Origin: an uncultured Clostridia bacterium | Lineage (GTDB): Bacteria > Bacillota > Clostridia > Oscillospirales > CAG-382 | Direction of reading: 5' to 3' | DNA length: 49,795 bases | NCBI GenBank assembly: GCA_947627335.1 | Contig: CANQVQ010000001.1 | Location: 1 to 49,795, forward strand | In this document: in pieces, positions 1-49,795 of the stretch | Position numbering within the stretch: position 1 is the first letter of the stretch | Layout: the number at the start of each line of letters is the position of its first letter | Program-made: the position numbers and the translations under genes | Notes under the pieces: model-generated | What the model was told of the DNA's origin: nothing | The model's input: only the letters and a program-made list of their open reading frames with translations | Database searches by the model: none

Positions 1-32
1 TTGGCGAAGCCAACATCATCAGGCGGAGCCGA

Positions 33-100
33 CATCATTTGCCCGACAGGGCAAACATCATTGAAAAAGGCGATTGCTTTCGCAATCGCCTTTTTCTTGG
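33..100 (-). repeat. 68-bp repeat element, copy 1: ACATCATT units plus terminator hairpin, immediately 3' of tRNA-Ala
   Basis: 67 of 68 nt identical to 13377..13444 (single A/G difference in the hairpin arm). Same orientation in both copies, and both end on the CCA end of a minus-strand tRNA. Confidence 0.9.
64..95 (-). terminator. Intrinsic terminator after tRNA-Ala (bidirectional shape)
   Basis: 9-bp stem GGCGATTGC/GCAATCGCC (69-77 / 82-90), 4-nt loop, flanked by A5 and T5 runs. Confidence 0.8.
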
Positions 101-173
101 TGGAGCATAGGGGACTTGAACCCCTGACCCCGACACTGCCAGTGTCGTGCGCTCCCAACTGCGCTAATGCCCC
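98..173 (-). tRNA. tRNA-Ala (anticodon GGC), CCA encoded
   Basis: The reverse complement folds as a 76-nt cloverleaf: acceptor GGGGCAT/ATGCTCC with the G3:U70 Ala identity pair, anticodon loop CTGGCAG, T-loop TTCAAGT, 3' ACCA. Confidence 0.9.
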
Positions 174-211
174 GTTTGGGATTTTCGACCGATTTCCTCG
201 TTCGCTCATAG

Positions 212-240
212 AGTATAGCACATTTTTCTTCGGTTGTCAA
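212..240 (-). promoter_or_regulatory. Promoter of tRNA-Ala
   Basis: Minus strand reads TTGACA-17 nt-TATACT with a TGc extended -10; about 32 nt upstream of the tRNA 5' end. Confidence 0.7.
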
Positions 241-276
241 TCCCTTTTTTGCATTTTTGGGAATTTCGGCTCCCGC

Positions 277-305
277 AAACGCAAAAGGGGCGCAAATCGC
301 GCCCC
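277..305 (-). terminator. Intrinsic terminator closing the pilus operon
   Basis: Stem GGGGCGC/GCGCCCC (287-293 / 299-305); on the minus strand it is followed by TTTTGCGTTT. Sits 6 nt after the minor-pilin stop. Confidence 0.75.
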
Positions 306-310
306 TTCGG

Positions 311-1219
311 TCAACTCTTTTTCCGCAGCAGCAGGAGGATCCCACCGCCGACGGCGATCGCGCCCAGCGCGAACAGGACCGGTACCGGCCACCACAGAAG
401 CCCGGTCTGCGGCGGCGGAACGTCCGACGTGGGCGGCGGCGGTGCGTCGTTGGTATTGGTCACAGTAAAGGTGACGCCCTGCTGTATGATCCCGACCGTG
501 TAATCCTCCGGCACCTGCTTTTCGGTCAGCCGCCACGTGTGCGCCGCCTCCAGATCCTCCCAAGAACACGACCAATTGTTATCGGCACGCAGCACCTCTT
601 CGTCCCACAGGACGCCGTCGCAAAGCAGCTGCACCACGATCTCCGGCGGGCGATCTTCCCCGTCGCCGTCGTTCCTCCAGATCTTCAATGCACGACGCGT
701 GATGGTCATTTCGGAGGTTTCATGCGTATCATACTTCGGTTCAACCACGACGTTGAGGTCGTCCGTCCCGTCCGCCTTGCGGAAGGGAACCGTCACCAGC
801 ATCGGCTGCGGGAACAGCAGGAGGTCGCCCGACTGCACCATTTCCCCGATGACCAAATACAGCCCGGTCTCCAGCCCCGCGAACGTAAGTTCCCCGTTCG
901 CGTCCGTTTTCACGGTGGTCAGCGGTTCGATCCCGTCGCGGTCGGCGTACGCCGCCAACGTGGACGCCAGCGTCTTCCATTCCTCGCTGGACGGGTCGTC
1001 CGGCGTTCGCACGGAATACGAAGAAAAGGGGTCGGCGAGCGCGTAGCCGCTTTCCTTCCACTCCGCCGCTTTATACAGCGCAAACGACGCGTCCGCTACG
1101 GGCTGCTCCTCGTGCCGGAACAGGACCGTGATCGACCCGGTTTCCACCGCAAACACCGGCGTTACCGCGCCAAACAAAAGCAAGACGCATAGCAGCATCG
1201 GATAAATTCGTTTCCTCAT
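311..1219 (-). CDS. Sortase-anchored minor (possibly basal) pilin, CnaB-type
   Basis: 302 aa with a signal peptide (MRKRIYPMLLCVLLLFGAVTPVFA). Has a VVVEPKY pilin-like motif, E-box-like LTEKQVPEDY, and a C-terminal PPQTG + hydrophobic segment + RKKS. Start overlaps the upstream sortase stop (ATGA). Confidence 0.8.
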   Translation of the reverse strand: MRKRIYPMLLCVLLLFGAVTPVFAVETGSITVLFRHEEQPVADASFALYKAAEWKESGYALADPFSSYSVRTPDDPSSEEWKTLASTLAAYADRDGIEPLTTVKTDANGELTFAGLETGLYLVIGEMVQSGDLLLFPQPMLVTVPFRKADGTDDLNVVVEPKYDTHETSEMTITRRALKIWRNDGDGEDRPPEIVVQLLCDGVLWDEEVLRADNNWSCSWEDLEAAHTWRLTEKQVPEDYTVGIIQQGVTFTVTNTNDAPPPPTSDVPPPQTGLLWWPVPVLFALGAIAVGGGILLLLRKKS

Positions 1220-2124
1220 GATCGGAATCCCTCCCCGCGACGGCTTTCACGTGCGGTCTTCTTGTGCTTTCTCTTCCTGTGAACGATGATCACGGTAACG
1301 ACGATCCCGACGAAAAGAACGGTCGGGAGCAGCAGAAACCATCGGTTCCACTTGGAAGTAAACGGTTGTATGACGAGCGGTTGCTCCGGTTCTTCCGCCG
1401 GTGTTGACGGCGTTTCGATCCGGCGACCGGTAACGACCAAACGGTGCGTATTGATCCCATAGGGGGTGCAGGTCATCAGCGTGCAAAGCTCCTGCCCTTC
1501 CTCGATCTTCATGTCCTCGAGTTCTTCCGGCGATACGCGAGCCATGCGCTCCACGCGGTATGTGAGCACCTCGTTGAGGATGTGCAGCACGAACGTGTCG
1601 CCGATCTCGAGCTGATCCAGATCGGTAAACAGGCGGGCGGACGGCAGACCGCTGTGCCCGGTGAGAACGGTGTGAACGCTTTCGCCGGGAAGCGGCAGGC
1701 TGGAGGCTTCCAAATGCCCGACGCCGGTCTGCAGCACGTTTTCGTCCGTGCCGTGATAGATCGCCAAATAAATCTTCGCCTTCGGGACCTCGATATACCC
1801 CATGATGCCGGTCCCGTCAAGGTTCAGCAGACTTTCGTATTTTGCCCATTCCTCGGACGTCAATTCGCCGATGTACGGCTTGGCTTTGAACAACCTGTCG
1901 TTGTACGTCGCAATATCCTGCAGCATCGCCTCGTACGCACCGTTGTCCACAGTCTGCAGCTGCCGTTGGTATTCGCCGATGGCTTTTTTGTTGACGGCGT
2001 CGTTGATCTTATCCGCAACCGTCGGATACAGCACCAAAGCCAACCCCACGAGCAGCGCAAGGACGCCGGCCACCGTGCGAACGATCTCGGACGTTCTTCT
2101 TTTCGGCTTACCGTCCCGTTTCAC
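1216..2124 (-). CDS. Class C (pilus-polymerising) sortase, copy 2
   Basis: TLMTCTPYG catalytic-Cys motif, HLEASSLP and LTGH motifs, N- and C-terminal TM segments. Start placed at GTG 2124: GGGGAG lies 5 nt upstream and the N-terminus aligns with the paralog. The ORF-track ATG at 2181 would overlap the upstream gene by 74 nt. Confidence 0.85.
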   Translation of the reverse strand: MKRDGKPKRRTSEIVRTVAGVLALLVGLALVLYPTVADKINDAVNKKAIGEYQRQLQTVDNGAYEAMLQDIATYNDRLFKAKPYIGELTSEEWAKYESLLNLDGTGIMGYIEVPKAKIYLAIYHGTDENVLQTGVGHLEASSLPLPGESVHTVLTGHSGLPSARLFTDLDQLEIGDTFVLHILNEVLTYRVERMARVSPEELEDMKIEEGQELCTLMTCTPYGINTHRLVVTGRRIETPSTPAEEPEQPLVIQPFTSKWNRWFLLLPTVLFVGIVVTVIIVHRKRKHKKTARESRRGEGFRS

Positions 2125-3001
2125 CGCGGCTCCCCTTTCTGCGCCTCCTGCGCACGACGAGCACCGACACGACGACGACAAGCAGGACCGGCAGCCCGAT
2201 GGCAGCCGCCCAAAGGACCGACGGCATCGGCGCAGGGATCTCCTTGACGGGGTTCGCGGGATCCGGGCGCTCGGCTTCGGGCGTTTCGATCCGAACGCCC
2301 CGCACCAGCAGGCGGTGGGAATTGACGCCGTACGGCGTGCAGGTCATCAGCGTGCAGAGATCCCGTTCCGGGTCGAACGCCTGCTTTTCGGCGTCCTCCG
2401 GCAGCATGACGGCGGTCGATTCCACCCGATAGGTCAAAACCTCGCCGAGGATGTGCAGGAAAAAGGTGTCCCCGACCTCCAACTGGTCGATATTGCTGAA
2501 CAGCTTGGAGGACGGAAGCCCGGTGTGCCCGGACAGGATCGTGTGCGTCCCCGTTCCACCAACCGGCAGAGAGGAACCCTCGATATGCCCGACGCCCGCC
2601 TGCAGGACGCTTTCCTCCGTGCCGTGGTAAACGGGAAGGTAGATCCCCGCCTTTTCGATCTCGATATACCCCATCATGCCCGTGTCAAACGGGTCGAGCA
2701 GGGCGGCATAGCGCTGCCGCCGTTCCGCGTCCAGCCCCCCGATCTGGGAACCGACGTCCGAGAGCGCGTCATTCCACGCGTGCGCGGCTTCCAGCATCGC
2801 CTGCCGTTCGGAATCGTCCAACTGTTGGAGATTTTGCTGATAGTCCACAATATCCTTTCGGTAATTCAGCGAATTGATGTAATCCGCTACGGTCGGATAC
2901 AGCAGCAGGGAAAGTCCAACGAGCAATACGAGCGTGACGAGGATCGCGGAAAGACCGGTATGCGATTTTCGGACCGGCTTCGCATTCGTTTCGCGTTTCA
3001 T
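2108..3001 (-). CDS. Class C (pilus-polymerising) sortase, copy 1
   Basis: 297 aa with the TLMTCTPYG motif, a YPTVADYIN N-terminal anchor region and a C-terminal TM segment plus RRRRRK. Paralog of 1216..2124. Confidence 0.9.
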   Translation of the reverse strand: MKRETNAKPVRKSHTGLSAILVTLVLLVGLSLLLYPTVADYINSLNYRKDIVDYQQNLQQLDDSERQAMLEAAHAWNDALSDVGSQIGGLDAERRQRYAALLDPFDTGMMGYIEIEKAGIYLPVYHGTEESVLQAGVGHIEGSSLPVGGTGTHTILSGHTGLPSSKLFSNIDQLEVGDTFFLHILGEVLTYRVESTAVMLPEDAEKQAFDPERDLCTLMTCTPYGVNSHRLLVRGVRIETPEAERPDPANPVKEIPAPMPSVLWAAAIGLPVLLVVVVSVLVVRRRRRKGSRGETGR

Positions 3002-3082
3002 AAGGCTCTCCCTGCCGCCGTATCCGGGGCAACGGTCTCCCGCTGCCCCGAAACGGACGGACTGTCAGTTCAAATCTTGCGT

Positions 3083-5233
3083 TTATTCGGCTTTCTTGCG
3101 TCTTTTCGCAGCGATCACAAGGTAGGTGACCGCACCGGCGATCAGAACCGCACCGAGAATGTAGAAGATCATCGTGCCGGTACCGCCGGTGAAGGGCAGG
3201 AACGGCGCCTTCTGGTTGATCAGGGTGTCGGGAAGCAGACCGCTCGAGAAGACACCTTTTGCGGCGGTATTCGGAATTTGATCGTTACCGAAATTGTCAT
3301 ACACAATGCCGGGTTTGCCTTCTGCCGAATAGGTGACGCGCACAAGCGCACCGTTTTCGTCGGTTTCCGCCTGAATGACGAACACGAATTCATCCATGGT
3401 GTTGTAGCCATCGGGGGTGATGACCTCCTTAAGGGTATATTTGCCCTCGTCCAGCCCATAGACATCCGGAATTTCACCGGTTTCGCCGGATTCGAGGAGG
3501 TAGGCTTCCAAAGCGGCTTTCGCTTCCTCCAGCGCATTGTAAGCAGTACCGCCCTCTTCGCGATCCGCTTTTTTAGCGTCGTCGAACGCTTCCTTCGCTT
3601 CGTCATACTTGCCGATCAGAACCGTAACCTCTTCAGTGGAGGGATCGCTGGTTTCGCTCGTCCAGCCGGTCAGTCGGCGGATGGAATCGACAACGGCTTC
3701 CACGGTGGTGGTGTCGCTATTGGCTTTCTCTGCGTCTGTTTTCGCCGCTTCAGCCGCTTCTTTCGTTTCATAGAACGTCTGCGTTTTGGTCGTTGTAGAT
3801 TCTGCGCCTTCGGTGACGGTCGTCGTGACGGTCAGAACATACTGATCCTTGAAGATCGCGTAGTTGCCCGCCGCGTTCTTCAGAACGAAGCCCGCACCCG
3901 GCAGACCGTCGTTATCGTCGTCGCCGTCATCCAGCTTGTCGCTTGCCACCTTGACCAGGTCAAGACCAAACGCGTAGACATAGACCTTCTTTTCTTGCGT
4001 CCGACCGGTGCCGTCGTGGTTCGGGTCGTTGGAGAATTCGAGATCCACGGTGTTGGGGTTGCCCGCCACGCCGATGACCGCATTCTCGTTGACCTGCGCA
4101 TAGTAGGTGACGACAAAGATGGAATCCTTGGTCACTGTGATCTCTGCGCCGTCATTTTTCAGCGTTTTCAGATCGGTAAACTTGACTTCCAGGGTGCAGC
4201 CGTCTTCCAGACCATCCTTCACCACACTGTAGTTCGTGCTTTCCAAGACGGTGCCGCCCTTCAGATCGGTATCCGCGTCTGCGGCTGCCTTATTCGCGTA
4301 AACCCGGACGACCAGCGGATGCTCGGCATCCGGTCCGACAAGGGTCAAGCCATTGCTGAGCGTATCGTGGAAGGCATACTTGTAGGTATCAAAATCACCG
4401 TAGTTCTTGGGAAGCGTGCCGGTGAGTTTGAACTGCACATAGTCGCTGACGCCGGCGACGTCGCCTTTGTCGGTATTGGCGCTGTCGACGATGTCCTTGT
4501 CAACGGTCGGCACGGAGGCCTTCAGGTTGATCTCCTGATCGCCGAGAACGGCGAGGATGTATTCCGACGTCGCGTCCTGTTCGTCGGGCTCGGACTTGTC
4601 AGCTTCCACAAACAGATAGTACCCGGCTTTATCAAACGCAAAGGTCAGATAATCGTTTTCGGGATTTTCCTTATCGCTTGTGACTTCGCATTTGCCGTCG
4701 ATCGGCTCAAGACCGCCCTTGTCGGCAACGATCTTTGCAAAGTGCTGCAAGAACGCGTTCGTCTTGTGCGCTTCCAGAACTCTGGCAAGCTCTTCCGCCG
4801 TTCCGACTTCGGCAAAGACATTCGCGCCATCCGCAAATGCCCAGGCATCGGCGTCCGCTGTCAGAGCTTGCAGTTCTTTGAGCAAATCCTCGCTGTGGTC
4901 ATACTTGACGCCGTCTTTCTCGCCCACGACGCTCGCGCCCCATTCGATGTCCGCGAGGGTGTAGTTGTTCCAGTTTTCCGCACCCCATTCGCCGGCGTCA
5001 GACACGTCCCCTTCGGGGATCCCGCCTTCTTTGAACGGCGAACCCGTAAAGAGCTGGTAAACCGTGAACTGGTTTTCCGTCATCGCGGGAAGACCTTCGT
5101 TGTTGTGGATCACAACTTGAAGGTTATCCTGCTCGACCGGCTCCGCAAGAACCGGTACGACGGCGGTCAGCGCAAACAGGACCACAAGCGCAAGCGCAAG
5201 CAGCTTGCCAAATGTCCGATTTGTCGTTTTCAT
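3083..5233 (-). CDS. Backbone (major) pilin, SpaA-like isopeptide-domain protein with LPFTG sorting signal
   Basis: 716 aa with a signal peptide. Has a VVRVYANK pilin-like motif, a GAGFVLKN CnaB start, E-box YTLKEVITPDGY, and C-terminal LPFTGG + TM + KRRKK. GGAGGA RBS 6 nt upstream. Confidence 0.8.
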   Translation of the reverse strand: MKTTNRTFGKLLALALVVLFALTAVVPVLAEPVEQDNLQVVIHNNEGLPAMTENQFTVYQLFTGSPFKEGGIPEGDVSDAGEWGAENWNNYTLADIEWGASVVGEKDGVKYDHSEDLLKELQALTADADAWAFADGANVFAEVGTAEELARVLEAHKTNAFLQHFAKIVADKGGLEPIDGKCEVTSDKENPENDYLTFAFDKAGYYLFVEADKSEPDEQDATSEYILAVLGDQEINLKASVPTVDKDIVDSANTDKGDVAGVSDYVQFKLTGTLPKNYGDFDTYKYAFHDTLSNGLTLVGPDAEHPLVVRVYANKAAADADTDLKGGTVLESTNYSVVKDGLEDGCTLEVKFTDLKTLKNDGAEITVTKDSIFVVTYYAQVNENAVIGVAGNPNTVDLEFSNDPNHDGTGRTQEKKVYVYAFGLDLVKVASDKLDDGDDDNDGLPGAGFVLKNAAGNYAIFKDQYVLTVTTTVTEGAESTTTKTQTFYETKEAAEAAKTDAEKANSDTTTVEAVVDSIRRLTGWTSETSDPSTEEVTVLIGKYDEAKEAFDDAKKADREEGGTAYNALEEAKAALEAYLLESGETGEIPDVYGLDEGKYTLKEVITPDGYNTMDEFVFVIQAETDENGALVRVTYSAEGKPGIVYDNFGNDQIPNTAAKGVFSSGLLPDTLINQKAPFLPFTGGTGTMIFYILGAVLIAGAVTYLVIAAKRRKKAE

Positions 5234-5442
5234 TTTGTTTCCTCCATTTGTTGATTTTTTGCTGATTCCATGTTTGCCGGCGTTCTGCGCGGCAGACGCG
5301 TTCGGAAACGCCGACAGACCCGAAACGCTTCTGCATTTTTCCTCCCGTTTACGGAGGAATGTCCGAAAGAACCAATTCTACAGCGGCTTTCCTCCTTGAG
5401 ATGGTTTTATTTTTCCTTCTTTTCATCGTTCATTCCCCCCGG

Positions 5443-8400
5443 TCAGATGACGCGGCGGTTCTTGCGCCGCCCAAACAGGAACAGCACGATCGACAGCCCG
5501 ATCAGCAGTGCGCCGACGAACATGATCTCGCTCGCGCCGACTCCGCCGGTAAAGGGCGGGGCAACGGCTTTTCCGTTGACAAACAGCAGGTAAATATCCA
5601 CAGTATCCGTCGTGACGGTTCCCGAAACGCTGTCGTCCGACAGTTCGAGGTACGAACCGCTCTCGTCGGGGGCGTTGCTCGTGTTGTCCGCGACGTGCTG
5701 GAGGTTGTAGCCGCCTCTGCCGGTCTCCTTCACGGTGTACGCCGTATCCGCCGGGATCCCGCCGATGACGACCTTTTCCCCGTGTTTCAACGTGAAGGTC
5801 GCGGTAAATACGCCGTCCGTTTCCGTCCATGTGACGGTGAGCTTCTCCCCTTCGGCAGCGCCCTTGGCGTATTTTTCGACGGTCAGGTCCTCCGCGGACA
5901 ATTCGGCGCCTTCCGCCGGTTTCAGCGTCACGGAGAATGCAAAGTCCCTCGTTTCCGTGTCGCCGCTGTCGCCGTCAATGCGTTTCTCCACGGTCAGCGT
6001 GCCGTTGAACACCTGGTTGACGTAGTCCGCACGGTTCGGCGAATCGCTCGGCATCATTTCCAGATACGTCGCGGCATTATGAACGATTTCTCCCTCTCGC
6101 GTGAGCCAATCGCCCTCGCTGCTGCCGGGGTGAGCCGGGTCAACGGAAGGATACTTCGGCACCGACGTTTCGACGACCGTATAGTGGGTCCCGGCAGCAA
6201 GTCCGTAGAGCACGGCTCCCTGCTTTGCCTTGAGTTTTACCGTATACGTTCCGTCCTCGTTTGCTTTGAGCGGTTCCAGATACGAACCCGTACCCTCGCC
6301 GGTCGCCGGGAGAATGTAGTTCTGGTATTCGCTCTGCTTCGGCGCGGCAGCCGGCATCGTATGGCTTCCGTCCGACCACTTTGCGCCGCCCGATTGCAGA
6401 TCCATATTGCCCTTCCAAAGGTACAGGGTCCCGGGCTTCACCGGCGCGTCGTCGGGCTGCGTAAAGCTGACCGTAAACGTGAATTCCCGTTCCGGCGGGG
6501 TGTCGATGACGCTTCCGTTCATATCGACCAATTGCTTGGTGATCACGAGCAGATCGGGATCGACGGTGTTGATAAAGTTCGCGGATTCCTCGTAGGTCCC
6601 GGTGTTGCCGAATACCGAGTACACGCCGGTGTATTGCGTGTTGGACTTTGTATCCTGCGCCGACGTTACCGCATCGGCTTGTTCCTCGCCCACGACGCCG
6701 AAGTGGACCGTCGGGCTGACGATGTAGCGACCGATGTTGCGGATATAGCCGGACCCTTCGCCCTCGTAATGCCTATCGACCATCGTTCCTTCGTAGAACA
6801 TATAGTGGCGGACGGTCCCGTCGCTCTGCGGCACATCGCACTTGCCTTCCGCAATCTTGTCAACGGAATCTACGCTCACGCAGCCCGGGTTGTCAAGAAC
6901 ATCGTGTCTCGTCCCGGTGTTTCTGCTTTCTCCCGTTGATTCATCCCAGAGCCAGAAGACGGAGGAGCCATCCGGTACATCCTTCGGCTGGTGATGGTTG
7001 TCGCCCGGGGCATCCTTATTCATGGTGGCGTAGCTCTCCCACAAGACGGCGTTGGTGTGCGCGAACGGCTCTTCCGACTTGACGACGCCTGCTACACCGG
7101 CGCCTTCGACGGAATTTCCGTTTTTGTTCACCGCCCAGAACAACCCTTTTTCGGTCGTGTCGTCCTCATACTCTGTCGGATACTTACCGCCCCCATACTC
7201 GCCGTAGGTCGCTCCGTTTTTGGTATAGACGGGGATGCTCTGCGCGCCGGGGCGGTAGGTGCTGACGGACCCGACCTGCTGCTTGTGGCTCACCTCTTTC
7301 AAGGCGTAACCCGCTTGAAGTTGCTTTTCCGTCAATTTTTCGGTGACGCGATAGATGGCGCCGGAGGGGATCCCGCCGAACAGCAACGCCTGTCCATGCT
7401 TCAGCGTGAATTCCGCCGTGTGCTTCGCGATCTCCTCATTCGTCAAATTGGCGAAATAGTCCGGGCGGTCCCCGGTCGGGAGGATCGGGTCATACAGGTC
7501 ATTTTGGTCGGAGTTTACCACCAGATCCTGACCAACCTTCCCCGAACCATCGTTTTCATTGGCGTTCTTTCCGAATTCCACCTCTTTCGTCCAGTAGGCA
7601 CTGAGGGTGCGGTAGGGCGTTTTGATGGCAAGCTCCGAGGTTTCGGAAATGTTCGGGTTGATGGTCAGCAGTTCAAACTGCTTCGCTTCCCCTTCCTTAT
7701 TTTTATAAAGGGTTCCGCCGTAATCCTCGGCGTTAAAACCTTCCGCCGTAGGATCCGGTCTGTCGCCGGTCTCCGGCACCCATTGTGCAAGATAGGCTTC
7801 TTCGGACACCAGCCAGACCTTCGCGGCAAAGAAAGTGCCTTCCTCTCCCCGGCTCCCGTCTACCGCGACGTCCTCCGTACCGACGGAGCCGACGCCGTCC
7901 TTCATATTCGCATTGTGGTAAACACGGAACGCCGTATCCGCCACGCCGAGGTCGGTCGTGCCCCTGTTTCTGCCGATGAAGACATAATAGATCTTGCCTT
8001 CATACGAATCGCCCGCACTGTGTTTTCCCGCGGTTTCGCCCGTGCATTCTTCGGCATAGGTGTAATTCCCGGACGGGTCGGCGATCAGACGGCAGCCGTC
8101 GGCATCGACCGTGGCTTTTGTACCGTTCGACGTCTGGAGGAACAACTGCGAATCCAGCTCCAAGTCGATATAGTGGAACTGGCGCTGCCAGCTTCCCGCG
8201 CTTTCGTCCCATTGTACCACAATGGCGCTCTGCGTCCCGGTGACGCCGTTGATAAAGACCTGGAAATTGAATTCCTCGTCGGGGTCCACCGTCATACCGT
8301 CGGGCGCTTCGACCATTTTGGTCACCAGCAGCGTGGTATCCATGACATACAACCGACCGTTGTTGCCCAAGTAGACGTTCACCTTGATGTCGGATCGTTC

Positions 8401-11400
8401 AATATTGGAGGTCGAGCTGATGGTCGGCAAATAGTAGTTGTTTGCCGTGCGGGTGACGTTTTGGGCGTAATATCCCCAGTTCAGACTGGTAGCGGACTCG
8501 TCGTCATGGTATCTCTCGGCGATATACGCCTTGATTTGCTTGCTCTCCGCCTCCGTCGAATACGCCCCGCCCTTGTTCTGCACGTTTTGGGCAAGGTTGC
8601 CGACGCGCAGACCGCCGGGCTTGGCGCAAACGACCCACTCGCCGTCGGACAGAGGATTGCTTGGTTTTTCCTCGGGATATTCGTGATTCGACTTGTCGCA
8701 ACCTGCGTAATAGCCGGTATCCGGATCGATGGTCGCACCGATATAGTCCTTCCCACGGCTGCGGTCGCCCGTTTCGGAATAGGACAAATACGGGTAATCC
8801 TGCGTATACTTGCCGCTCATGTCGTGCCAACAGAGCATATCGCCGTTGGTGATGCCTGCGGCCTTATACGCCGAGCCGAACTCGCTGCCCTTACGGGTGA
8901 TGGCGTACTTCGTCCGGGTGGCGCTGCCGTCGGCTTTCAGCTCGTAGTACTCGATCGGCAGGAAGAAATAGTCGTCGGACGAGAACGGGTCGGCTTCCGC
9001 GTCGTCTTCGGGTTTTGCCACGTTGGTGAGGCGATGGGTTTTCAATAGAATAATATCGCCTTCGTTCGCCGTGACGCCTTTCGCATCGAGAGCGTCCCGA
9101 ATCGCCTTTTGACGCTCTTCGGGCGTGCCTTGGGTGTTCGCCGGTTCCAAATCCTGCGCGATCAGATTGCCGCCGAAGGTCGTTGCGTCAAATTTTGCAC
9201 CGCCTTCTTCCTCCCCGAGGTCCTCGCCGATCGAAACCTTCCTCCACTCTCCGCCGTTAAGCACATACGCCGTATTGTAGAGCGGCAACGCCTTTTCAAA
9301 CAGGTAGTAGCGGTTGCTGGTGGCGGGCGAGAACGAGGTCACCGGGTCGCCGTAGGAATAGTCGGTATTGGTGGTGACATAGTCGCCGTAGCGGTTCAGG
9401 GGGTTGTACCAGTTGGAGAAGAATTCCAGATTCCCCTGCGGAACATTTCGTGCGGTCGACGCCGCCGCATTTTTCACCTTGTTTTGCTCGATATACTCCG
9501 GACCGATCGCTCCGGCGATGTTGATTCGGTTGGAATCGTCCAGAGCCTCTTCGCTGACGCCTACGGTGTAGAACACACGCAGCGGGAAGGACGCGAGGTA
9601 GCCCGGGTCAGTCGGGTCCAAGTTGGTCTTGTATGTGAACGTTCCGTCTGCGCTTTGGTTGATGGTGACTGTGCGCAGCGGCAACATATTCGCGGGGATA
9701 TTGATCCAGAGCGCCTCGTCAAAGTTGGCGTCGGTCAAGGTGCCCTCGACGTCGGTATCGCTATAGTCGCCGCTGTCCTCGACCCAGATGCGCAGGTCGG
9801 CGAGCGCGTACACGCCGGGCGTTTTCATATGCGATTGATCGTCCTGATACGTCACGTCGGCGGGAATGTCCTCGTCCGTACCGTAGGCGGGATTCATGTG
9901 AAGAACTTTTCGGTCTTCGTCCTTCATGTCAAGGCGATAGAACGTGTATTCAGTCTTGCGTTCCTTTTCGAGCGCTTTGGAGGGGTCGCGAATCTCGCTC
10001 AGTGTTGGCACGAACTGTGCGGCGGTCTTATAATTGACGCGGAAGACCCAATTTTTGCTCCAAGCGTCCGCGGCGGAACTGCAACCGTCGGGCAAGCCGT
10101 TGTTCGATTTGTCGTCCTGCGACACAAACTCCGCTTTCGCAGTAGGCTCACCTCGATACCACCCTTGCGGCAACGCGGTTTCGCCCTTCTTAAACGCAGT
10201 GTTCCCGGCGTTCTCCATGGCTTCAATATACGCTTCGTTCCACTGGTAGTCGTACACGACGGTTTGGACGATGTCATACTTTTTGCCGAACAGAACCAGG
10301 TTTTTGACGTCCTTCACGTCCATGTATTTGCCCACCGGGTCCGTGTAGGTGACGGAGTTATTCACACCAAAGTCGTTTTTACCGCTTACCGGCGCGAAAA
10401 TGGTCGTGGTGATGGTTTCAAAGATGGAATCGAAAATGTCTTCGATATTGTGGTCGCCAGCCTCAAAATATTCATTTATATAATATAGCTGTTCGAAACT
10501 CGTAATATCGTTGGCGGTATCGCTCGGATGGTTCCAAGTAAAGTTACAATATGACCCGGCAGAATCAACGAATATATATCTTGACCCATCTGCACGCGGG
10601 AACCGCATAGAAGGTGCACTTTTCGCTATATAAGACTTCAGCGCATTTTCCGCGTCGGTTATCTCGCTCATTGCCTTGGCGTCGCCAGCCTTTTCAGCCT
10701 TATGCGCATCGCTGAAATAGGTTCTCGGGTCCATCGTAGACCAGAGCTGTTCCGTGGCGTAATTTCCCAAACCGCCGACATTATACCCGATGGAAAAGCC
10801 TTTCATTTCCTCGTCATAATGCGCTTGAATTTTGTTCTTGTAGTACCCCGCAAGTAATAGGTTGGAGACCGTTCGCGGAGCAATCGCCTGAATTTCAAGA
10901 TTTTTATTCGCGACAGAACCTCTGCCTGAAGCCCCCGACCCTTTACCGGTGCCTTCGTTGCAGTCCGCGTAATATGGATTCAAGCCAGCCCCCGCGTATT
11001 GGGCACCTGTTCCAGCCGAAGGGATAATATCCTGATTGTTTCCACTGCCAAACGGCGCCCACCATTCATAGGAGGTTCTCCCGGAATTTGACGAGGAGGT
11101 CGTGCTGATAATATTCGTTGCGCCGTCCGTCAGGACGATAAGGACGGGCATACGCTTCGCTTCGTCTGCCATGCCCGGATGGTACGTCGTCTCTGTTGCC
11201 GTCGCCAGCATTTCCATGCCTTTGTACAAAGCGCCTTGCAGATAGGTAGAGTCCGCAACCATGGCACCCGTCTTTTTTGTATAACCGCCTTTAACAGACG
11301 TTGAAACGTTGGCAAAGTATGTGTAGTTTCCATTGACGCTATATTTCGTTCCTTCGGTCGCGCTAAAGAAAATCCCATCGTTTCCGCTGGAAGTATAGTG

Positions 11401-12111
11401 ATTCAGCGGGAGGAGAGTCTGTGCGCCGCCGCCGTAAACCACAACGCCGACACGATTTTCCTTGTGAACAGCCGGGTCCTGCGTCTTTACATTTTCGCCG
11501 TCAATACTTTTCGTTTCGCCTTCGTTATTCATCAAACGGGCGATCAGCTGATTCGCCTGCGCAATGACCTGATGCAAAGAGTCGTTGCGAGTTGCGATGG
11601 ACGTATTGCTATTTCCTGTCATTGATCTGGAAATATCCAACAAAAGCACAACGTCCAGCGGACGAGCGTTTTCCGTGTTGACGTTCTGGCTTGAGCCGAG
11701 CGCACTGTAAACGTGCAGGAAGTCGTCGTTCAATTCGATCGTGCCGTTCACGCCGTCAAGAACGTCGCTCAGGGTCAGAACTCTGCCGTTCCAAGACGCT
11801 GCCCTATCGCCGGTATCATTACTGCCATACGCGAACACCGATTTATCCGACCAAAGTCGTCCGGCGACACGGGTGTTCACAGAGAAATCCAACTGCGACT
11901 TGTAGGTGTCCATGGTGCTGGGGTCCGCCTGCCGGGTCACGCCATTCGTAGGACCCGACGTACCGGCGGCAAGCGCACGCATCGAAAACACGTCGCTCAA
12001 GCTGAACAGCATCGGTATCGTCATACACAAACACAGCAGCAGGGAAATCGCCCGGCGACCGCAGCGTCCGAGCTTTTTTCCGCTTCTTTCCGCACTGTGT
12101 AATGCTCTCAT
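5443..12111 (-). CDS. Giant vWA-domain tip adhesin/pilin with PPFTG sorting signal
   Basis: 2222 aa from ATG 12111 (GGAGG 10 nt upstream; the ORF track begins at TTG 12138). Signal peptide, MIDAS motif DVVLLLDISRSMTG (D codon at 11637), several C-terminal CnaB-like modules (YTVVETSVPKY, YTVKETGRGGY), then APPFTGG + TM + RRKNRR. Confidence 0.85.
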   Translation of the reverse strand: MRALHSAERSGKKLGRCGRRAISLLLCLCMTIPMLFSLSDVFSMRALAAGTSGPTNGVTRQADPSTMDTYKSQLDFSVNTRVAGRLWSDKSVFAYGSNDTGDRAASWNGRVLTLSDVLDGVNGTIELNDDFLHVYSALGSSQNVNTENARPLDVVLLLDISRSMTGNSNTSIATRNDSLHQVIAQANQLIARLMNNEGETKSIDGENVKTQDPAVHKENRVGVVVYGGGAQTLLPLNHYTSSGNDGIFFSATEGTKYSVNGNYTYFANVSTSVKGGYTKKTGAMVADSTYLQGALYKGMEMLATATETTYHPGMADEAKRMPVLIVLTDGATNIISTTSSSNSGRTSYEWWAPFGSGNNQDIIPSAGTGAQYAGAGLNPYYADCNEGTGKGSGASGRGSVANKNLEIQAIAPRTVSNLLLAGYYKNKIQAHYDEEMKGFSIGYNVGGLGNYATEQLWSTMDPRTYFSDAHKAEKAGDAKAMSEITDAENALKSYIAKSAPSMRFPRADGSRYIFVDSAGSYCNFTWNHPSDTANDITSFEQLYYINEYFEAGDHNIEDIFDSIFETITTTIFAPVSGKNDFGVNNSVTYTDPVGKYMDVKDVKNLVLFGKKYDIVQTVVYDYQWNEAYIEAMENAGNTAFKKGETALPQGWYRGEPTAKAEFVSQDDKSNNGLPDGCSSAADAWSKNWVFRVNYKTAAQFVPTLSEIRDPSKALEKERKTEYTFYRLDMKDEDRKVLHMNPAYGTDEDIPADVTYQDDQSHMKTPGVYALADLRIWVEDSGDYSDTDVEGTLTDANFDEALWINIPANMLPLRTVTINQSADGTFTYKTNLDPTDPGYLASFPLRVFYTVGVSEEALDDSNRINIAGAIGPEYIEQNKVKNAAASTARNVPQGNLEFFSNWYNPLNRYGDYVTTNTDYSYGDPVTSFSPATSNRYYLFEKALPLYNTAYVLNGGEWRKVSIGEDLGEEEGGAKFDATTFGGNLIAQDLEPANTQGTPEERQKAIRDALDAKGVTANEGDIILLKTHRLTNVAKPEDDAEADPFSSDDYFFLPIEYYELKADGSATRTKYAITRKGSEFGSAYKAAGITNGDMLCWHDMSGKYTQDYPYLSYSETGDRSRGKDYIGATIDPDTGYYAGCDKSNHEYPEEKPSNPLSDGEWVVCAKPGGLRVGNLAQNVQNKGGAYSTEAESKQIKAYIAERYHDDESATSLNWGYYAQNVTRTANNYYLPTISSTSNIERSDIKVNVYLGNNGRLYVMDTTLLVTKMVEAPDGMTVDPDEEFNFQVFINGVTGTQSAIVVQWDESAGSWQRQFHYIDLELDSQLFLQTSNGTKATVDADGCRLIADPSGNYTYAEECTGETAGKHSAGDSYEGKIYYVFIGRNRGTTDLGVADTAFRVYHNANMKDGVGSVGTEDVAVDGSRGEEGTFFAAKVWLVSEEAYLAQWVPETGDRPDPTAEGFNAEDYGGTLYKNKEGEAKQFELLTINPNISETSELAIKTPYRTLSAYWTKEVEFGKNANENDGSGKVGQDLVVNSDQNDLYDPILPTGDRPDYFANLTNEEIAKHTAEFTLKHGQALLFGGIPSGAIYRVTEKLTEKQLQAGYALKEVSHKQQVGSVSTYRPGAQSIPVYTKNGATYGEYGGGKYPTEYEDDTTEKGLFWAVNKNGNSVEGAGVAGVVKSEEPFAHTNAVLWESYATMNKDAPGDNHHQPKDVPDGSSVFWLWDESTGESRNTGTRHDVLDNPGCVSVDSVDKIAEGKCDVPQSDGTVRHYMFYEGTMVDRHYEGEGSGYIRNIGRYIVSPTVHFGVVGEEQADAVTSAQDTKSNTQYTGVYSVFGNTGTYEESANFINTVDPDLLVITKQLVDMNGSVIDTPPEREFTFTVSFTQPDDAPVKPGTLYLWKGNMDLQSGGAKWSDGSHTMPAAAPKQSEYQNYILPATGEGTGSYLEPLKANEDGTYTVKLKAKQGAVLYGLAAGTHYTVVETSVPKYPSVDPAHPGSSEGDWLTREGEIVHNAATYLEMMPSDSPNRADYVNQVFNGTLTVEKRIDGDSGDTETRDFAFSVTLKPAEGAELSAEDLTVEKYAKGAAEGEKLTVTWTETDGVFTATFTLKHGEKVVIGGIPADTAYTVKETGRGGYNLQHVADNTSNAPDESGSYLELSDDSVSGTVTTDTVDIYLLFVNGKAVAPPFTGGVGASEIMFVGALLIGLSIVLFLFGRRKNRRVI

Positions 12112-12146
12112 TTCTATCGTTCCTCCTCGGTGGTTCAAAACGGCTT

Positions 12147-12794
12147 TTATTCGACTAACGCACGGGCAAGCGGTTTCCTTGCCCCGTCGTCAATTTTACG
12201 GTAAAACGTCAGCAGACCCTCCATCATACGGAATCCGCTTTCCGCAGCGGTTCCGTCGTCCGGCGTCCGCCCGCTGCAGACCTGAAACGCGGTCGCCAGC
12301 ATCATGCCCATCACGGAATCCAGCATTCTGGAGACGTTCACGCCCGGATAGAGCGACGAACACTTCTCCGTAAGCGGTTTACAGAGCGCAACGTGCCCCT
12401 GCTTCGCCTGTTCCCCGCAGTACGAGCAATAGTAGTACCGGGCGAGGAACATACAGGTGTCCGGGTGTGCGTTCGTGAACCACAGCCAAACGGAATGCCA
12501 GAAATGGCGCATCCGGTCCTCAAACGGGATGGAAAACTCCCAAAGCACGTCGGAACGCTTCAGCACCTCGTCGATCAGCTTCGCATCCTCCCGCAAAAAG
12601 GTTTGCAGCAGGAGATTCTCCTTATTCCCGAACAGGCGGTAGAGATACACGTCGGTGCCGACGCCGTCCGCCTCCGCGATAATTGCACGCGTGGAGACGT
12701 TTTCCACGCCGTTTCTGGACACGAGACGCACGACCGCGTCCATTAAAGCGGTTTCCGGCGTTGGTTTCACTTTCTGTGTCATTTTTCTCTTCAC
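12147..12794 (-). CDS. TetR/AcrR-family transcriptional regulator, first gene of the pilus operon
   Basis: N-terminal HTH (AVVRLVSRNGVENVSTRAIIAEADGVGTDVYLYRLFGNKENLL). Stop lies 35 nt before the adhesin start with no terminator between them. Start is either GTG 12794 or ATG 12782. Confidence 0.8.
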   Translation of the reverse strand: MKRKMTQKVKPTPETALMDAVVRLVSRNGVENVSTRAIIAEADGVGTDVYLYRLFGNKENLLLQTFLREDAKLIDEVLKRSDVLWEFSIPFEDRMRHFWHSVWLWFTNAHPDTCMFLARYYYCSYCGEQAKQGHVALCKPLTEKCSSLYPGVNVSRMLDSVMGMMLATAFQVCSGRTPDDGTAAESGFRMMEGLLTFYRKIDDGARKPLARALVE

Positions 12795-12831
12795 GATCCT
12801 GGTCTTCTCTGCTTTCCGAAACCCCGTCTAT

Positions 12832-12845
12832 ATGGCGTTCGCCAT
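12832..12845 (-). promoter_or_regulatory. Candidate operator palindrome in the pilus-operon leader
   Basis: ATGGCG-TT-CGCCAT inverted repeat between the predicted TSS (about 12870) and the tetR start. Could equally be a leader hairpin. Confidence 0.25.
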
Positions 12846-12876
12846 TTTTTCGCAAGTTTACTGATGAATCGGGTCC

Positions 12877-12905
12877 ATTATAGCACGTTCGTCTGCGTTT
12901 TGCAA
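12877..12905 (-). promoter_or_regulatory. Promoter of the tetR-pilus operon
   Basis: Minus strand reads TTGCAA-17 nt-TATAAT with a TGc extended -10. An AT-rich UP-like tract lies at 12906-12949. Confidence 0.7.
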
Positions 12906-12949
12906 GAGGTTTTCGCGAAAAAATGCAAAATTTTTTTGGAAATTTTTTC

Positions 12950-12966
12950 GGGGGGGGGGGGGGGGG
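12950..12966. repeat. Homopolymeric G17 (C17 on the pilus-operon strand) tract
   Basis: Counted directly: G at 12950 through 12966. Lies 45 nt upstream of the -35 hexamer of the pilus promoter. Confidence 0.95.
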
Positions 12967-13148
12967 ACGGGTGCCTTTTTCCGTGCTGTGGAGCCATTTT
13001 TTGCCGTTCGGAAAAACGGTTTTTTCCGCCGTCCGCCGTCCTGCCGTGCCGTCCGTTTTGCAGGGCGTCGACGGGGCGCGGGTCGTCCGCCGCAGGCGGT
13101 CGGTTTTTGCAAATTATGGCAGTCGCCATATGAAGATATTTTTAGGAG

Positions 13149-13186
13149 GAAAAAACGACGGGGCAATGAAAATTTGCTCCGTCGTT
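13149..13186 (-). terminator. Intrinsic terminator (minus orientation) between the octamer array and the pilus promoter
   Basis: 13-bp stem AACGACGGGGCAA/TTGCTCCGTCGTT (one G:U pair), 7-nt loop; on the minus strand it is followed by a U-run (plus-strand A-run 13150-13155, the last two A pairing in the stem). Confidence 0.65.
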
Positions 13187-13236
13187 GGGGATATTGTACA
13201 AAATTGTCGGTGGGGGAGGGTCGCAGGGTGCGTTTG

Positions 13237-13406
13237 AATGATGTATCGCCTACGGCGAAATGATGTACCGCCTTTGACGGTATGATGTTGCTCCCTTGCG
13301 GTCGCAATGATGCGCTGTTTGCCCCATGTGCCGCAGGCACACATCATTGCCGCAGGCAACATCATTAGCGAAGCGTCATCATTTGCCCGACAGGGCAAAC
13401 ATCATT
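13237..13406. repeat. Mirrored array of 8 octamers: 4x AATGATGT then 4x ACATCATT, each separated by short palindromes
   Basis: Octamers at 13237, 13259, 13281 (7/8), 13307 (7/8) | 13341, 13359, 13376 (7/8), 13399. Spacing is 17-26 bp. Symmetry centre is the palindrome GTGCCGCAGGCAC at 13328-13340. A partial second copy is at 13-62. Confidence 0.85.
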
Positions 13407-13444
13407 GAAAAAGGCGGTTGCTTTCGCAATCGCCTTTTTCTTGG
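13377..13444 (-). repeat. 68-bp repeat element, copy 2, immediately 3' of tRNA-Ser(GCT)
   Basis: 67/68 identity with 33..100. Contains the terminator hairpin and two ACATCATT units. Confidence 0.9.
13408..13439 (-). terminator. Intrinsic terminator after the tRNA-Ser pair
   Basis: Stem GGCGGTTGC/GCAATCGCC with flanking A5/T5 runs. Homolog of the hairpin at 64..95. Confidence 0.75.
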
Positions 13445-13531
13445 CGCGGAAGGAGAGATTTGAACTCTCGCGCCGGTTACCCGACCTACACCCTTAGCAG
13501 GGGCGCCTCTTCACCACTTGAGTACTTCCGC
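13442..13531 (-). tRNA. tRNA-Ser (anticodon GCT), type II with long variable arm, CCA encoded
   Basis: The 90-nt reverse complement has acceptor GCGGAAG/CTTCCGC, anticodon loop CTGCTAA, a long variable arm, T-arm GAGAG-TTCAAAT-CTCTC, and 3' GCCA. Confidence 0.9.
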
Positions 13532-13557
13532 ACGGTGAATTGATTTTTTTGAAAGAA

Positions 13558-13644
13558 TGGCGGAGGGAAAGGGATTCGAACCCTTGTGGGTTGCCCCAAA
13601 CGGTTTTCAAGACCGCCTCGTTATGACCACTTCGATATCCCTCC
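13558..13644 (-). tRNA. tRNA-Ser (anticodon TGA), type II, CCA encoded
   Basis: The 87-nt reverse complement has acceptor GGAGGGA/TCCCTCC, anticodon loop CTTGAAA, a variable arm, T-arm AAGGG-TTCGAAT-CCCTT, and 3' GCCA. Confidence 0.9.
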
Positions 13645-13701
13645 GTACCCCGGCGGGCGCGGCGGCGCGACCTCCCGCATACCGAACAGTCGGTACTATC
13701 T

Positions 13702-13730
13702 ACCATAGCACATTCTTTCCCGTTTGTCAA
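13702..13730 (-). promoter_or_regulatory. Promoter of the tRNA-Ser pair
   Basis: Minus strand reads TTGACA-17 nt-TATGGT with a TGc extended -10. Divergent from the dnaA promoter. Confidence 0.65.
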
Positions 13731-13780
13731 GAGGAAAATGAGATTTTCTCCGTTTCCTTTGAAAAAATGTGCTTCCCCTC

Positions 13781-13809
13781 TTGCAATTCGGATGAAATTA
13801 TGGTATACT
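13781..13809 (+). promoter_or_regulatory. dnaA promoter
   Basis: TTGCAA-17 nt-TATACT with a TGg extended -10. It lies inside the ORF-track extension, which supports ATG 13849 as the true start. Confidence 0.7.
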
Positions 13810-13848
13810 GTTATGAACAAATCTGACAATGGGGGTGTATCCGACTCG

Positions 13849-15192
13849 ATGGACTCTTTTTCCGAATTGAAATCTTTTCTCCTGGAGGAACTTCGCAAGG
13901 ACTGCCCGCCGACGAGTATTACCCTCTGGTTTGAACCGATGGAGGTCCTGAAGGTCACCGGGACGGAGATCACGCTGCAGTTCCCGGATTCGCGTCTGCC
14001 GTTTGTGGAGACGCATTACGCCGATCTGCTGTGCGACGCCGTGGAAAAAGTGGTCGGTGCGCGCATGGAGCTGCGCTTTGTCCCCGAATCCGCCCGGGAG
14101 GAGACCCCGGAAGCGGAATCCCCCGTTCCCGCGGAAGCGGAGCCGGTCGTGCAGAAGTCGAGTGCGTTTACCGAGCGTTTCAGCCCGGCGTACACGTTTG
14201 AGTCGTTCATCGTCGGCAAATCCAACGAGCTTGCGCAGATGGCGGCGCTCGCGGTCGCGGAAACGCCGTTTACCCTGCACAATCCGCTCTATCTGTACGG
14301 GCAGAGCGGTCTGGGGAAGACGCACCTGCTTTTCGCCATCATCAACCGCCTGCGGGCGACCAACCCGGAATATCGGATCCTCTATGTGACCGGCGAAGAA
14401 TTCACCAACGAGCTGACCGAAGCGCTCGCGCAGAAGTCCCCGGTGGCGTTCCGGGAGAAATACCGCAATCTCGACGTCCTGCTGGTGGACGATATTCAGT
14501 TCATCTCCGGAAAAATGGCGATCCAGCAGGAATTCTTCCATACATTTGAAGCGTTGTTCCAGAAACGCAAGCAGTTGATCATCACGTCCGACGTTTCGCC
14601 GGACCGCATCAACAAGCTCGAGGACAGGCTGCAAAGCCGGTTCGCTATGGGGCTCGTCGCGGACATCCAGCCGCCGGACCTCGAACTTCGCACGGCGATC
14701 TGCCGCCGCAAGGCGTTGGATTACCAGTTCGATTTGGGGTACGACGTCCTGACCTACCTCGCCGAGCACATCACCAAGAACGTCCGCCTTATCGACGGCG
14801 CCATCAAAAAATTACGGGCGTACTGCCTGCTCAACGGCGGAAAATGCACGGTCACGACGGCGGAACGCGTCCTGCAGGAATTTTTCCGCTCCAAAGAGGA
14901 CGAGGACAACCTCGTCGAGAAGATCTTTGACTACACCTGCAGGAAATTCGTGGTTTCCAAGGAGGACCTCGTCGGTCCCCGCCGGACCGCGAATATCGCC
15001 TTTGCCCGGCATTTCGCCATCTACCTCGTGCGGAAAAAGACCTCGCTGACCATCAAGCAGATCGCCGAGCTGTTCAACCGCAAGGACCACACCAGCGTCC
15101 TCAATTCCATCAACGTCATCGAGCGGCGCATCCGCACGGATTCCATCTTTGCGCGAGACCTCGCGATCGTGCTGGACGAGCTGACCGTCTGA
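13849..15192 (+). CDS. dnaA: Chromosomal replication initiator DnaA
   Basis: 447 aa from ATG 13849 (GGGGG RBS). Walker A GQSGLGKTHLL, AAA+ box LLVDDIQF, and a C-terminal DNA-binding helix region (ARHFAIYLVRK...DHTSV). Confidence 0.95.
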   Translation: MDSFSELKSFLLEELRKDCPPTSITLWFEPMEVLKVTGTEITLQFPDSRLPFVETHYADLLCDAVEKVVGARMELRFVPESAREETPEAESPVPAEAEPVVQKSSAFTERFSPAYTFESFIVGKSNELAQMAALAVAETPFTLHNPLYLYGQSGLGKTHLLFAIINRLRATNPEYRILYVTGEEFTNELTEALAQKSPVAFREKYRNLDVLLVDDIQFISGKMAIQQEFFHTFEALFQKRKQLIITSDVSPDRINKLEDRLQSRFAMGLVADIQPPDLELRTAICRRKALDYQFDLGYDVLTYLAEHITKNVRLIDGAIKKLRAYCLLNGGKCTVTTAERVLQEFFRSKEDEDNLVEKIFDYTCRKFVVSKEDLVGPRRTANIAFARHFAIYLVRKKTSLTIKQIAELFNRKDHTSVLNSINVIERRIRTDSIFARDLAIVLDELTV

Positions 15193-15298
15193 AATAGGGA
15201 AAGTTTCGGTCATAATTTTTTCGACTTCTCCTTTGTTTTTTCCGCCGGGACGGCGGCAACATTCGGTTCTTCGGTCCGCCGGAGGATTTTGGCGGGAA

Positions 15299-15470
15299 TG
15301 TGGACAAAAACGGGAAAGCTGTGGAAAACTCCCCCGGTTTTCCCGCGGGACGGGAATCGGTTGTCCACACCGAAAAGCAAGGCGGGACAAGTGGTTCGAG
15401 GGGTTTTCCACAAAATCCGCCCGCCTACTACTACGACTACTACTTCCATATACCTAAAAGGTTTCTTCGT
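15299..15470. other. oriC core: DnaA boxes, GC cluster, DnaA-trios, AT-richer unwinding stretch
   Basis: Boxes: TGTGGACAA 15299-15307, TGTGGAAAA 15320-15328, TTGTCCACA 15361-15369, TTTTCCACA 15404-15412, each 1 mismatch from TTATCCACA. GC cluster CCGCCCGCC 15417-15425. CTA CTA CTA CGA CTA CTA CTT at 15425-15445, then CCATATACCTAAAAGG. Confidence 0.75.
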
Positions 15471-15540
15471 GGGTGTACGCGCACGAAGCGAACCCCTGAA
15501 AACAGAGAACGCAAAAAGGAAAGGATGAAAACAAGAAATC

Positions 15541-16677
15541 ATGGGCATCTCCTTTTTATCCGACAAGAAAACCTTGCAGGATCTTATCCAGCCGGCGCTG
15601 GCCGCCGCCTCGTCAAAAAGCACGCTTCCCGCGTTGGAGGGTCTGCTGTTCCAGTTGGAGGACAACGAACTGACCGTTTGCGGGTACGATCTGGAAAAAG
15701 GGGTCAAGACCCATGGCAAGGTCATTCCCAAGGAGCCGGGTGCGGTCATTCTCAAGGCGCAGAAGATCGCGGCGCTCATTCGGATGCTGCCGGACTGCGA
15801 CATCACGTTTGAAGCGAACGAACGCAACACGGTGCGGATTTACGCCGGACTGAACGATTTTACCCTGCACGGGCTGACGGCGGAGGCGTTTCCGAGCATC
15901 CCCGACCTCGGCGGGGAGAACGCGTTCTGCATCAGCCAGAGCCTGATGAAGGAGATCATCAATACGACCTGTTTCGCGGTTTCGCAGGACGACGCCCGTC
16001 CGATCCTGACCGGGGAGTTCTTCCGGGTGGAGAACCGTTCCATCACCGCCGTGGCGCTGGATAACCGCAGGCTCGCGATGCGGGAGGAACGGGAGTGCGT
16101 GTTCGACAACGAATCGTCGTTCAGCTTTGTCGTCCCGGGAAAATCCTTGCAGGAGCTCGCCCGCCTGCTGCGGGATACGGACGATATGCTGCGCGTGGAA
16201 TTCACGGCGAAGTACGTCATTTTCAAGCTCGACGAGATCGTTCTGTTCTCCCGGCTGCTGGAAGGGGAGTACCTGGATTACAAGCGGGTCATTTCGACCC
16301 AGAATAAGATTTTCGTCAAGGTCGACCGGCAGGAGTTCGAGGACGCGGTCGCCCGTGCGTCGCTGATGGTCGACGACCGGGGAAACAAGACGATCAACTG
16401 CCTGAGCTGCCAGTTCGCGGGGGATACGCTCGAAGTCGCGGGAGCCGCGCACGACGGCAAGGGAAACGTCGGGCTGAAGATCGAGAAGGAAGGCGAGGAC
16501 CTGAAGATCGGGTTCCAGCATCGGTTCCTGCTCGACGCGCTGCGTGCGGCGAAGGACGAAAAGGTCTCGCTCGCCCTCTCGAGCGCGCTCGGTCCGATGT
16601 TCATCAGCCCGGTCGAGCCGTCCGCGACGGGAACGTATCTGTATCTCGTCATGGCGTTCAAGCTGCCGCGGGAATGA
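15541..16677 (+). CDS. dnaN: DNA polymerase III beta sliding clamp
   Basis: 378 aa in the canonical position after dnaA. The N-terminus (LQDLIQPALAAASSKSTLPALEGLLFQ) is typical of beta clamps. Confidence 0.95.
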   Translation: MGISFLSDKKTLQDLIQPALAAASSKSTLPALEGLLFQLEDNELTVCGYDLEKGVKTHGKVIPKEPGAVILKAQKIAALIRMLPDCDITFEANERNTVRIYAGLNDFTLHGLTAEAFPSIPDLGGENAFCISQSLMKEIINTTCFAVSQDDARPILTGEFFRVENRSITAVALDNRRLAMREERECVFDNESSFSFVVPGKSLQELARLLRDTDDMLRVEFTAKYVIFKLDEIVLFSRLLEGEYLDYKRVISTQNKIFVKVDRQEFEDAVARASLMVDDRGNKTINCLSCQFAGDTLEVAGAAHDGKGNVGLKIEKEGEDLKIGFQHRFLLDALRAAKDEKVSLALSSALGPMFISPVEPSATGTYLYLVMAFKLPRE

Positions 16678-16689
16678 GTCGGGAACGCC

Positions 16690-17792
16690 ATGCGGATCAG
16701 GGAACTGACGCTCCAGCAGTTCAAGAACGCGGCGACGGAAACGTTGCCGTTCGCGGACGGGGTGAACGTCATCTGCGGAGAGAACGCCTCGGGGAAGACC
16801 AATCTGCTCGAAGCGATGTTCTTTTTCGCCGCCGGAAAGTCATTTCGGGGCTGTAAGGACCGGGAACTGATCCGTTTCGGCGAGGAGGAAGCCCGCGTGG
16901 AGCTGAAATTCCTTCGCGGGGAGGACGAATGCGTGGAATCCCGCATGGGCGTGTGGCTCCGCAAGGCGCAGAAGCGGCAGATTTCGGTGGAAGGGCAGCC
17001 GGTCCGTCGGCTGGCGGAGTATCTCGGGTTGTTTCGGGCGGTCATTTTCACGCCGGACCACCTGCATCTGGTGAAGGGTGCGCCGGAATGTCGGCGGCGG
17101 TTCCTCGATCTGGCGATCTGCCAGTCCTTTCCGCGGTACGCCGCGTCCGCGCAGGAGTACGGGCGGCTTTTGCAGCAGAAAAACGCGCTGCTGCACAGCG
17201 AATCCCCCGACCGAAAGCTGCTGGAAGTCTACCACGAACGAATGGCGGTCGCCGCCGCCGTGATTACGCTCAATCGGTTCCGCTACCTCGAAACGCTCGC
17301 GAAAGAGGCGCAGGAAGTGCAGAAGGAGATGTCCGGCGGGAAGGAACTGCTGGAACTGCGGTACTTTTCGCAGGTCGCGCCGAAGGAGGAGCGGACGGCG
17401 GAGGAACTGCGGGACGCGTATTTTACGCTGTTTCAGACCCGTCTGGACGCCGAACTGAAGCGGGGAACGACGCTGTTCGGTCCGCAGAAGGACGATTTCG
17501 CGGTGTATATCGACCGCAAGAACGCCAGGATCTTCGGTTCGCAGGGACAGCAGCGGTCGGCGGTGCTGGCGCTGAAGCTGGCGGAAGGGGAGCTGTCCCG
17601 CCGTCTGACCGGGGAGTACCCGGTGTTCCTGCTCGACGACATTCTTTCGGAGCTTGACGCCGGACGGCGAGGGTATATCCTCTCCCATCTCGCGGGGCGG
17701 CAGGTGATCCTGACCGGCTGCGAGCCGGAATTGCCGGAAGCGGGGGTATCCAACCGCATTCTGGTCCGAAACGGGGAAGCGACGGTGCTGTG

Positions 17793-17793
<1 letters not shown>
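16690..17793 (+). CDS. recF: DNA replication/repair protein RecF
   Basis: 367 aa with Walker A GENASGKTNLLEA, signature SQGQQRS and Walker B FLLDDILSELD. Confidence 0.95.
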
Positions 17794-20038
<2,245 letters not shown>

Positions 20039-20090
20039 GCCGGACGCATAAGCCGGGCAAGGACCCAAACCGCAAGGAAAGGACAGTATC

Positions 20091-22610
20091 ATGTCGGATC
20101 AGGAATTTGATTACAGCTCCCACGCGGAGCAAACCATACGGAACATCCGTATCGAGGACGAGATCAAGACCGCGTACATCGACTACGCGATGTCGGTCAT
20201 CGTCTCCCGCGCACTGCCGGACGTTCGGGACGGGCTGAAGCCGGTACACCGCCGCGTGCTTTACGCGATGTACGAGGACGGGCTGACGCACGACAAGCCG
20301 TTCCGCAAGTCCGCGACGACGGTCGGCGACGTGCTCGGTCGGTACCATCCGCACGGTGACACGGCGGTTTACTACACGATGGTGCGCATGGCGCAGGATT
20401 TTTCGCTGCGCTATCCGCTTATCGACGGACACGGCAACTACGGCAACATCGACGGCGACCCGCCCGCCGCGTACCGTTACACGGAAGCGCGTATGGCGCG
20501 TATCGCGGACGAAATGCTTGCCGACATCGACAAGGACGTCGTCAATTTCGACCCGAACTTCGACAACACCCGCACCGAGCCGCAGGTCCTGCCGTCCCGG
20601 TTCCCGAACCTGCTGGTCAACGGGTCTGTCGGCATCGCGGTCGGCATGGCGACGAATATCCCGCCGCACAATATGCGGGAGGTCTGTACCGCCTGCGCCT
20701 ACCTGATCGACCACCCGGACTGCACGATCCCCGAGCTGATGCAGTACATCAAGGGACCGGATTTCCCGACCTACGGTACGATCTACGGCACGGCGGGCAT
20801 CTACGAAACGTATATGACCGGGCAGGGGCATATCAAGGTCCGTGCGAAAGCGCATTTCGAGGAGAAAAAGGGTCGCACGGCGATCATCGTGACCGAATTG
20901 CCTTACCAGGTCAACCGTTCGATGCTGCTCGAAAAGATGGTGGATCTGGTCAAGACCAAGAAGATCGAGGGCATCAGCGACATCCGCAACGAATCCGGTC
21001 GAAAGGGTATGCGGATCGTCATCGAGGTCAAAAAGGACGCGAATCCGCAGATCGTCCTGAATCTGCTGTATAAGTATACCCAAATGGAGGACACCTGCGG
21101 GGTCAATATGCTCGCGCTCGTCAACGGCGAGCCGCGTGTGCTCAACCTCAAGGAGATCCTTTCCCATTACGTCAGGCACCGCGAAAGCGTCATCGTCCGC
21201 CGGACGAAGTTCGATCTGGCGAAGGCGGAACGGGAAGCCCACATCTTCGAGGGCTACAAAATCATCATCGACAACATCGACGAGGCGATCCGCATCATCC
21301 GCGCCTCCCAAAACGTCGCGGACGCACGGCAGAACCTGATGAACCGGTTCGGGCTTTCGGATCTGCAGGCGCAGGCGGTCGTGGAAATGCCGCTCGGGCG
21401 GTTGAGCGGGATGGAGCGGCAGAAGATCCTCGACCGTTTGAACGCGTTGTACGCGCTGATCAAGGACCTGCGGGAGATCCTCGCGGACGAGAGCCGGGTC
21501 ACGGCGATCATCAAGGAGGACCTCGCGGAGATCGCCGAGAAGTACGGCGACGACCGGCGGACGGAGATCGTCGAGGTCGAGAACGAGATCCTTATCGAGG
21601 ACCTGATCGAAAAGCAGGACTGCGTCGTGACGGTCACCAACGACGGGTATATCAAGCGCCTGCCCGCGGACACCTACGCGTCCCAGCGGCGCGGCGGCAA
21701 GGGCGTGACGGCGATGGGCACGAAGGAGGAGGACTATGTGCGCAGCGTGTTCGTCGCGTACAGCCACGATACCCTGCTGCTGTTCTCCAATCAGGGGCGA
21801 ATGTACGTCAAGAAATGCTACGAGATCCCCGAAGCGGGGCGCACCGCGAAGGGGACCAACCTGATCAACCTGCTGCAGCTCTCCGAGGGCGAGCAGATCA
21901 CGGCGGGGATCTCCATCCGCGCCTTCAACGAAGGGGAATATCTGGTCTTTTTGACCCGCAACGGCATCGTCAAGCGGGTGGAACTGACCGAGTACCGCTC
22001 CCGCCGCCAGAGCGGGCTGTTCGCGATCCGTCTGGACGAGGGCGACGCGCTTCTGACCGTCCTCAAGACCGGCGGGAACGACCATCTGCTGTGCGCGACC
22101 CGCATGGGCGCGAGCATTCGCTTCGACGAGGGCGACGCCCGCTGTATGGGTCGTCAGGCGCGGGGCGTCGGCGCGATCTCCCTGCGGCGCGGGGATTACC
22201 TCGTGGGCGCCTGCGTCATTCCGAACGGGGTCAACGATCCCGCGTACCGGGTGTTGACGGTCACGGAAGGCGGGTACGCCAAGCGGACCGACTGCGCGGA
22301 ATTCCCGCTGCAGCGCCGGTACGGGAGCGGCGTGCGGTGCCACGCGGTCGGCGAAAAGACCGGGCTGCTGGCGGGCGTCGCGCTCGTGCGGGAAACGGAC
22401 GACCTGATGATGATCACCGACGGCGGCACGATCGTGCGCACGGCGGTCGGCGAGGTCCCGGTGTACGGCAGGAGCGCCGGCGGGGTCATCGCGATGCGGC
22501 TGAACGAAGGCGCGAAGCTGGTCAGCTTCGACGTGACGGCGCCCGTCGCGGAAGCGGCGGAGGACGCGTCCGCAGAACCGAACGAAAATCCCGCAGAAAC
22601 GGAGGAATAA
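20091..22610 (+). CDS. gyrA: DNA gyrase subunit A
   Basis: 839 aa. Motifs [29 protein letters not shown], active-site [10 protein letters not shown], and C-terminal beta-pinwheel repeats. Confidence 0.97.
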
Positions 22611-22616
22611 CCGCGA

Positions 22617-22952
22617 ATGGCATCGGAGAGAGAGCGTGCGCGGGAGGAGTACCTGCGCATTCGGGAGCAGGCGTTGAAGGTGGACCGAAAAGGACGTCTG
22701 GCGAAGGTCTGGACGGACACGCACTACCTGCTTTGCGGTGGCGCGATCATCGCGGCGGCGGTCCTGCTGGTGTCCAACTGGACGGACCTTTCCGCCGGGA
22801 GCCGGTGGTTGTGGATCGCCGTCAGCGTCGCGGCGGTCGGCGTGTTCATCGCGCTCGGCAGTATCCCGACCCGCAAGATGCTCCGGCACAAAAAGGAACT
22901 CCACGACCTGCAGCAAAAGCTGGAGGACCTGGAGTCCAAATACCACTTATAA
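22617..22952 (+). CDS. Hypothetical small membrane protein (2 TM + C-terminal coiled coil)
   Basis: 111 aa. GGAGGA lies 10 nt upstream. Two hydrophobic segments and a charged helical tail. No family recognised. Confidence 0.55.
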   Translation: MASERERAREEYLRIREQALKVDRKGRLAKVWTDTHYLLCGGAIIAAAVLLVSNWTDLSAGSRWLWIAVSVAAVGVFIALGSIPTRKMLRHKKELHDLQQKLEDLESKYHL

Positions 22953-22970
22953 AGTTCAAAGGATCGGCGT

Positions 22971-23402
22971 TCAGTCCGCGCCGTCTGCGAGAAAGCGGAT
23001 GGCGCGGGCGTAGCCCTCAAAGCCAAGCCCCTGGAACGTCGCCTTGCAGCAGGGCGTGATGTAGTTGACCTTGCGGTAATCCTCCCGCGATTGCGTGTCC
23101 GTCAGATGCACCTCCACGGTCGGGATGCCGACGGCGAGTAGGGCGTCGTGAATGGCGACGCTGGTGTGGGTATAGGCGGCGGGATTGAAGACGATCCCGT
23201 CAAAAACGCCGTAGGCCTGTTGAATTCGATCGACCAGATCCCCCTCGTGGTTGGATTGGTAGCACTCGCAGACGACGCCTGCGTCCGCGCAGGCTTTTTT
23301 CACGAAAGCGAGCAGCTCCGCATAGCTTTTTTTGCCGTAAATATCCGGCTCGCGAAGTCCCAGAAGGTTGATGTTCGGTCCGTTGAGAATCAGCAGTTTC
23401 AT
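22971..23402 (-). CDS. aroQ: Type II 3-dehydroquinate dehydratase
   Basis: 143 aa from ATG 23402 (AAAGGAG RBS). Begins MKLLILNGPNINLLGLREPDIYG, with an HEGDLVD motif. The longer ORF-track start has no support. Confidence 0.92.
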   Translation of the reverse strand: MKLLILNGPNINLLGLREPDIYGKKSYAELLAFVKKACADAGVVCECYQSNHEGDLVDRIQQAYGVFDGIVFNPAAYTHTSVAIHDALLAVGIPTVEVHLTDTQSREDYRKVNYITPCCKATFQGLGFEGYARAIRFLADGAD

Positions 23403-23419
23403 GCGGGCAAAACTCCTTT

Positions 23420-23716
23420 CTAATGCAGCAGGATCTTCCGCTTTTCCGGGTCGGAGGCGGGGCGGTACAGGCAGATCTTCCGCCCGATGACCTGCACCGG
23501 CTCGCAGGAGAGCGCGCCGCACAGCGTTTCGCAGACTTCGCGGGGAGGCGCAGGGCAGGTTTCGAGTACGGAGAGCTTAATGAGTTCGTGCGCTTCGAGC
23601 GCGTCGGAGAGGGTCTTGATCAGCGGGTCCGTCACGCCGTTTTTGCCGATCTGCGTGACCGGCGCCTTTTCCGCCGCGAGGGAGCGGAGGAAAGCCCGTT
23701 GCTTGGTGGTGATCAT
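23420..23716 (-). CDS. yhbY: YhbY-like CRM-domain RNA-binding (ribosome assembly) protein
   Basis: 98 aa: MITTKQRAFLRSLAAEKAPVTQIGKNGVTDPLIKTLSDALEAHELIKLSV. It is the 3' part of a spurious 442-aa ORF. Start overlaps the ttcA-like stop by 4 nt. Confidence 0.85.
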   Translation of the reverse strand: MITTKQRAFLRSLAAEKAPVTQIGKNGVTDPLIKTLSDALEAHELIKLSVLETCPAPPREVCETLCGALSCEPVQVIGRKICLYRPASDPEKRKILLH

Positions 23717-24492
23717 TGGTCGGTTCCTTTCTTTCCGTTTGGTTTCTTGCGGGCGCGTGGGTGAACGGCGAACCCGTCCAGCCCTGCGCGTTCCATCGCG
23801 CCGAACAGACGGTCCTTCAGCCCCGGGTCCCGCTTTTCCGCTTCCGCGAGGAAGCGTTTGGTGGTTTCGCGGACGGTTTCGCCGTCCGCGGGGCAGCGTT
23901 TGGGGGATGGGCGGATGCCGGAAGCGTTGACGAACCCTTTCAGGTCGTTCTCCCGGACGTACAGCAGCGGGCGGATCATCGTGATCCCCACGCGGTCGAG
24001 TTCCGTCACGGGGGAAAAGCAGCCGATACGCCCTTCGTGGAACAGGTTCATCAGGAAAGTCTCGACCGCGTCGTCGAAATGATGCCCGAGCGCGACGGTG
24101 CGGCAGCCTTCCTGCTTGGCGGTGCTGTACAGGATGCCCCGGCGCAGATTGGCGCACAGGGAGCAGGGATTCTTTTCCTTGCGCACGTCGAACACCACCG
24201 CGTAGATGTCCGTCGGGACTTCCAGCAGCGGGAGCGCCAGTTCGTCGCAGACCGATCGGATGTTTTCGTCGCTTTCCCCGGGAAAACCCATGCGCAGGTG
24301 GATCGGCAGCAGCTCGAACGGCAGCGGATAGAACTTTCGCAGCCCCGCGAGGGCGACGAGCAGGGCGAGGCTGTCCTTGCCGCCGGATACCCCGACCGCG
24401 ATGCGGTCGTTCGCACGGATCATGCCGTAATCGTCCACCGCACGGCGGACTTGGGAGAGCAGGCTTTGGTAGGAGCGGATGCGCAGGTTCAT
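23713..24492 (-). CDS. ttcA: PP-loop ATPase, tRNA 2-thiocytidine (TtcA)-like thiolase
   Basis: 259 aa from ATG 24492. PP-loop SGGKDS, a CSLC Cys pair, GHHFDD motif. 4-nt overlap with nth. Confidence 0.8.
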   Translation of the reverse strand: MNLRIRSYQSLLSQVRRAVDDYGMIRANDRIAVGVSGGKDSLALLVALAGLRKFYPLPFELLPIHLRMGFPGESDENIRSVCDELALPLLEVPTDIYAVVFDVRKEKNPCSLCANLRRGILYSTAKQEGCRTVALGHHFDDAVETFLMNLFHEGRIGCFSPVTELDRVGITMIRPLLYVRENDLKGFVNASGIRPSPKRCPADGETVRETTKRFLAEAEKRDPGLKDRLFGAMERAGLDGFAVHPRARKKPNGKKGTDQ

Positions 24493-25136
24493 GGCGTTTC
24501 CTTTCCCGCGCACGCGTGGGCGCAGACGTCCCGCAGGACGCAGGCGTCGCACCGCGGACGGCGTGCGATGCACACGTCCCGCCCGTACTGCACCAGCCGG
24601 TGGCAGAAATCGCTCTGCTTGTCCTTCGGGACCAGCCCGTCGAGCTGACGCTCCACCTTGTGCGGGTCGGTCGAATCCGCAAATCCGAGCAGATTGCTGA
24701 TGCGGATGCAGTGGGTGTCCGCGACGATGCCGCCGAGTCCGAACACATCCCCGCGGATCAGGTTCGCCACCTTCCGCCCGACCCCGGCGAGCGAGAGCAG
24801 GTCGTCCATCTCCGACGGGACCTTCCCGCCGTAGACTTCGGTCAGCCGGACGGACATGAGGTGCAGATTCTTCGCCTTGCTGTGATAGAGTCCGCAGGTG
24901 CGGATCAGGTCCTCGATCTCCCCGACGTTGCCCGCCGCCATGGACGGCGCGTCCGGGAAACGGGCGAACAGCGGACCGGAAACCAGGTTGACGCGTGCGT
25001 CGGTGCATTGGGCGGACAGGATCGCCATGACCAGCAGGCGGAACGGGTCCTCCCCGGCTTCAAGCGCACATTGCGCGTCCGGATAATAGGCTTCCAGCCG
25101 GCGGACGACCTCCGCCATCTCCTCCCGGCTACGCAT
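24489..25136 (-). CDS. nth: Endonuclease III
   Basis: 215 aa from ATG 25136. HhH motif LLSLAGVGRKVANLI and Fe-S cluster C-x6-C-x2-C-x5-C (CIARRPRCDACVLRDVC). Confidence 0.92.
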   Translation of the reverse strand: MRSREEMAEVVRRLEAYYPDAQCALEAGEDPFRLLVMAILSAQCTDARVNLVSGPLFARFPDAPSMAAGNVGEIEDLIRTCGLYHSKAKNLHLMSVRLTEVYGGKVPSEMDDLLSLAGVGRKVANLIRGDVFGLGGIVADTHCIRISNLLGFADSTDPHKVERQLDGLVPKDKQSDFCHRLVQYGRDVCIARRPRCDACVLRDVCAHACAGKETP

Positions 25137-25683
25137 CGAAGATAAAATCCACGTCCCCCGACAGGAGGGAGAGGATCCCACGGTAGATGATGTCCGCCCG
25201 GTCCTCGAAGTTGGCGCAGAGCTTGTCCGCGAGCGCCTTATCGCTCAGGAATACCGAGGTTTCGAGCAGGGTTTTTCGATTGTCCGCGATCGTGCAGGTC
25301 ACGGTCCAGCCGGAGCCGGTTTCCGCGACCCTGCTGGTCTGGCGCACGCCGTTCCGCTTGAACGCGAGGACGCGCAGGGCGTGCCGAAGCGCACGGTCCT
25401 TGTCGTCGGAAAGCAGGTCCTGCTCGTAGGTTTCCAGCACGGAGCGCCCCTGCGGGGTGATGCGGTAGAGCGGTTCGCCCTCCGGGGTGCGGGAATCGGA
25501 AACCAACTGTCCCTGCTCCAGCAGTTCGCTGAAGGCGGGGGCGAAGTCAAAGTAGTTGACCAGCCCGTCCTGCAGGACCATGTCGTTGACGGTGGTGAAT
25601 TCGACGGGTTCGTCGATGTTGCCGAGGATGTAGAGGATGAAGATCTTCGCCTGCGTGCGGATCTCCTTCTCGTCGAGCGCCAA
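25129..25683 (-). CDS. DUF4364-family protein
   Basis: Start set at TTG 25683: GGAGG lies 9 nt upstream, and the promoter at 25721-25749 lies inside the longer ORF-track version (25785). Family call is from memory of the IFILYIL...VNYFDF pattern. Confidence 0.6.
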   Translation of the reverse strand: MALDEKEIRTQAKIFILYILGNIDEPVEFTTVNDMVLQDGLVNYFDFAPAFSELLEQGQLVSDSRTPEGEPLYRITPQGRSVLETYEQDLLSDDKDRALRHALRVLAFKRNGVRQTSRVAETGSGWTVTCTIADNRKTLLETSVFLSDKALADKLCANFEDRADIIYRGILSLLSGDVDFIFDA

Positions 25684-25720
25684 TGCGGCATTCCTCCGTT
25701 TCTTTTTCTGCGTTTTCTCT

Positions 25721-25749
25721 ATTATACTCTCTTTTGTTCTTTTTTTCAA
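25721..25749 (-). promoter_or_regulatory. Promoter of the DUF4364-nth-ttcA-yhbY-aroQ operon
   Basis: Minus strand reads TTGAAA-17 nt-TATAAT. Confidence 0.6.
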
Positions 25750-25772
25750 TATGATTCGTACAAAACTTTTGC

Positions 25773-25801
25773 TTGCATTCCGCAAAATACCCTGCTATAA
25801 T
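25773..25801 (+). promoter_or_regulatory. Promoter of the rnfC-like/rnfD-like/rlmD unit
   Basis: TTGCAT-17 nt-TATAAT with a TGc extended -10. Divergent from the promoter at 25721-25749. Confidence 0.65.
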
Positions 25802-25845
25802 GAGTACAATGACGGCGCACAGGCGCAGAAACAGGAGGACCTGCC

Positions 25846-27111
25846 ATGGTTCTGAACTATCCGGGAGGGCTGTTCCTTCCCCCACGGGCGGACGAACGGA
25901 CGCTTCTGACCATCGTCTCGGACCCGCTGGTCGTGACGCCCGGGAAGCTCGACGAGGTATATCTTGCGCTCGAAGGGCGCTCGGACACGCTGCTGTGCCG
26001 GGAGGGCGGAACGGTCCGCGCAGGAGAGGCGGTCGCACGTCTCGCGGACGGGACGCCGATCTACGCGTCGGTGCCGGGTCGGTTCGACGGGATCTTTGAG
26101 AATCGCGGCAAGCCGTATGCCCGCGTCGCCGTGGACGCGAATGCGGACGAGCTTCCCGTGCAGGTGCGCGAGCCGGAAAAGAAACGGCTTTCGGACCTGT
26201 CCCGCGAGGAACTGCTCGACGCGGTGCGGACGCTCGGCATTTTCGACGTCTGGTCGGGGGATTGGCTCTGGCGGCGGGCGCAGAATGCGTGGAAAAGCGA
26301 GGTGTACCGGGTCGTCATCGACCTGACCGACGCGAACGGCTGGTCGCTGACCGGCTGCCGTGCGGCGCTGCGGGCCGCCGGGGACGTGCTCAACGGCGCG
26401 AAGGTGCTGCTGCAGCTGCTCGGCGCGACGAAGGTCCTGCTGATCGTCGATCGCACCCAACGGCGGCAGGCGAAAGTGTTCCGTGCGCTGATCAACGACC
26501 CGTCGCTGGTCGTGCTGGGCGAGGTGGAGCCGAAATACCCGCTGCGGGAGGAAACGCTGTACGAAGCGATCTACGCGAGGCGGCTTCCGCGTGGACGGAG
26601 CGCGCAGGACGAGGGGGTCTTTTTCGTCCGTGCGCAGACGGCGGAAGCGCTTTATCGGGCGATGCTGTCCGGGCGTCCGCAGACCACCCGCTGGCTGACC
26701 GCCGCCGGGGACGGTTTCAAGGCGGACGTCGTGGTGCAGACCCCGCTCGGCACGCCGTGGAAGCGGCTGCTGGAGCTTTGCCGGTTCAAGGGCGGCGAAT
26801 ATGTGACGAAGCTGGACTCCCCGCTGTACGGAGCGCCGGCGGAAGGCGTGCTCGGCGGTCGCACGGAAAGCGTGCTTTCCTCGCTGCCGGAGACGCGGAC
26901 GGCGGGGCACTGTATCGCCTGCGGGCGGTGCGCGGACGTCTGCCCGATGCGCCTGCAGCCCTATCGGATCCTGCGGACGCGAAGCTACCGGGCGGTCAGG
27001 ACGCTTGCCGCCGCCTGTATCGAATGCGGCTGCTGCTCGTATATCTGCCCGGCGGCATTGCCGCTGCGGGAAAGCATCGCGAAGCACCGCGACCCGTCCG
27101 AAAATCCCTGA
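25846..27111 (+). CDS. RnfC-like protein with two C-terminal 4Fe-4S motifs (divergent)
   Basis: 421 aa. AGGAGG lies 7 nt upstream. N-terminal RnfC_N-like barrel segment, CIACGRCADVCP and CIECGCCSYICP motifs. I could not find the GGAGFP-type nucleotide-binding motif of canonical RnfC. Confidence 0.6.
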   Translation: MVLNYPGGLFLPPRADERTLLTIVSDPLVVTPGKLDEVYLALEGRSDTLLCREGGTVRAGEAVARLADGTPIYASVPGRFDGIFENRGKPYARVAVDANADELPVQVREPEKKRLSDLSREELLDAVRTLGIFDVWSGDWLWRRAQNAWKSEVYRVVIDLTDANGWSLTGCRAALRAAGDVLNGAKVLLQLLGATKVLLIVDRTQRRQAKVFRALINDPSLVVLGEVEPKYPLREETLYEAIYARRLPRGRSAQDEGVFFVRAQTAEALYRAMLSGRPQTTRWLTAAGDGFKADVVVQTPLGTPWKRLLELCRFKGGEYVTKLDSPLYGAPAEGVLGGRTESVLSSLPETRTAGHCIACGRCADVCPMRLQPYRILRTRSYRAVRTLAAACIECGCCSYICPAALPLRESIAKHRDPSENP

Positions 27112-27126
27112 AAACGGAGGTTGGAT

Positions 27127-28131
27127 ATGTTTGTTCGTTCCCCACGTGATAAGACGGCGCTGGCGCTGGATCTGGGCATCGCGCTTCTGCCTGCGTCCGC
27201 ATGGGCGATCTACCTGTACGGTGGACGCGCCGCAGTCTTGATGATCTTCTGCGGCTTATGCTGCACGATTCTGGATTTTCCGGTGCAGAAGTTCATTTGC
27301 CGTGCGCCGATGAAGGACGCGCTTTCTCCGTTTCCGTTCCTGACCGGTGTGCTGACCGCGTTCTGGTTCCCCGTGAGCGTGCCGCTGTGGTTCGGTGCGG
27401 TCGCGGCGCTGCCGATCGTGGTCTGCCGTGCGTTCTTCCGCTATTTCGGGCATCGGCTGTTCAATTCGTCTATCTTCGCAGCCGTGGTGCTGTCCGCCGC
27501 GTTCCCGGAATACATGAACCGTTTCACCCGCCCGTTCGCGTATTTTCCCGCGTTTACGATCTCGCTCGACCCGAATCTGGTGCAGTATTGCCGCGTGCGC
27601 ACGCCGCTGGAGATCCTGCAGGGCGGGACGCTCTACGAGGACGGGATGCTGCCGCAGTTGTACGGGTACGCGTCGGGCGCGATGGGCGCGGTCGCGATCG
27701 CGGCGCTTCTGCTCGGCGGGGTCTGGCTGTTGGTGCGGCGGCAGTTGTCGCTGGGCACGACCGGCGCATATGTGCTGGCTCTGCTTGTTCTGGCGATGGC
27801 GTTCGCGCCGGAGGACGCGGAAATGCTCAATTACGGCTGGCTGTACCTGCTGTCCGGCGGGATCTCGCTGGTCGCGGTCTTTTCGCTGAACGACCCGGCG
27901 GCGATGCCGCGCACGGCGGTCGGGAAGATGCTGTCCGGCGGGATCGCCGGGATTTTGACCTTTGTTTTCCGGCAGTATCTCGGCGGGGAAGGTGCTTTGC
28001 CTGCGGTGCTGGTGACCAACCTGCTGACCCCGCTTCTGGAGCATTTCACCCTACCGCAGGATTACTATGCGGCCGGCAAACGCCGCAAGGAATCGCCGAA
28101 ACAGACCGCGTCCGCAGGGAGGCAGTCCTGA
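27127..28131 (+). CDS. RnfD/NqrB-family polytopic membrane protein (divergent)
   Basis: 334 aa from ATG 27127 (GGAGG 6 nt upstream). Multiple TM segments and a GAMGAVAIAALLLGGVWLL motif resembling the RnfD GE.S.LA.LLGG region. Confidence 0.65.
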   Translation: MFVRSPRDKTALALDLGIALLPASAWAIYLYGGRAAVLMIFCGLCCTILDFPVQKFICRAPMKDALSPFPFLTGVLTAFWFPVSVPLWFGAVAALPIVVCRAFFRYFGHRLFNSSIFAAVVLSAAFPEYMNRFTRPFAYFPAFTISLDPNLVQYCRVRTPLEILQGGTLYEDGMLPQLYGYASGAMGAVAIAALLLGGVWLLVRRQLSLGTTGAYVLALLVLAMAFAPEDAEMLNYGWLYLLSGGISLVAVFSLNDPAAMPRTAVGKMLSGGIAGILTFVFRQYLGGEGALPAVLVTNLLTPLLEHFTLPQDYYAAGKRRKESPKQTASAGRQS

Positions 28132-29510
28132 TGGCGGAAAGCCGGAAGAACCGCCTGTATTCCGTGGAGATCACCGGGATCAACCCGGACGGGAACGGCG
28201 TGGGGCGTCTGGAGGACGGAATGGTGGTCTTTGTGCCGCTGACCGCGCCGGGGGACGATGCGGTCGTGCGGATCATCAAGGAAACGAAAAGTTACGCGAT
28301 CGGCAGGCTCGAACGGCTGTCCGCGCCTTCGCCGGACCGTCGGGACCCGCTTTGCCCGGTCTATCGGCGGTGCGGCGGGTGCGTGTTCCGCCATTTGCGC
28401 CCGGAAGCGGAGCGGAACGTCCTGCGGGAGCTGGTTGAGAACGCGTTTCGGCGGATCGGGCATCTCGACGTTTCGGTCGAACCGACGGTTTCCGTCAACG
28501 AGGAGCGCTACCGCAACAAAGTCGTCTATCCGCTTTGCGAGCCGGAGCCGGGTCGTCCGACGTTCGGGTACTATACCCGCCATTCGCACGCGGTGGTCGA
28601 GCACGCGGACTGCCCGCTGCAGGACCCGATTTTCGACCGCATCGCAATGTTTCACGTGAAACAACTTGCCGCTCGCCACGTCCCCGTCTGGAACGATAAG
28701 CGCGGGACCGGGGTCGCACGGCATTTGATGATGCGCCGGAACCGGGACGGGGAAGTGCTGGTCTGTATGGTCGCCGCGAAGCCGTTTCCGCAGGCGCAGA
28801 CGCTCGCGGAGGAGCTTTTGCGGGCATTCCCGGAGGTCGTCGGGGTGTCCCTGAACCTGAACCCGATCCCCGGGAACGCGATCCTGGGGAGCGAAACGCG
28901 AACGCTTGCCGGGGAACCCGTCCTGCGGGACTGTTTGTGCGGGAAAACCTTCTTGCTGTCGCCGACGGCGTTCTACCAAGTCAACGCCGACTGCGCCGAA
29001 GCGCTCTATCGAAAGGCGGCGGAACTGGCGGACCTCCCGGAAAACGGGGTCCTGCTGGATCTGTACTGCGGCGCCGGGACCGTCGGGTTGACCATGGTGC
29101 GTGACGGGCAGAAGCTGCTCGGGGTTGAATTGGTCCCGGAAGCGGTGGAGAATGCCCGCGAAAACGCCCTGCGAAACGGCAGAACGCCGGAAAATACGCG
29201 ATTCGTCTGCGGGGACGCGTCGCTCGGCGTGCGAACCTGCGAAGAATGGTTCGGAAAGCCCGACGTCATCGTCGTGGACCCGCCCCGCAAAGGGCTGTCG
29301 CGGGAGGTCCTCGCGACGCTGCTGTCCGCCGCGCCGGAGCGGATCGTGTACATTTCCTGCAATCCCGCGACGCTCGCGGCGAACTGCGAGACCCTTTGCA
29401 GCGCGGAAGGGGACGTCCGCTACCGCGTGACGTCCGCGACGCCGTTCCATATGTTCCCCTCGACCGGGCACGTGGAGACGGTATGCCTTTTATCAAAACA
29501 TGACGCGTAA
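28131..29510 (+). CDS. rlmD: 23S rRNA (uracil-C5)-methyltransferase, RlmD/RumA family (TRAM + Fe-S + SAM MTase)
   Basis: 459 aa. TGATG overlap with the upstream gene. TRAM-like N-terminus, Cys cluster CPVYRRCGGCVFRHL, SAM motif LDLYCGAGTVGL, DPPRKG, and catalytic YISCNPATL. Confidence 0.88.
   Translation: MAESRKNRLYSVEITGINPDGNGVGRLEDGMVVFVPLTAPGDDAVVRIIKETKSYAIGRLERLSAPSPDRRDPLCPVYRRCGGCVFRHLRPEAERNVLRELVENAFRRIGHLDVSVEPTVSVNEERYRNKVVYPLCEPEPGRPTFGYYTRHSHAVVEHADCPLQDPIFDRIAMFHVKQLAARHVPVWNDKRGTGVARHLMMRRNRDGEVLVCMVAAKPFPQAQTLAEELLRAFPEVVGVSLNLNPIPGNAILGSETRTLAGEPVLRDCLCGKTFLLSPTAFYQVNADCAEALYRKAAELADLPENGVLLDLYCGAGTVGLTMVRDGQKLLGVELVPEAVENARENALRNGRTPENTRFVCGDASLGVRTCEEWFGKPDVIVVDPPRKGLSREVLATLLSAAPERIVYISCNPATLAANCETLCSAEGDVRYRVTSATPFHMFPSTGHVETVCLLSKHDA
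28648..28663. other. parS (ParB/Spo0J centromere-like site), perfect consensus, inside rlmD
   Basis: TGTTTCACGTGAAACA is an exact 16-bp palindrome matching the Firmicute parS consensus TGTTNCACGTGAAACA. Confidence 0.8.
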
Positions 29511-29526
29511 TGTTTCACGTGAAACA
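29511..29526. other. parS (ParB/Spo0J centromere-like site), perfect consensus, intergenic
   Basis: TGTTTCACGTGAAACA begins 1 nt after the rlmD stop. The 18-nt AATGTTTCACGTGAAACA is identical to the copy at 28646-28663. Confidence 0.8.
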
Positions 29527-29611
29527 CTTTGTCCCGGCGGGCAAAAACGACGGGATTTGATCAATGTGCCGCAATTCGCGAAGGATTCGGTCATATTACG
29601 GGGAGAAAACG

Positions 29612-31027
29612 ATGGGAATGAAGAAACGCATCGGAATTTTGGCGTCCGCCGTGCTGCTGTTCGTGACGGCGTGCGCGAATGTCGCTTTACCGCCGGACGC
29701 GCTGAAGGAATCGACGTCCCAGCGGCTGGAGGAGATCGCGAGCGCCCTGCCGCAGACGGACGACTTCCGCGGGACGTCGCTGACCATCCTGACGGCGGAT
29801 GAAGCGGTCGTCAACGGCGACGAGGGCGCCGCTGGGTCCGTTCGGGAGGCATTGCGGAACCGCAACGAGCTGATCCGCACGTCCTACGGCATGGAAGTCA
29901 CGGTCAAAACCGTCCCGGAGGCAGACGTTCTGCAAACGCTGCAAGACGCCCGGCAGGCGGGACTGTCCGCGGGGGACCTGCTCTGCTATTCCGCCGAAAC
30001 GACGGCGAGCCTGTGGGCGGACGGACTGCTGCAGGACCTGACCAAACTGCCGTATTTCTCGCTCGGCGAGTCCTGCTTCGGGGCGGATGCGGCGGAGAAA
30101 CTGCGGACGGGGGACGCGGTGTACCTGCTGCCCGACCCGTCGGCGCAGAGCTATGACGGCACCTATGTGCTGTTCTACGACCGGGAGCTGGCGCGCTCGA
30201 CCGGGCTCCCCCTGCCGGAAGCGCGGGTGACGGACGGCGACTGGACGCTTGAAACGTTCCAACAGTACGCGGAGGCGGTCGCGTCGTCGGTGATGCACAA
30301 GCAGAGCTACGACCTGCAAACCGACGTGTTCGGCTATTCCGCAAAGGACAACACGGGACTGCTGCCGTACCTGCTCTGGTGCGGGACGGACGACGCGCTG
30401 TTTGCGCGGAAGGACGGCGGGAAGACCGACTTCGCATACGACACCGCCGAAACGCTGAAAGAACGCGTCGATCCGCTGCGTGCGGTGTACGGGAGCGCCT
30501 GCCGCAGTCCGCTCGACGGCGACGAAGCGGCGAAGGCGTTTTCCGAGGGGCGGCTGGGCTTCCTGTTCGCGAAATTGGAGGAGATCAAGAATTTCTACGC
30601 CAACGCCACGCGGGAATACGGCATTCTTCCGCTCCCCAAGCGAGAGAAGGCGCAGGAATCCTATCGATGCCCGATCGCCGTGACCGGACGGGTCTTTTCG
30701 GTTCCTTCCGCGGCGTCGGACCGGTCGCGGTGCGGCTTGGGACTGCTCGCGGTCTGTGCCGCCGGCGGCGGACTGCTGCAGGAGGCGGAAGTGCGGACCT
30801 ATGTCACCCTGTATTCGATGGACAACGACCAGACCTGTATGCTGGAGACCCTGCTCGGCTGCGCCGACTTCGATTTCGGCTGGGTGTACGGGACGCAGGA
30901 GCGCACGGTGCGCGGACTGTCCACCGTCCTGATGACCGACGTGCTGGCGAACAACGTATCCTACACAAACGCACTTCGCCCGTATCTCGACGGATTCCGA
31001 CAGTATGCGCAGGAAAATTTCTCCTGA
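29612..31027 (+). CDS. Putative lipoprotein, solute-binding-protein-like
   Basis: 471 aa. Signal peptide with lipobox-like LFVTAC. GGGGAG RBS. Overall resemblance to family-1 extracellular solute-binding proteins, with no adjacent permease genes. Confidence 0.5.
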
Positions 31028-31044
31028 TTTCCCCGTCGAAACCC

Positions 31045-31073
31045 TTGACGAACGCGGGAGGTTGTGCTAAAAT
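31045..31073 (+). promoter_or_regulatory. pgk-tpiA promoter
   Basis: TTGACG-17 nt-TAAAAT with a TGc extended -10. Confidence 0.65.
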
Positions 31074-31116
31074 GGAAAGGCAAAGAGAGAATACCGAAAA
31101 AAGGAGAAATGAAAAC

Positions 31117-32322
31117 ATGAATGCAAAGAAAACCGTAGAAGACCTTCAGGTCGCCGGCAAGCGGGTTCTGGTCCGCTGCGACTTCAACGTTCCGACCAAG
31201 AACGGCGTGATCACCGACGACACGCGGATCGTCGCCGCTCTGCCGACCATCGAATACCTGATCCGGCAGAACGCGAAGGTCATTCTCTGCTCCCATATGG
31301 GCAAGCCGAAGGGGCAGCCGCTGCCGGAGTACTCCCTCGCACCGGTCGCGAAGCGTCTAGAGGAGAAGCTCGGCAAGCCCGTCGTGTTCGCTGCGGACGA
31401 CAACGTCGTGGGCGAGCAGGCGAAGGCGGCGGTCGCCGCGATGCAGGACGGCGACGTCGTCCTGCTGCAAAACACCCGCTACCGTGCGGAGGAGACCAAA
31501 AACGTCGAGACGTTCTCGAAGGAGCTTGCTTCCCTCGCGGATCTGTTCGTCAACGACGCGTTCGGCGCGGCGCACCGTGCGCACTGCTCGACGGTCGGCG
31601 TGGCGTCCTTCGTGAAGGAATCCGCCAACGGGTACCTGATGGCGAAGGAAGTCAAATTCCTCGGCGACGCGGTCAACAACCCGGTCCGCCCGTTCGTCTG
31701 CATCCTCGGCGGGGCGAAGGTCGCGGACAAGCTCAACGTCATTTCCAACCTGCTGACCAAGGCGGACACGCTTATCATCGGCGGCGGCATGGCGTATACC
31801 TTCCTCAAGGCGCAGGGGCATTCCATCGGCACGTCGCTGGTTGACGACGAAAAGCTGGACTACTGCCGCGAAATGCTGGAAAAAGCCAAGGCGAACGGGG
31901 TCAAACTGCTGCTCCCGGTCGATACGGTCTGCGCTTCCGCGTTCCCGAACCCGATCGACGCGCAAATCGAAACGGTCACGGTCGCGTCCGACGCGATCCC
32001 GGCGGACATGATGGGGCTGGACATCGGTCCGAAGACTCGCGAACTGTTCGCGCAGGAGATCGCAAACGCAAAGACCGTGGTCTGGAACGGCCCGATGGGC
32101 GTGTTTGAAAACCCGATCCTCGCGGAAGGCACGATCGCGATCGCGAAGGCGATGGCGGAAGCGGACGCGACGACCATCATCGGCGGCGGCGATTCGGCGG
32201 CGGCGGTCAACTCGCTCGGCTTCGGCGCCAAGATGACCCACATCTCCACCGGCGGCGGGGCTTCGCTGGAGTACCTCGAGGGGATCGAACTGCCCGGCAT
32301 CGCCGCTATGACGGATAAATAA
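31117..32322 (+). CDS. pgk: Phosphoglycerate kinase
   Basis: 401 aa from ATG 31117 (AAGGAG RBS). Motifs [38 protein letters not shown]. Confidence 0.96.
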
Positions 32323-32344
32323 TTAAGGAAAGAAGGACTTTCTC

Positions 32345-33118
32345 ATGAATAAAGCGACACGCAAGGCGGTCATCGCCGGCAACTGGAAAATGAACAAGAC
32401 GCCCGCCGAGGCGACCGAACTGATCTCCGCGATCCTTCAGGCGAACGAAGGCGCGGACAACAGCGGCTGCACCGTCGTCGCGTGCGTCCCGTATGTGGAC
32501 ATTGACGCGGCGGTGAAGGCGGCGAAGGGCACGTTCCTGAAGATCGGTGCGGAGAACTGCCACTGGGAAAAGAGCGGCGCGTACACCGGCGAGATCTCGG
32601 CGGATATGCTGGTCGCGTGCGGCGTGGAATACGTCATCATCGGGCACTCCGAGCGCCGTCAGTACTTCGGCGAGACTGATCTGACCGTCAACCGTCGCGT
32701 CAAGGCGGCGCTGGAAGCCGGACTGAAGGTGATCCTGTGCGTCGGCGAGCTGCTGGAGCAGCGCGAGCAGGGCATCACGTCGGAGATCATCTCCATGCAG
32801 GTCAAGATCGACCTGGCGGGCGTGACCGCCGAAGAAATGGCAAACGTCATCATCGCGTACGAGCCGGTCTGGGCGATCGGCACCGGCAAAACCGCGACGG
32901 CGGAACAGGCGGACGAGGTCTGCGGCGGGATCCGTGCGACCCTCGCGCAGCTGTACGGTCCCGCGCTCGCGGAAGCGACGACGATCCAGTACGGCGGTTC
33001 CATGAACGCGAAGAACTGCGCGGAACTGTTGGGCAAGGTCAACGTGGACGGCGGTCTGATCGGCGGCGCCGCGCTCAAGGCGCCGGACTTCACGACCATC
33101 ATTTCGGCTGCCCGCTGA
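32345..33118 (+). CDS. tpiA: Triose-phosphate isomerase
   Basis: 257 aa. Motifs IAGNWKMNK, IIGHSERR, AYEPVWAIGTGKTA, YGGS. Confidence 0.96.
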   Translation: MNKATRKAVIAGNWKMNKTPAEATELISAILQANEGADNSGCTVVACVPYVDIDAAVKAAKGTFLKIGAENCHWEKSGAYTGEISADMLVACGVEYVIIGHSERRQYFGETDLTVNRRVKAALEAGLKVILCVGELLEQREQGITSEIISMQVKIDLAGVTAEEMANVIIAYEPVWAIGTGKTATAEQADEVCGGIRATLAQLYGPALAEATTIQYGGSMNAKNCAELLGKVNVDGGLIGGAALKAPDFTTIISAAR

Positions 33119-33140
33119 CGGGATGCGTTCGGAACGACCG

Positions 33141-33170
33141 AAAAGGGGGAGGTTCGCCTCTCCCTTTTTC
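33141..33170 (+). terminator. Intrinsic terminator after tpiA
   Basis: 8-bp stem (33145-33152 / 33157-33164, one G:U pair) with a TTCG tetraloop, followed by T5. Confidence 0.75.
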
Positions 33171-33272
33171 CGTCGGACGGTCGGAGGAACCGGCAAAATG
33201 CGAACTTTCGCCGCAAAACAGCCAAAAAAGTGCGGAATAACGCAAAAATTCAAATTTTTTTCGCACGACCCC

Positions 33273-33301
33273 TTGACAAACGGCGTATGCTGTGGTAAGA
33301 T
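33273..33301 (+). promoter_or_regulatory. Promoter of the arsR-HMA-ATPase-capA operon
   Basis: TTGACA-17 nt-TAAGAT with a TGg extended -10. Confidence 0.65.
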
Positions 33302-33318
33302 ACAGTAAAACAAATGCA

Positions 33319-33332
33319 CAATTGCTCAATTG
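33319..33332 (+). promoter_or_regulatory. Candidate ArsR/SmtB operator (CAATTG-ct-CAATTG)
   Basis: Two palindromic hexamers lie between the -10 box and the RBS, a typical position for a metalloregulator operator. There is no sequence-family proof. Confidence 0.3.
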
Positions 33333-33356
33333 ACGAGGTTTTGAAGGAGGCACACG

Positions 33357-33710
33357 ATGGAGGAAGCGGGCTATCTGCGAATCGACGGCGAACAGGCGAA
33401 AACGGCGAGGGAGGCGCTGCCGGACGGACCGACCATGATCGCGTTGGCGGAGCTTTACAAGCTGTTCGGCGACGGGACCCGGCTGGGGATCCTGGCGCTG
33501 CTCTGCCGCGAGGAGCTTTGCGTCTACGACATCGCACGGATCCTCTCCATGACGGACTCCGCGGTTTCCCACCAACTGCGGATCCTGCGGCAGGGGCGGT
33601 TGATCCGTTCCCGCCGGGAGGGAAAGACCGTCGTCTACTCCCTCGCCGACGAGCACGTGCGGCATTTGATCCGTACCGGGCTGGAACACGTTTCGGAAGA
33701 GATCCGTTAA
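33357..33710 (+). CDS. ArsR/SmtB-family metal-sensing repressor (CadC-like)
   Basis: 117 aa. ELCVYDIA (cf. the ELCVCDL metal site) and winged-helix motif DSAVSHQLRILRQGRLI. Confidence 0.88.
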   Translation: MEEAGYLRIDGEQAKTAREALPDGPTMIALAELYKLFGDGTRLGILALLCREELCVYDIARILSMTDSAVSHQLRILRQGRLIRSRREGKTVVYSLADEHVRHLIRTGLEHVSEEIR

Positions 33711-33732
33711 ACAGGAAAGGAAGGCAACGAAC

Positions 33733-33954
33733 ATGAAAAAAACGTTTGAACTCGAAGACCTCGACTGCGCGAACTGCGCGGCGAAGATGGAGGCGGCGAT
33801 CCGCAAGATCGACGGCGTGAAGGACGCGACGGTCAGCTATATCGCACAAAAGCTGACGCTGGAGGCGGACGACGGCAGGTTTGAGGAGATCCTCAAGGAG
33901 GTCGTCAAAGTCTGCAAGGCGGTCGAGCCGGACTGCACGATCTTGCTGAAGTAA
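33733..33954 (+). CDS. Small heavy-metal-associated (HMA-like) metal-binding protein
   Basis: 73 aa with a LEDLDCANCAAKME CxxC motif, as in Zn/Cd ATPase N-terminal domains. Confidence 0.8.
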   Translation: MKKTFELEDLDCANCAAKMEAAIRKIDGVKDATVSYIAQKLTLEADDGRFEEILKEVVKVCKAVEPDCTILLK

Positions 33955-33978
33955 CCGTCCGCGGAAAGGGGTATCCCC

Positions 33979-35904
33979 ATGAAAACAATGAGCAAAAAAC
34001 AGCGGAAGATGCTGGTTCGCATCCTCGTCGCGGGGGGGATATTCCTGCCGCTGCTGGCGCTGGAGATCACCGGCGTCAGCGAGGCGTGGCCGTGGTATAT
34101 CGCGCTTCCGGTCCATGTGGTCCCGTACCTGATCGTCGGGTATGACGTGCTTCGGAAAGCGGTGCGGAATATCTGTCACGGGCAGGTATTCGACGAGAAC
34201 TTCCTGATGTGCCTCGCGACGGTGGGCGCGATCGCCGTACAGGAGTACCCGGAAGCGGTCGAAGTCATGCTGCTCTTCCAGATCGGCGAGCTTTTGCAGG
34301 GCGTCGCCGTCGGCAAGAGCCGTCGTTCGGTCAGCGACCTGATGGACATTCGCCCGGACTACGCGAACGTGGAGCGGAACGGCGAATTGCAGAAAGCGGA
34401 CCCGGGTGACGTGCAGGTCGGGGAGATCATTCTTGTCAAGCCGGGCGAGAAGATCCCGCTCGACGGCGTCGTGGTCGAAGGGACCAGCAACCTCGACACG
34501 GCCACGCTGACCGGGGAATCCCTGCCGCGTCCGGTCTCGGCGGGGGACGAATTGATCTCCGGCTGCGTCAACATGAACGGTGCGCTCCGGGCACGCGTGA
34601 CCAAGCCGTACGGCGAATCGACGGTCGCACGGATCCTGGACCTGGTGGAGAACGCTTCCTCCGCGAAGGCGAAGAGCGAGGGGTTCATCACCCGGTTTGC
34701 GCGGTACTATACCCCGGCGGTGGTGGTGCTTGCGGTCCTGCTGGCGGTGGTCCCGCCGCTGTTTCTGGGGGATTGGTCGACGTGGGTGCGGCTCGCGCTG
34801 ACCTGCCTTGTGGTCTCCTGCCCGTGCGCGCTCGTGATCTCGGTGCCGCTGACCTTTTTCGCCGGCATCGGCGGGGCGGCACGCAAGGGGATCCTCGTCA
34901 AGGGCGCGAACTGGCTGGAAGAGCTTGCCAAGGTGCAGACGGTCGTGTTCGACAAGACCGGCACGCTGACGAGCGGTCGGTTCACGGTCACGGTCGTCCA
35001 CCCGGACCATATGTCCGAACAGGAACTGCTCTCCCTCGCCGCGACGGCGGAATGCTACTCCGATCACCCGATCTCCCTCTCGCTCAAGCAGGCGTATAAG
35101 AAGGAGATCGACCGCACGCGGGTGTCCTCCGTCGAGGAACTCGCCGGGCGGGGCGTCTGCGCGGTCATCGACGGGAAACGGGTGCTGGTCGGCAACGAAC
35201 GGCTCATGGAGGAGCAGTCCGTCACGCGGACGCCCTGCTGTCACGGACAGCATCGCGGTACGCTGGTGCACGTCGCGGTGGAGGGCGTATATGCCGGACA
35301 CGTCGAGATCTGCGACGAACTCAAGCCGGACGCGGTGGACACGATCCGCCTGCTGCGTCCGCGCAGGACCGTCCTGCTGACCGGCGACCACGCGACGGTC
35401 GGGGAGGAAGTCGCCGCCCGGCTCGGCGTCGACGAGGTGCATTGCGATCTGCTGCCGGCGGATAAGGTCGCCCGCGTGGAGGAACTGCTGCGGCAGAAGA
35501 GCGCGTCCTCTTCGCTTGCGTTCGTCGGCGACGGCATCAACGACGCGCCCGTGCTGTCCCGTGCGGACGTCGGGATCGCGATGGGGGCGCTCGGTTCGGA
35601 CGCCGCGATCGAAGCGGCGGACGTCGTGCTGATGGACGACAGACCGTCGAAGGTCGCGACCGCGATCCGCGCTTCCCGCCGGACCCTGCGCATCGTGCGG
35701 GAGAACGTGGTGTTCTCGCTCGCCATCAAGATCGGCGTTCTCGCCGCGGAGGTCGTCATGACCATCGTCGGGCTCGAAAGCAATATGACGCTCGCGGCGT
35801 TCGCCGACGTGGGCGTGCTGGTGCTGGCCGTCCTGAACGCGACGCGTGCGCTGCGGGTCAAACCGGCGGAAAACCTCCGCGAAAGGAAGGAAAAAACGGC
35901 GTGA
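33979..35904 (+). CDS. Heavy-metal (Zn/Cd-type, P1B) translocating P-type ATPase
   Basis: 641 aa. CPC in SCPCALVISVP, DKTGTLT phosphorylation site, TGD, GDGINDAP hinge. No fused N-terminal HMA domain. Confidence 0.92.
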   Translation: MKTMSKKQRKMLVRILVAGGIFLPLLALEITGVSEAWPWYIALPVHVVPYLIVGYDVLRKAVRNICHGQVFDENFLMCLATVGAIAVQEYPEAVEVMLLFQIGELLQGVAVGKSRRSVSDLMDIRPDYANVERNGELQKADPGDVQVGEIILVKPGEKIPLDGVVVEGTSNLDTATLTGESLPRPVSAGDELISGCVNMNGALRARVTKPYGESTVARILDLVENASSAKAKSEGFITRFARYYTPAVVVLAVLLAVVPPLFLGDWSTWVRLALTCLVVSCPCALVISVPLTFFAGIGGAARKGILVKGANWLEELAKVQTVVFDKTGTLTSGRFTVTVVHPDHMSEQELLSLAATAECYSDHPISLSLKQAYKKEIDRTRVSSVEELAGRGVCAVIDGKRVLVGNERLMEEQSVTRTPCCHGQHRGTLVHVAVEGVYAGHVEICDELKPDAVDTIRLLRPRRTVLLTGDHATVGEEVAARLGVDEVHCDLLPADKVARVEELLRQKSASSSLAFVGDGINDAPVLSRADVGIAMGALGSDAAIEAADVVLMDDRPSKVATAIRASRRTLRIVRENVVFSLAIKIGVLAAEVVMTIVGLESNMTLAAFADVGVLVLAVLNATRALRVKPAENLRERKEKTA

Positions 35905-37223
35905 AAACCGTCAAACTGCGGATCCTTTCCCTGTTTTCCCTGCTGCTCGCGCTGCTGTTCGGTCTGCGGAGCCTGCCAGCGCTGCACGCCGCGGACCGAA
36001 CGCCTGCAAAGCGGGCGGACGCGGTGCTGGAAGCGCTGGGGGCGGAACTGCCGCCGGACGTGGATCGGGCGTTCCTGCAATACGTCGGAAAAACCTACGG
36101 CGCGGACGTGCTGGACGAACTGGCGGAAAAAACGACCTATACGGACGGCGTGTGGGACGAACTGACCGGCAATTCCCTGCACGTCCTGCGCTCGCTGTAC
36201 CGCGAGGAACCGACGAACGCGGACAACGTCCGCCTGCTCAGCACCGGGGAGCGCGGGACGCGGAAAACCACCGTCATGACCTTCGGCGGGGACATCTGTT
36301 TTGCGGATAACTACGTCGTCATGCAGCACTTGAAAACCACGGAAAACGGGCTGTTCGACTGCATCGACCCGCGTTGGGCGGACGAGATGCGTGCGGCGGA
36401 CATCGCCGTGCTCAACAACGAATTCTCTATCTCCGACCGGGGCGCGCCGCTCTCCGGCAAGATGTATACCTTCCGGGCGGACCCGTCGCACACGTCGCTT
36501 TACGGCGAACTCGGGGTGGATTTCGTCACCCTCGCGAACAACCACGCCTTTGACTTCGGGAGGGACGCGTTCCTCGACACCATGGATTCCCTGCGGGAGA
36601 ACGGCGTGGATTACGCGGGCGGCGGACGGAACGCCGAAGAGGCGCAAAGACCGTTCTATTACCTCGTCAACGGGCGAAAGATCGCGTTCGTTTCCGCGAC
36701 GCGTGCGGAAAAGAACATCATGACCCCGGAAGCGGGGACGGATTCTCCCGGCGTGTTCCGCTGTTACGACCCGGAACGGCTCAAGCAGGTCCTCGCGGAG
36801 GCGAAGTCGTGCAGCGATTACGTCGTGCTGTTCGTCCATTGGGGGACCGAACATACCGACGTGCTCGAGCCGGTCCAGAAGACCACCGCCCACGAATACA
36901 TCGACGCAGGCGCTGACCTGATCGTCGGCGCCCACGCGCACCAGCTGCAGGGCATCGAGTTCTACAAGGGGAAGGCGATTTTCTACAATCTCGGCAATTT
37001 CTGGTTCGACGATCACGAGGACGTCGAAACCGGATTGGTCCGCTTGGAGCTTTCGCCGGACGGCGGGGAGACTTTCCGGTTCCTGCCGGGCGTGCAGACC
37101 GACTGCAAAACCTCCTACGAGTGCGGCACCGTGCGGGGACGCGAGGTGCTCGACCATCTCGCCGGCTATCTGCCGGGCATCCGCATCGACGACGACGGAC
37201 GGGTCACGCCCGCGGACCCGTAA
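35901..37223 (+). CDS. CapA-family (PGA_cap, metallophosphatase-fold) secreted protein
   Basis: 440 aa. GTG start overlaps the ATPase stop (GTGA). Signal peptide, and motifs FGGDICF, TLANNHAFDFG, VHWGTEH, GAHAH. Confidence 0.85.
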   Translation: MKTVKLRILSLFSLLLALLFGLRSLPALHAADRTPAKRADAVLEALGAELPPDVDRAFLQYVGKTYGADVLDELAEKTTYTDGVWDELTGNSLHVLRSLYREEPTNADNVRLLSTGERGTRKTTVMTFGGDICFADNYVVMQHLKTTENGLFDCIDPRWADEMRAADIAVLNNEFSISDRGAPLSGKMYTFRADPSHTSLYGELGVDFVTLANNHAFDFGRDAFLDTMDSLRENGVDYAGGGRNAEEAQRPFYYLVNGRKIAFVSATRAEKNIMTPEAGTDSPGVFRCYDPERLKQVLAEAKSCSDYVVLFVHWGTEHTDVLEPVQKTTAHEYIDAGADLIVGAHAHQLQGIEFYKGKAIFYNLGNFWFDDHEDVETGLVRLELSPDGGETFRFLPGVQTDCKTSYECGTVRGREVLDHLAGYLPGIRIDDDGRVTPADP

Positions 37224-37234
37224 AAACGCAAAAA

Positions 37235-37277
37235 GGCGATCGATTAGCCGGTTCGGCGGTCGGTCGCCCCTTTTTTT
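37235..37277 (+). terminator. Strong intrinsic terminator after capA
   Basis: Long GC-rich stem 37235-37268 (a few G:U pairs) followed by T7. Confidence 0.85.
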
Positions 37278-37310
37278 ACAATTTTTTTACGGCGAGAGGG
37301 GGAAAACCGG

Positions 37311-37339
37311 TTGCAATTCCCGAACGGATATGCTATAAT
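37311..37339 (+). promoter_or_regulatory. Promoter of the cotH-VTC-DUF4956 operon
   Basis: TTGCAA-17 nt-TATAAT with a TGc extended -10. Confidence 0.7.
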
Positions 37340-37406
37340 ACAACGTCTTTGAAACCTTTGGATTTTCTTGGAATTTTTGCGGAATGCGGAGGGAGGCGCG
37401 TCGCGG

Positions 37407-40400
37407 GTGCGCGGGTGGAAAAAACACGAAACCGGGATCATTCTGCTGCTTGCGGTGGGTCTGCTTGCCGTCGTCGCCGTCGGTCTGGCGGTCGATCGGT
37501 ACCGCACCGTGACGGACGTCGTTCCGGGGAATGCGGAGGAAGTGGACCTGCTTATCACGGAGGTCTGTGCGAAGAACACGTCCATTGTGGAGGACGGCGG
37601 CGGGAAGCACGCCGATTATATCGAAATTTACAATCGCGGGGACGACTGCGACCTCGAGGGCTTTACCCTCTCCGACGGCAAGCAGAATTCCGAGCCGTTC
37701 GGTCCGACGCCGTTCGCGAGCGGGGAATACAAGGTCTTTTTCGTCGGGCGGGAGAGCATGGGATTCTCCCTTTCCGCGTCGGGCGGGGAGACGATCACGC
37801 TTCGCAACCGCGACGGGACCGTTGCGGCGCAGGTGACGACGGTCTCCATGCTGGAGGACCAGGTCATGCTCTGGAACGGGGCGGGCTACGAGCTTTCCGA
37901 CGCTCCTTCCCCCGGTTTCCCGAACACGAAAGAGGGCAGCCTCGCGTTTCTGCAGGGCGAGCCGGACGAAAACCCGTCCGTGACCGTCAGCGAGCTGCTG
38001 GTCAGCAATCGAAGCTCGCTGCCGGATGAAAACGGCGTCTTTTGCGACGTCGTGGAGCTTTGCAACCTGACGGACGCGCCGGTTTCGCTGGGCGGGTACT
38101 ACCTGTCCGACCGAAAGGAGAACCGCTTCCGCTACGCCCTGCCGTCGGTGACGCTGCCGGTCGGCGGATACCTCGTCGTGTTCTGCGACAGCGGTTCGGC
38201 GGTCCCGTCGGACGGGCAGCCGCACACGGGTTTCGGGCTTTCCGTCGGAGAAACGCTGTATTTGACCTCGCCGAGCGGAAAATATGTGTCGGTCGAGGTG
38301 CCGAGCCTGCCGGACGACCGTTCGCTCTCGCTGACGGACGGCGGCTACGCCGAAAGCCCGGTCACGCTGGGCTTCCCCAACGACGAAACCGGGGAAGCGG
38401 CGTTCCTGAACGGCCGCATCGATGCGGATTCCCCGCTGGTCATCAGCGAACTGCTGCTCGCGGGGGACGGCACGCCGGTCGGCGGTGCGCTTTGCGACGC
38501 GGTCGAGATCTATAACCGTTCCGCCGAGTCGGTGGACGCGTCCGCCTGGCATTTGACCGACGGCGAGGACCTGCTCCGTTACACGCTGCCCGCACGCACG
38601 CTTGCGCCCGGGGAATACCTCGTGCTGTACTGCGACCGGCAGAGCGGAGAGGGGCATACGGGCTTCGGGCTGTCCGTCGGGGAGACGGTGCGGCTGGTCT
38701 GCCCGGATTTTCGGTACAGCGAACCTGTGACCTGCGTTTCCGCCGGGGACGGCAAGTCCCTGCGGCGGGAGGAGGACGGCGGCGAAGTCGCCTACCGTTC
38801 CGGCGAGGTCACGATGGGCTTTGCGAATACGGAGGACGGCGCGAAGCAGTTCGCCGCGTCCGTTTCGCCGGCGGAGCTGCGCATTTCGGAGGCGCTCGCC
38901 AGCAACACCAAAACCCTGAAAGGTCCGTACGGGACCTGCTGCGACTGGGTGGAGCTGTGCAACGTTTCCGATCAGCCCATCGACCTTTCGGGGTGGTACC
39001 TGTCCGACGACCCGGACGAACTGCGGCAGGGGGCGCTCCCCGCCCAGACGGTCGAACCGGGCGAATATTTCGTGGTATTCCTGAGCAAAACGACCGAAAA
39101 CCTGCTTTCCGGCTACCCGGTCCTGCCGTTTGCGCTCTCCTCGGAGGGCGATCGGCTCTACCTGTCGCACGAGAGCGGCGGGACGCTGACCGTGGCGGAC
39201 AGCGTCGTGCTTCCCGGTCTGCCCGCGGACGTTTCCTACGGTCGCCCGCAGGGGGAGGACGGGTTTTCCGCCCTCGCCGAACCCTCTCCCGGGAGCGCGA
39301 ACGGCGGGTCTGCCGCGCTGTCTGCCGCGCCGACCGCCGTGACCGCGCAGGGCGTCTATAACGGCGTCGACGGGCTGGACGTGGTGCTGACCGGGTCCGG
39401 TCCCATTCATTACACGCTCGACTGCTCCGAACCGACGGTTTCTTCGCCGGTGTTCGACGGGAGCATTCGCCTGACGAAAACCACGGTCGTCCGTGCGATC
39501 TGCTGCGAACCGGGCAAGATGCCCAGCCGCACCGTCGATCTGACCTACCTGCTCAACGAGGGGCATACCCTCCCGGTCGCGACGCTGGTGACGACGCCGG
39601 AGAACCTGTGGGATTACTACACGGGCATCTATGTGGAGGGACCGGGCGCGGAAGCGGAATTTCCGCACGTCGGGGCGAATTACTGGCAGACGTGGGAGAA
39701 GGAAGCGACGGTTTCGCTGTTCGAGACGGACGGAAGCGGATTCACCTCCCCCTGCGGGATCCGCATCTTCGGGGCGTACTCCCGTGCGTTGGCGATGAAG
39801 TCGTTTTCCTGCTTTTTTCGGGCGTCCTACGGGAATTCCGCCCTGCGGTACCCGCTGTTCGGGGAGGACGGGTTGGACACATACGAAGCGTTTCTGTTCC
39901 GCAACACCGGGCAGGACTATGCCAAGGCGCGTATGCGCGACCCCCTGCTTGCCGACCTCATTTCGCGGGAAACCGACGTCGCGGTCCAGAAGAACCGCCC
40001 GGTCGTGCTCTATCTGAACGGCGAATTCTGGGGGGTTTACTACATTCGGGAAAAGATCAACGAAAATTACGTCGCCGGGAACTACAACGTCGATCAGGAG
40101 CAGGTCGATCTGACCCGTGCCAACGGCACGACCAGCAAGGCGTATCAGGAATTGATCGCCTATGTGCGCGGACACAATCTTTCCGATCAGGAAGCGTACG
40201 ATTACGTCGCTTCGCAGGTGGACATCGACGAGTATATCGATTACATCATCGCGGAGATCTACATCGCCAACACCGACAACGGCAACATCAAGTTCTTCCG
40301 TGTGACCGGGGGCAAGTGGACGTGGATCTTCTACGACGTCGACCAGTCCTTCCGCTCGGCGGACTTCAACACGGTCGCCGAACACCTCAACCCGAACGGC

Positions 40401-40736
40401 ACCGGCTCGATGGACCGGTTTTCGACCACCCTGATCAACGGGCTTCTGCGCAATTCCGGCTTTCGCGAGCAGTTTTTGCGCCGATTCGCGTGGCAGATGA
40501 CGAACGTGTGGGCGGCGGACAAGGTGGTCGCCGCCGTCGACGCGTACGAGCAGGCGATCCTGCCGGAGATGCGGCGGGACTGCGAGCGCTGGGATCTGAG
40601 CTTTTCGGATTGGCAGGCGCAGGTCGAGGGCGTGCGCAGCTTCGCACGGCGGCGCGGACAGTACGTTCTTTCCCATTTGAAGGCGTATTTTTCGCTTTCG
40701 GAGGACGATCTGCGGACATACGGGTTCCCCGTTTGA
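37407..40736 (+). CDS. Membrane-anchored CotH-family atypical kinase with four lamin-tail (LTD) domains
   Basis: Start placed at GTG 37407 (GGAGGGAGG 10 nt upstream; the ORF track begins at TTG 37368). N-terminal TM anchor. Four LTD repeats of the form I[ST]E...D[YWV][IV]E[IL][YC]N...LSD, a CHB_HEX_C-like domain, and a C-terminal CotH region from about 39570. Confidence 0.85.
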   Translation: MRGWKKHETGIILLLAVGLLAVVAVGLAVDRYRTVTDVVPGNAEEVDLLITEVCAKNTSIVEDGGGKHADYIEIYNRGDDCDLEGFTLSDGKQNSEPFGPTPFASGEYKVFFVGRESMGFSLSASGGETITLRNRDGTVAAQVTTVSMLEDQVMLWNGAGYELSDAPSPGFPNTKEGSLAFLQGEPDENPSVTVSELLVSNRSSLPDENGVFCDVVELCNLTDAPVSLGGYYLSDRKENRFRYALPSVTLPVGGYLVVFCDSGSAVPSDGQPHTGFGLSVGETLYLTSPSGKYVSVEVPSLPDDRSLSLTDGGYAESPVTLGFPNDETGEAAFLNGRIDADSPLVISELLLAGDGTPVGGALCDAVEIYNRSAESVDASAWHLTDGEDLLRYTLPARTLAPGEYLVLYCDRQSGEGHTGFGLSVGETVRLVCPDFRYSEPVTCVSAGDGKSLRREEDGGEVAYRSGEVTMGFANTEDGAKQFAASVSPAELRISEALASNTKTLKGPYGTCCDWVELCNVSDQPIDLSGWYLSDDPDELRQGALPAQTVEPGEYFVVFLSKTTENLLSGYPVLPFALSSEGDRLYLSHESGGTLTVADSVVLPGLPADVSYGRPQGEDGFSALAEPSPGSANGGSAALSAAPTAVTAQGVYNGVDGLDVVLTGSGPIHYTLDCSEPTVSSPVFDGSIRLTKTTVVRAICCEPGKMPSRTVDLTYLLNEGHTLPVATLVTTPENLWDYYTGIYVEGPGAEAEFPHVGANYWQTWEKEATVSLFETDGSGFTSPCGIRIFGAYSRALAMKSFSCFFRASYGNSALRYPLFGEDGLDTYEAFLFRNTGQDYAKARMRDPLLADLISRETDVAVQKNRPVVLYLNGEFWGVYYIREKINENYVAGNYNVDQEQVDLTRANGTTSKAYQELIAYVRGHNLSDQEAYDYVASQVDIDEYIDYIIAEIYIANTDNGNIKFFRVTGGKWTWIFYDVDQSFRSADFNTVAEHLNPNGTGSMDRFSTTLINGLLRNSGFREQFLRRFAWQMTNVWAADKVVAAVDAYEQAILPEMRRDCERWDLSFSDWQAQVEGVRSFARRRGQYVLSHLKAYFSLSEDDLRTYGFPV

Positions 40737-40755
40737 ACCGGAAAGGAGCATTCGC

Positions 40756-41430
40756 GTGGCAACCAGACACGAGGAGAAGTTCCTCATTGACTACCGGCAG
40801 TACGTCCTGCTCCGCAGCCGTGCGGAAGCGGCGATGCGACCGGACGAACACGCCCCGGACGGGAGCTACCTGATCACGTCCCTCTACTACGACGACCGGC
40901 GGGACAGTGCGCTGGACGAAAAGCTGGACGGCGTGCGGGTGCATACGAAGTACCGCGTGCGGACCTACGGCGCGGACGGGGATTTCATCCGGCTGGAACG
41001 CAAGGTCAAGCGTGGGATCATGACCGAAAAGCACAGCACGTCCCTGCGAAGGGAGCAGATCTCCCTGTTGAGCGACCCGGCGACGGCGCTCGAAACCTTC
41101 TCCGGGCGGGGATTGGTCATGGCGGCGGATATGCGGTCGCGTGGGCTGCTGCCGTCCGTGACCGTCCGCTACCGGCGGGACGCGTTCGTCTATCCCGGGA
41201 CCGACACCCGCCTGACGTTCGACACGCATATCGAGGTGCTTCCGCCGACGGAAGACCATCTGTTCGATTCGTCCGGCGCGGGCATTCCCGCCCTGCCGCC
41301 GCAAACCGTGGTGATGGAGGTCAAGTACGGGGAGTACCTGCCCGCGTTCGTGCGGAAGCTCAGCGCCGTCTGCGGCGGGATGCAGCTTTCCGTTTCCAAA
41401 TATGCGCTTTGCCGGACCGTCTGGCACTGA
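40756..41430 (+). CDS. VTC-domain (triphosphate-tunnel / polyphosphate-polymerase-like) protein
   Basis: 224 aa. GTG start with GAAAGGAG 7 nt upstream. N-terminal RHEEKF (R-x-E-x-K tunnel strand), YYDD, and RxRxY strands typical of the VTC/CYTH fold. Confidence 0.8.
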   Translation: MATRHEEKFLIDYRQYVLLRSRAEAAMRPDEHAPDGSYLITSLYYDDRRDSALDEKLDGVRVHTKYRVRTYGADGDFIRLERKVKRGIMTEKHSTSLRREQISLLSDPATALETFSGRGLVMAADMRSRGLLPSVTVRYRRDAFVYPGTDTRLTFDTHIEVLPPTEDHLFDSSGAGIPALPPQTVVMEVKYGEYLPAFVRKLSAVCGGMQLSVSKYALCRTVWH

Positions 41431-41457
41431 ATCTGAAGAGAAAGGAATACAATCGTC

Positions 41458-42126
41458 ATGAGTTTTGCGGATACGATCAAAAAAAGCGTTCTGGAGGGGT
41501 TCCAAACGGACATCAGCGCGGCCCGCGTGGTGCTGTCGCTGCTGTTTTCCCTGGTCGCGGCGCTCTTTATCCTGCTTGTCTACCGTCTGACGATGCGGGG
41601 CATCGCCGCCAGCCGCGGTTACGAGATCACCCTGCTTCTGGTGACGTCGATCAGCGCCATGATCGTGCTGACGATCACGTCCAACCTCGCGCTGTCGCTC
41701 GGCATGGTCGGCGCGCTCTCCATCGTGCGCTTCCGCACGGCGCTGAAGGAATCGTCGGACACGGCGTTCATGTTCTGGTGCGTCGCCGCGGGGATCACGT
41801 CCGGGGCGGGCTTCTACCTGATCACGCTTATCGGCTGCCTGTTCATCGGACTGGTCGCGCTCATTGCGTCGCGGCTGACCCGCAACGGGGCGCGCCCGTA
41901 TCTGCTCGTGATCCGCACGGAAGCGGAAAACACGGCGGCAAGCGTCGAAAAACTGCTCGCGGAGAACCACGTCCGCCGTCGCCTTTCCTCCCTTGTGCAG
42001 AACGACCGCTACGCGGAAATCATCTACGAGATCAGCGTTTCCGCCGCCCAGCAGCGTCTGGTCGCCGCCGTCCGTACCCTGCCGGGCGTGACGACGGTCT
42101 CCCTCGTGGATTGCCGGAATTCCTGA
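41458..42126 (+). CDS. DUF4956-family integral membrane protein
   Basis: 222 aa with about 4 TM segments and an SIVRFRTALKESSDTAFMF motif that I associate with DUF4956. It is the usual partner of bacterial VTC-domain genes. Confidence 0.75.
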   Translation: MSFADTIKKSVLEGFQTDISAARVVLSLLFSLVAALFILLVYRLTMRGIAASRGYEITLLLVTSISAMIVLTITSNLALSLGMVGALSIVRFRTALKESSDTAFMFWCVAAGITSGAGFYLITLIGCLFIGLVALIASRLTRNGARPYLLVIRTEAENTAASVEKLLAENHVRRRLSSLVQNDRYAEIIYEISVSAAQQRLVAAVRTLPGVTTVSLVDCRNS

Positions 42127-42148
42127 CGGAAAATTTTCCGTTCGGTGA

Positions 42149-42177
42149 TTGACAGGGTGGGTCCGGCGTGGTATACT
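42149..42177 (+). promoter_or_regulatory. oadB promoter
   Basis: TTGACA-17 nt-TATACT with a TGg extended -10. Confidence 0.7.
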
Positions 42178-42233
42178 AAAAGAAAGGAAATCCAAAACGA
42201 ATCCTGCCGAATGCAGGGAAGGAAGGAAAAACC

Positions 42234-43334
42234 ATGCAGTTTCTCTACGAAACCGCCGCCCAGCTCACATGGCAGCAGTTGGTGATGTTCGTCATCGGCG
42301 GCGTGCTGATTTTCCTTGCGATCAAGAAGGATATGGAGCCGACGCTGCTCCTGCCGCTCGGGTTCGGGACGCTGCTCGTCAACATCCCGAACGTGGACGC
42401 GATCCTGCCGAACGGCGCGCTGACGACGCTCTACAACGCCGGGATCGCCAACGAGCTGTTCCCGCTGCTGCTGTTCATCGGGATCGGCGCGATGATCGAC
42501 TTCGGACCGCTGCTGTCGAACCCGAAGCTGATGCTGTTCGGCGCCGCCGCGCAGTTCGGTATCTTCTTCACGCTCTGCACCGCCTCCATGTTTTTTGACC
42601 TCAAGGACGCCGCCTCCATCGCCGTCATCGGCGCCGCGGACGGACCGACGTCCATCTTCGTCGCCAATACGCTCGGCAGCCAGTACACCGGCGCGATCAT
42701 GGTCGCCGCCTACTCGTATATGGCGCTCGTGCCGATCATTCAGCCGCCGTTCATCCGCCTGCTGACGACCCGCAAGGAGCGCATGATCCGTATGCCGTAC
42801 CAGCCGAAGGAGGTTTCCAAGCGGACGCGGATCCTGTTCCCGATCGGGATCTTCCTGCTGACGGCGCTGGTCGCTCCGTCCGCCGCGTCGCTGGTGTTCT
42901 TCCTGATGTTCGGCAACCTGATCCGTGAATGCGGGGTGCTCAATTCCCTGTCGGAAACGGCGCAGAAGGTGCTCGCGAACCTCGTGACCATCGTGCTGGG
43001 CATCTCCATCGCGACGCAGATGCAGGCGGAGAGCTTCCTGCGCCCGGAAACGCTGCTGATCCTCGGGCTGGGGCTGTTCGCGTTCATCTTCGACACGGTC
43101 GGCGGCGTGCTGTTCGCAAAGTTCCTCAATCTGTTTTTGAAGAAGAAGATCAACCCGATGATCGGTGCGGCGGGCATCTCGGCGTTCCCGATGTCCGGGC
43201 GGATCGTCCACAAGATGGGGCTGAAGGAGGACCCGCAGAACTTTCTGCTGATGCACTCCATCGGCGTCAACGTCTCCGGGCAGATCGCGTCCGTCGTCGC
43301 GGGCGGGCTGATCCTCAGCCTGATCCCGCATTAA
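42234..43334 (+). CDS. Sodium-ion-translocating decarboxylase beta subunit (OadB/GcdB/MmdB family)
   Basis: 366 aa. Motifs IGAADGPTSIF, YSYMALVPIIQPP, NPMIGAAGISAFPMSGR, GVNVSGQIASVVAGG. Confidence 0.9.
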   Translation: MQFLYETAAQLTWQQLVMFVIGGVLIFLAIKKDMEPTLLLPLGFGTLLVNIPNVDAILPNGALTTLYNAGIANELFPLLLFIGIGAMIDFGPLLSNPKLMLFGAAAQFGIFFTLCTASMFFDLKDAASIAVIGAADGPTSIFVANTLGSQYTGAIMVAAYSYMALVPIIQPPFIRLLTTRKERMIRMPYQPKEVSKRTRILFPIGIFLLTALVAPSAASLVFFLMFGNLIRECGVLNSLSETAQKVLANLVTIVLGISIATQMQAESFLRPETLLILGLGLFAFIFDTVGGVLFAKFLNLFLKKKINPMIGAAGISAFPMSGRIVHKMGLKEDPQNFLLMHSIGVNVSGQIASVVAGGLILSLIPH

Positions 43335-43348
43335 GGGGGTGCCGTTCA

Positions 43349-43492
43349 TGGAATTTCATCCGCAGTCCTTTTTGGATAATCTGCCCTATTTGGGGAAAGG
43401 GATGCTCGGGATCTTTCTGGTGATGGTCATTCTGATCCTCGCCGTCTGCCTGCTCAACGCGGTCGGCGGTCACAAAGGGAAAAAACCGTAAA
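43349..43492 (+). CDS. OadG-like small single-TM subunit (47 aa, below the ORF-track cutoff)
   Basis: AAGGGGG RBS 8 nt upstream. Sequence MEFHPQSFLDNLPYLGKGMLGIFLVMVILILAVCLLNAVGGHKGKKP, with one TM segment. A terminator follows directly. Confidence 0.55.
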
Positions 43493-43506
43493 AATGCGGC
43501 ACATCG

Positions 43507-43548
43507 ACGGTATGGAGAATCACGCGGTCTCCATGCCGTTCTTTTTTT
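43507..43548 (+). terminator. Intrinsic terminator after oadB/oadG
   Basis: 12-bp stem ACGGTATGGAGA/TCTCCATGCCGT (one G:U pair), 9-nt loop, then TCTTTTTTT. Confidence 0.85.
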
Positions 43549-43757
43549 GCGGCTTCCGCCGGAGCGGATCGATAAATATGTCGAAACGTGCCGGAACGCG
43601 GCGAGGGAGCGTCCGCCGCCGGAAAACGGGGCGAGCCGACCGCACAAAGGGGAATTTTGCGGAGAAATCGCATATAAAATTCGTTCAGAAAAACAATTTA
43701 ACGTCAGATTGCACAATCTGCAGAGGGAAATTTCGCCATATTTTGTTCGTCAAAGCA

Positions 43758-43786
43758 TTGACATTTATTTTACATTTTTGTATAAT
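43758..43786 (+). promoter_or_regulatory. Promoter of the S8 protease gene
   Basis: TTGACA-17 nt-TATAAT in an AT-rich island. Predicts a leader of about 190 nt. Confidence 0.65.
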
Positions 43787-43985
43787 GATTTTTAACATGG
43801 GGAGAAGTATTCTAACTGCCGCCCGGGAGCGGGCGAAGGATGCTGTTTTTCGGTGTAGGAAGGGTCCGGGTCGCCGTTTTTTCGGATCGAGGAGACGATG
43901 CGAAAGCGGCGGAACGGGGATTTTCCGACGGAGGCTCCGCTGCCTTTCGGAGCGTCCGAAAAAAGTGTCGGAAAGGAAGGAATTT

Positions 43986-46900
43986 ATGAGCAAGTTCAGC
44001 ACAACCAAGAGATGGATCGCATTGCTGATGGCTATCGCTATGCTGACGGGCATTCCGATCGCTACCGGCGCATTTTCCGCGAAAGCGGATTCCCTGCGGT
44101 TCACGGAAACCGACGTCATGCCGGAGATCCACAAGGGTCTGGGCAATCTGCTGCCCGACGCCCCGCTTGCGCAGGAACCGGCGCCGGACGACGTGGTCCG
44201 TGTATCGATCGTTCTGGAGGATACACCCACGCTGCAGAAGAAGTATTCCACCATCGGCATCGCGGAAAACGCGGAGGCGATGGCGTATAGCGCTTCTCTG
44301 CGCGAGAAGCAGAGTTCGGTGGAAAGCGTTATTCAGCGCGACGTCCTGGAGGGAAAGCAACTGGACGTGGTGTGGAATCTGACGCTTGCCGCCAACATCA
44401 TCTCCGCAAACGTCGCGTACGGCAGGGTCGACGCGATCAAATCCGTTTCCGGCGTCAAGGACGTCGTTTTGGAAACGCAGTATGCGCCTGCGGTGGTGAA
44501 TGACGATCTGCCTGCCGACCCCAACATGGGCACTTCTTCCGCTCAAATCGGTTCTCCTGCCGCTTGGGCCGGGAAGTACTACGGTGCGGGCAGCAAGGTC
44601 GCGATCATCGATACGGGTATCGATACGAACCACCAATCCTTCGACGCGGAGGCGTATGCGTACGCGCTCGAACAGCATGAAGTGACGGAGAAGCAAAAGG
44701 AATCCATGCTGACGGAGGAAGAGGTTCAGACGCTGCTTAGTCAGCTGCATATCGCGAACATTGCCGATCCGGAACGGATCTTCGTTTCCGATAAGATCCC
44801 GTTCGCGTTCAACTATGTGGACGAAAACCACAACATCACCCACGATACCGACGAACAGGGCGAACACGGTTCCCACGTCAGCGGTATCGCTGCGGCAAAC
44901 GCCTATATCCCGCAGGGCGAAGGCTTTGCTCCCGCGTTGGACGCGGTCAAGACGCAGGGCGTTGCGCCCGATGCGCAGATCCTGACCATGAAGGTCTTCG
45001 GGTCCAGCGGCGGCGCCTATGATTCCGACTATATGGTCGCGATCGAGGACGCGATCCTGCTGGGTGCGGATTCCGTCAACCTGTCGTTGGGCTCTGCGGC
45101 GCCCGGTTTCAGCAACAGCGGCATCTATGAGGAAGTCCTCAACGACCTGATGGTCAACAGCGACACGGTCGTCACCATGTCCGCCGGCAACAACGGTTAC
45201 TGGGCGGAAAATTCCGAAGTCGGCAACCTGTTCGGCGACGACGTGAGCTTCCACACCGGCGGTTCGCCCGGAAGCTTCACGAATTCCCTCGCGGTCGCGT
45301 CCGTGGACAACGTCGGTCGTACCGATTATTATGTCCGCGTGGGCGACGACATGGTTTTCTATACCGATACCAACGCCAACTACAGCAAACCCGGTCTGGC
45401 GTCCATCGCCGGCGACGAGGCGTATCCGTTCGTCTACCTCGACACGGTCGGTATCCATACGCAGGCGCTCGGTTCGCTGACGAGGACGCTTGAGAACCAG
45501 CTCGAAAAGCTGGATGCGCAGTTGATCGCGAACGGCGACGCGGACGGTCTGGAAGGCAAGGTCGTCCTTGTCAACCGTGGTATTTCCAGCTTCGCGCTCA
45601 AGTGCTCCGCCGCTGCGACGCTCGGCGCTGCCGCCGTGATCATCGTGGACAATGCGCCGGGCAGCACCATCAACATGGATCTGACCGATTACACCGGTCA
45701 GGTGCCCGCCGTTGCCATTTCCATGGAGGACGGCGAACTGTTCCGTGCCGGCGGCATTGCCGGAACGGTCGGCGTTCTGTATGACAACACCGGTGCGAGC
45801 AGCCCGTGGGATGCGCCCTACTACACCGGCGAACTCTACATTTCCGCGGAAGTCGGCTCCACCGACAGCGAAGCGGACCCGGATAATCGCTACACGATGT
45901 CCAGCTTCTCCTCCTGGGGCGTTCCCGGCTCTCTGGTCATGAAGCCCGAGATCACCGCTCCCGGCGGAAACATCTATTCCGTCAACGGCGCGGTCGCCAG
46001 CGGCGACGCGTACGAGAATATGTCCGGTACCTCCATGGCGGCGCCGCAGGTGACCGGTATGGTGGCGGTCGTTGCGCAGTACATCCGCGAGAACGAGGCG
46101 AAGTTTGAAAACGTGGATTTCGCGCAACGTCGCGCACTGATCAACAGCCTGCTGATGTCCACTTCCACGCCGGTCATCGCGGAGGACGGCAGCTACTACT
46201 CCATTCTCAGCCAAGGCTCCGGTCTTGCCAACGTCGGTGCGGCGATCCAGGCGCAGGCGGTCATCCAAATGGCGGACGACGCTACGGCGTCCTATGCCGA
46301 CGGCAAGGTCAAAGTCGAACTCGGCGACGACCCGACGAAGGAAGGCATCTACTCGTATTCGTTCCGGATCACCAACGTGGGCGATTCGGACGGCGACTAT
46401 GTGCTCTCCACCGATATGTTCACGCAGGATCTGTATACCGAATACGGCTACACCTGGCTGGACACCGCGACCACGAAACTGGGCGCGACGGTCAGCTACA
46501 CGGTCGACGGCGAGCCTGTGGCGCAAACGCTGGAAGCCGACTTCAACCTCGACGGCTTGACCGATGCGCGTGACGCGCAGGACCTCCTCGATTACCTTTC
46601 CGGCAACGGCAAGGTCGAGCCTGCGAAGGTCAGCACGACGGCGGCCGATCTGGACGGCGACGGCAAACTGACGACCTACGACGCGCATCTGATCCTTGCC
46701 GGGATCGGCGAGCACGTCAAAGTGGCGGCAGGCGACACCGTCACGGTCGAAGTCACGATCGAAGTGAACAAAGCCCAGCTTTCCGCTTATGAAAACGGTG
46801 CGTACGTCGAAGGTTACACCTTCGTGACCGCCGTCCCGGACGCGGAAGGCGTGCAGGACGTGGAGTATTCCATCCCGATCCTCGGTTTCTACGGGAATTG

Positions 46901-49795
46901 GAGCGAACCCTCCATGTTCGACCGTACCAACTATCAGGAATCCGTCGATTCCATCATCTATGGGCATGACAGCGGAAACGTCCCGTATAACAGCGATACG
47001 GCGATGTCCAACGTCCTGCTCTATAAGGACAGCAACACCAAGGCCGAAGACGGGAAGCTCATTAACCCGTTCTATATGTACGGTCTGGAAGACCTCGGCG
47101 GTTTCGACTTCTATGATACCGACGCGACGCGTACCGCGATCAAGAGCAGCGACACGCTGGTCGGCTATGAGTACGCTCTGATCCGCAATGCGTATGTTGC
47201 GGCGGTCATCGAGGACGCCGAAGGCAACGTCCTCAGCGTCACGGCGCCTGCCGAGACGAACAGCGGATTCTACTACACCAACGGACAGGTTTGGCAGTCC
47301 CTCGTCTCCACGCTGGGGATCAACCAGAAGGTTTCCTCGCTCGAACTCGACGAAGGCGAAAGCTTCACCGTCAAGCTGGTTGCACTGCCCGAATACTACT
47401 TCGCGGATGCGCTTGCCAACGGCGCGGAAGGCGAGCCGGTCAACACCGTCACCGCGGAGGAGTTTAAGGATGTTTACGATCTGACCGAAATCGGGGATGG
47501 CGCGGTCCTTTCCACGACCATGACCATCGACGACACCAAGCCGGAAATGAGCAACGCACGCAGACGGATGCTCAGCGGCGACCTGGAAGTCACGGTGCAG
47601 GATAACCGTCACATCGCGTTCGTCAGCCTGATGACGACGGACGGCGCCTCGTACGTCGACTGCGTCCTTCCGGAGCAGACCGAGGCGGGTCAGGAATGCG
47701 TCGTCACCTTCCCGTGGGACGAGGTCGAGTACCTTGTCGGCAGGACCGGCGAAAGCAAGGTCATGATCTATATCGCCGACTACGCGGAGAACGTCCATGC
47801 GTATATCATCGATCTGGAAACGGAAGAGTTCGACGAAGTGGCTCCCACGTCGATCGAGCTTCCGGCGGAAGTCCACGTCTTTAACGGCGGCGTTTCCAGC
47901 GTCACGCCGACGATCCTCCCCTCGATCCTGACCGCGTCCGATCTGAACTGGTCGGTCGATACGCCCGAAGTCGCCAAGGTGGACGAATTCGGAAACGTCA
48001 CGGGTCTCAGCGTCGGCGAGGCGACCCTCACCGCCGCTTCCAAGAAGGATCCTTCGATCAACGCGACCTCCAAGATCGTCGTCAAGGATGCGCCGAGCAT
48101 CGATCTCGCGGGCATGGTCTTTGACAAGGACGGCGAGACGCAGTGGAGCACCTTCAATCTGCAGGATCCCAGCCAATTCCAGCAAGTCGCAGCGGGTCCG
48201 AGACTTTTCGCGGGCGACTATGCGCTTGACTTCCAAACGATGTACGGGCATGACGGGACCAACGTCTGGCGGGTGAATATGAACACCTTCGAGCAGACGT
48301 CCCTGTTTGCCATGAATCCCGTGTACCTGTTCCCGGACGCGGCGGTGAATAACTACTTCGCGGCGTACACCGCGGGCAATTACGCGCTCCTTGCGCCGCA
48401 GGCGAACAGTGCGGTCCTGATGATCCTTCTGCCGGAATCGGGCAACCTGTACACGGTCGATCTTTCGAGTGCGCTTCCCAGCAACATCTGCGCTATCGCG
48501 TTCAGCGGAATGAGTTCCGCAAATCGTCGCGACTACTATTATATGCTGCTGGAGAACGGCGACCTGTATCAGATCTATCTGTCGTCCACCGGAAGCCTCG
48601 GCTACGGTCAGGTCGGCAACGTCGGAATGACCTTCGACGGCGCCGCCGCTGCGGACGGCTCTTCGGTCACGTCCATGATGTACAGCTTCACCGCAAGGGA
48701 TGCGCTGTATCCCGACGGCATGACCGAACCGCTGCTCCTCGCTCACTACAAGGATGGGGACAGCACCGCATATCTCTCCCTCATTGAAATCACCTTTGAC
48801 GACGTCACGGGCGACATCGCCTTCTGCGGGATCGCGGGGTCGATGCCCTTCGGCGACGAGGTCTGGCCGGTCAGCGCTCTGTACGATCCCGAAATGATCG
48901 AACCGGCTGACGATGGACACGCCGTGCACGCACTTGCGGAATACACGGTCGCAAACAACCTGTCCGAAAAGATGTCGATGGTCGCTCCGAAGACCGAAAG
49001 CAACGCGATCGTGGTCGACGGAAAGACCGAAAGCGGTGACTACGACGTGGTGGATGTGAAGAACAACACCGTCACGATCGAAATTTCCGCCGACGCGTCC
49101 ACCAACGGTTTGGTGAATGTCTCCTACCCTGCCGAGCTGTCTCTGGTCAGCGTCGAAGGGTTGGTCGATTACTATGCGAACGCCACCGCCGGGGACGGCA
49201 CCGTCGTATTTGCGTACGCCGACGCCGATTCCCTGAACCGCCCGGTCACGAAGCTGGTCTTCTCCTATGAGGAAGCGGACGAGTTGAAACTGGTTGGGAA
49301 GACCGTCGATGTGACGACCGTCGAAGACGGCAAACCCGGCAAGGCGGAATCCGTCGAGAGCGTCCCGTTGACCTTTGCGGCGGAGAGCTTCAAGCTCGAC
49401 GTTCAGGTGACCGACGGCACCCACGACGCACCGAATACCGTCACCGAGGGCGTGGAAGTTTCCTTCACGATCAGCGCAAACGAAGGCTACAAACTGCCCG
49501 ACAGCATCACCGTCACCATGAACGGTGAGGAAATGGATCCTGCGAACTACACCTACGACCCCGTAACCGGCGAAGTGACGCTGCAGAGCGATTACATCAC
49601 CGGACCGATCGTCGTCACCGCGTCCTGCGTCTACGTCCCGAAGACCTTCACGGTCAGCGCGACCGTGGAGAACGGCAGCACGGATGCGCCGGCGACGGCG
49701 ACCGAGGGCGAGGAAGTTTCCTTCACGATCAGCGCGAACGAAGGGTACAGACTGCCCGAGAGCATCACCGTCACGGTGAACGGCGAAGCGATCAC
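43986..49795 (+). CDS. Very large secreted S8 (subtilisin/lactocepin-like) serine peptidase, 3' end beyond the window
   Basis: AAAGGAAGG RBS and a signal peptide. Catalytic triad: D in VAIIDTGID, H in HGSHVSGIAA, S in SGTSMAAPQVTG. PA-like insert, dockerin-like pair, Big_2-like domain and C-terminal tandem repeats. There is no stop before 49795. Confidence 0.9.
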   Translation, partial: MSKFSTTKRWIALLMAIAMLTGIPIATGAFSAKADSLRFTETDVMPEIHKGLGNLLPDAPLAQEPAPDDVVRVSIVLEDTPTLQKKYSTIGIAENAEAMAYSASLREKQSSVESVIQRDVLEGKQLDVVWNLTLAANIISANVAYGRVDAIKSVSGVKDVVLETQYAPAVVNDDLPADPNMGTSSAQIGSPAAWAGKYYGAGSKVAIIDTGIDTNHQSFDAEAYAYALEQHEVTEKQKESMLTEEEVQTLLSQLHIANIADPERIFVSDKIPFAFNYVDENHNITHDTDEQGEHGSHVSGIAAANAYIPQGEGFAPALDAVKTQGVAPDAQILTMKVFGSSGGAYDSDYMVAIEDAILLGADSVNLSLGSAAPGFSNSGIYEEVLNDLMVNSDTVVTMSAGNNGYWAENSEVGNLFGDDVSFHTGGSPGSFTNSLAVASVDNVGRTDYYVRVGDDMVFYTDTNANYSKPGLASIAGDEAYPFVYLDTVGIHTQALGSLTRTLENQLEKLDAQLIANGDADGLEGKVVLVNRGISSFALKCSAAATLGAAAVIIVDNAPGSTINMDLTDYTGQVPAVAISMEDGELFRAGGIAGTVGVLYDNTGASSPWDAPYYTGELYISAEVGSTDSEADPDNRYTMSSFSSWGVPGSLVMKPEITAPGGNIYSVNGAVASGDAYENMSGTSMAAPQVTGMVAVVAQYIRENEAKFENVDFAQRRALINSLLMSTSTPVIAEDGSYYSILSQGSGLANVGAAIQAQAVIQMADDATASYADGKVKVELGDDPTKEGIYSYSFRITNVGDSDGDYVLSTDMFTQDLYTEYGYTWLDTATTKLGATVSYTVDGEPVAQTLEADFNLDGLTDARDAQDLLDYLSGNGKVEPAKVSTTAADLDGDGKLTTYDAHLILAGIGEHVKVAAGDTVTVEVTIEVNKAQLSAYENGAYVEGYTFVTAVPDAEGVQDVEYSIPILGFYGNWSEPSMFDRTNYQESVDSIIYGHDSGNVPYNSDTAMSNVLLYKDSNTKAEDGKLINPFYMYGLEDLGGFDFYDTDATRTAIKSSDTLVGYEYALIRNAYVAAVIEDAEGNVLSVTAPAETNSGFYYTNGQVWQSLVSTLGINQKVSSLELDEGESFTVKLVALPEYYFADALANGAEGEPVNTVTAEEFKDVYDLTEIGDGAVLSTTMTIDDTKPEMSNARRRMLSGDLEVTVQDNRHIAFVSLMTTDGASYVDCVLPEQTEAGQECVVTFPWDEVEYLVGRTGESKVMIYIADYAENVHAYIIDLETEEFDEVAPTSIELPAEVHVFNGGVSSVTPTILPSILTASDLNWSVDTPEVAKVDEFGNVTGLSVGEATLTAASKKDPSINATSKIVVKDAPSIDLAGMVFDKDGETQWSTFNLQDPSQFQQVAAGPRLFAGDYALDFQTMYGHDGTNVWRVNMNTFEQTSLFAMNPVYLFPDAAVNNYFAAYTAGNYALLAPQANSAVLMILLPESGNLYTVDLSSALPSNICAIAFSGMSSANRRDYYYMLLENGDLYQIYLSSTGSLGYGQVGNVGMTFDGAAAADGSSVTSMMYSFTARDALYPDGMTEPLLLAHYKDGDSTAYLSLIEITFDDVTGDIAFCGIAGSMPFGDEVWPVSALYDPEMIEPADDGHAVHALAEYTVANNLSEKMSMVAPKTESNAIVVDGKTESGDYDVVDVKNNTVTIEISADASTNGLVNVSYPAELSLVSVEGLVDYYANATAGDGTVVFAYADADSLNRPVTKLVFSYEEADELKLVGKTVDVTTVEDGKPGKAESVESVPLTFAAESFKLDVQVTDGTHDAPNTVTEGVEVSFTISANEGYKLPDSITVTMNGEEMDPANYTYDPVTGEVTLQSDYITGPIVVTASCVYVPKTFTVSATVENGSTDAPATATEGEEVSFTISANEGYRLPESITVTVNGEAI
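49421..49795 (+). repeat. In-frame tandem repeat, 258-nt (86-aa) period, in the protease C-terminal region
   Basis: ACCGAGGG...GAAGTTTCCTTCACGATCAGCGC.AACGAAGG at 49443/49455 recurs at 49701/49713. The peptides TEGVEVSFTISANEGYKLPDSITVT and TEGEEVSFTISANEGYRLPESITVT correspond. Confidence 0.85.

Follow-up and report, generated by a model that had tools for sequence, protein, structure and literature searches.

A 17-nt poly-G tract near the promoter of a sortase-pilus operon in an uncultured Clostridia bacterium: possible distal modulator of repression or functionless bystander

Could a long run of G residues next to the promoter of a pilus operon tune the expression of that operon in an uncultured gut bacterium, or is the run without function? 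The run is a G17 homopolymer (C17 on the operon strand) at 12950..12966 of the window, by which we mean the whole 49.8-kb stretch of DNA analysed here, contig C1 of the source genome. This genome is MAG-like (1.70 Mb, 61% GC, 173 contigs, 82% complete). Homopolymer tracts of such length are hypermutable and drive ON/OFF or volume-control switching of surface structures in many bacteria. An initial annotation of the window had described a tetR-adhesin-pilin-sortase operon behind the promoter, and the Pfam domains of its products (TetR_N, VWA/DUF7601, GramPos_pilinBB, two sortases and Cna_B) bear this out. The operon lies on the minus strand and starts with a gene for a TetR-family regulator (12147..12794, with a conserved GTG start at 12794). 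It continues with the genes for a 2231-aa vWA/DUF7601 tip adhesin that carries a PPFTGG sorting signal (5443..12138), a backbone pilin (GramPos_pilinBB, SpaA; 3083..5233), two sortases (2108..3001 and 1216..2181) and a minor pilin (Cna_B, GramPos_pilinD1; 311..1219). On the other side of the control region lies dnaA (13738-15192, plus strand), followed by dnaN. The DNA between dnaA and the pilus control region is taken up by a pair of tRNA-Ser genes (13442-13644, minus strand) together with a hairpin repeat that has multiple copies (13238-13447), and a hairpin with a T-run (13148..13186, minus strand) closes this tRNA/repeat unit and marks the upstream limit of the control region. The hairpin element 3' of tRNA-Ser (4+4 ATGATG/CATCAT) is a dispersed repeat with 84-94% identity between copies, which were found at 13238-13447 and 1-100 of the window and on contigs C105, C4, C87, C38 and C14; its similarity to Rfam Gut-1 is weak and below threshold (29 bits vs. 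a gathering score of 50).

Inspection of the window sequence confirmed the 17 unbroken G residues, a length that rests on one short-read assembly and could be off by one or two bases. We performed a homopolymer census of the whole genome. G runs of 5, 6, 7 and 8 nt were found 1047, 178, 13 and 1 times, respectively, and extrapolation of this ∼6- to 13-fold drop per extra base gives an expectation for G17 of <<1e-6 per genome. Just ten G/C runs of at least 9 nt are present genome-wide, all of them intergenic; G17 is the longest of these and also the longest homopolymer of the genome. The census detected no other G/C run of at least 9 nt on contig C1, operon genes included. Since MutS and MutL are both encoded in the source genome, a general mutator state does not explain the pure 17-mer. 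A G run of this length has a high slippage frequency. From this established behavior of G runs we infer that G17 is hypermutable, and that the cell population is very probably mixed in G17 length.

Promoter scanning gave one intergenic sigma70-like site upstream of the operon, TTGCAA-17-TATAAT, in agreement with the earlier claim of a single recognisable promoter. This promoter (12877..12905, minus strand) is conserved in all related modules. It consists of a -35 hexamer TTGCAA at 12905-12900 (-35 to -30), a 17-nt spacer and a -10 hexamer TATAAT at 12882-12877 with a TG upstream (extended -10), where the positions assume a predicted transcription start at ∼12870. G17 falls at about -96..-80 relative to this presumed start. 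Between the tract and the -35 hexamer lies a region rich in A/T-tracts (12906..12949, minus strand; -79 to -36) that is partly conserved in relatives; its description as an AT-rich separator agrees with a measured AT content of 73%. The adjacency of tract and promoter also holds, but the gap counted is 44 nt rather than 45. The tract thus falls in neither the -35/-10 spacer nor the usual UP-element zone, and promoter scans detected no -35/-10 hexamers flanking it on either strand, so a core promoter around G17 was rejected. G17 lies outside the core promoter and so has no way to work as a classical ON/OFF switch of spacer length. An ON/OFF outcome of the phase switch proposed in the initial annotation is unlikely; a graded effect on expression is possible. 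Several other roles were considered and rejected. An oriC element does not fit, as the DnaA boxes cluster at 15299-15412 in the dnaA-dnaN spacer and none lies near the tract. A search for known RNA families gave no Rfam match at G17. Leader-peptide attenuation through a poly-proline ORF across C17 was dismissed, since the ORF lacks a ribosome-binding site and lies upstream of the promoter and after a terminator.

Two palindromes flank the tract. O1 (ATGGCGAACGCCAT, 12832..12845, +26..+39) is located in the leader and is a conserved putative TetR operator, and O2 (ATGGCGACTGCCAT, 13116..13129, -259..-246), with the conserved TTTGCAAAAA adjacent to it, is a putative distal operator. The two are identical at 12 of 14 positions and both are kept in related modules; the DNA between them is not. 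O1 and O2 are candidate operators that the operon's own TetR would probably bind. O2 is the sole candidate upstream element that we found for an effect of tract length. It had been claimed that length changes in G17 would alter the phasing or distance of an upstream site relative to the promoter. One part of this claim stands, in that a conserved upstream cis-element exists and its distance to the promoter would vary with the tract. The phasing part fares less well: the O1-O2 spacing is 284 bp here vs. 257 bp in L020 and 256 bp in L015, a difference of 27-28 bp, and helical phase is therefore not conserved between the lineages. On the plus strand, reading of the sequences by eye places O2 in a TTGCAA-16-TATGAA frame (G074 has TATATT instead of TATGAA) that resembles a divergent promoter with no gene downstream; O2 may be a relic of such a promoter.

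To compare the control region among relatives, we aligned related modules from ENA contigs L015 and L018 and from contig C29 of G074 (L020 and L073 are this same contig). TetR homologues with 81-83% identity come with the same control region as that of the window: the promoter, the leader element CCGATTCATCAGTAAACTTGC, O1, the tetR GTG start and O2 with TTTGCAAAAA are all kept. The GC-rich DNA from O2 to the AT-rich tract is not conserved. A comparison of tract length among related genomes had been suggested as a check on the switch, and it went against it, as the orthologous modules at this level of TetR identity lack the tract altogether. C17 aligns to ordinary CGCGCCCGTGCCGTATG in G074 and L015 and to CCGGCTG in L017. 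Because relatives carry ordinary GC-rich sequence at its position, G17 is lineage-specific and was probably expanded recently out of a C-rich patch. There is direct, if small, evidence of slippage-type differences within the control region: between the near-identical L015 (2330-2345) and L020 (1150-1165)/L018, the A-tract immediately before -35 differs in length (A6 vs. A7), and this one base accounts for the difference in O1-O2 spacing between L015 and L020. The module itself was found in different surroundings. In the sister species it follows closely on a gene for a large serine recombinase (G074:C29, L073:1-783), in L015 it is preceded by a sortase gene, and a 52% paralogue on another contig of G074 (C6, L026:850-1345) has a tyrosine recombinase gene upstream. 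Such varied upstream neighbors suggest a mobile tetR-pilus module.

Further searches for the same site gave no other assembly that spans the tract. Exact-protein look-ups with TetR (two start codons) and DnaA returned no further assembly of the site, patterns built on the flanks, with a variable gap, and on the conserved leader had no match in JGI metagenomes, a search with the spurious ORF crossing G17 had no match, and the sister MAG was the sole return of a genome-contig scan. The contig with a 96%-identical TetR begins 47 nt upstream of tetR, short of the tract. Contigs with a 94%-identical DnaA break at the tRNA/repeat, 200–400 nt upstream of dnaA, and a relative at 89% has no pilus island at the dnaA-side locus.

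Poly-G tracts were also found elsewhere in the genome. Four of the ten G/C runs of at least 9 nt are located in the -35/-10 spacers of lipoprotein genes. Five tandem YD-repeat lipoprotein genes on contig C25 (8950-13700, L064) come with three extended -10 promoters that carry poly-G in the spacer, TTGACG-t-G9-tactgtgg-TATAAT (spacer of 18), TTGACG-t-G11-tacagtgc-TATAAT (spacer of 20) and TTGACA-gt-G10-atactatgc-TATAAT (spacer of 21). A further lipoprotein gene, at the end where contig C59 is broken (10487-10553), has G12-TGC-TATACT ahead of it. Judged by their sequence, the C25 and C59 lipoprotein promoters are of the canonical phase-variable design. The orthologous lipoprotein promoter of another species (G075) has G10 at the same place, and the tract is thus kept at a different length, which indicates that the lineage retains poly-G in regulatory DNA. 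Tracts outside promoters are tolerated as well, since a G9 on C30 (9174-9182) follows the stop codon of a MATE-like gene and precedes the terminator of that gene. An XRE-like gene on C2 has a run (35007-35015) 6 nt ahead of its ATG, which would be, or overlap, its ribosome-binding site. The ENA assembly L065, which is independent and of low coverage, is 100% identical to the source genome over 1.1 kb; 57 nt are missing from it (L065:238-413 vs. L064:1-233) in a terminator-like region upstream of the first lipoprotein promoter.

Similar arrangements exist in the genus. In G020 (C4:290-4200, L062), a promoter with G12 in its spacer, TTGACA-attttc-G12-tg-TATAAT, precedes a tetR-like gene, a gene for an S26 (SipW-like) signal peptidase and three more genes whose function is unknown; this locus may be another surface-fibre operon that is led by a TetR gene and has poly-G in its promoter. 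In G004 (C2:80655-80670; L033, L063), a G16 run abuts the -35 of TTGACA-17-TACAAT, at the UP-element position, and the promoter precedes the gene for a 235-aa secreted protein with no Pfam domain. Runs of at least 11 G were found in 15 of 61 genus genomes, many of them at contig ends; poly-G/C runs of 11–18 nt lie within 0–70 nt of contig ends in L032, L034, L036, L038, L039, L041, L054 and L074. A 17-nt tract on contig C13 of G042 was considered as a parallel and set aside as uninformative, as it is 10 nt from the contig end. Assemblies tend to break at poly-G tracts, and further phase-variable loci may be hidden in this way. Poly-G promoter spacers are recurrent in the lineage, and the G17 of the window is the atypical one.

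Our leading account, which we hold tentatively, is that G17 is real, hypermutable, recently expanded and distal, and that it at most modulates expression through the spacing of the putative TetR operators, in the manner of the nadA promoter. Slippage at replication would add or remove G:C pairs in G17, and the distance and helical phase of O2 relative to the promoter and O1 would change. With both palindromes presumably bound by the operon's own TetR, the outcome would be graded, heritable and reversible cell-to-cell differences in repression of the pilus operon. In Neisseria meningitidis nadA, a TAAA repeat occupies -85..-55 with a NadR operator on either side (-139..-119 and -15..+7), and the repeat number tunes repression and gives graded expression (Metruccio et al., 2009; PMC2791445). 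The tract studied here resembles this distal-tract class in that it is a repeat upstream of the -35 of an adhesin operon and within ∼100 nt of the predicted start (-96..-80 here vs. -85..-55 in nadA). Distal and promoter-proximal sites for a small-molecule-type repressor flank the nadA repeat; here the two conserved palindromes flank the tract and, if they are operators, tract length would likewise shift their spacing. The differences are that the nadA repeat is a tetranucleotide and the one here a mononucleotide run, that the MarR-family repressor of nadA is encoded elsewhere whereas TetR is encoded in the operon, and that the nadA operators are ∼130 bp apart with IHF between them, compared to 284 bp for the putative operators here. 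The nadA host is Gram-negative. To our knowledge, long-range looping is not known for TetR-family dimers. G17 could be a new case of a distal-tract SSR-modulated promoter, and we know of none described in this group.

Other known systems fit less well. In the core-promoter homopolymer switches of N. meningitidis porA/opc/fetA and Mycoplasma hyorhinis vlp, the tract sets the -35/-10 spacer length. These share with the window a homopolymer in the promoter DNA of surface proteins, and the exact design is found on C25 and C59. With 17 units, G17 has the repeat length of about eight or more units typical of this class, but it does not lie within or overlap the -35 to -10 region; it is located 44 nt upstream of -35. 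The poly-T of Helicobacter pylori sabA and the poly-C of Bordetella pertussis fim, at or upstream of -35, tune expression through the alignment of upstream contacts or of an activator site. Those tracts abut or overlap -35, whereas 44 nt of AT-rich DNA intervene here and no activator is known. In Bifidobacterium breve UCC2003, slippage between G11 and G12 switches sortase pili and gives piliated and non-piliated subpopulations (Penno et al., 2022; PMC9187656). This too is a gut commensal Gram-positive with poly-G at the start of a sortase-dependent pilus cluster; there, however, the first pilin gene itself carries the tract, and slippage shifts the reading frame. The tract here is intergenic, ∼170 nt upstream of the start codon of the first gene, and does not belong to the intragenic class of G-tract pilus switches (Bifidobacterium type).

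A graded, repressor-dependent dimmer is the best functional reading of G17, and any effect on transcription would be of this kind. It is supported by the place of the tract between O1 and O2, upstream of an adhesin/pilus operon that is a typical target class, and by the retention of poly-G in regulatory DNA of the lineage, including the four lipoprotein spacer tracts of this genome. Against it stand the lack of the tract in relatives, the O1-O2 phase that is not kept, the tolerated non-promoter G9 and the possible relic nature of O2. The stronger proposal that G17 is a selected contingency tract, in which slippage resets the spacing of distal and proximal TetR operators and gives stochastic pilus repression, is doubtful.

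Because neither the tract nor the operator phase is conserved, a functionless bystander comes close behind the dimmer, and we regard it as a plausible though somewhat less favored explanation. A real and slippage-prone tract would have arisen from a C-rich stretch in an unconstrained spacer and would vary in length with no measurable effect on pilus expression. Consistent with this, the tract lies in the least conserved segment, opposite ordinary GC-rich sequence in relatives and outside both the core promoter and the UP zone, the spacing of the putative operators drifts, and the G9 between stop codon and terminator is a tract with no promoter role. However, neutral persistence of a pure 17-nt run is unexpected in a genome with MutS and MutL, where runs longer than 8 nt are otherwise almost absent, and its place beside an adhesin operon, with a conserved palindrome on either side, is suggestive.

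That the tract is an artefact, missing from the organism's DNA or of very different length there, is improbable. In its favor, the source is a fragmented short-read MAG of 173 contigs, many long poly-G runs of the genus lie within 10–70 nt of contig ends, and the quality of Illumina reads falls after G-tracts, the "G's end" effect (PMC9187656). Against this, G17 is internal, 12.9 kb into the 49.8-kb contig, and three other assemblies contain a contiguous homologous region with which both of its flanks are collinear. This continuity in relatives means that the tract is not a chimeric join; it is neither at a read or contig end nor a junction of unrelated flanks. We also reason that reads of the form flank-G(n)-flank cannot come from poly-G tails. 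In addition, the G9 and G11 tracts of the source genome recur exactly in the independent ENA assembly L065. We take the tract as real.

A purely structural element, in which a G-quadruplex or an i-motif on the C strand forms, or rigid poly(dG).poly(dC) blocks wrapping of upstream DNA, and length variation is irrelevant, has a very low probability. The tract does abut phased A/T tracts upstream of the promoter, and a run of at least 15 G can in principle fold as an intramolecular quadruplex. Folding as single-strand DNA, a calculation that leaves G4 out of account, gave no signal (z = -0.66), conservation is lacking, and there is no precedent in this group. Still less credible is a classical core-promoter ON/OFF switch, with the tract as -35/-10 spacer of a promoter on either strand: the same design is present elsewhere in the source genome and the genus, but G17 lacks flanking hexamers on both strands and the conserved promoter is 44 nt away. 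Equally remote is an invertible promoter with G17 as an incidental feature, in which O1 and O2, each with its TTGCAAA flank, would serve as the arms of an imperfect inverted repeat around the promoter (I1: arms of 21 nt with 76% complementarity and a separation of 260 nt), because the arms are short, imperfect and themselves palindromic, no resolvase-family gene was found in the 82% complete genome and no tyrosine recombinase on contig C1, and all four assemblies (window, L015, L018 and L020) show one orientation; the pilus promoter does not have the features of the fimS/Clostridioides cwpV class. An 11-nt perfect inverted repeat (12843-12853/12915-12925) that brackets the core promoter was dismissed, as it is not conserved in relatives.

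Even as a bystander, G17 would be a hypermutable site and a practical hazard in assembling and comparing such genomes. If instead G17 tunes the operon, the distal-repeat dimmer would extend from a meningococcal adhesin to the sortase pilus of an uncultured gut commensal. If it is a selected contingency tract, clonal cells of gut Clostridia would differ in a heritable and still ligand-inducible level of pili, and this would be nadA-type distal spacing in a Gram-positive, the first with a TetR regulator and a sortase pilus. A tuning role of G17, taken with the poly-G switches of the lipoprotein genes, would hint that non-pathogenic gut Clostridia run a wider programme in which surface structures vary stochastically.

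Follow-up and report, generated by a model that had tools for sequence, protein, structure and literature searches.

A unit of three genes, encoding a CotH-family kinase, a VTC-type triphosphate-tunnel protein and a DUF4956 membrane protein, was found on the plus strand of a gut Oscillospiraceae bacterium, and the same trio was found across Gram-positive bacteria, in Bacillota and Actinomycetota. We tentatively favour, at somewhat less than an even chance, the reading that the trio works as a single envelope module in which polyphosphate is synthesised, exported by way of DUF4956 and used by CotH. What the analysis itself shows are the domain identities, the conserved catalytic residues of the VTC and CotH proteins, the predicted topology and the tight, widespread linkage; polyphosphate synthesis, a VTC-DUF4956 complex, export, and the phosphoryl donor and substrate of CotH are parts of the model that we infer. 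New here are the VTC catalytic-residue set, the conserved CotH aspartates and N-terminal anchor, the probable remote relation of DUF4956 to MgtC and the linkage counts. What an earlier note on this DNA had observed was confirmed, and its interpretation is partly supported.

The locus and its conservation

The following features were mapped in the window, that is the whole 49.8-kb stretch of DNA that was analysed.

37235..37277, plus strand: intrinsic terminator (hairpin and U7) closing the PGA_cap gene upstream, the 5' limit of the unit
37311..37339, plus strand: sigma-70-type promoter-like site (-35 TTGCAA, 17-nt spacer, extended -10 TGcTATAAT; 10/12 consensus)
37407..40736, plus strand: gene for a CotH kinase-family protein with four LTD and one CHB_HEX_C domain (Pfam domains), predicted to be membrane-anchored and extracytoplasmic
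37434..37493, plus strand: N-terminal signal anchor GIILLLAVGLLAVVAVGLAV (hydropathy 3.1)
37518-37907, 37941-38297, 38412-38678 and 38835-39197, plus strand: four lamin-tail (LTD) repeats (Pfam LTD 8.4e-44, 4 stretches)
39372..39548, plus strand: CHB_HEX_C_1 / Fn3_assoc domain, residues 669-727 (Pfam 6.1e-10 and 5.4e-10)
39759..40667, plus strand: CotH atypical kinase domain, residues 798-1100 (Pfam CotH 1.7e-45)
40756..41430, plus strand: gene for a soluble VTC-type triphosphate-tunnel protein (Pfam VTC), 224 aa, a candidate polyphosphate polymerase
41458..42126, plus strand: gene for a DUF4956 membrane protein (Pfam PF16316), 222 aa, about 5 TM helices and a putative ACT-like C-terminal domain
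42149..42177, plus strand: promoter-like site of the next gene (TTGACA, 17 nt, TATACT; 11/12, with TG), the 3' limit of the unit

The three genes are separated by gaps of 19 and 27 nt, and each gap holds a separate Shine-Dalgarno sequence, that of the VTC gene being AAAGGAG. The terminator consists of a 34-nt hairpin (37235-37268) followed by U7, with a folding energy of -23.4 kcal/mol (z = -2.9 against shuffles), and a hairpin with a T-run was found at the equivalent place in relatives. In three relatives (L001, L003 and L004) both the -35 and the -10 element of the promoter-like site were invariant. The layout described in the earlier note, with one promoter, three tight genes and a strong upstream terminator, was borne out. 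The trio stands alone near oriC among housekeeping genes, with genes for a P-type ATPase, PGA_cap and OAD_beta as neighbours; the downstream OAD_beta gene (42234-43334) lies beside the trio in the closest relatives only. No pel-type gene was found in the window and no polysaccharide gene adjoins the trio; an Rfam search found no family, and antisense and alternative-frame ORFs gave no Pfam match.

Linkage of the VTC and DUF4956 genes was complete in the sampled loci, the two being adjacent in 50/50 (37/37 genome, 5/5 plasmid-collection and 8/8 contigs), and CotH accompanied the pair in 47 of the 49 evaluable loci (36/36 genome, 4/5 plasmid-collection and 7/8 contigs). The three were the only conserved neighbours in the 37 genomes, where flanking genes differed and were unrelated between lineages; with flanks differing in this way, the counts bear out a non-random co-occurrence, which the earlier note had proposed to check. 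Gene order varies between CotH-VTC-DUF4956, VTC-DUF4956-CotH and an arrangement with an inserted two-component system, and in several genomes start and stop codons overlap within the trio. OmpR-family two-component systems frequently adjoin it, and in Pseudobutyrivibrio and Planococcus the trio lies inside polysaccharide loci. At two loci the pair has other partners, a GGDEF protein in L049 and a Cthe_2159 protein in L045.

The CotH and VTC proteins

Pfam searches recovered all of the families that had been named for the trio, CotH, LTD, VTC and DUF4956. The mechanical CotH ORF (37368-40736) begins at TTG 37368, but GTG 37407 is the likely start, because GGAGG is present at 37392-37396, 10 nt upstream, and orthologues begin M-H-G-W-K at that point. 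With R/K/K ahead of it and a stretch of net acidic charge behind, the anchor is predicted to lie N-in, C-out. An equivalent hydrophobic N-terminal segment was found in 26 of 27 full-length Oscillospiraceae orthologues as well as in L033, L034 and L037, and the sole trio-linked CotH checked that has neither anchor nor signal (L001) has an over-extended ORF start. Self-phmmer recovered the LTD units too, as repeats within the protein at residues 51-180, 192-310, 349-437 and 490-610. The CHB_HEX_C_1 / Fn3_assoc domain, which was absent from the earlier description, lies in a region matching the PDB beta-hexosaminidase 6q63 at 6.8e-6. Chitobiases and hexosaminidases carry CHB_HEX_C_1 modules in their C-terminal part.

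Counting residues from the TTG start, D970 (40275-40277) is the catalytic Asp of the kinase domain and D990 (40335-40337) its metal-binding one; a profile match to B. cereus CotH 5jd9 (3.6e-18) aligned them to FTQNFDG and PWDYD, and both were invariant in the 11 sequences compared. The corresponding catalytic and metal-binding residues of B. subtilis CotH are D228 and D251 (PMC7821199). Taken with the Pfam domains, the N-terminal anchor and the predicted topology, the description of an anchored, outward-facing CotH atypical kinase with four lamin-tail domains holds. Many Oscillospiraceae form spores, and a member of the CotH family with an intact active site could be thought to serve in the spore coat like its Bacillus relative. 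We regard such a role as highly improbable, as the protein has a membrane anchor at its N-terminus together with domains of extracellular type (LTD, CHB_HEX_C), the upstream promoter-like site fits the sigma-70 consensus, and the trio is present in bifidobacteria, Enterococcus and Nonomuraea, in which we know of no endospore formation. It is likewise found in streptococci, which do not sporulate (PMC12345266).

The second gene product matched PF09359 (VTC) at 2.2e-31 along the full length of the model (2-234 of its 235 positions) and begins MATRHEEKF, in agreement with the soluble 224-aa VTC protein with N-terminal RHEEKF that had been described; no TM segment and no SPX domain were detected in it, VTC being its sole Pfam domain. 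When its AF2 model (pLDDT 87) was searched with Foldseek, the best match was Vtc4 3g3q (E = 3e-12, TM 0.72, 18-19% identity), and ranks 1-13 were taken by Vtc4, Vtc3 and Vtc2, above generic tunnel enzymes. Polyphosphate synthesis by Vtc4 requires K200, R264, R266, K281, Y359, R361, S457, K458 and E426 (bioRxiv 10.1101/2023.01.27.525886), and the inactive Vtc2/3 differ from that set by K458 alone. Counterparts of 9/9 were present in the window protein (K8, R67, R69, K83, Y139, R141, S214, K215 and E188), of which R67/R69/K83/E188 aligned with Vtc4 R264/R266/K281/E426 and Y139/R141 with Y359/R361, while the equivalence of K8 to K200 and of S214-K215 to S457-K458 is by motif and spacing only, the alignment there not being significant. 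All nine were invariant in 18 diverse bacterial homologues of about 35% identity. The aligned and invariant residues and the best fold match favour the idea of a Vtc4-type, catalytically competent enzyme.

It might be argued that the tunnel protein is instead another metalloenzyme, such as a triphosphatase, NTP hydrolase or cyclase, that signals to or energises DUF4956. The tunnel fold hosts many chemistries, and ygiF, thiamine triphosphatase and class IV cyclases were also significant Foldseek matches; moreover the identity to Vtc4 is low, and both an SPX domain and a Vtc1-type partner are absent. We nevertheless consider this improbable, given that Pfam VTC and not CYTH was matched end to end, that the top 13 fold matches were all VTC proteins, and that the nine polymerase residues of Vtc4 have conserved equivalents, that of K458 by motif and spacing only.

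DUF4956 and the proposed mechanism

The third gene product matched PF16316 at 4e-10, with 40.1 bits against a Pfam gathering score of 30.6, all 21/21 aligned homologues matching the family too, and its roughly five predicted helices accord with the polytopic DUF4956 membrane protein of the earlier note. A GALSIxRFRxAxK motif (R91, R93 and K97) was invariant in 12 diverse homologues, and its R91-F-R93-x-A-x-K97 part sits in a loop that lies, by prediction, on the cytoplasmic side. NCBIfam MgtC/SapB (PRK09977) matched at 3.7e-8, but its 33 bits fall short of the 214-bit cut-off, and Pfam MgtC gave 0.011. The structure model was of low confidence (pLDDT 65, pTM 0.45), and Foldseek run on it returned ACT domains and the MgtC C-terminal domains 2lqj (2.8e-3) and 7qa5 (2e-2). 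Although these matches lie below the family cut-offs, they point to a distant relationship with MgtC/SapB and to a C-terminal domain resembling ACT. A DUF4956 profile gave no match at E <= 10 to PDB chains, a set that included Vtc1, Vtc3 and Vtc4, and similarity to the Vtc1/Vtc4 channel domain, of the three-helix Vtc1 type, was thus not detectable. The trio had been proposed as a "split analogue" of eukaryotic VTC; the Vtc4-type tunnel enzyme agrees with this, whereas the membrane partner shows no detectable similarity to the channel. Since DUF4956 is probably MgtC-like and we know of no transport activity in the MgtC/SapB family, the term can refer to a non-homologous partner only.

In the envelope-module model, the cytoplasmic Vtc4-type tunnel enzyme would work at the membrane, turning ATP into polyphosphate or a similar phosphoanhydride. 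The DUF4956 protein, probably MgtC-like, would anchor this enzyme and may also carry the polyanion to the outside, the force coming from a membrane potential that is positive there; the topology would be that of passage from yeast cytosol to vacuole lumen. On the outer face CotH, membrane-anchored or released upon cleavage of the anchor, would extend on its four LTD domains and hexosaminidase-type C-terminal module and phosphorylate a polymer or protein of the surface, or load it with polyphosphate. Elsewhere the trio lies within exopolysaccharide loci, and the target is therefore likely to be a cell-surface glycan or matrix component. In its favour are the gene linkage, the conserved residues of the VTC and CotH proteins, the invariant basic motif of DUF4956, the polysaccharide loci that hold the trio elsewhere and the altered Pel level and aggregation of S. 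intermedius CotH and DUF4956 mutants; a CotH-type enzyme acting extracellularly would also require some phosphoryl donor. To our knowledge no kinase of the protein-kinase-like fold uses polyphosphate as a donor, which counts against the CotH-polyphosphate step. The low-confidence DUF4956 model, the lack of detectable similarity between DUF4956 and the VTC channel, the matching of K8 and S214-K215 by motif and spacing only and the two loci where the pair has other partners also count against the model.

A further explanation dispenses with export. VTC and DUF4956 would make or regulate polyphosphate, or the balance of ATP and phosphate, on the cytoplasmic face in the manner of MgtC, and CotH would use another donor outside, the linkage reflecting joint tuning of surface-polymer production with no product handed over. 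The probable distant kinship of DUF4956 with MgtC/SapB, together with its putative regulatory domain of ACT type, would suit this, as MgtC relatives are known as regulators and not transporters (PMC12345266), and MgtC acts, as cited in that same source, on ATP synthase and phosphate signalling. In S. intermedius, where the trio is SIR_1594/1593/1592, deletions of CotH and DUF4956 alter Pel level and aggregation, the two shifting Pel level in opposite directions, and for the VTC deletion no phenotype was reported (PMC12345266). These mutants speak for regulation without export, and the VTC deletion without reported phenotype weakens a strictly linear supply chain from VTC to CotH. Regulation without export is also favoured by the diguanylate cyclase in place of CotH in L049, the DGC/PDE that accompanies the pair in bifidobacterial loci (bioRxiv 10.1101/768473) and the two-component systems often found beside the trio. 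We hold this explanation to be unlikely, if deserving of serious attention, as it leaves unexplained both the source of the phosphoryl donor for an extracytoplasmic kinase and the presence of CotH with the pair in nearly all evaluable loci of two phyla, while the strictly invariant basic motif of DUF4956 and the overlapping stop and start codons suggest a physical complex.

Returning to the envelope module, the trio may represent a third, "eukaryote-type" polyphosphate route in bacteria. That a bacterial VTC synthase and an MgtC-like protein deliver polyphosphate to the surface, where an extracytoplasmic CotH-family enzyme modifies exopolysaccharides or surface proteins by attaching it or by using it as phosphoryl donor, is a bolder proposal and is improbable. 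If true, phosphorylation outside the membrane would proceed by a system that does not depend on ATP, and the MgtC superfamily fold would gain its first known molecular function.

Comparison with known systems

The trio is already known as a set of accessory genes of Gram-positive pel loci, where cotH, a polyphosphate polymerase and DUF4956 were reported next to the pel operons (bioRxiv 10.1101/768473). Given this report and the S. intermedius mutants (PMC12345266), the earlier statement that no function had been assigned to the VTC-DUF4956 pair or to the trio was too strong. The accessory set of pelDEADAFG (plus DUF4832 or DGC/PDE) comprises the same three contiguous families as the window; its CotH is secreted or anchored and its DUF4956 protein was described as MgtC-TM plus ACT. 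Unlike the pel-locus CotH with its FN3 domain, the window protein has four LTD and CHB_HEX_C, and the window trio does not lie beside pel or other polysaccharide genes. A claim that no such trio had been found beyond Pel loci (PMC12345266) fails across the taxa sampled in this analysis. The same trio is also found in the C. perfringens NELoc-2 / Planococcus plasmid operon, in the order VTC, DUF4956, CotH, a 690-aa protein, HEAT and a chitin-synthase-like GT2, the downstream synthase genes being absent from the window. From gene position and size, the "tubulin/FtsZ" membrane proteins of NELoc-2 are probably DUF4956 proteins.

The Bacillus spore-coat CotH Ser/Thr kinase (PDB 5jd9/5jda) has the same atypical kinase domain and both catalytic aspartates. 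We know of no N-terminal signal or anchor in spore-coat CotH, whereas the window protein is anchored N-terminally, predicted to face outward, multi-domain and linked to VTC/DUF4956. The Bacillus enzyme is a mother-cell kinase with CotB and CotG as substrates (PMC7821199), and no cotG or cotB gene was found near the trio among the window neighbours inspected. DUF4956 resembles the MgtC/SapB/YhiD membrane proteins in length and, probably, in its core motif region and an ACT-like C-terminal domain. The RFRxAxK motif, invariant in DUF4956, is peculiar to it, and DUF4956 invariably comes with a VTC protein.

The eukaryotic VTC complex (Vtc4/Vtc3 or Vtc2/Vtc1) couples polyphosphate polymerisation to a translocation channel, and its catalytic fold is the one found here, with a conserved match for the whole polymerase residue set, three of the matches by motif and spacing only. 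As in that complex, a soluble tunnel domain is partnered with a small polytopic membrane protein, and the product would leave the cytosol for a compartment that is exoplasmic and on the positive side. Unlike in the VTC complex, the window tunnel protein has no SPX domain and is not fused to a membrane domain, its membrane partner is a DUF4956 protein, probably MgtC-like, in place of the 3-TM Vtc1/DUF202 type, and the module has a third, extracytoplasmic partner in CotH.

Genomic setting and transcription unit

The window spans the oriC of an Oscillospiraceae chromosome (a metagenome-assembled genome), since the cumulative GC skew has its minimum at ~14-16 kb; dnaA, dnaN, recF, gyrB and gyrA are found at 13738-22610, and the nearest relatives are Oscillospiraceae or Clostridia MAGs. 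The earlier note had read three tightly spaced genes here, encoding a CotH protein with four LTD, a VTC protein and a DUF4956 protein, and all three were confirmed by Pfam. The strong upstream terminator that it described was likewise recovered, and its single promoter as a promoter-like site.

Features of the trio and its flanks
37235-37268 (+), hairpin followed by U7, terminator of the upstream PGA_cap gene; -23.4 kcal/mol, z = -2.9
37311-37339 (+), promoter-like site of the trio; TTGCAA, 17 nt, TGcTATAAT; kept in three relatives
37368-40736 (+), CotH-LTD ORF; Pfam CotH 1.7e-45 at residues 798-1100, LTD 8.4e-44 in four stretches
40756-41430 (+), VTC ORF; complete Pfam VTC model matched, 2.2e-31
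41458-42126 (+), DUF4956 ORF; Pfam DUF4956 4e-10
42149-42177 (+), promoter-like site of the gene after the trio

The gaps within the trio are 19 and 27 nt, each gene junction carrying a Shine-Dalgarno sequence, and the predicted signals on either side are consistent with one transcription unit. The ORFs of VTC and DUF4956 (40756-42126) are in-frame with each other, separated by one stop codon and 27 nt; in other genomes there is no gap and a short overlap of several bases joins them, and overlap of stop and start codons between trio genes was seen in several genomes. A Pfam search of antisense and alternative-frame ORFs over the trio gave zero matches, and no riboswitch or other RNA family was found by Rfam in the leader and operon.

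The upstream PGA_cap gene and the downstream OAD_beta gene were considered as members of the unit and rejected, as a terminator and a promoter intervene and the adjacency is restricted to close relatives; that of PGA_cap to the trio was seen in the nearest relatives only (6 loci). The PGA_cap/CapA-like gene lies at 35901-37223 (+), directly 5' of the trio, and its product has a hydrophobic, signal-peptide-like N-terminus. Two giant surface proteins stand on either side of the region, one of 2231 aa with VWA_2 and three DUF7601/DUF5979 repeats (5443-12138, -), the other an S8 subtilase (43986-49795, +) that has a signal peptide, PA, dockerin and Big_2, measures 1936 aa or more and continues past the window end. 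Pel or other polysaccharide genes were searched for across the window and none were found.

Linkage of the three genes and its known contexts

Co-occurrence of the trio across genomes, as had been proposed, was found in each of three samples. In the first sample, in which one genome per species was scanned and 37 loci encoding a VTC relative were collected, DUF4956 lay directly 3' of VTC in every locus (37/37) and an LTD-CotH gene was detected by tblastn upstream of the pair in 33/37. The three loci at greatest distance belong to Acidaminobacter, an Acidaminobacteraceae MAG and an Erysipelotrichaceae MAG; there too Pfam found CotH to adjoin the pair, which it sometimes follows rather than precedes. 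One locus that begins at a contig edge (L018) was left out of the CotH count. When the ORFs of these loci were clustered, VTC, DUF4956 and CotH were the sole conserved families, the runner-up neighbour family being present in 10 loci only. Five further loci came from a plasmid collection, and the full trio was present in those of Planococcus, Pseudobutyrivibrio, Nonomuraea (Actinomycetota) and Enterococcus faecalis, the last with a two-component system inserted between DUF4956 and CotH; in the Paenibacillus locus (L045, 9458-11356) CotH is lacking and a Cthe_2159 carbohydrate-binding protein comes after the pair. Among contigs of eight diverse VTC homologues the pair was found in 8/8 and CotH in 7/8, the eighth (L049, 9382-10527) having a 7TM-GGDEF diguanylate cyclase and a GDSL lipase in its place. 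Over the three samples the pair is thus present in 50/50 loci and CotH in 47/49 evaluable ones, with genes that change places and flanks that are unrelated from locus to locus. The trio is a functional module and not a chance juxtaposition. No Rosetta-stone fusion of VTC to DUF4956 or CotH was seen among the longer VTC homologues.

An OmpR-family response regulator and a histidine kinase adjoin VTC-DUF4956(-CotH) in 7 loci (L034, L037, L044, L045, L046, L047 and L050), all outside Oscillospiraceae. These two-component systems were checked as PhoPR, and their best NCBIfam matches include PhoB/PhoR-like models, all far below the cut-offs. In the Erysipelotrichaceae MAG (L033, 4629-7217) a protein with Y_phosphatase3 and dockerin is encoded directly after the trio, and it could be an extracellular phosphatase partner of the external kinase. 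At L052 (3009-4976) NAGPA (phosphodiester glycosidase) and GT2/GtrA genes lie divergently upstream of LTD-CotH-VTC-DUF4956, a neighbourhood that hints at sugar-phosphodiester chemistry.

The gene set itself is already known. Streptococci, clostridia and bifidobacteria were described as carrying it beside pelDEADAFG, as a group of accessory genes made up of cotH, polyphosphate polymerase and DUF4956, with DUF4832 or DGC/PDE (bioRxiv 10.1101/768473). In S. intermedius, deletion of DUF4956 raised Pel, yet aggregation in sputum medium fell to less than half; deletion of CotH lowered both Pel and aggregation, and deletion of VTC had no reported effect (PMC12345266). Given these reports, the statement of the earlier note that, to its author's knowledge, no function had been assigned to the trio goes too far. 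The latter study saw no trio away from Pel loci; in contrast, stand-alone trios, that of the window included, are common in the present sampling. In the NELoc-2 locus of C. perfringens, three genes come after VTC-DUF4956-CotH, for a chitin-synthase-like GT2 preceded by a 690-aa protein and then a HEAT-repeat protein (PMC2879425). The Planococcus plasmid has VTC-DUF4956-CotH followed by the same three kinds of gene. The NELoc-2 membrane proteins called "tubulin/FtsZ" we take to be DUF4956, from gene position and size. In Pseudobutyrivibrio pNP95 the trio lies within a glycosyltransferase-rich locus. From the pel, NELoc-2, Planococcus and pNP95 loci, surface polysaccharide synthesis is therefore the recurrent context of the trio.

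The three proteins

None of the three proteins gave a useful PDB match when searched as a single sequence, and profiles were required. The VTC protein, which is predicted to be soluble, gave a confident AlphaFold model (pLDDT 87, pTM 0.86), the best 13 PDB matches of which are Vtc4, Vtc3 and Vtc2 (first 3g3q, E = 3e-12, TM 0.72), with generic tunnel enzymes ranking below them (first ygiF, 4.5e-8). According to a cryo-EM study of VTC, polyP synthesis requires Vtc4 K200, R264, R266, K281, R361, K458, S457 and Y359 and the Mn2+ ligand E426, and of these K458 alone is replaced in the inactive Vtc2/3 (bioRxiv 10.1101/2023.01.27.525886). With the Vtc4 sequence and numbering checked against the PDB, window Y139/R141/R152 aligned by profile to Vtc4 Y359/R361/R373, and R67/R69/K83 and E188/K190 aligned pairwise to R264/R266/K281 and E426/K428. 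K8 (RHEEK-F against TTK200-Y) and S214-K215 (SVSKY against FS457K458F) agree in motif, spacing and secondary structure; since no significant HMM alignment was obtained for the C-terminal part of Vtc4, we infer the equivalence of S214-K215 to S457-K458 from motif and spacing. All Vtc4-equivalent residues are invariant across 18 bacterial homologues of ~35% identity. The bacterial family, whose members NCBI labels "polyphosphate polymerase domain-containing protein", holds 7,664 clusters at 50% identity (E <= 1e-3), or 716 at E <= 1e-30, and a literature search found no published test of a member. Some members (P0247, P0249, P0352) carry Lys/Arg/Glu-rich, disordered-looking N-terminal extensions of 140-400 aa, and a Pfam search of the extensions of the longer homologues found no domain.

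The DUF4956 model is of low confidence (pLDDT 65) and has an N-terminal amphipathic helix, ~5 TM helices and, at the C-terminus, a beta-alpha-beta-beta-alpha-beta domain. Of the fold matches of this low-confidence model, only those of the C-terminal domain, to ACT domains and to MgtC C-terminal domains (2lqj, 7qa5), are meaningful. The match to NCBIfam MgtC/SapB is sub-threshold (3.7e-8), that to Pfam MgtC is 0.011, and some members are named YhiD by JGI. Homologues at 28-39% identity share an invariant core, G85-A-L-S-I-x-R91-F-R93-x-A-x-K97 ... F106-W107. By the positive-inside rule, the basic R91/R93/K97 and R43/R47/R53 loops would face the cytoplasm, on the VTC side. It was proposed that VTC and DUF4956 may form a split analogue of the eukaryotic VTC complex; the Vtc4-like fold and residues agree with the VTC half of this proposal, but DUF4956 showed no similarity to any PDB chain, including the membrane domains of Vtc1, Vtc3 and Vtc4.

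The CotH protein likely starts at GTG 37407, since a GGAGG precedes this codon by 10 nt and the starts of orthologues coincide with it; the residue numbers used here count from TTG 37368. Self-search placed the LTD repeats at residues 51-180, 192-310, 349-437 and 490-610, and Pfam added a CHB_HEX_C_1/Fn3_assoc domain (669-727) that the earlier note lacked. A profile from 11 trio-linked CotH domains matched B. cereus CotH 5jd9 (3.6e-18), with the invariant D970 and D990 aligned to its FTQNFDG and PWDYD. These two residues correspond to D228 and D251 of B. subtilis CotH, mutation of which inactivates the kinase (PMC7821199). As the hydrophobic N-terminal segment has Arg/Lys before it and an acidic stretch after it, the kinase domain is predicted to be extracytoplasmic, in agreement with what was said of its S. 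intermedius counterpart (PMC12345266). An equivalent segment is present in 26/27 full-length orthologues, the exception being an over-extended ORF, and in distant CotH proteins.

A possible mechanism and its bearing on known polyphosphate systems

In the reading with the best support, a Vtc4-type polymerase would act at the membrane together with the MgtC-like DUF4956 protein, its product would serve the outward-facing CotH enzyme, and CotH would in turn modify a surface glycan or protein. This scheme is suggested because a kinase-fold enzyme outside the membrane has no ATP supply, because CotH is almost always encoded with a cytoplasmic candidate phosphoanhydride-polymer enzyme and a membrane protein, and because a polyanion leaving the cytoplasm for the positive outside would move in the same orientation as in the vacuole. 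Its weak points are that the DUF4956 partner is no known channel and that the S. intermedius VTC mutant is silent. A further weak point is that use of polyP is not known for any kinase of the protein-kinase-like fold. The candidate VTC protein synthesises polyP with somewhat better than even probability; the putative export through DUF4956 is rather doubtful, and the putative use of polyP by CotH is unlikely. The observation of the earlier note is correct, well beyond chance, and its interpretation, a sensible hypothesis that can be tested, is supported only in part.

As the gene set had already been published, what is new is confined to the mechanistic reading, the evidence for a retained Vtc4 active site in bacterial proteins, and the wide, often pel-independent occurrence of the module. 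The module is common in gut Clostridia and occurs in biofilm (Pel) loci and in NELoc-2, a necrotic-enteritis-strain-associated locus, so that matrix assembly, aggregation and host interaction could all depend in part on it. The hypothesis is directly testable, since the mutation targets are defined, the proteins are of small size, solubility is predicted for the VTC protein and an ectodomain of CotH could be produced free of the anchor.

Reviews divide polyP synthesis between prokaryotic PPK and eukaryotic VTC enzymes (e.g. PMC12526157), a division that the trio challenges. A large bacterial family with a Vtc4-type site, always paired with DUF4956 and almost always with a secreted kinase, suggests an overlooked polyP route and a means of powering extracellular reactions.
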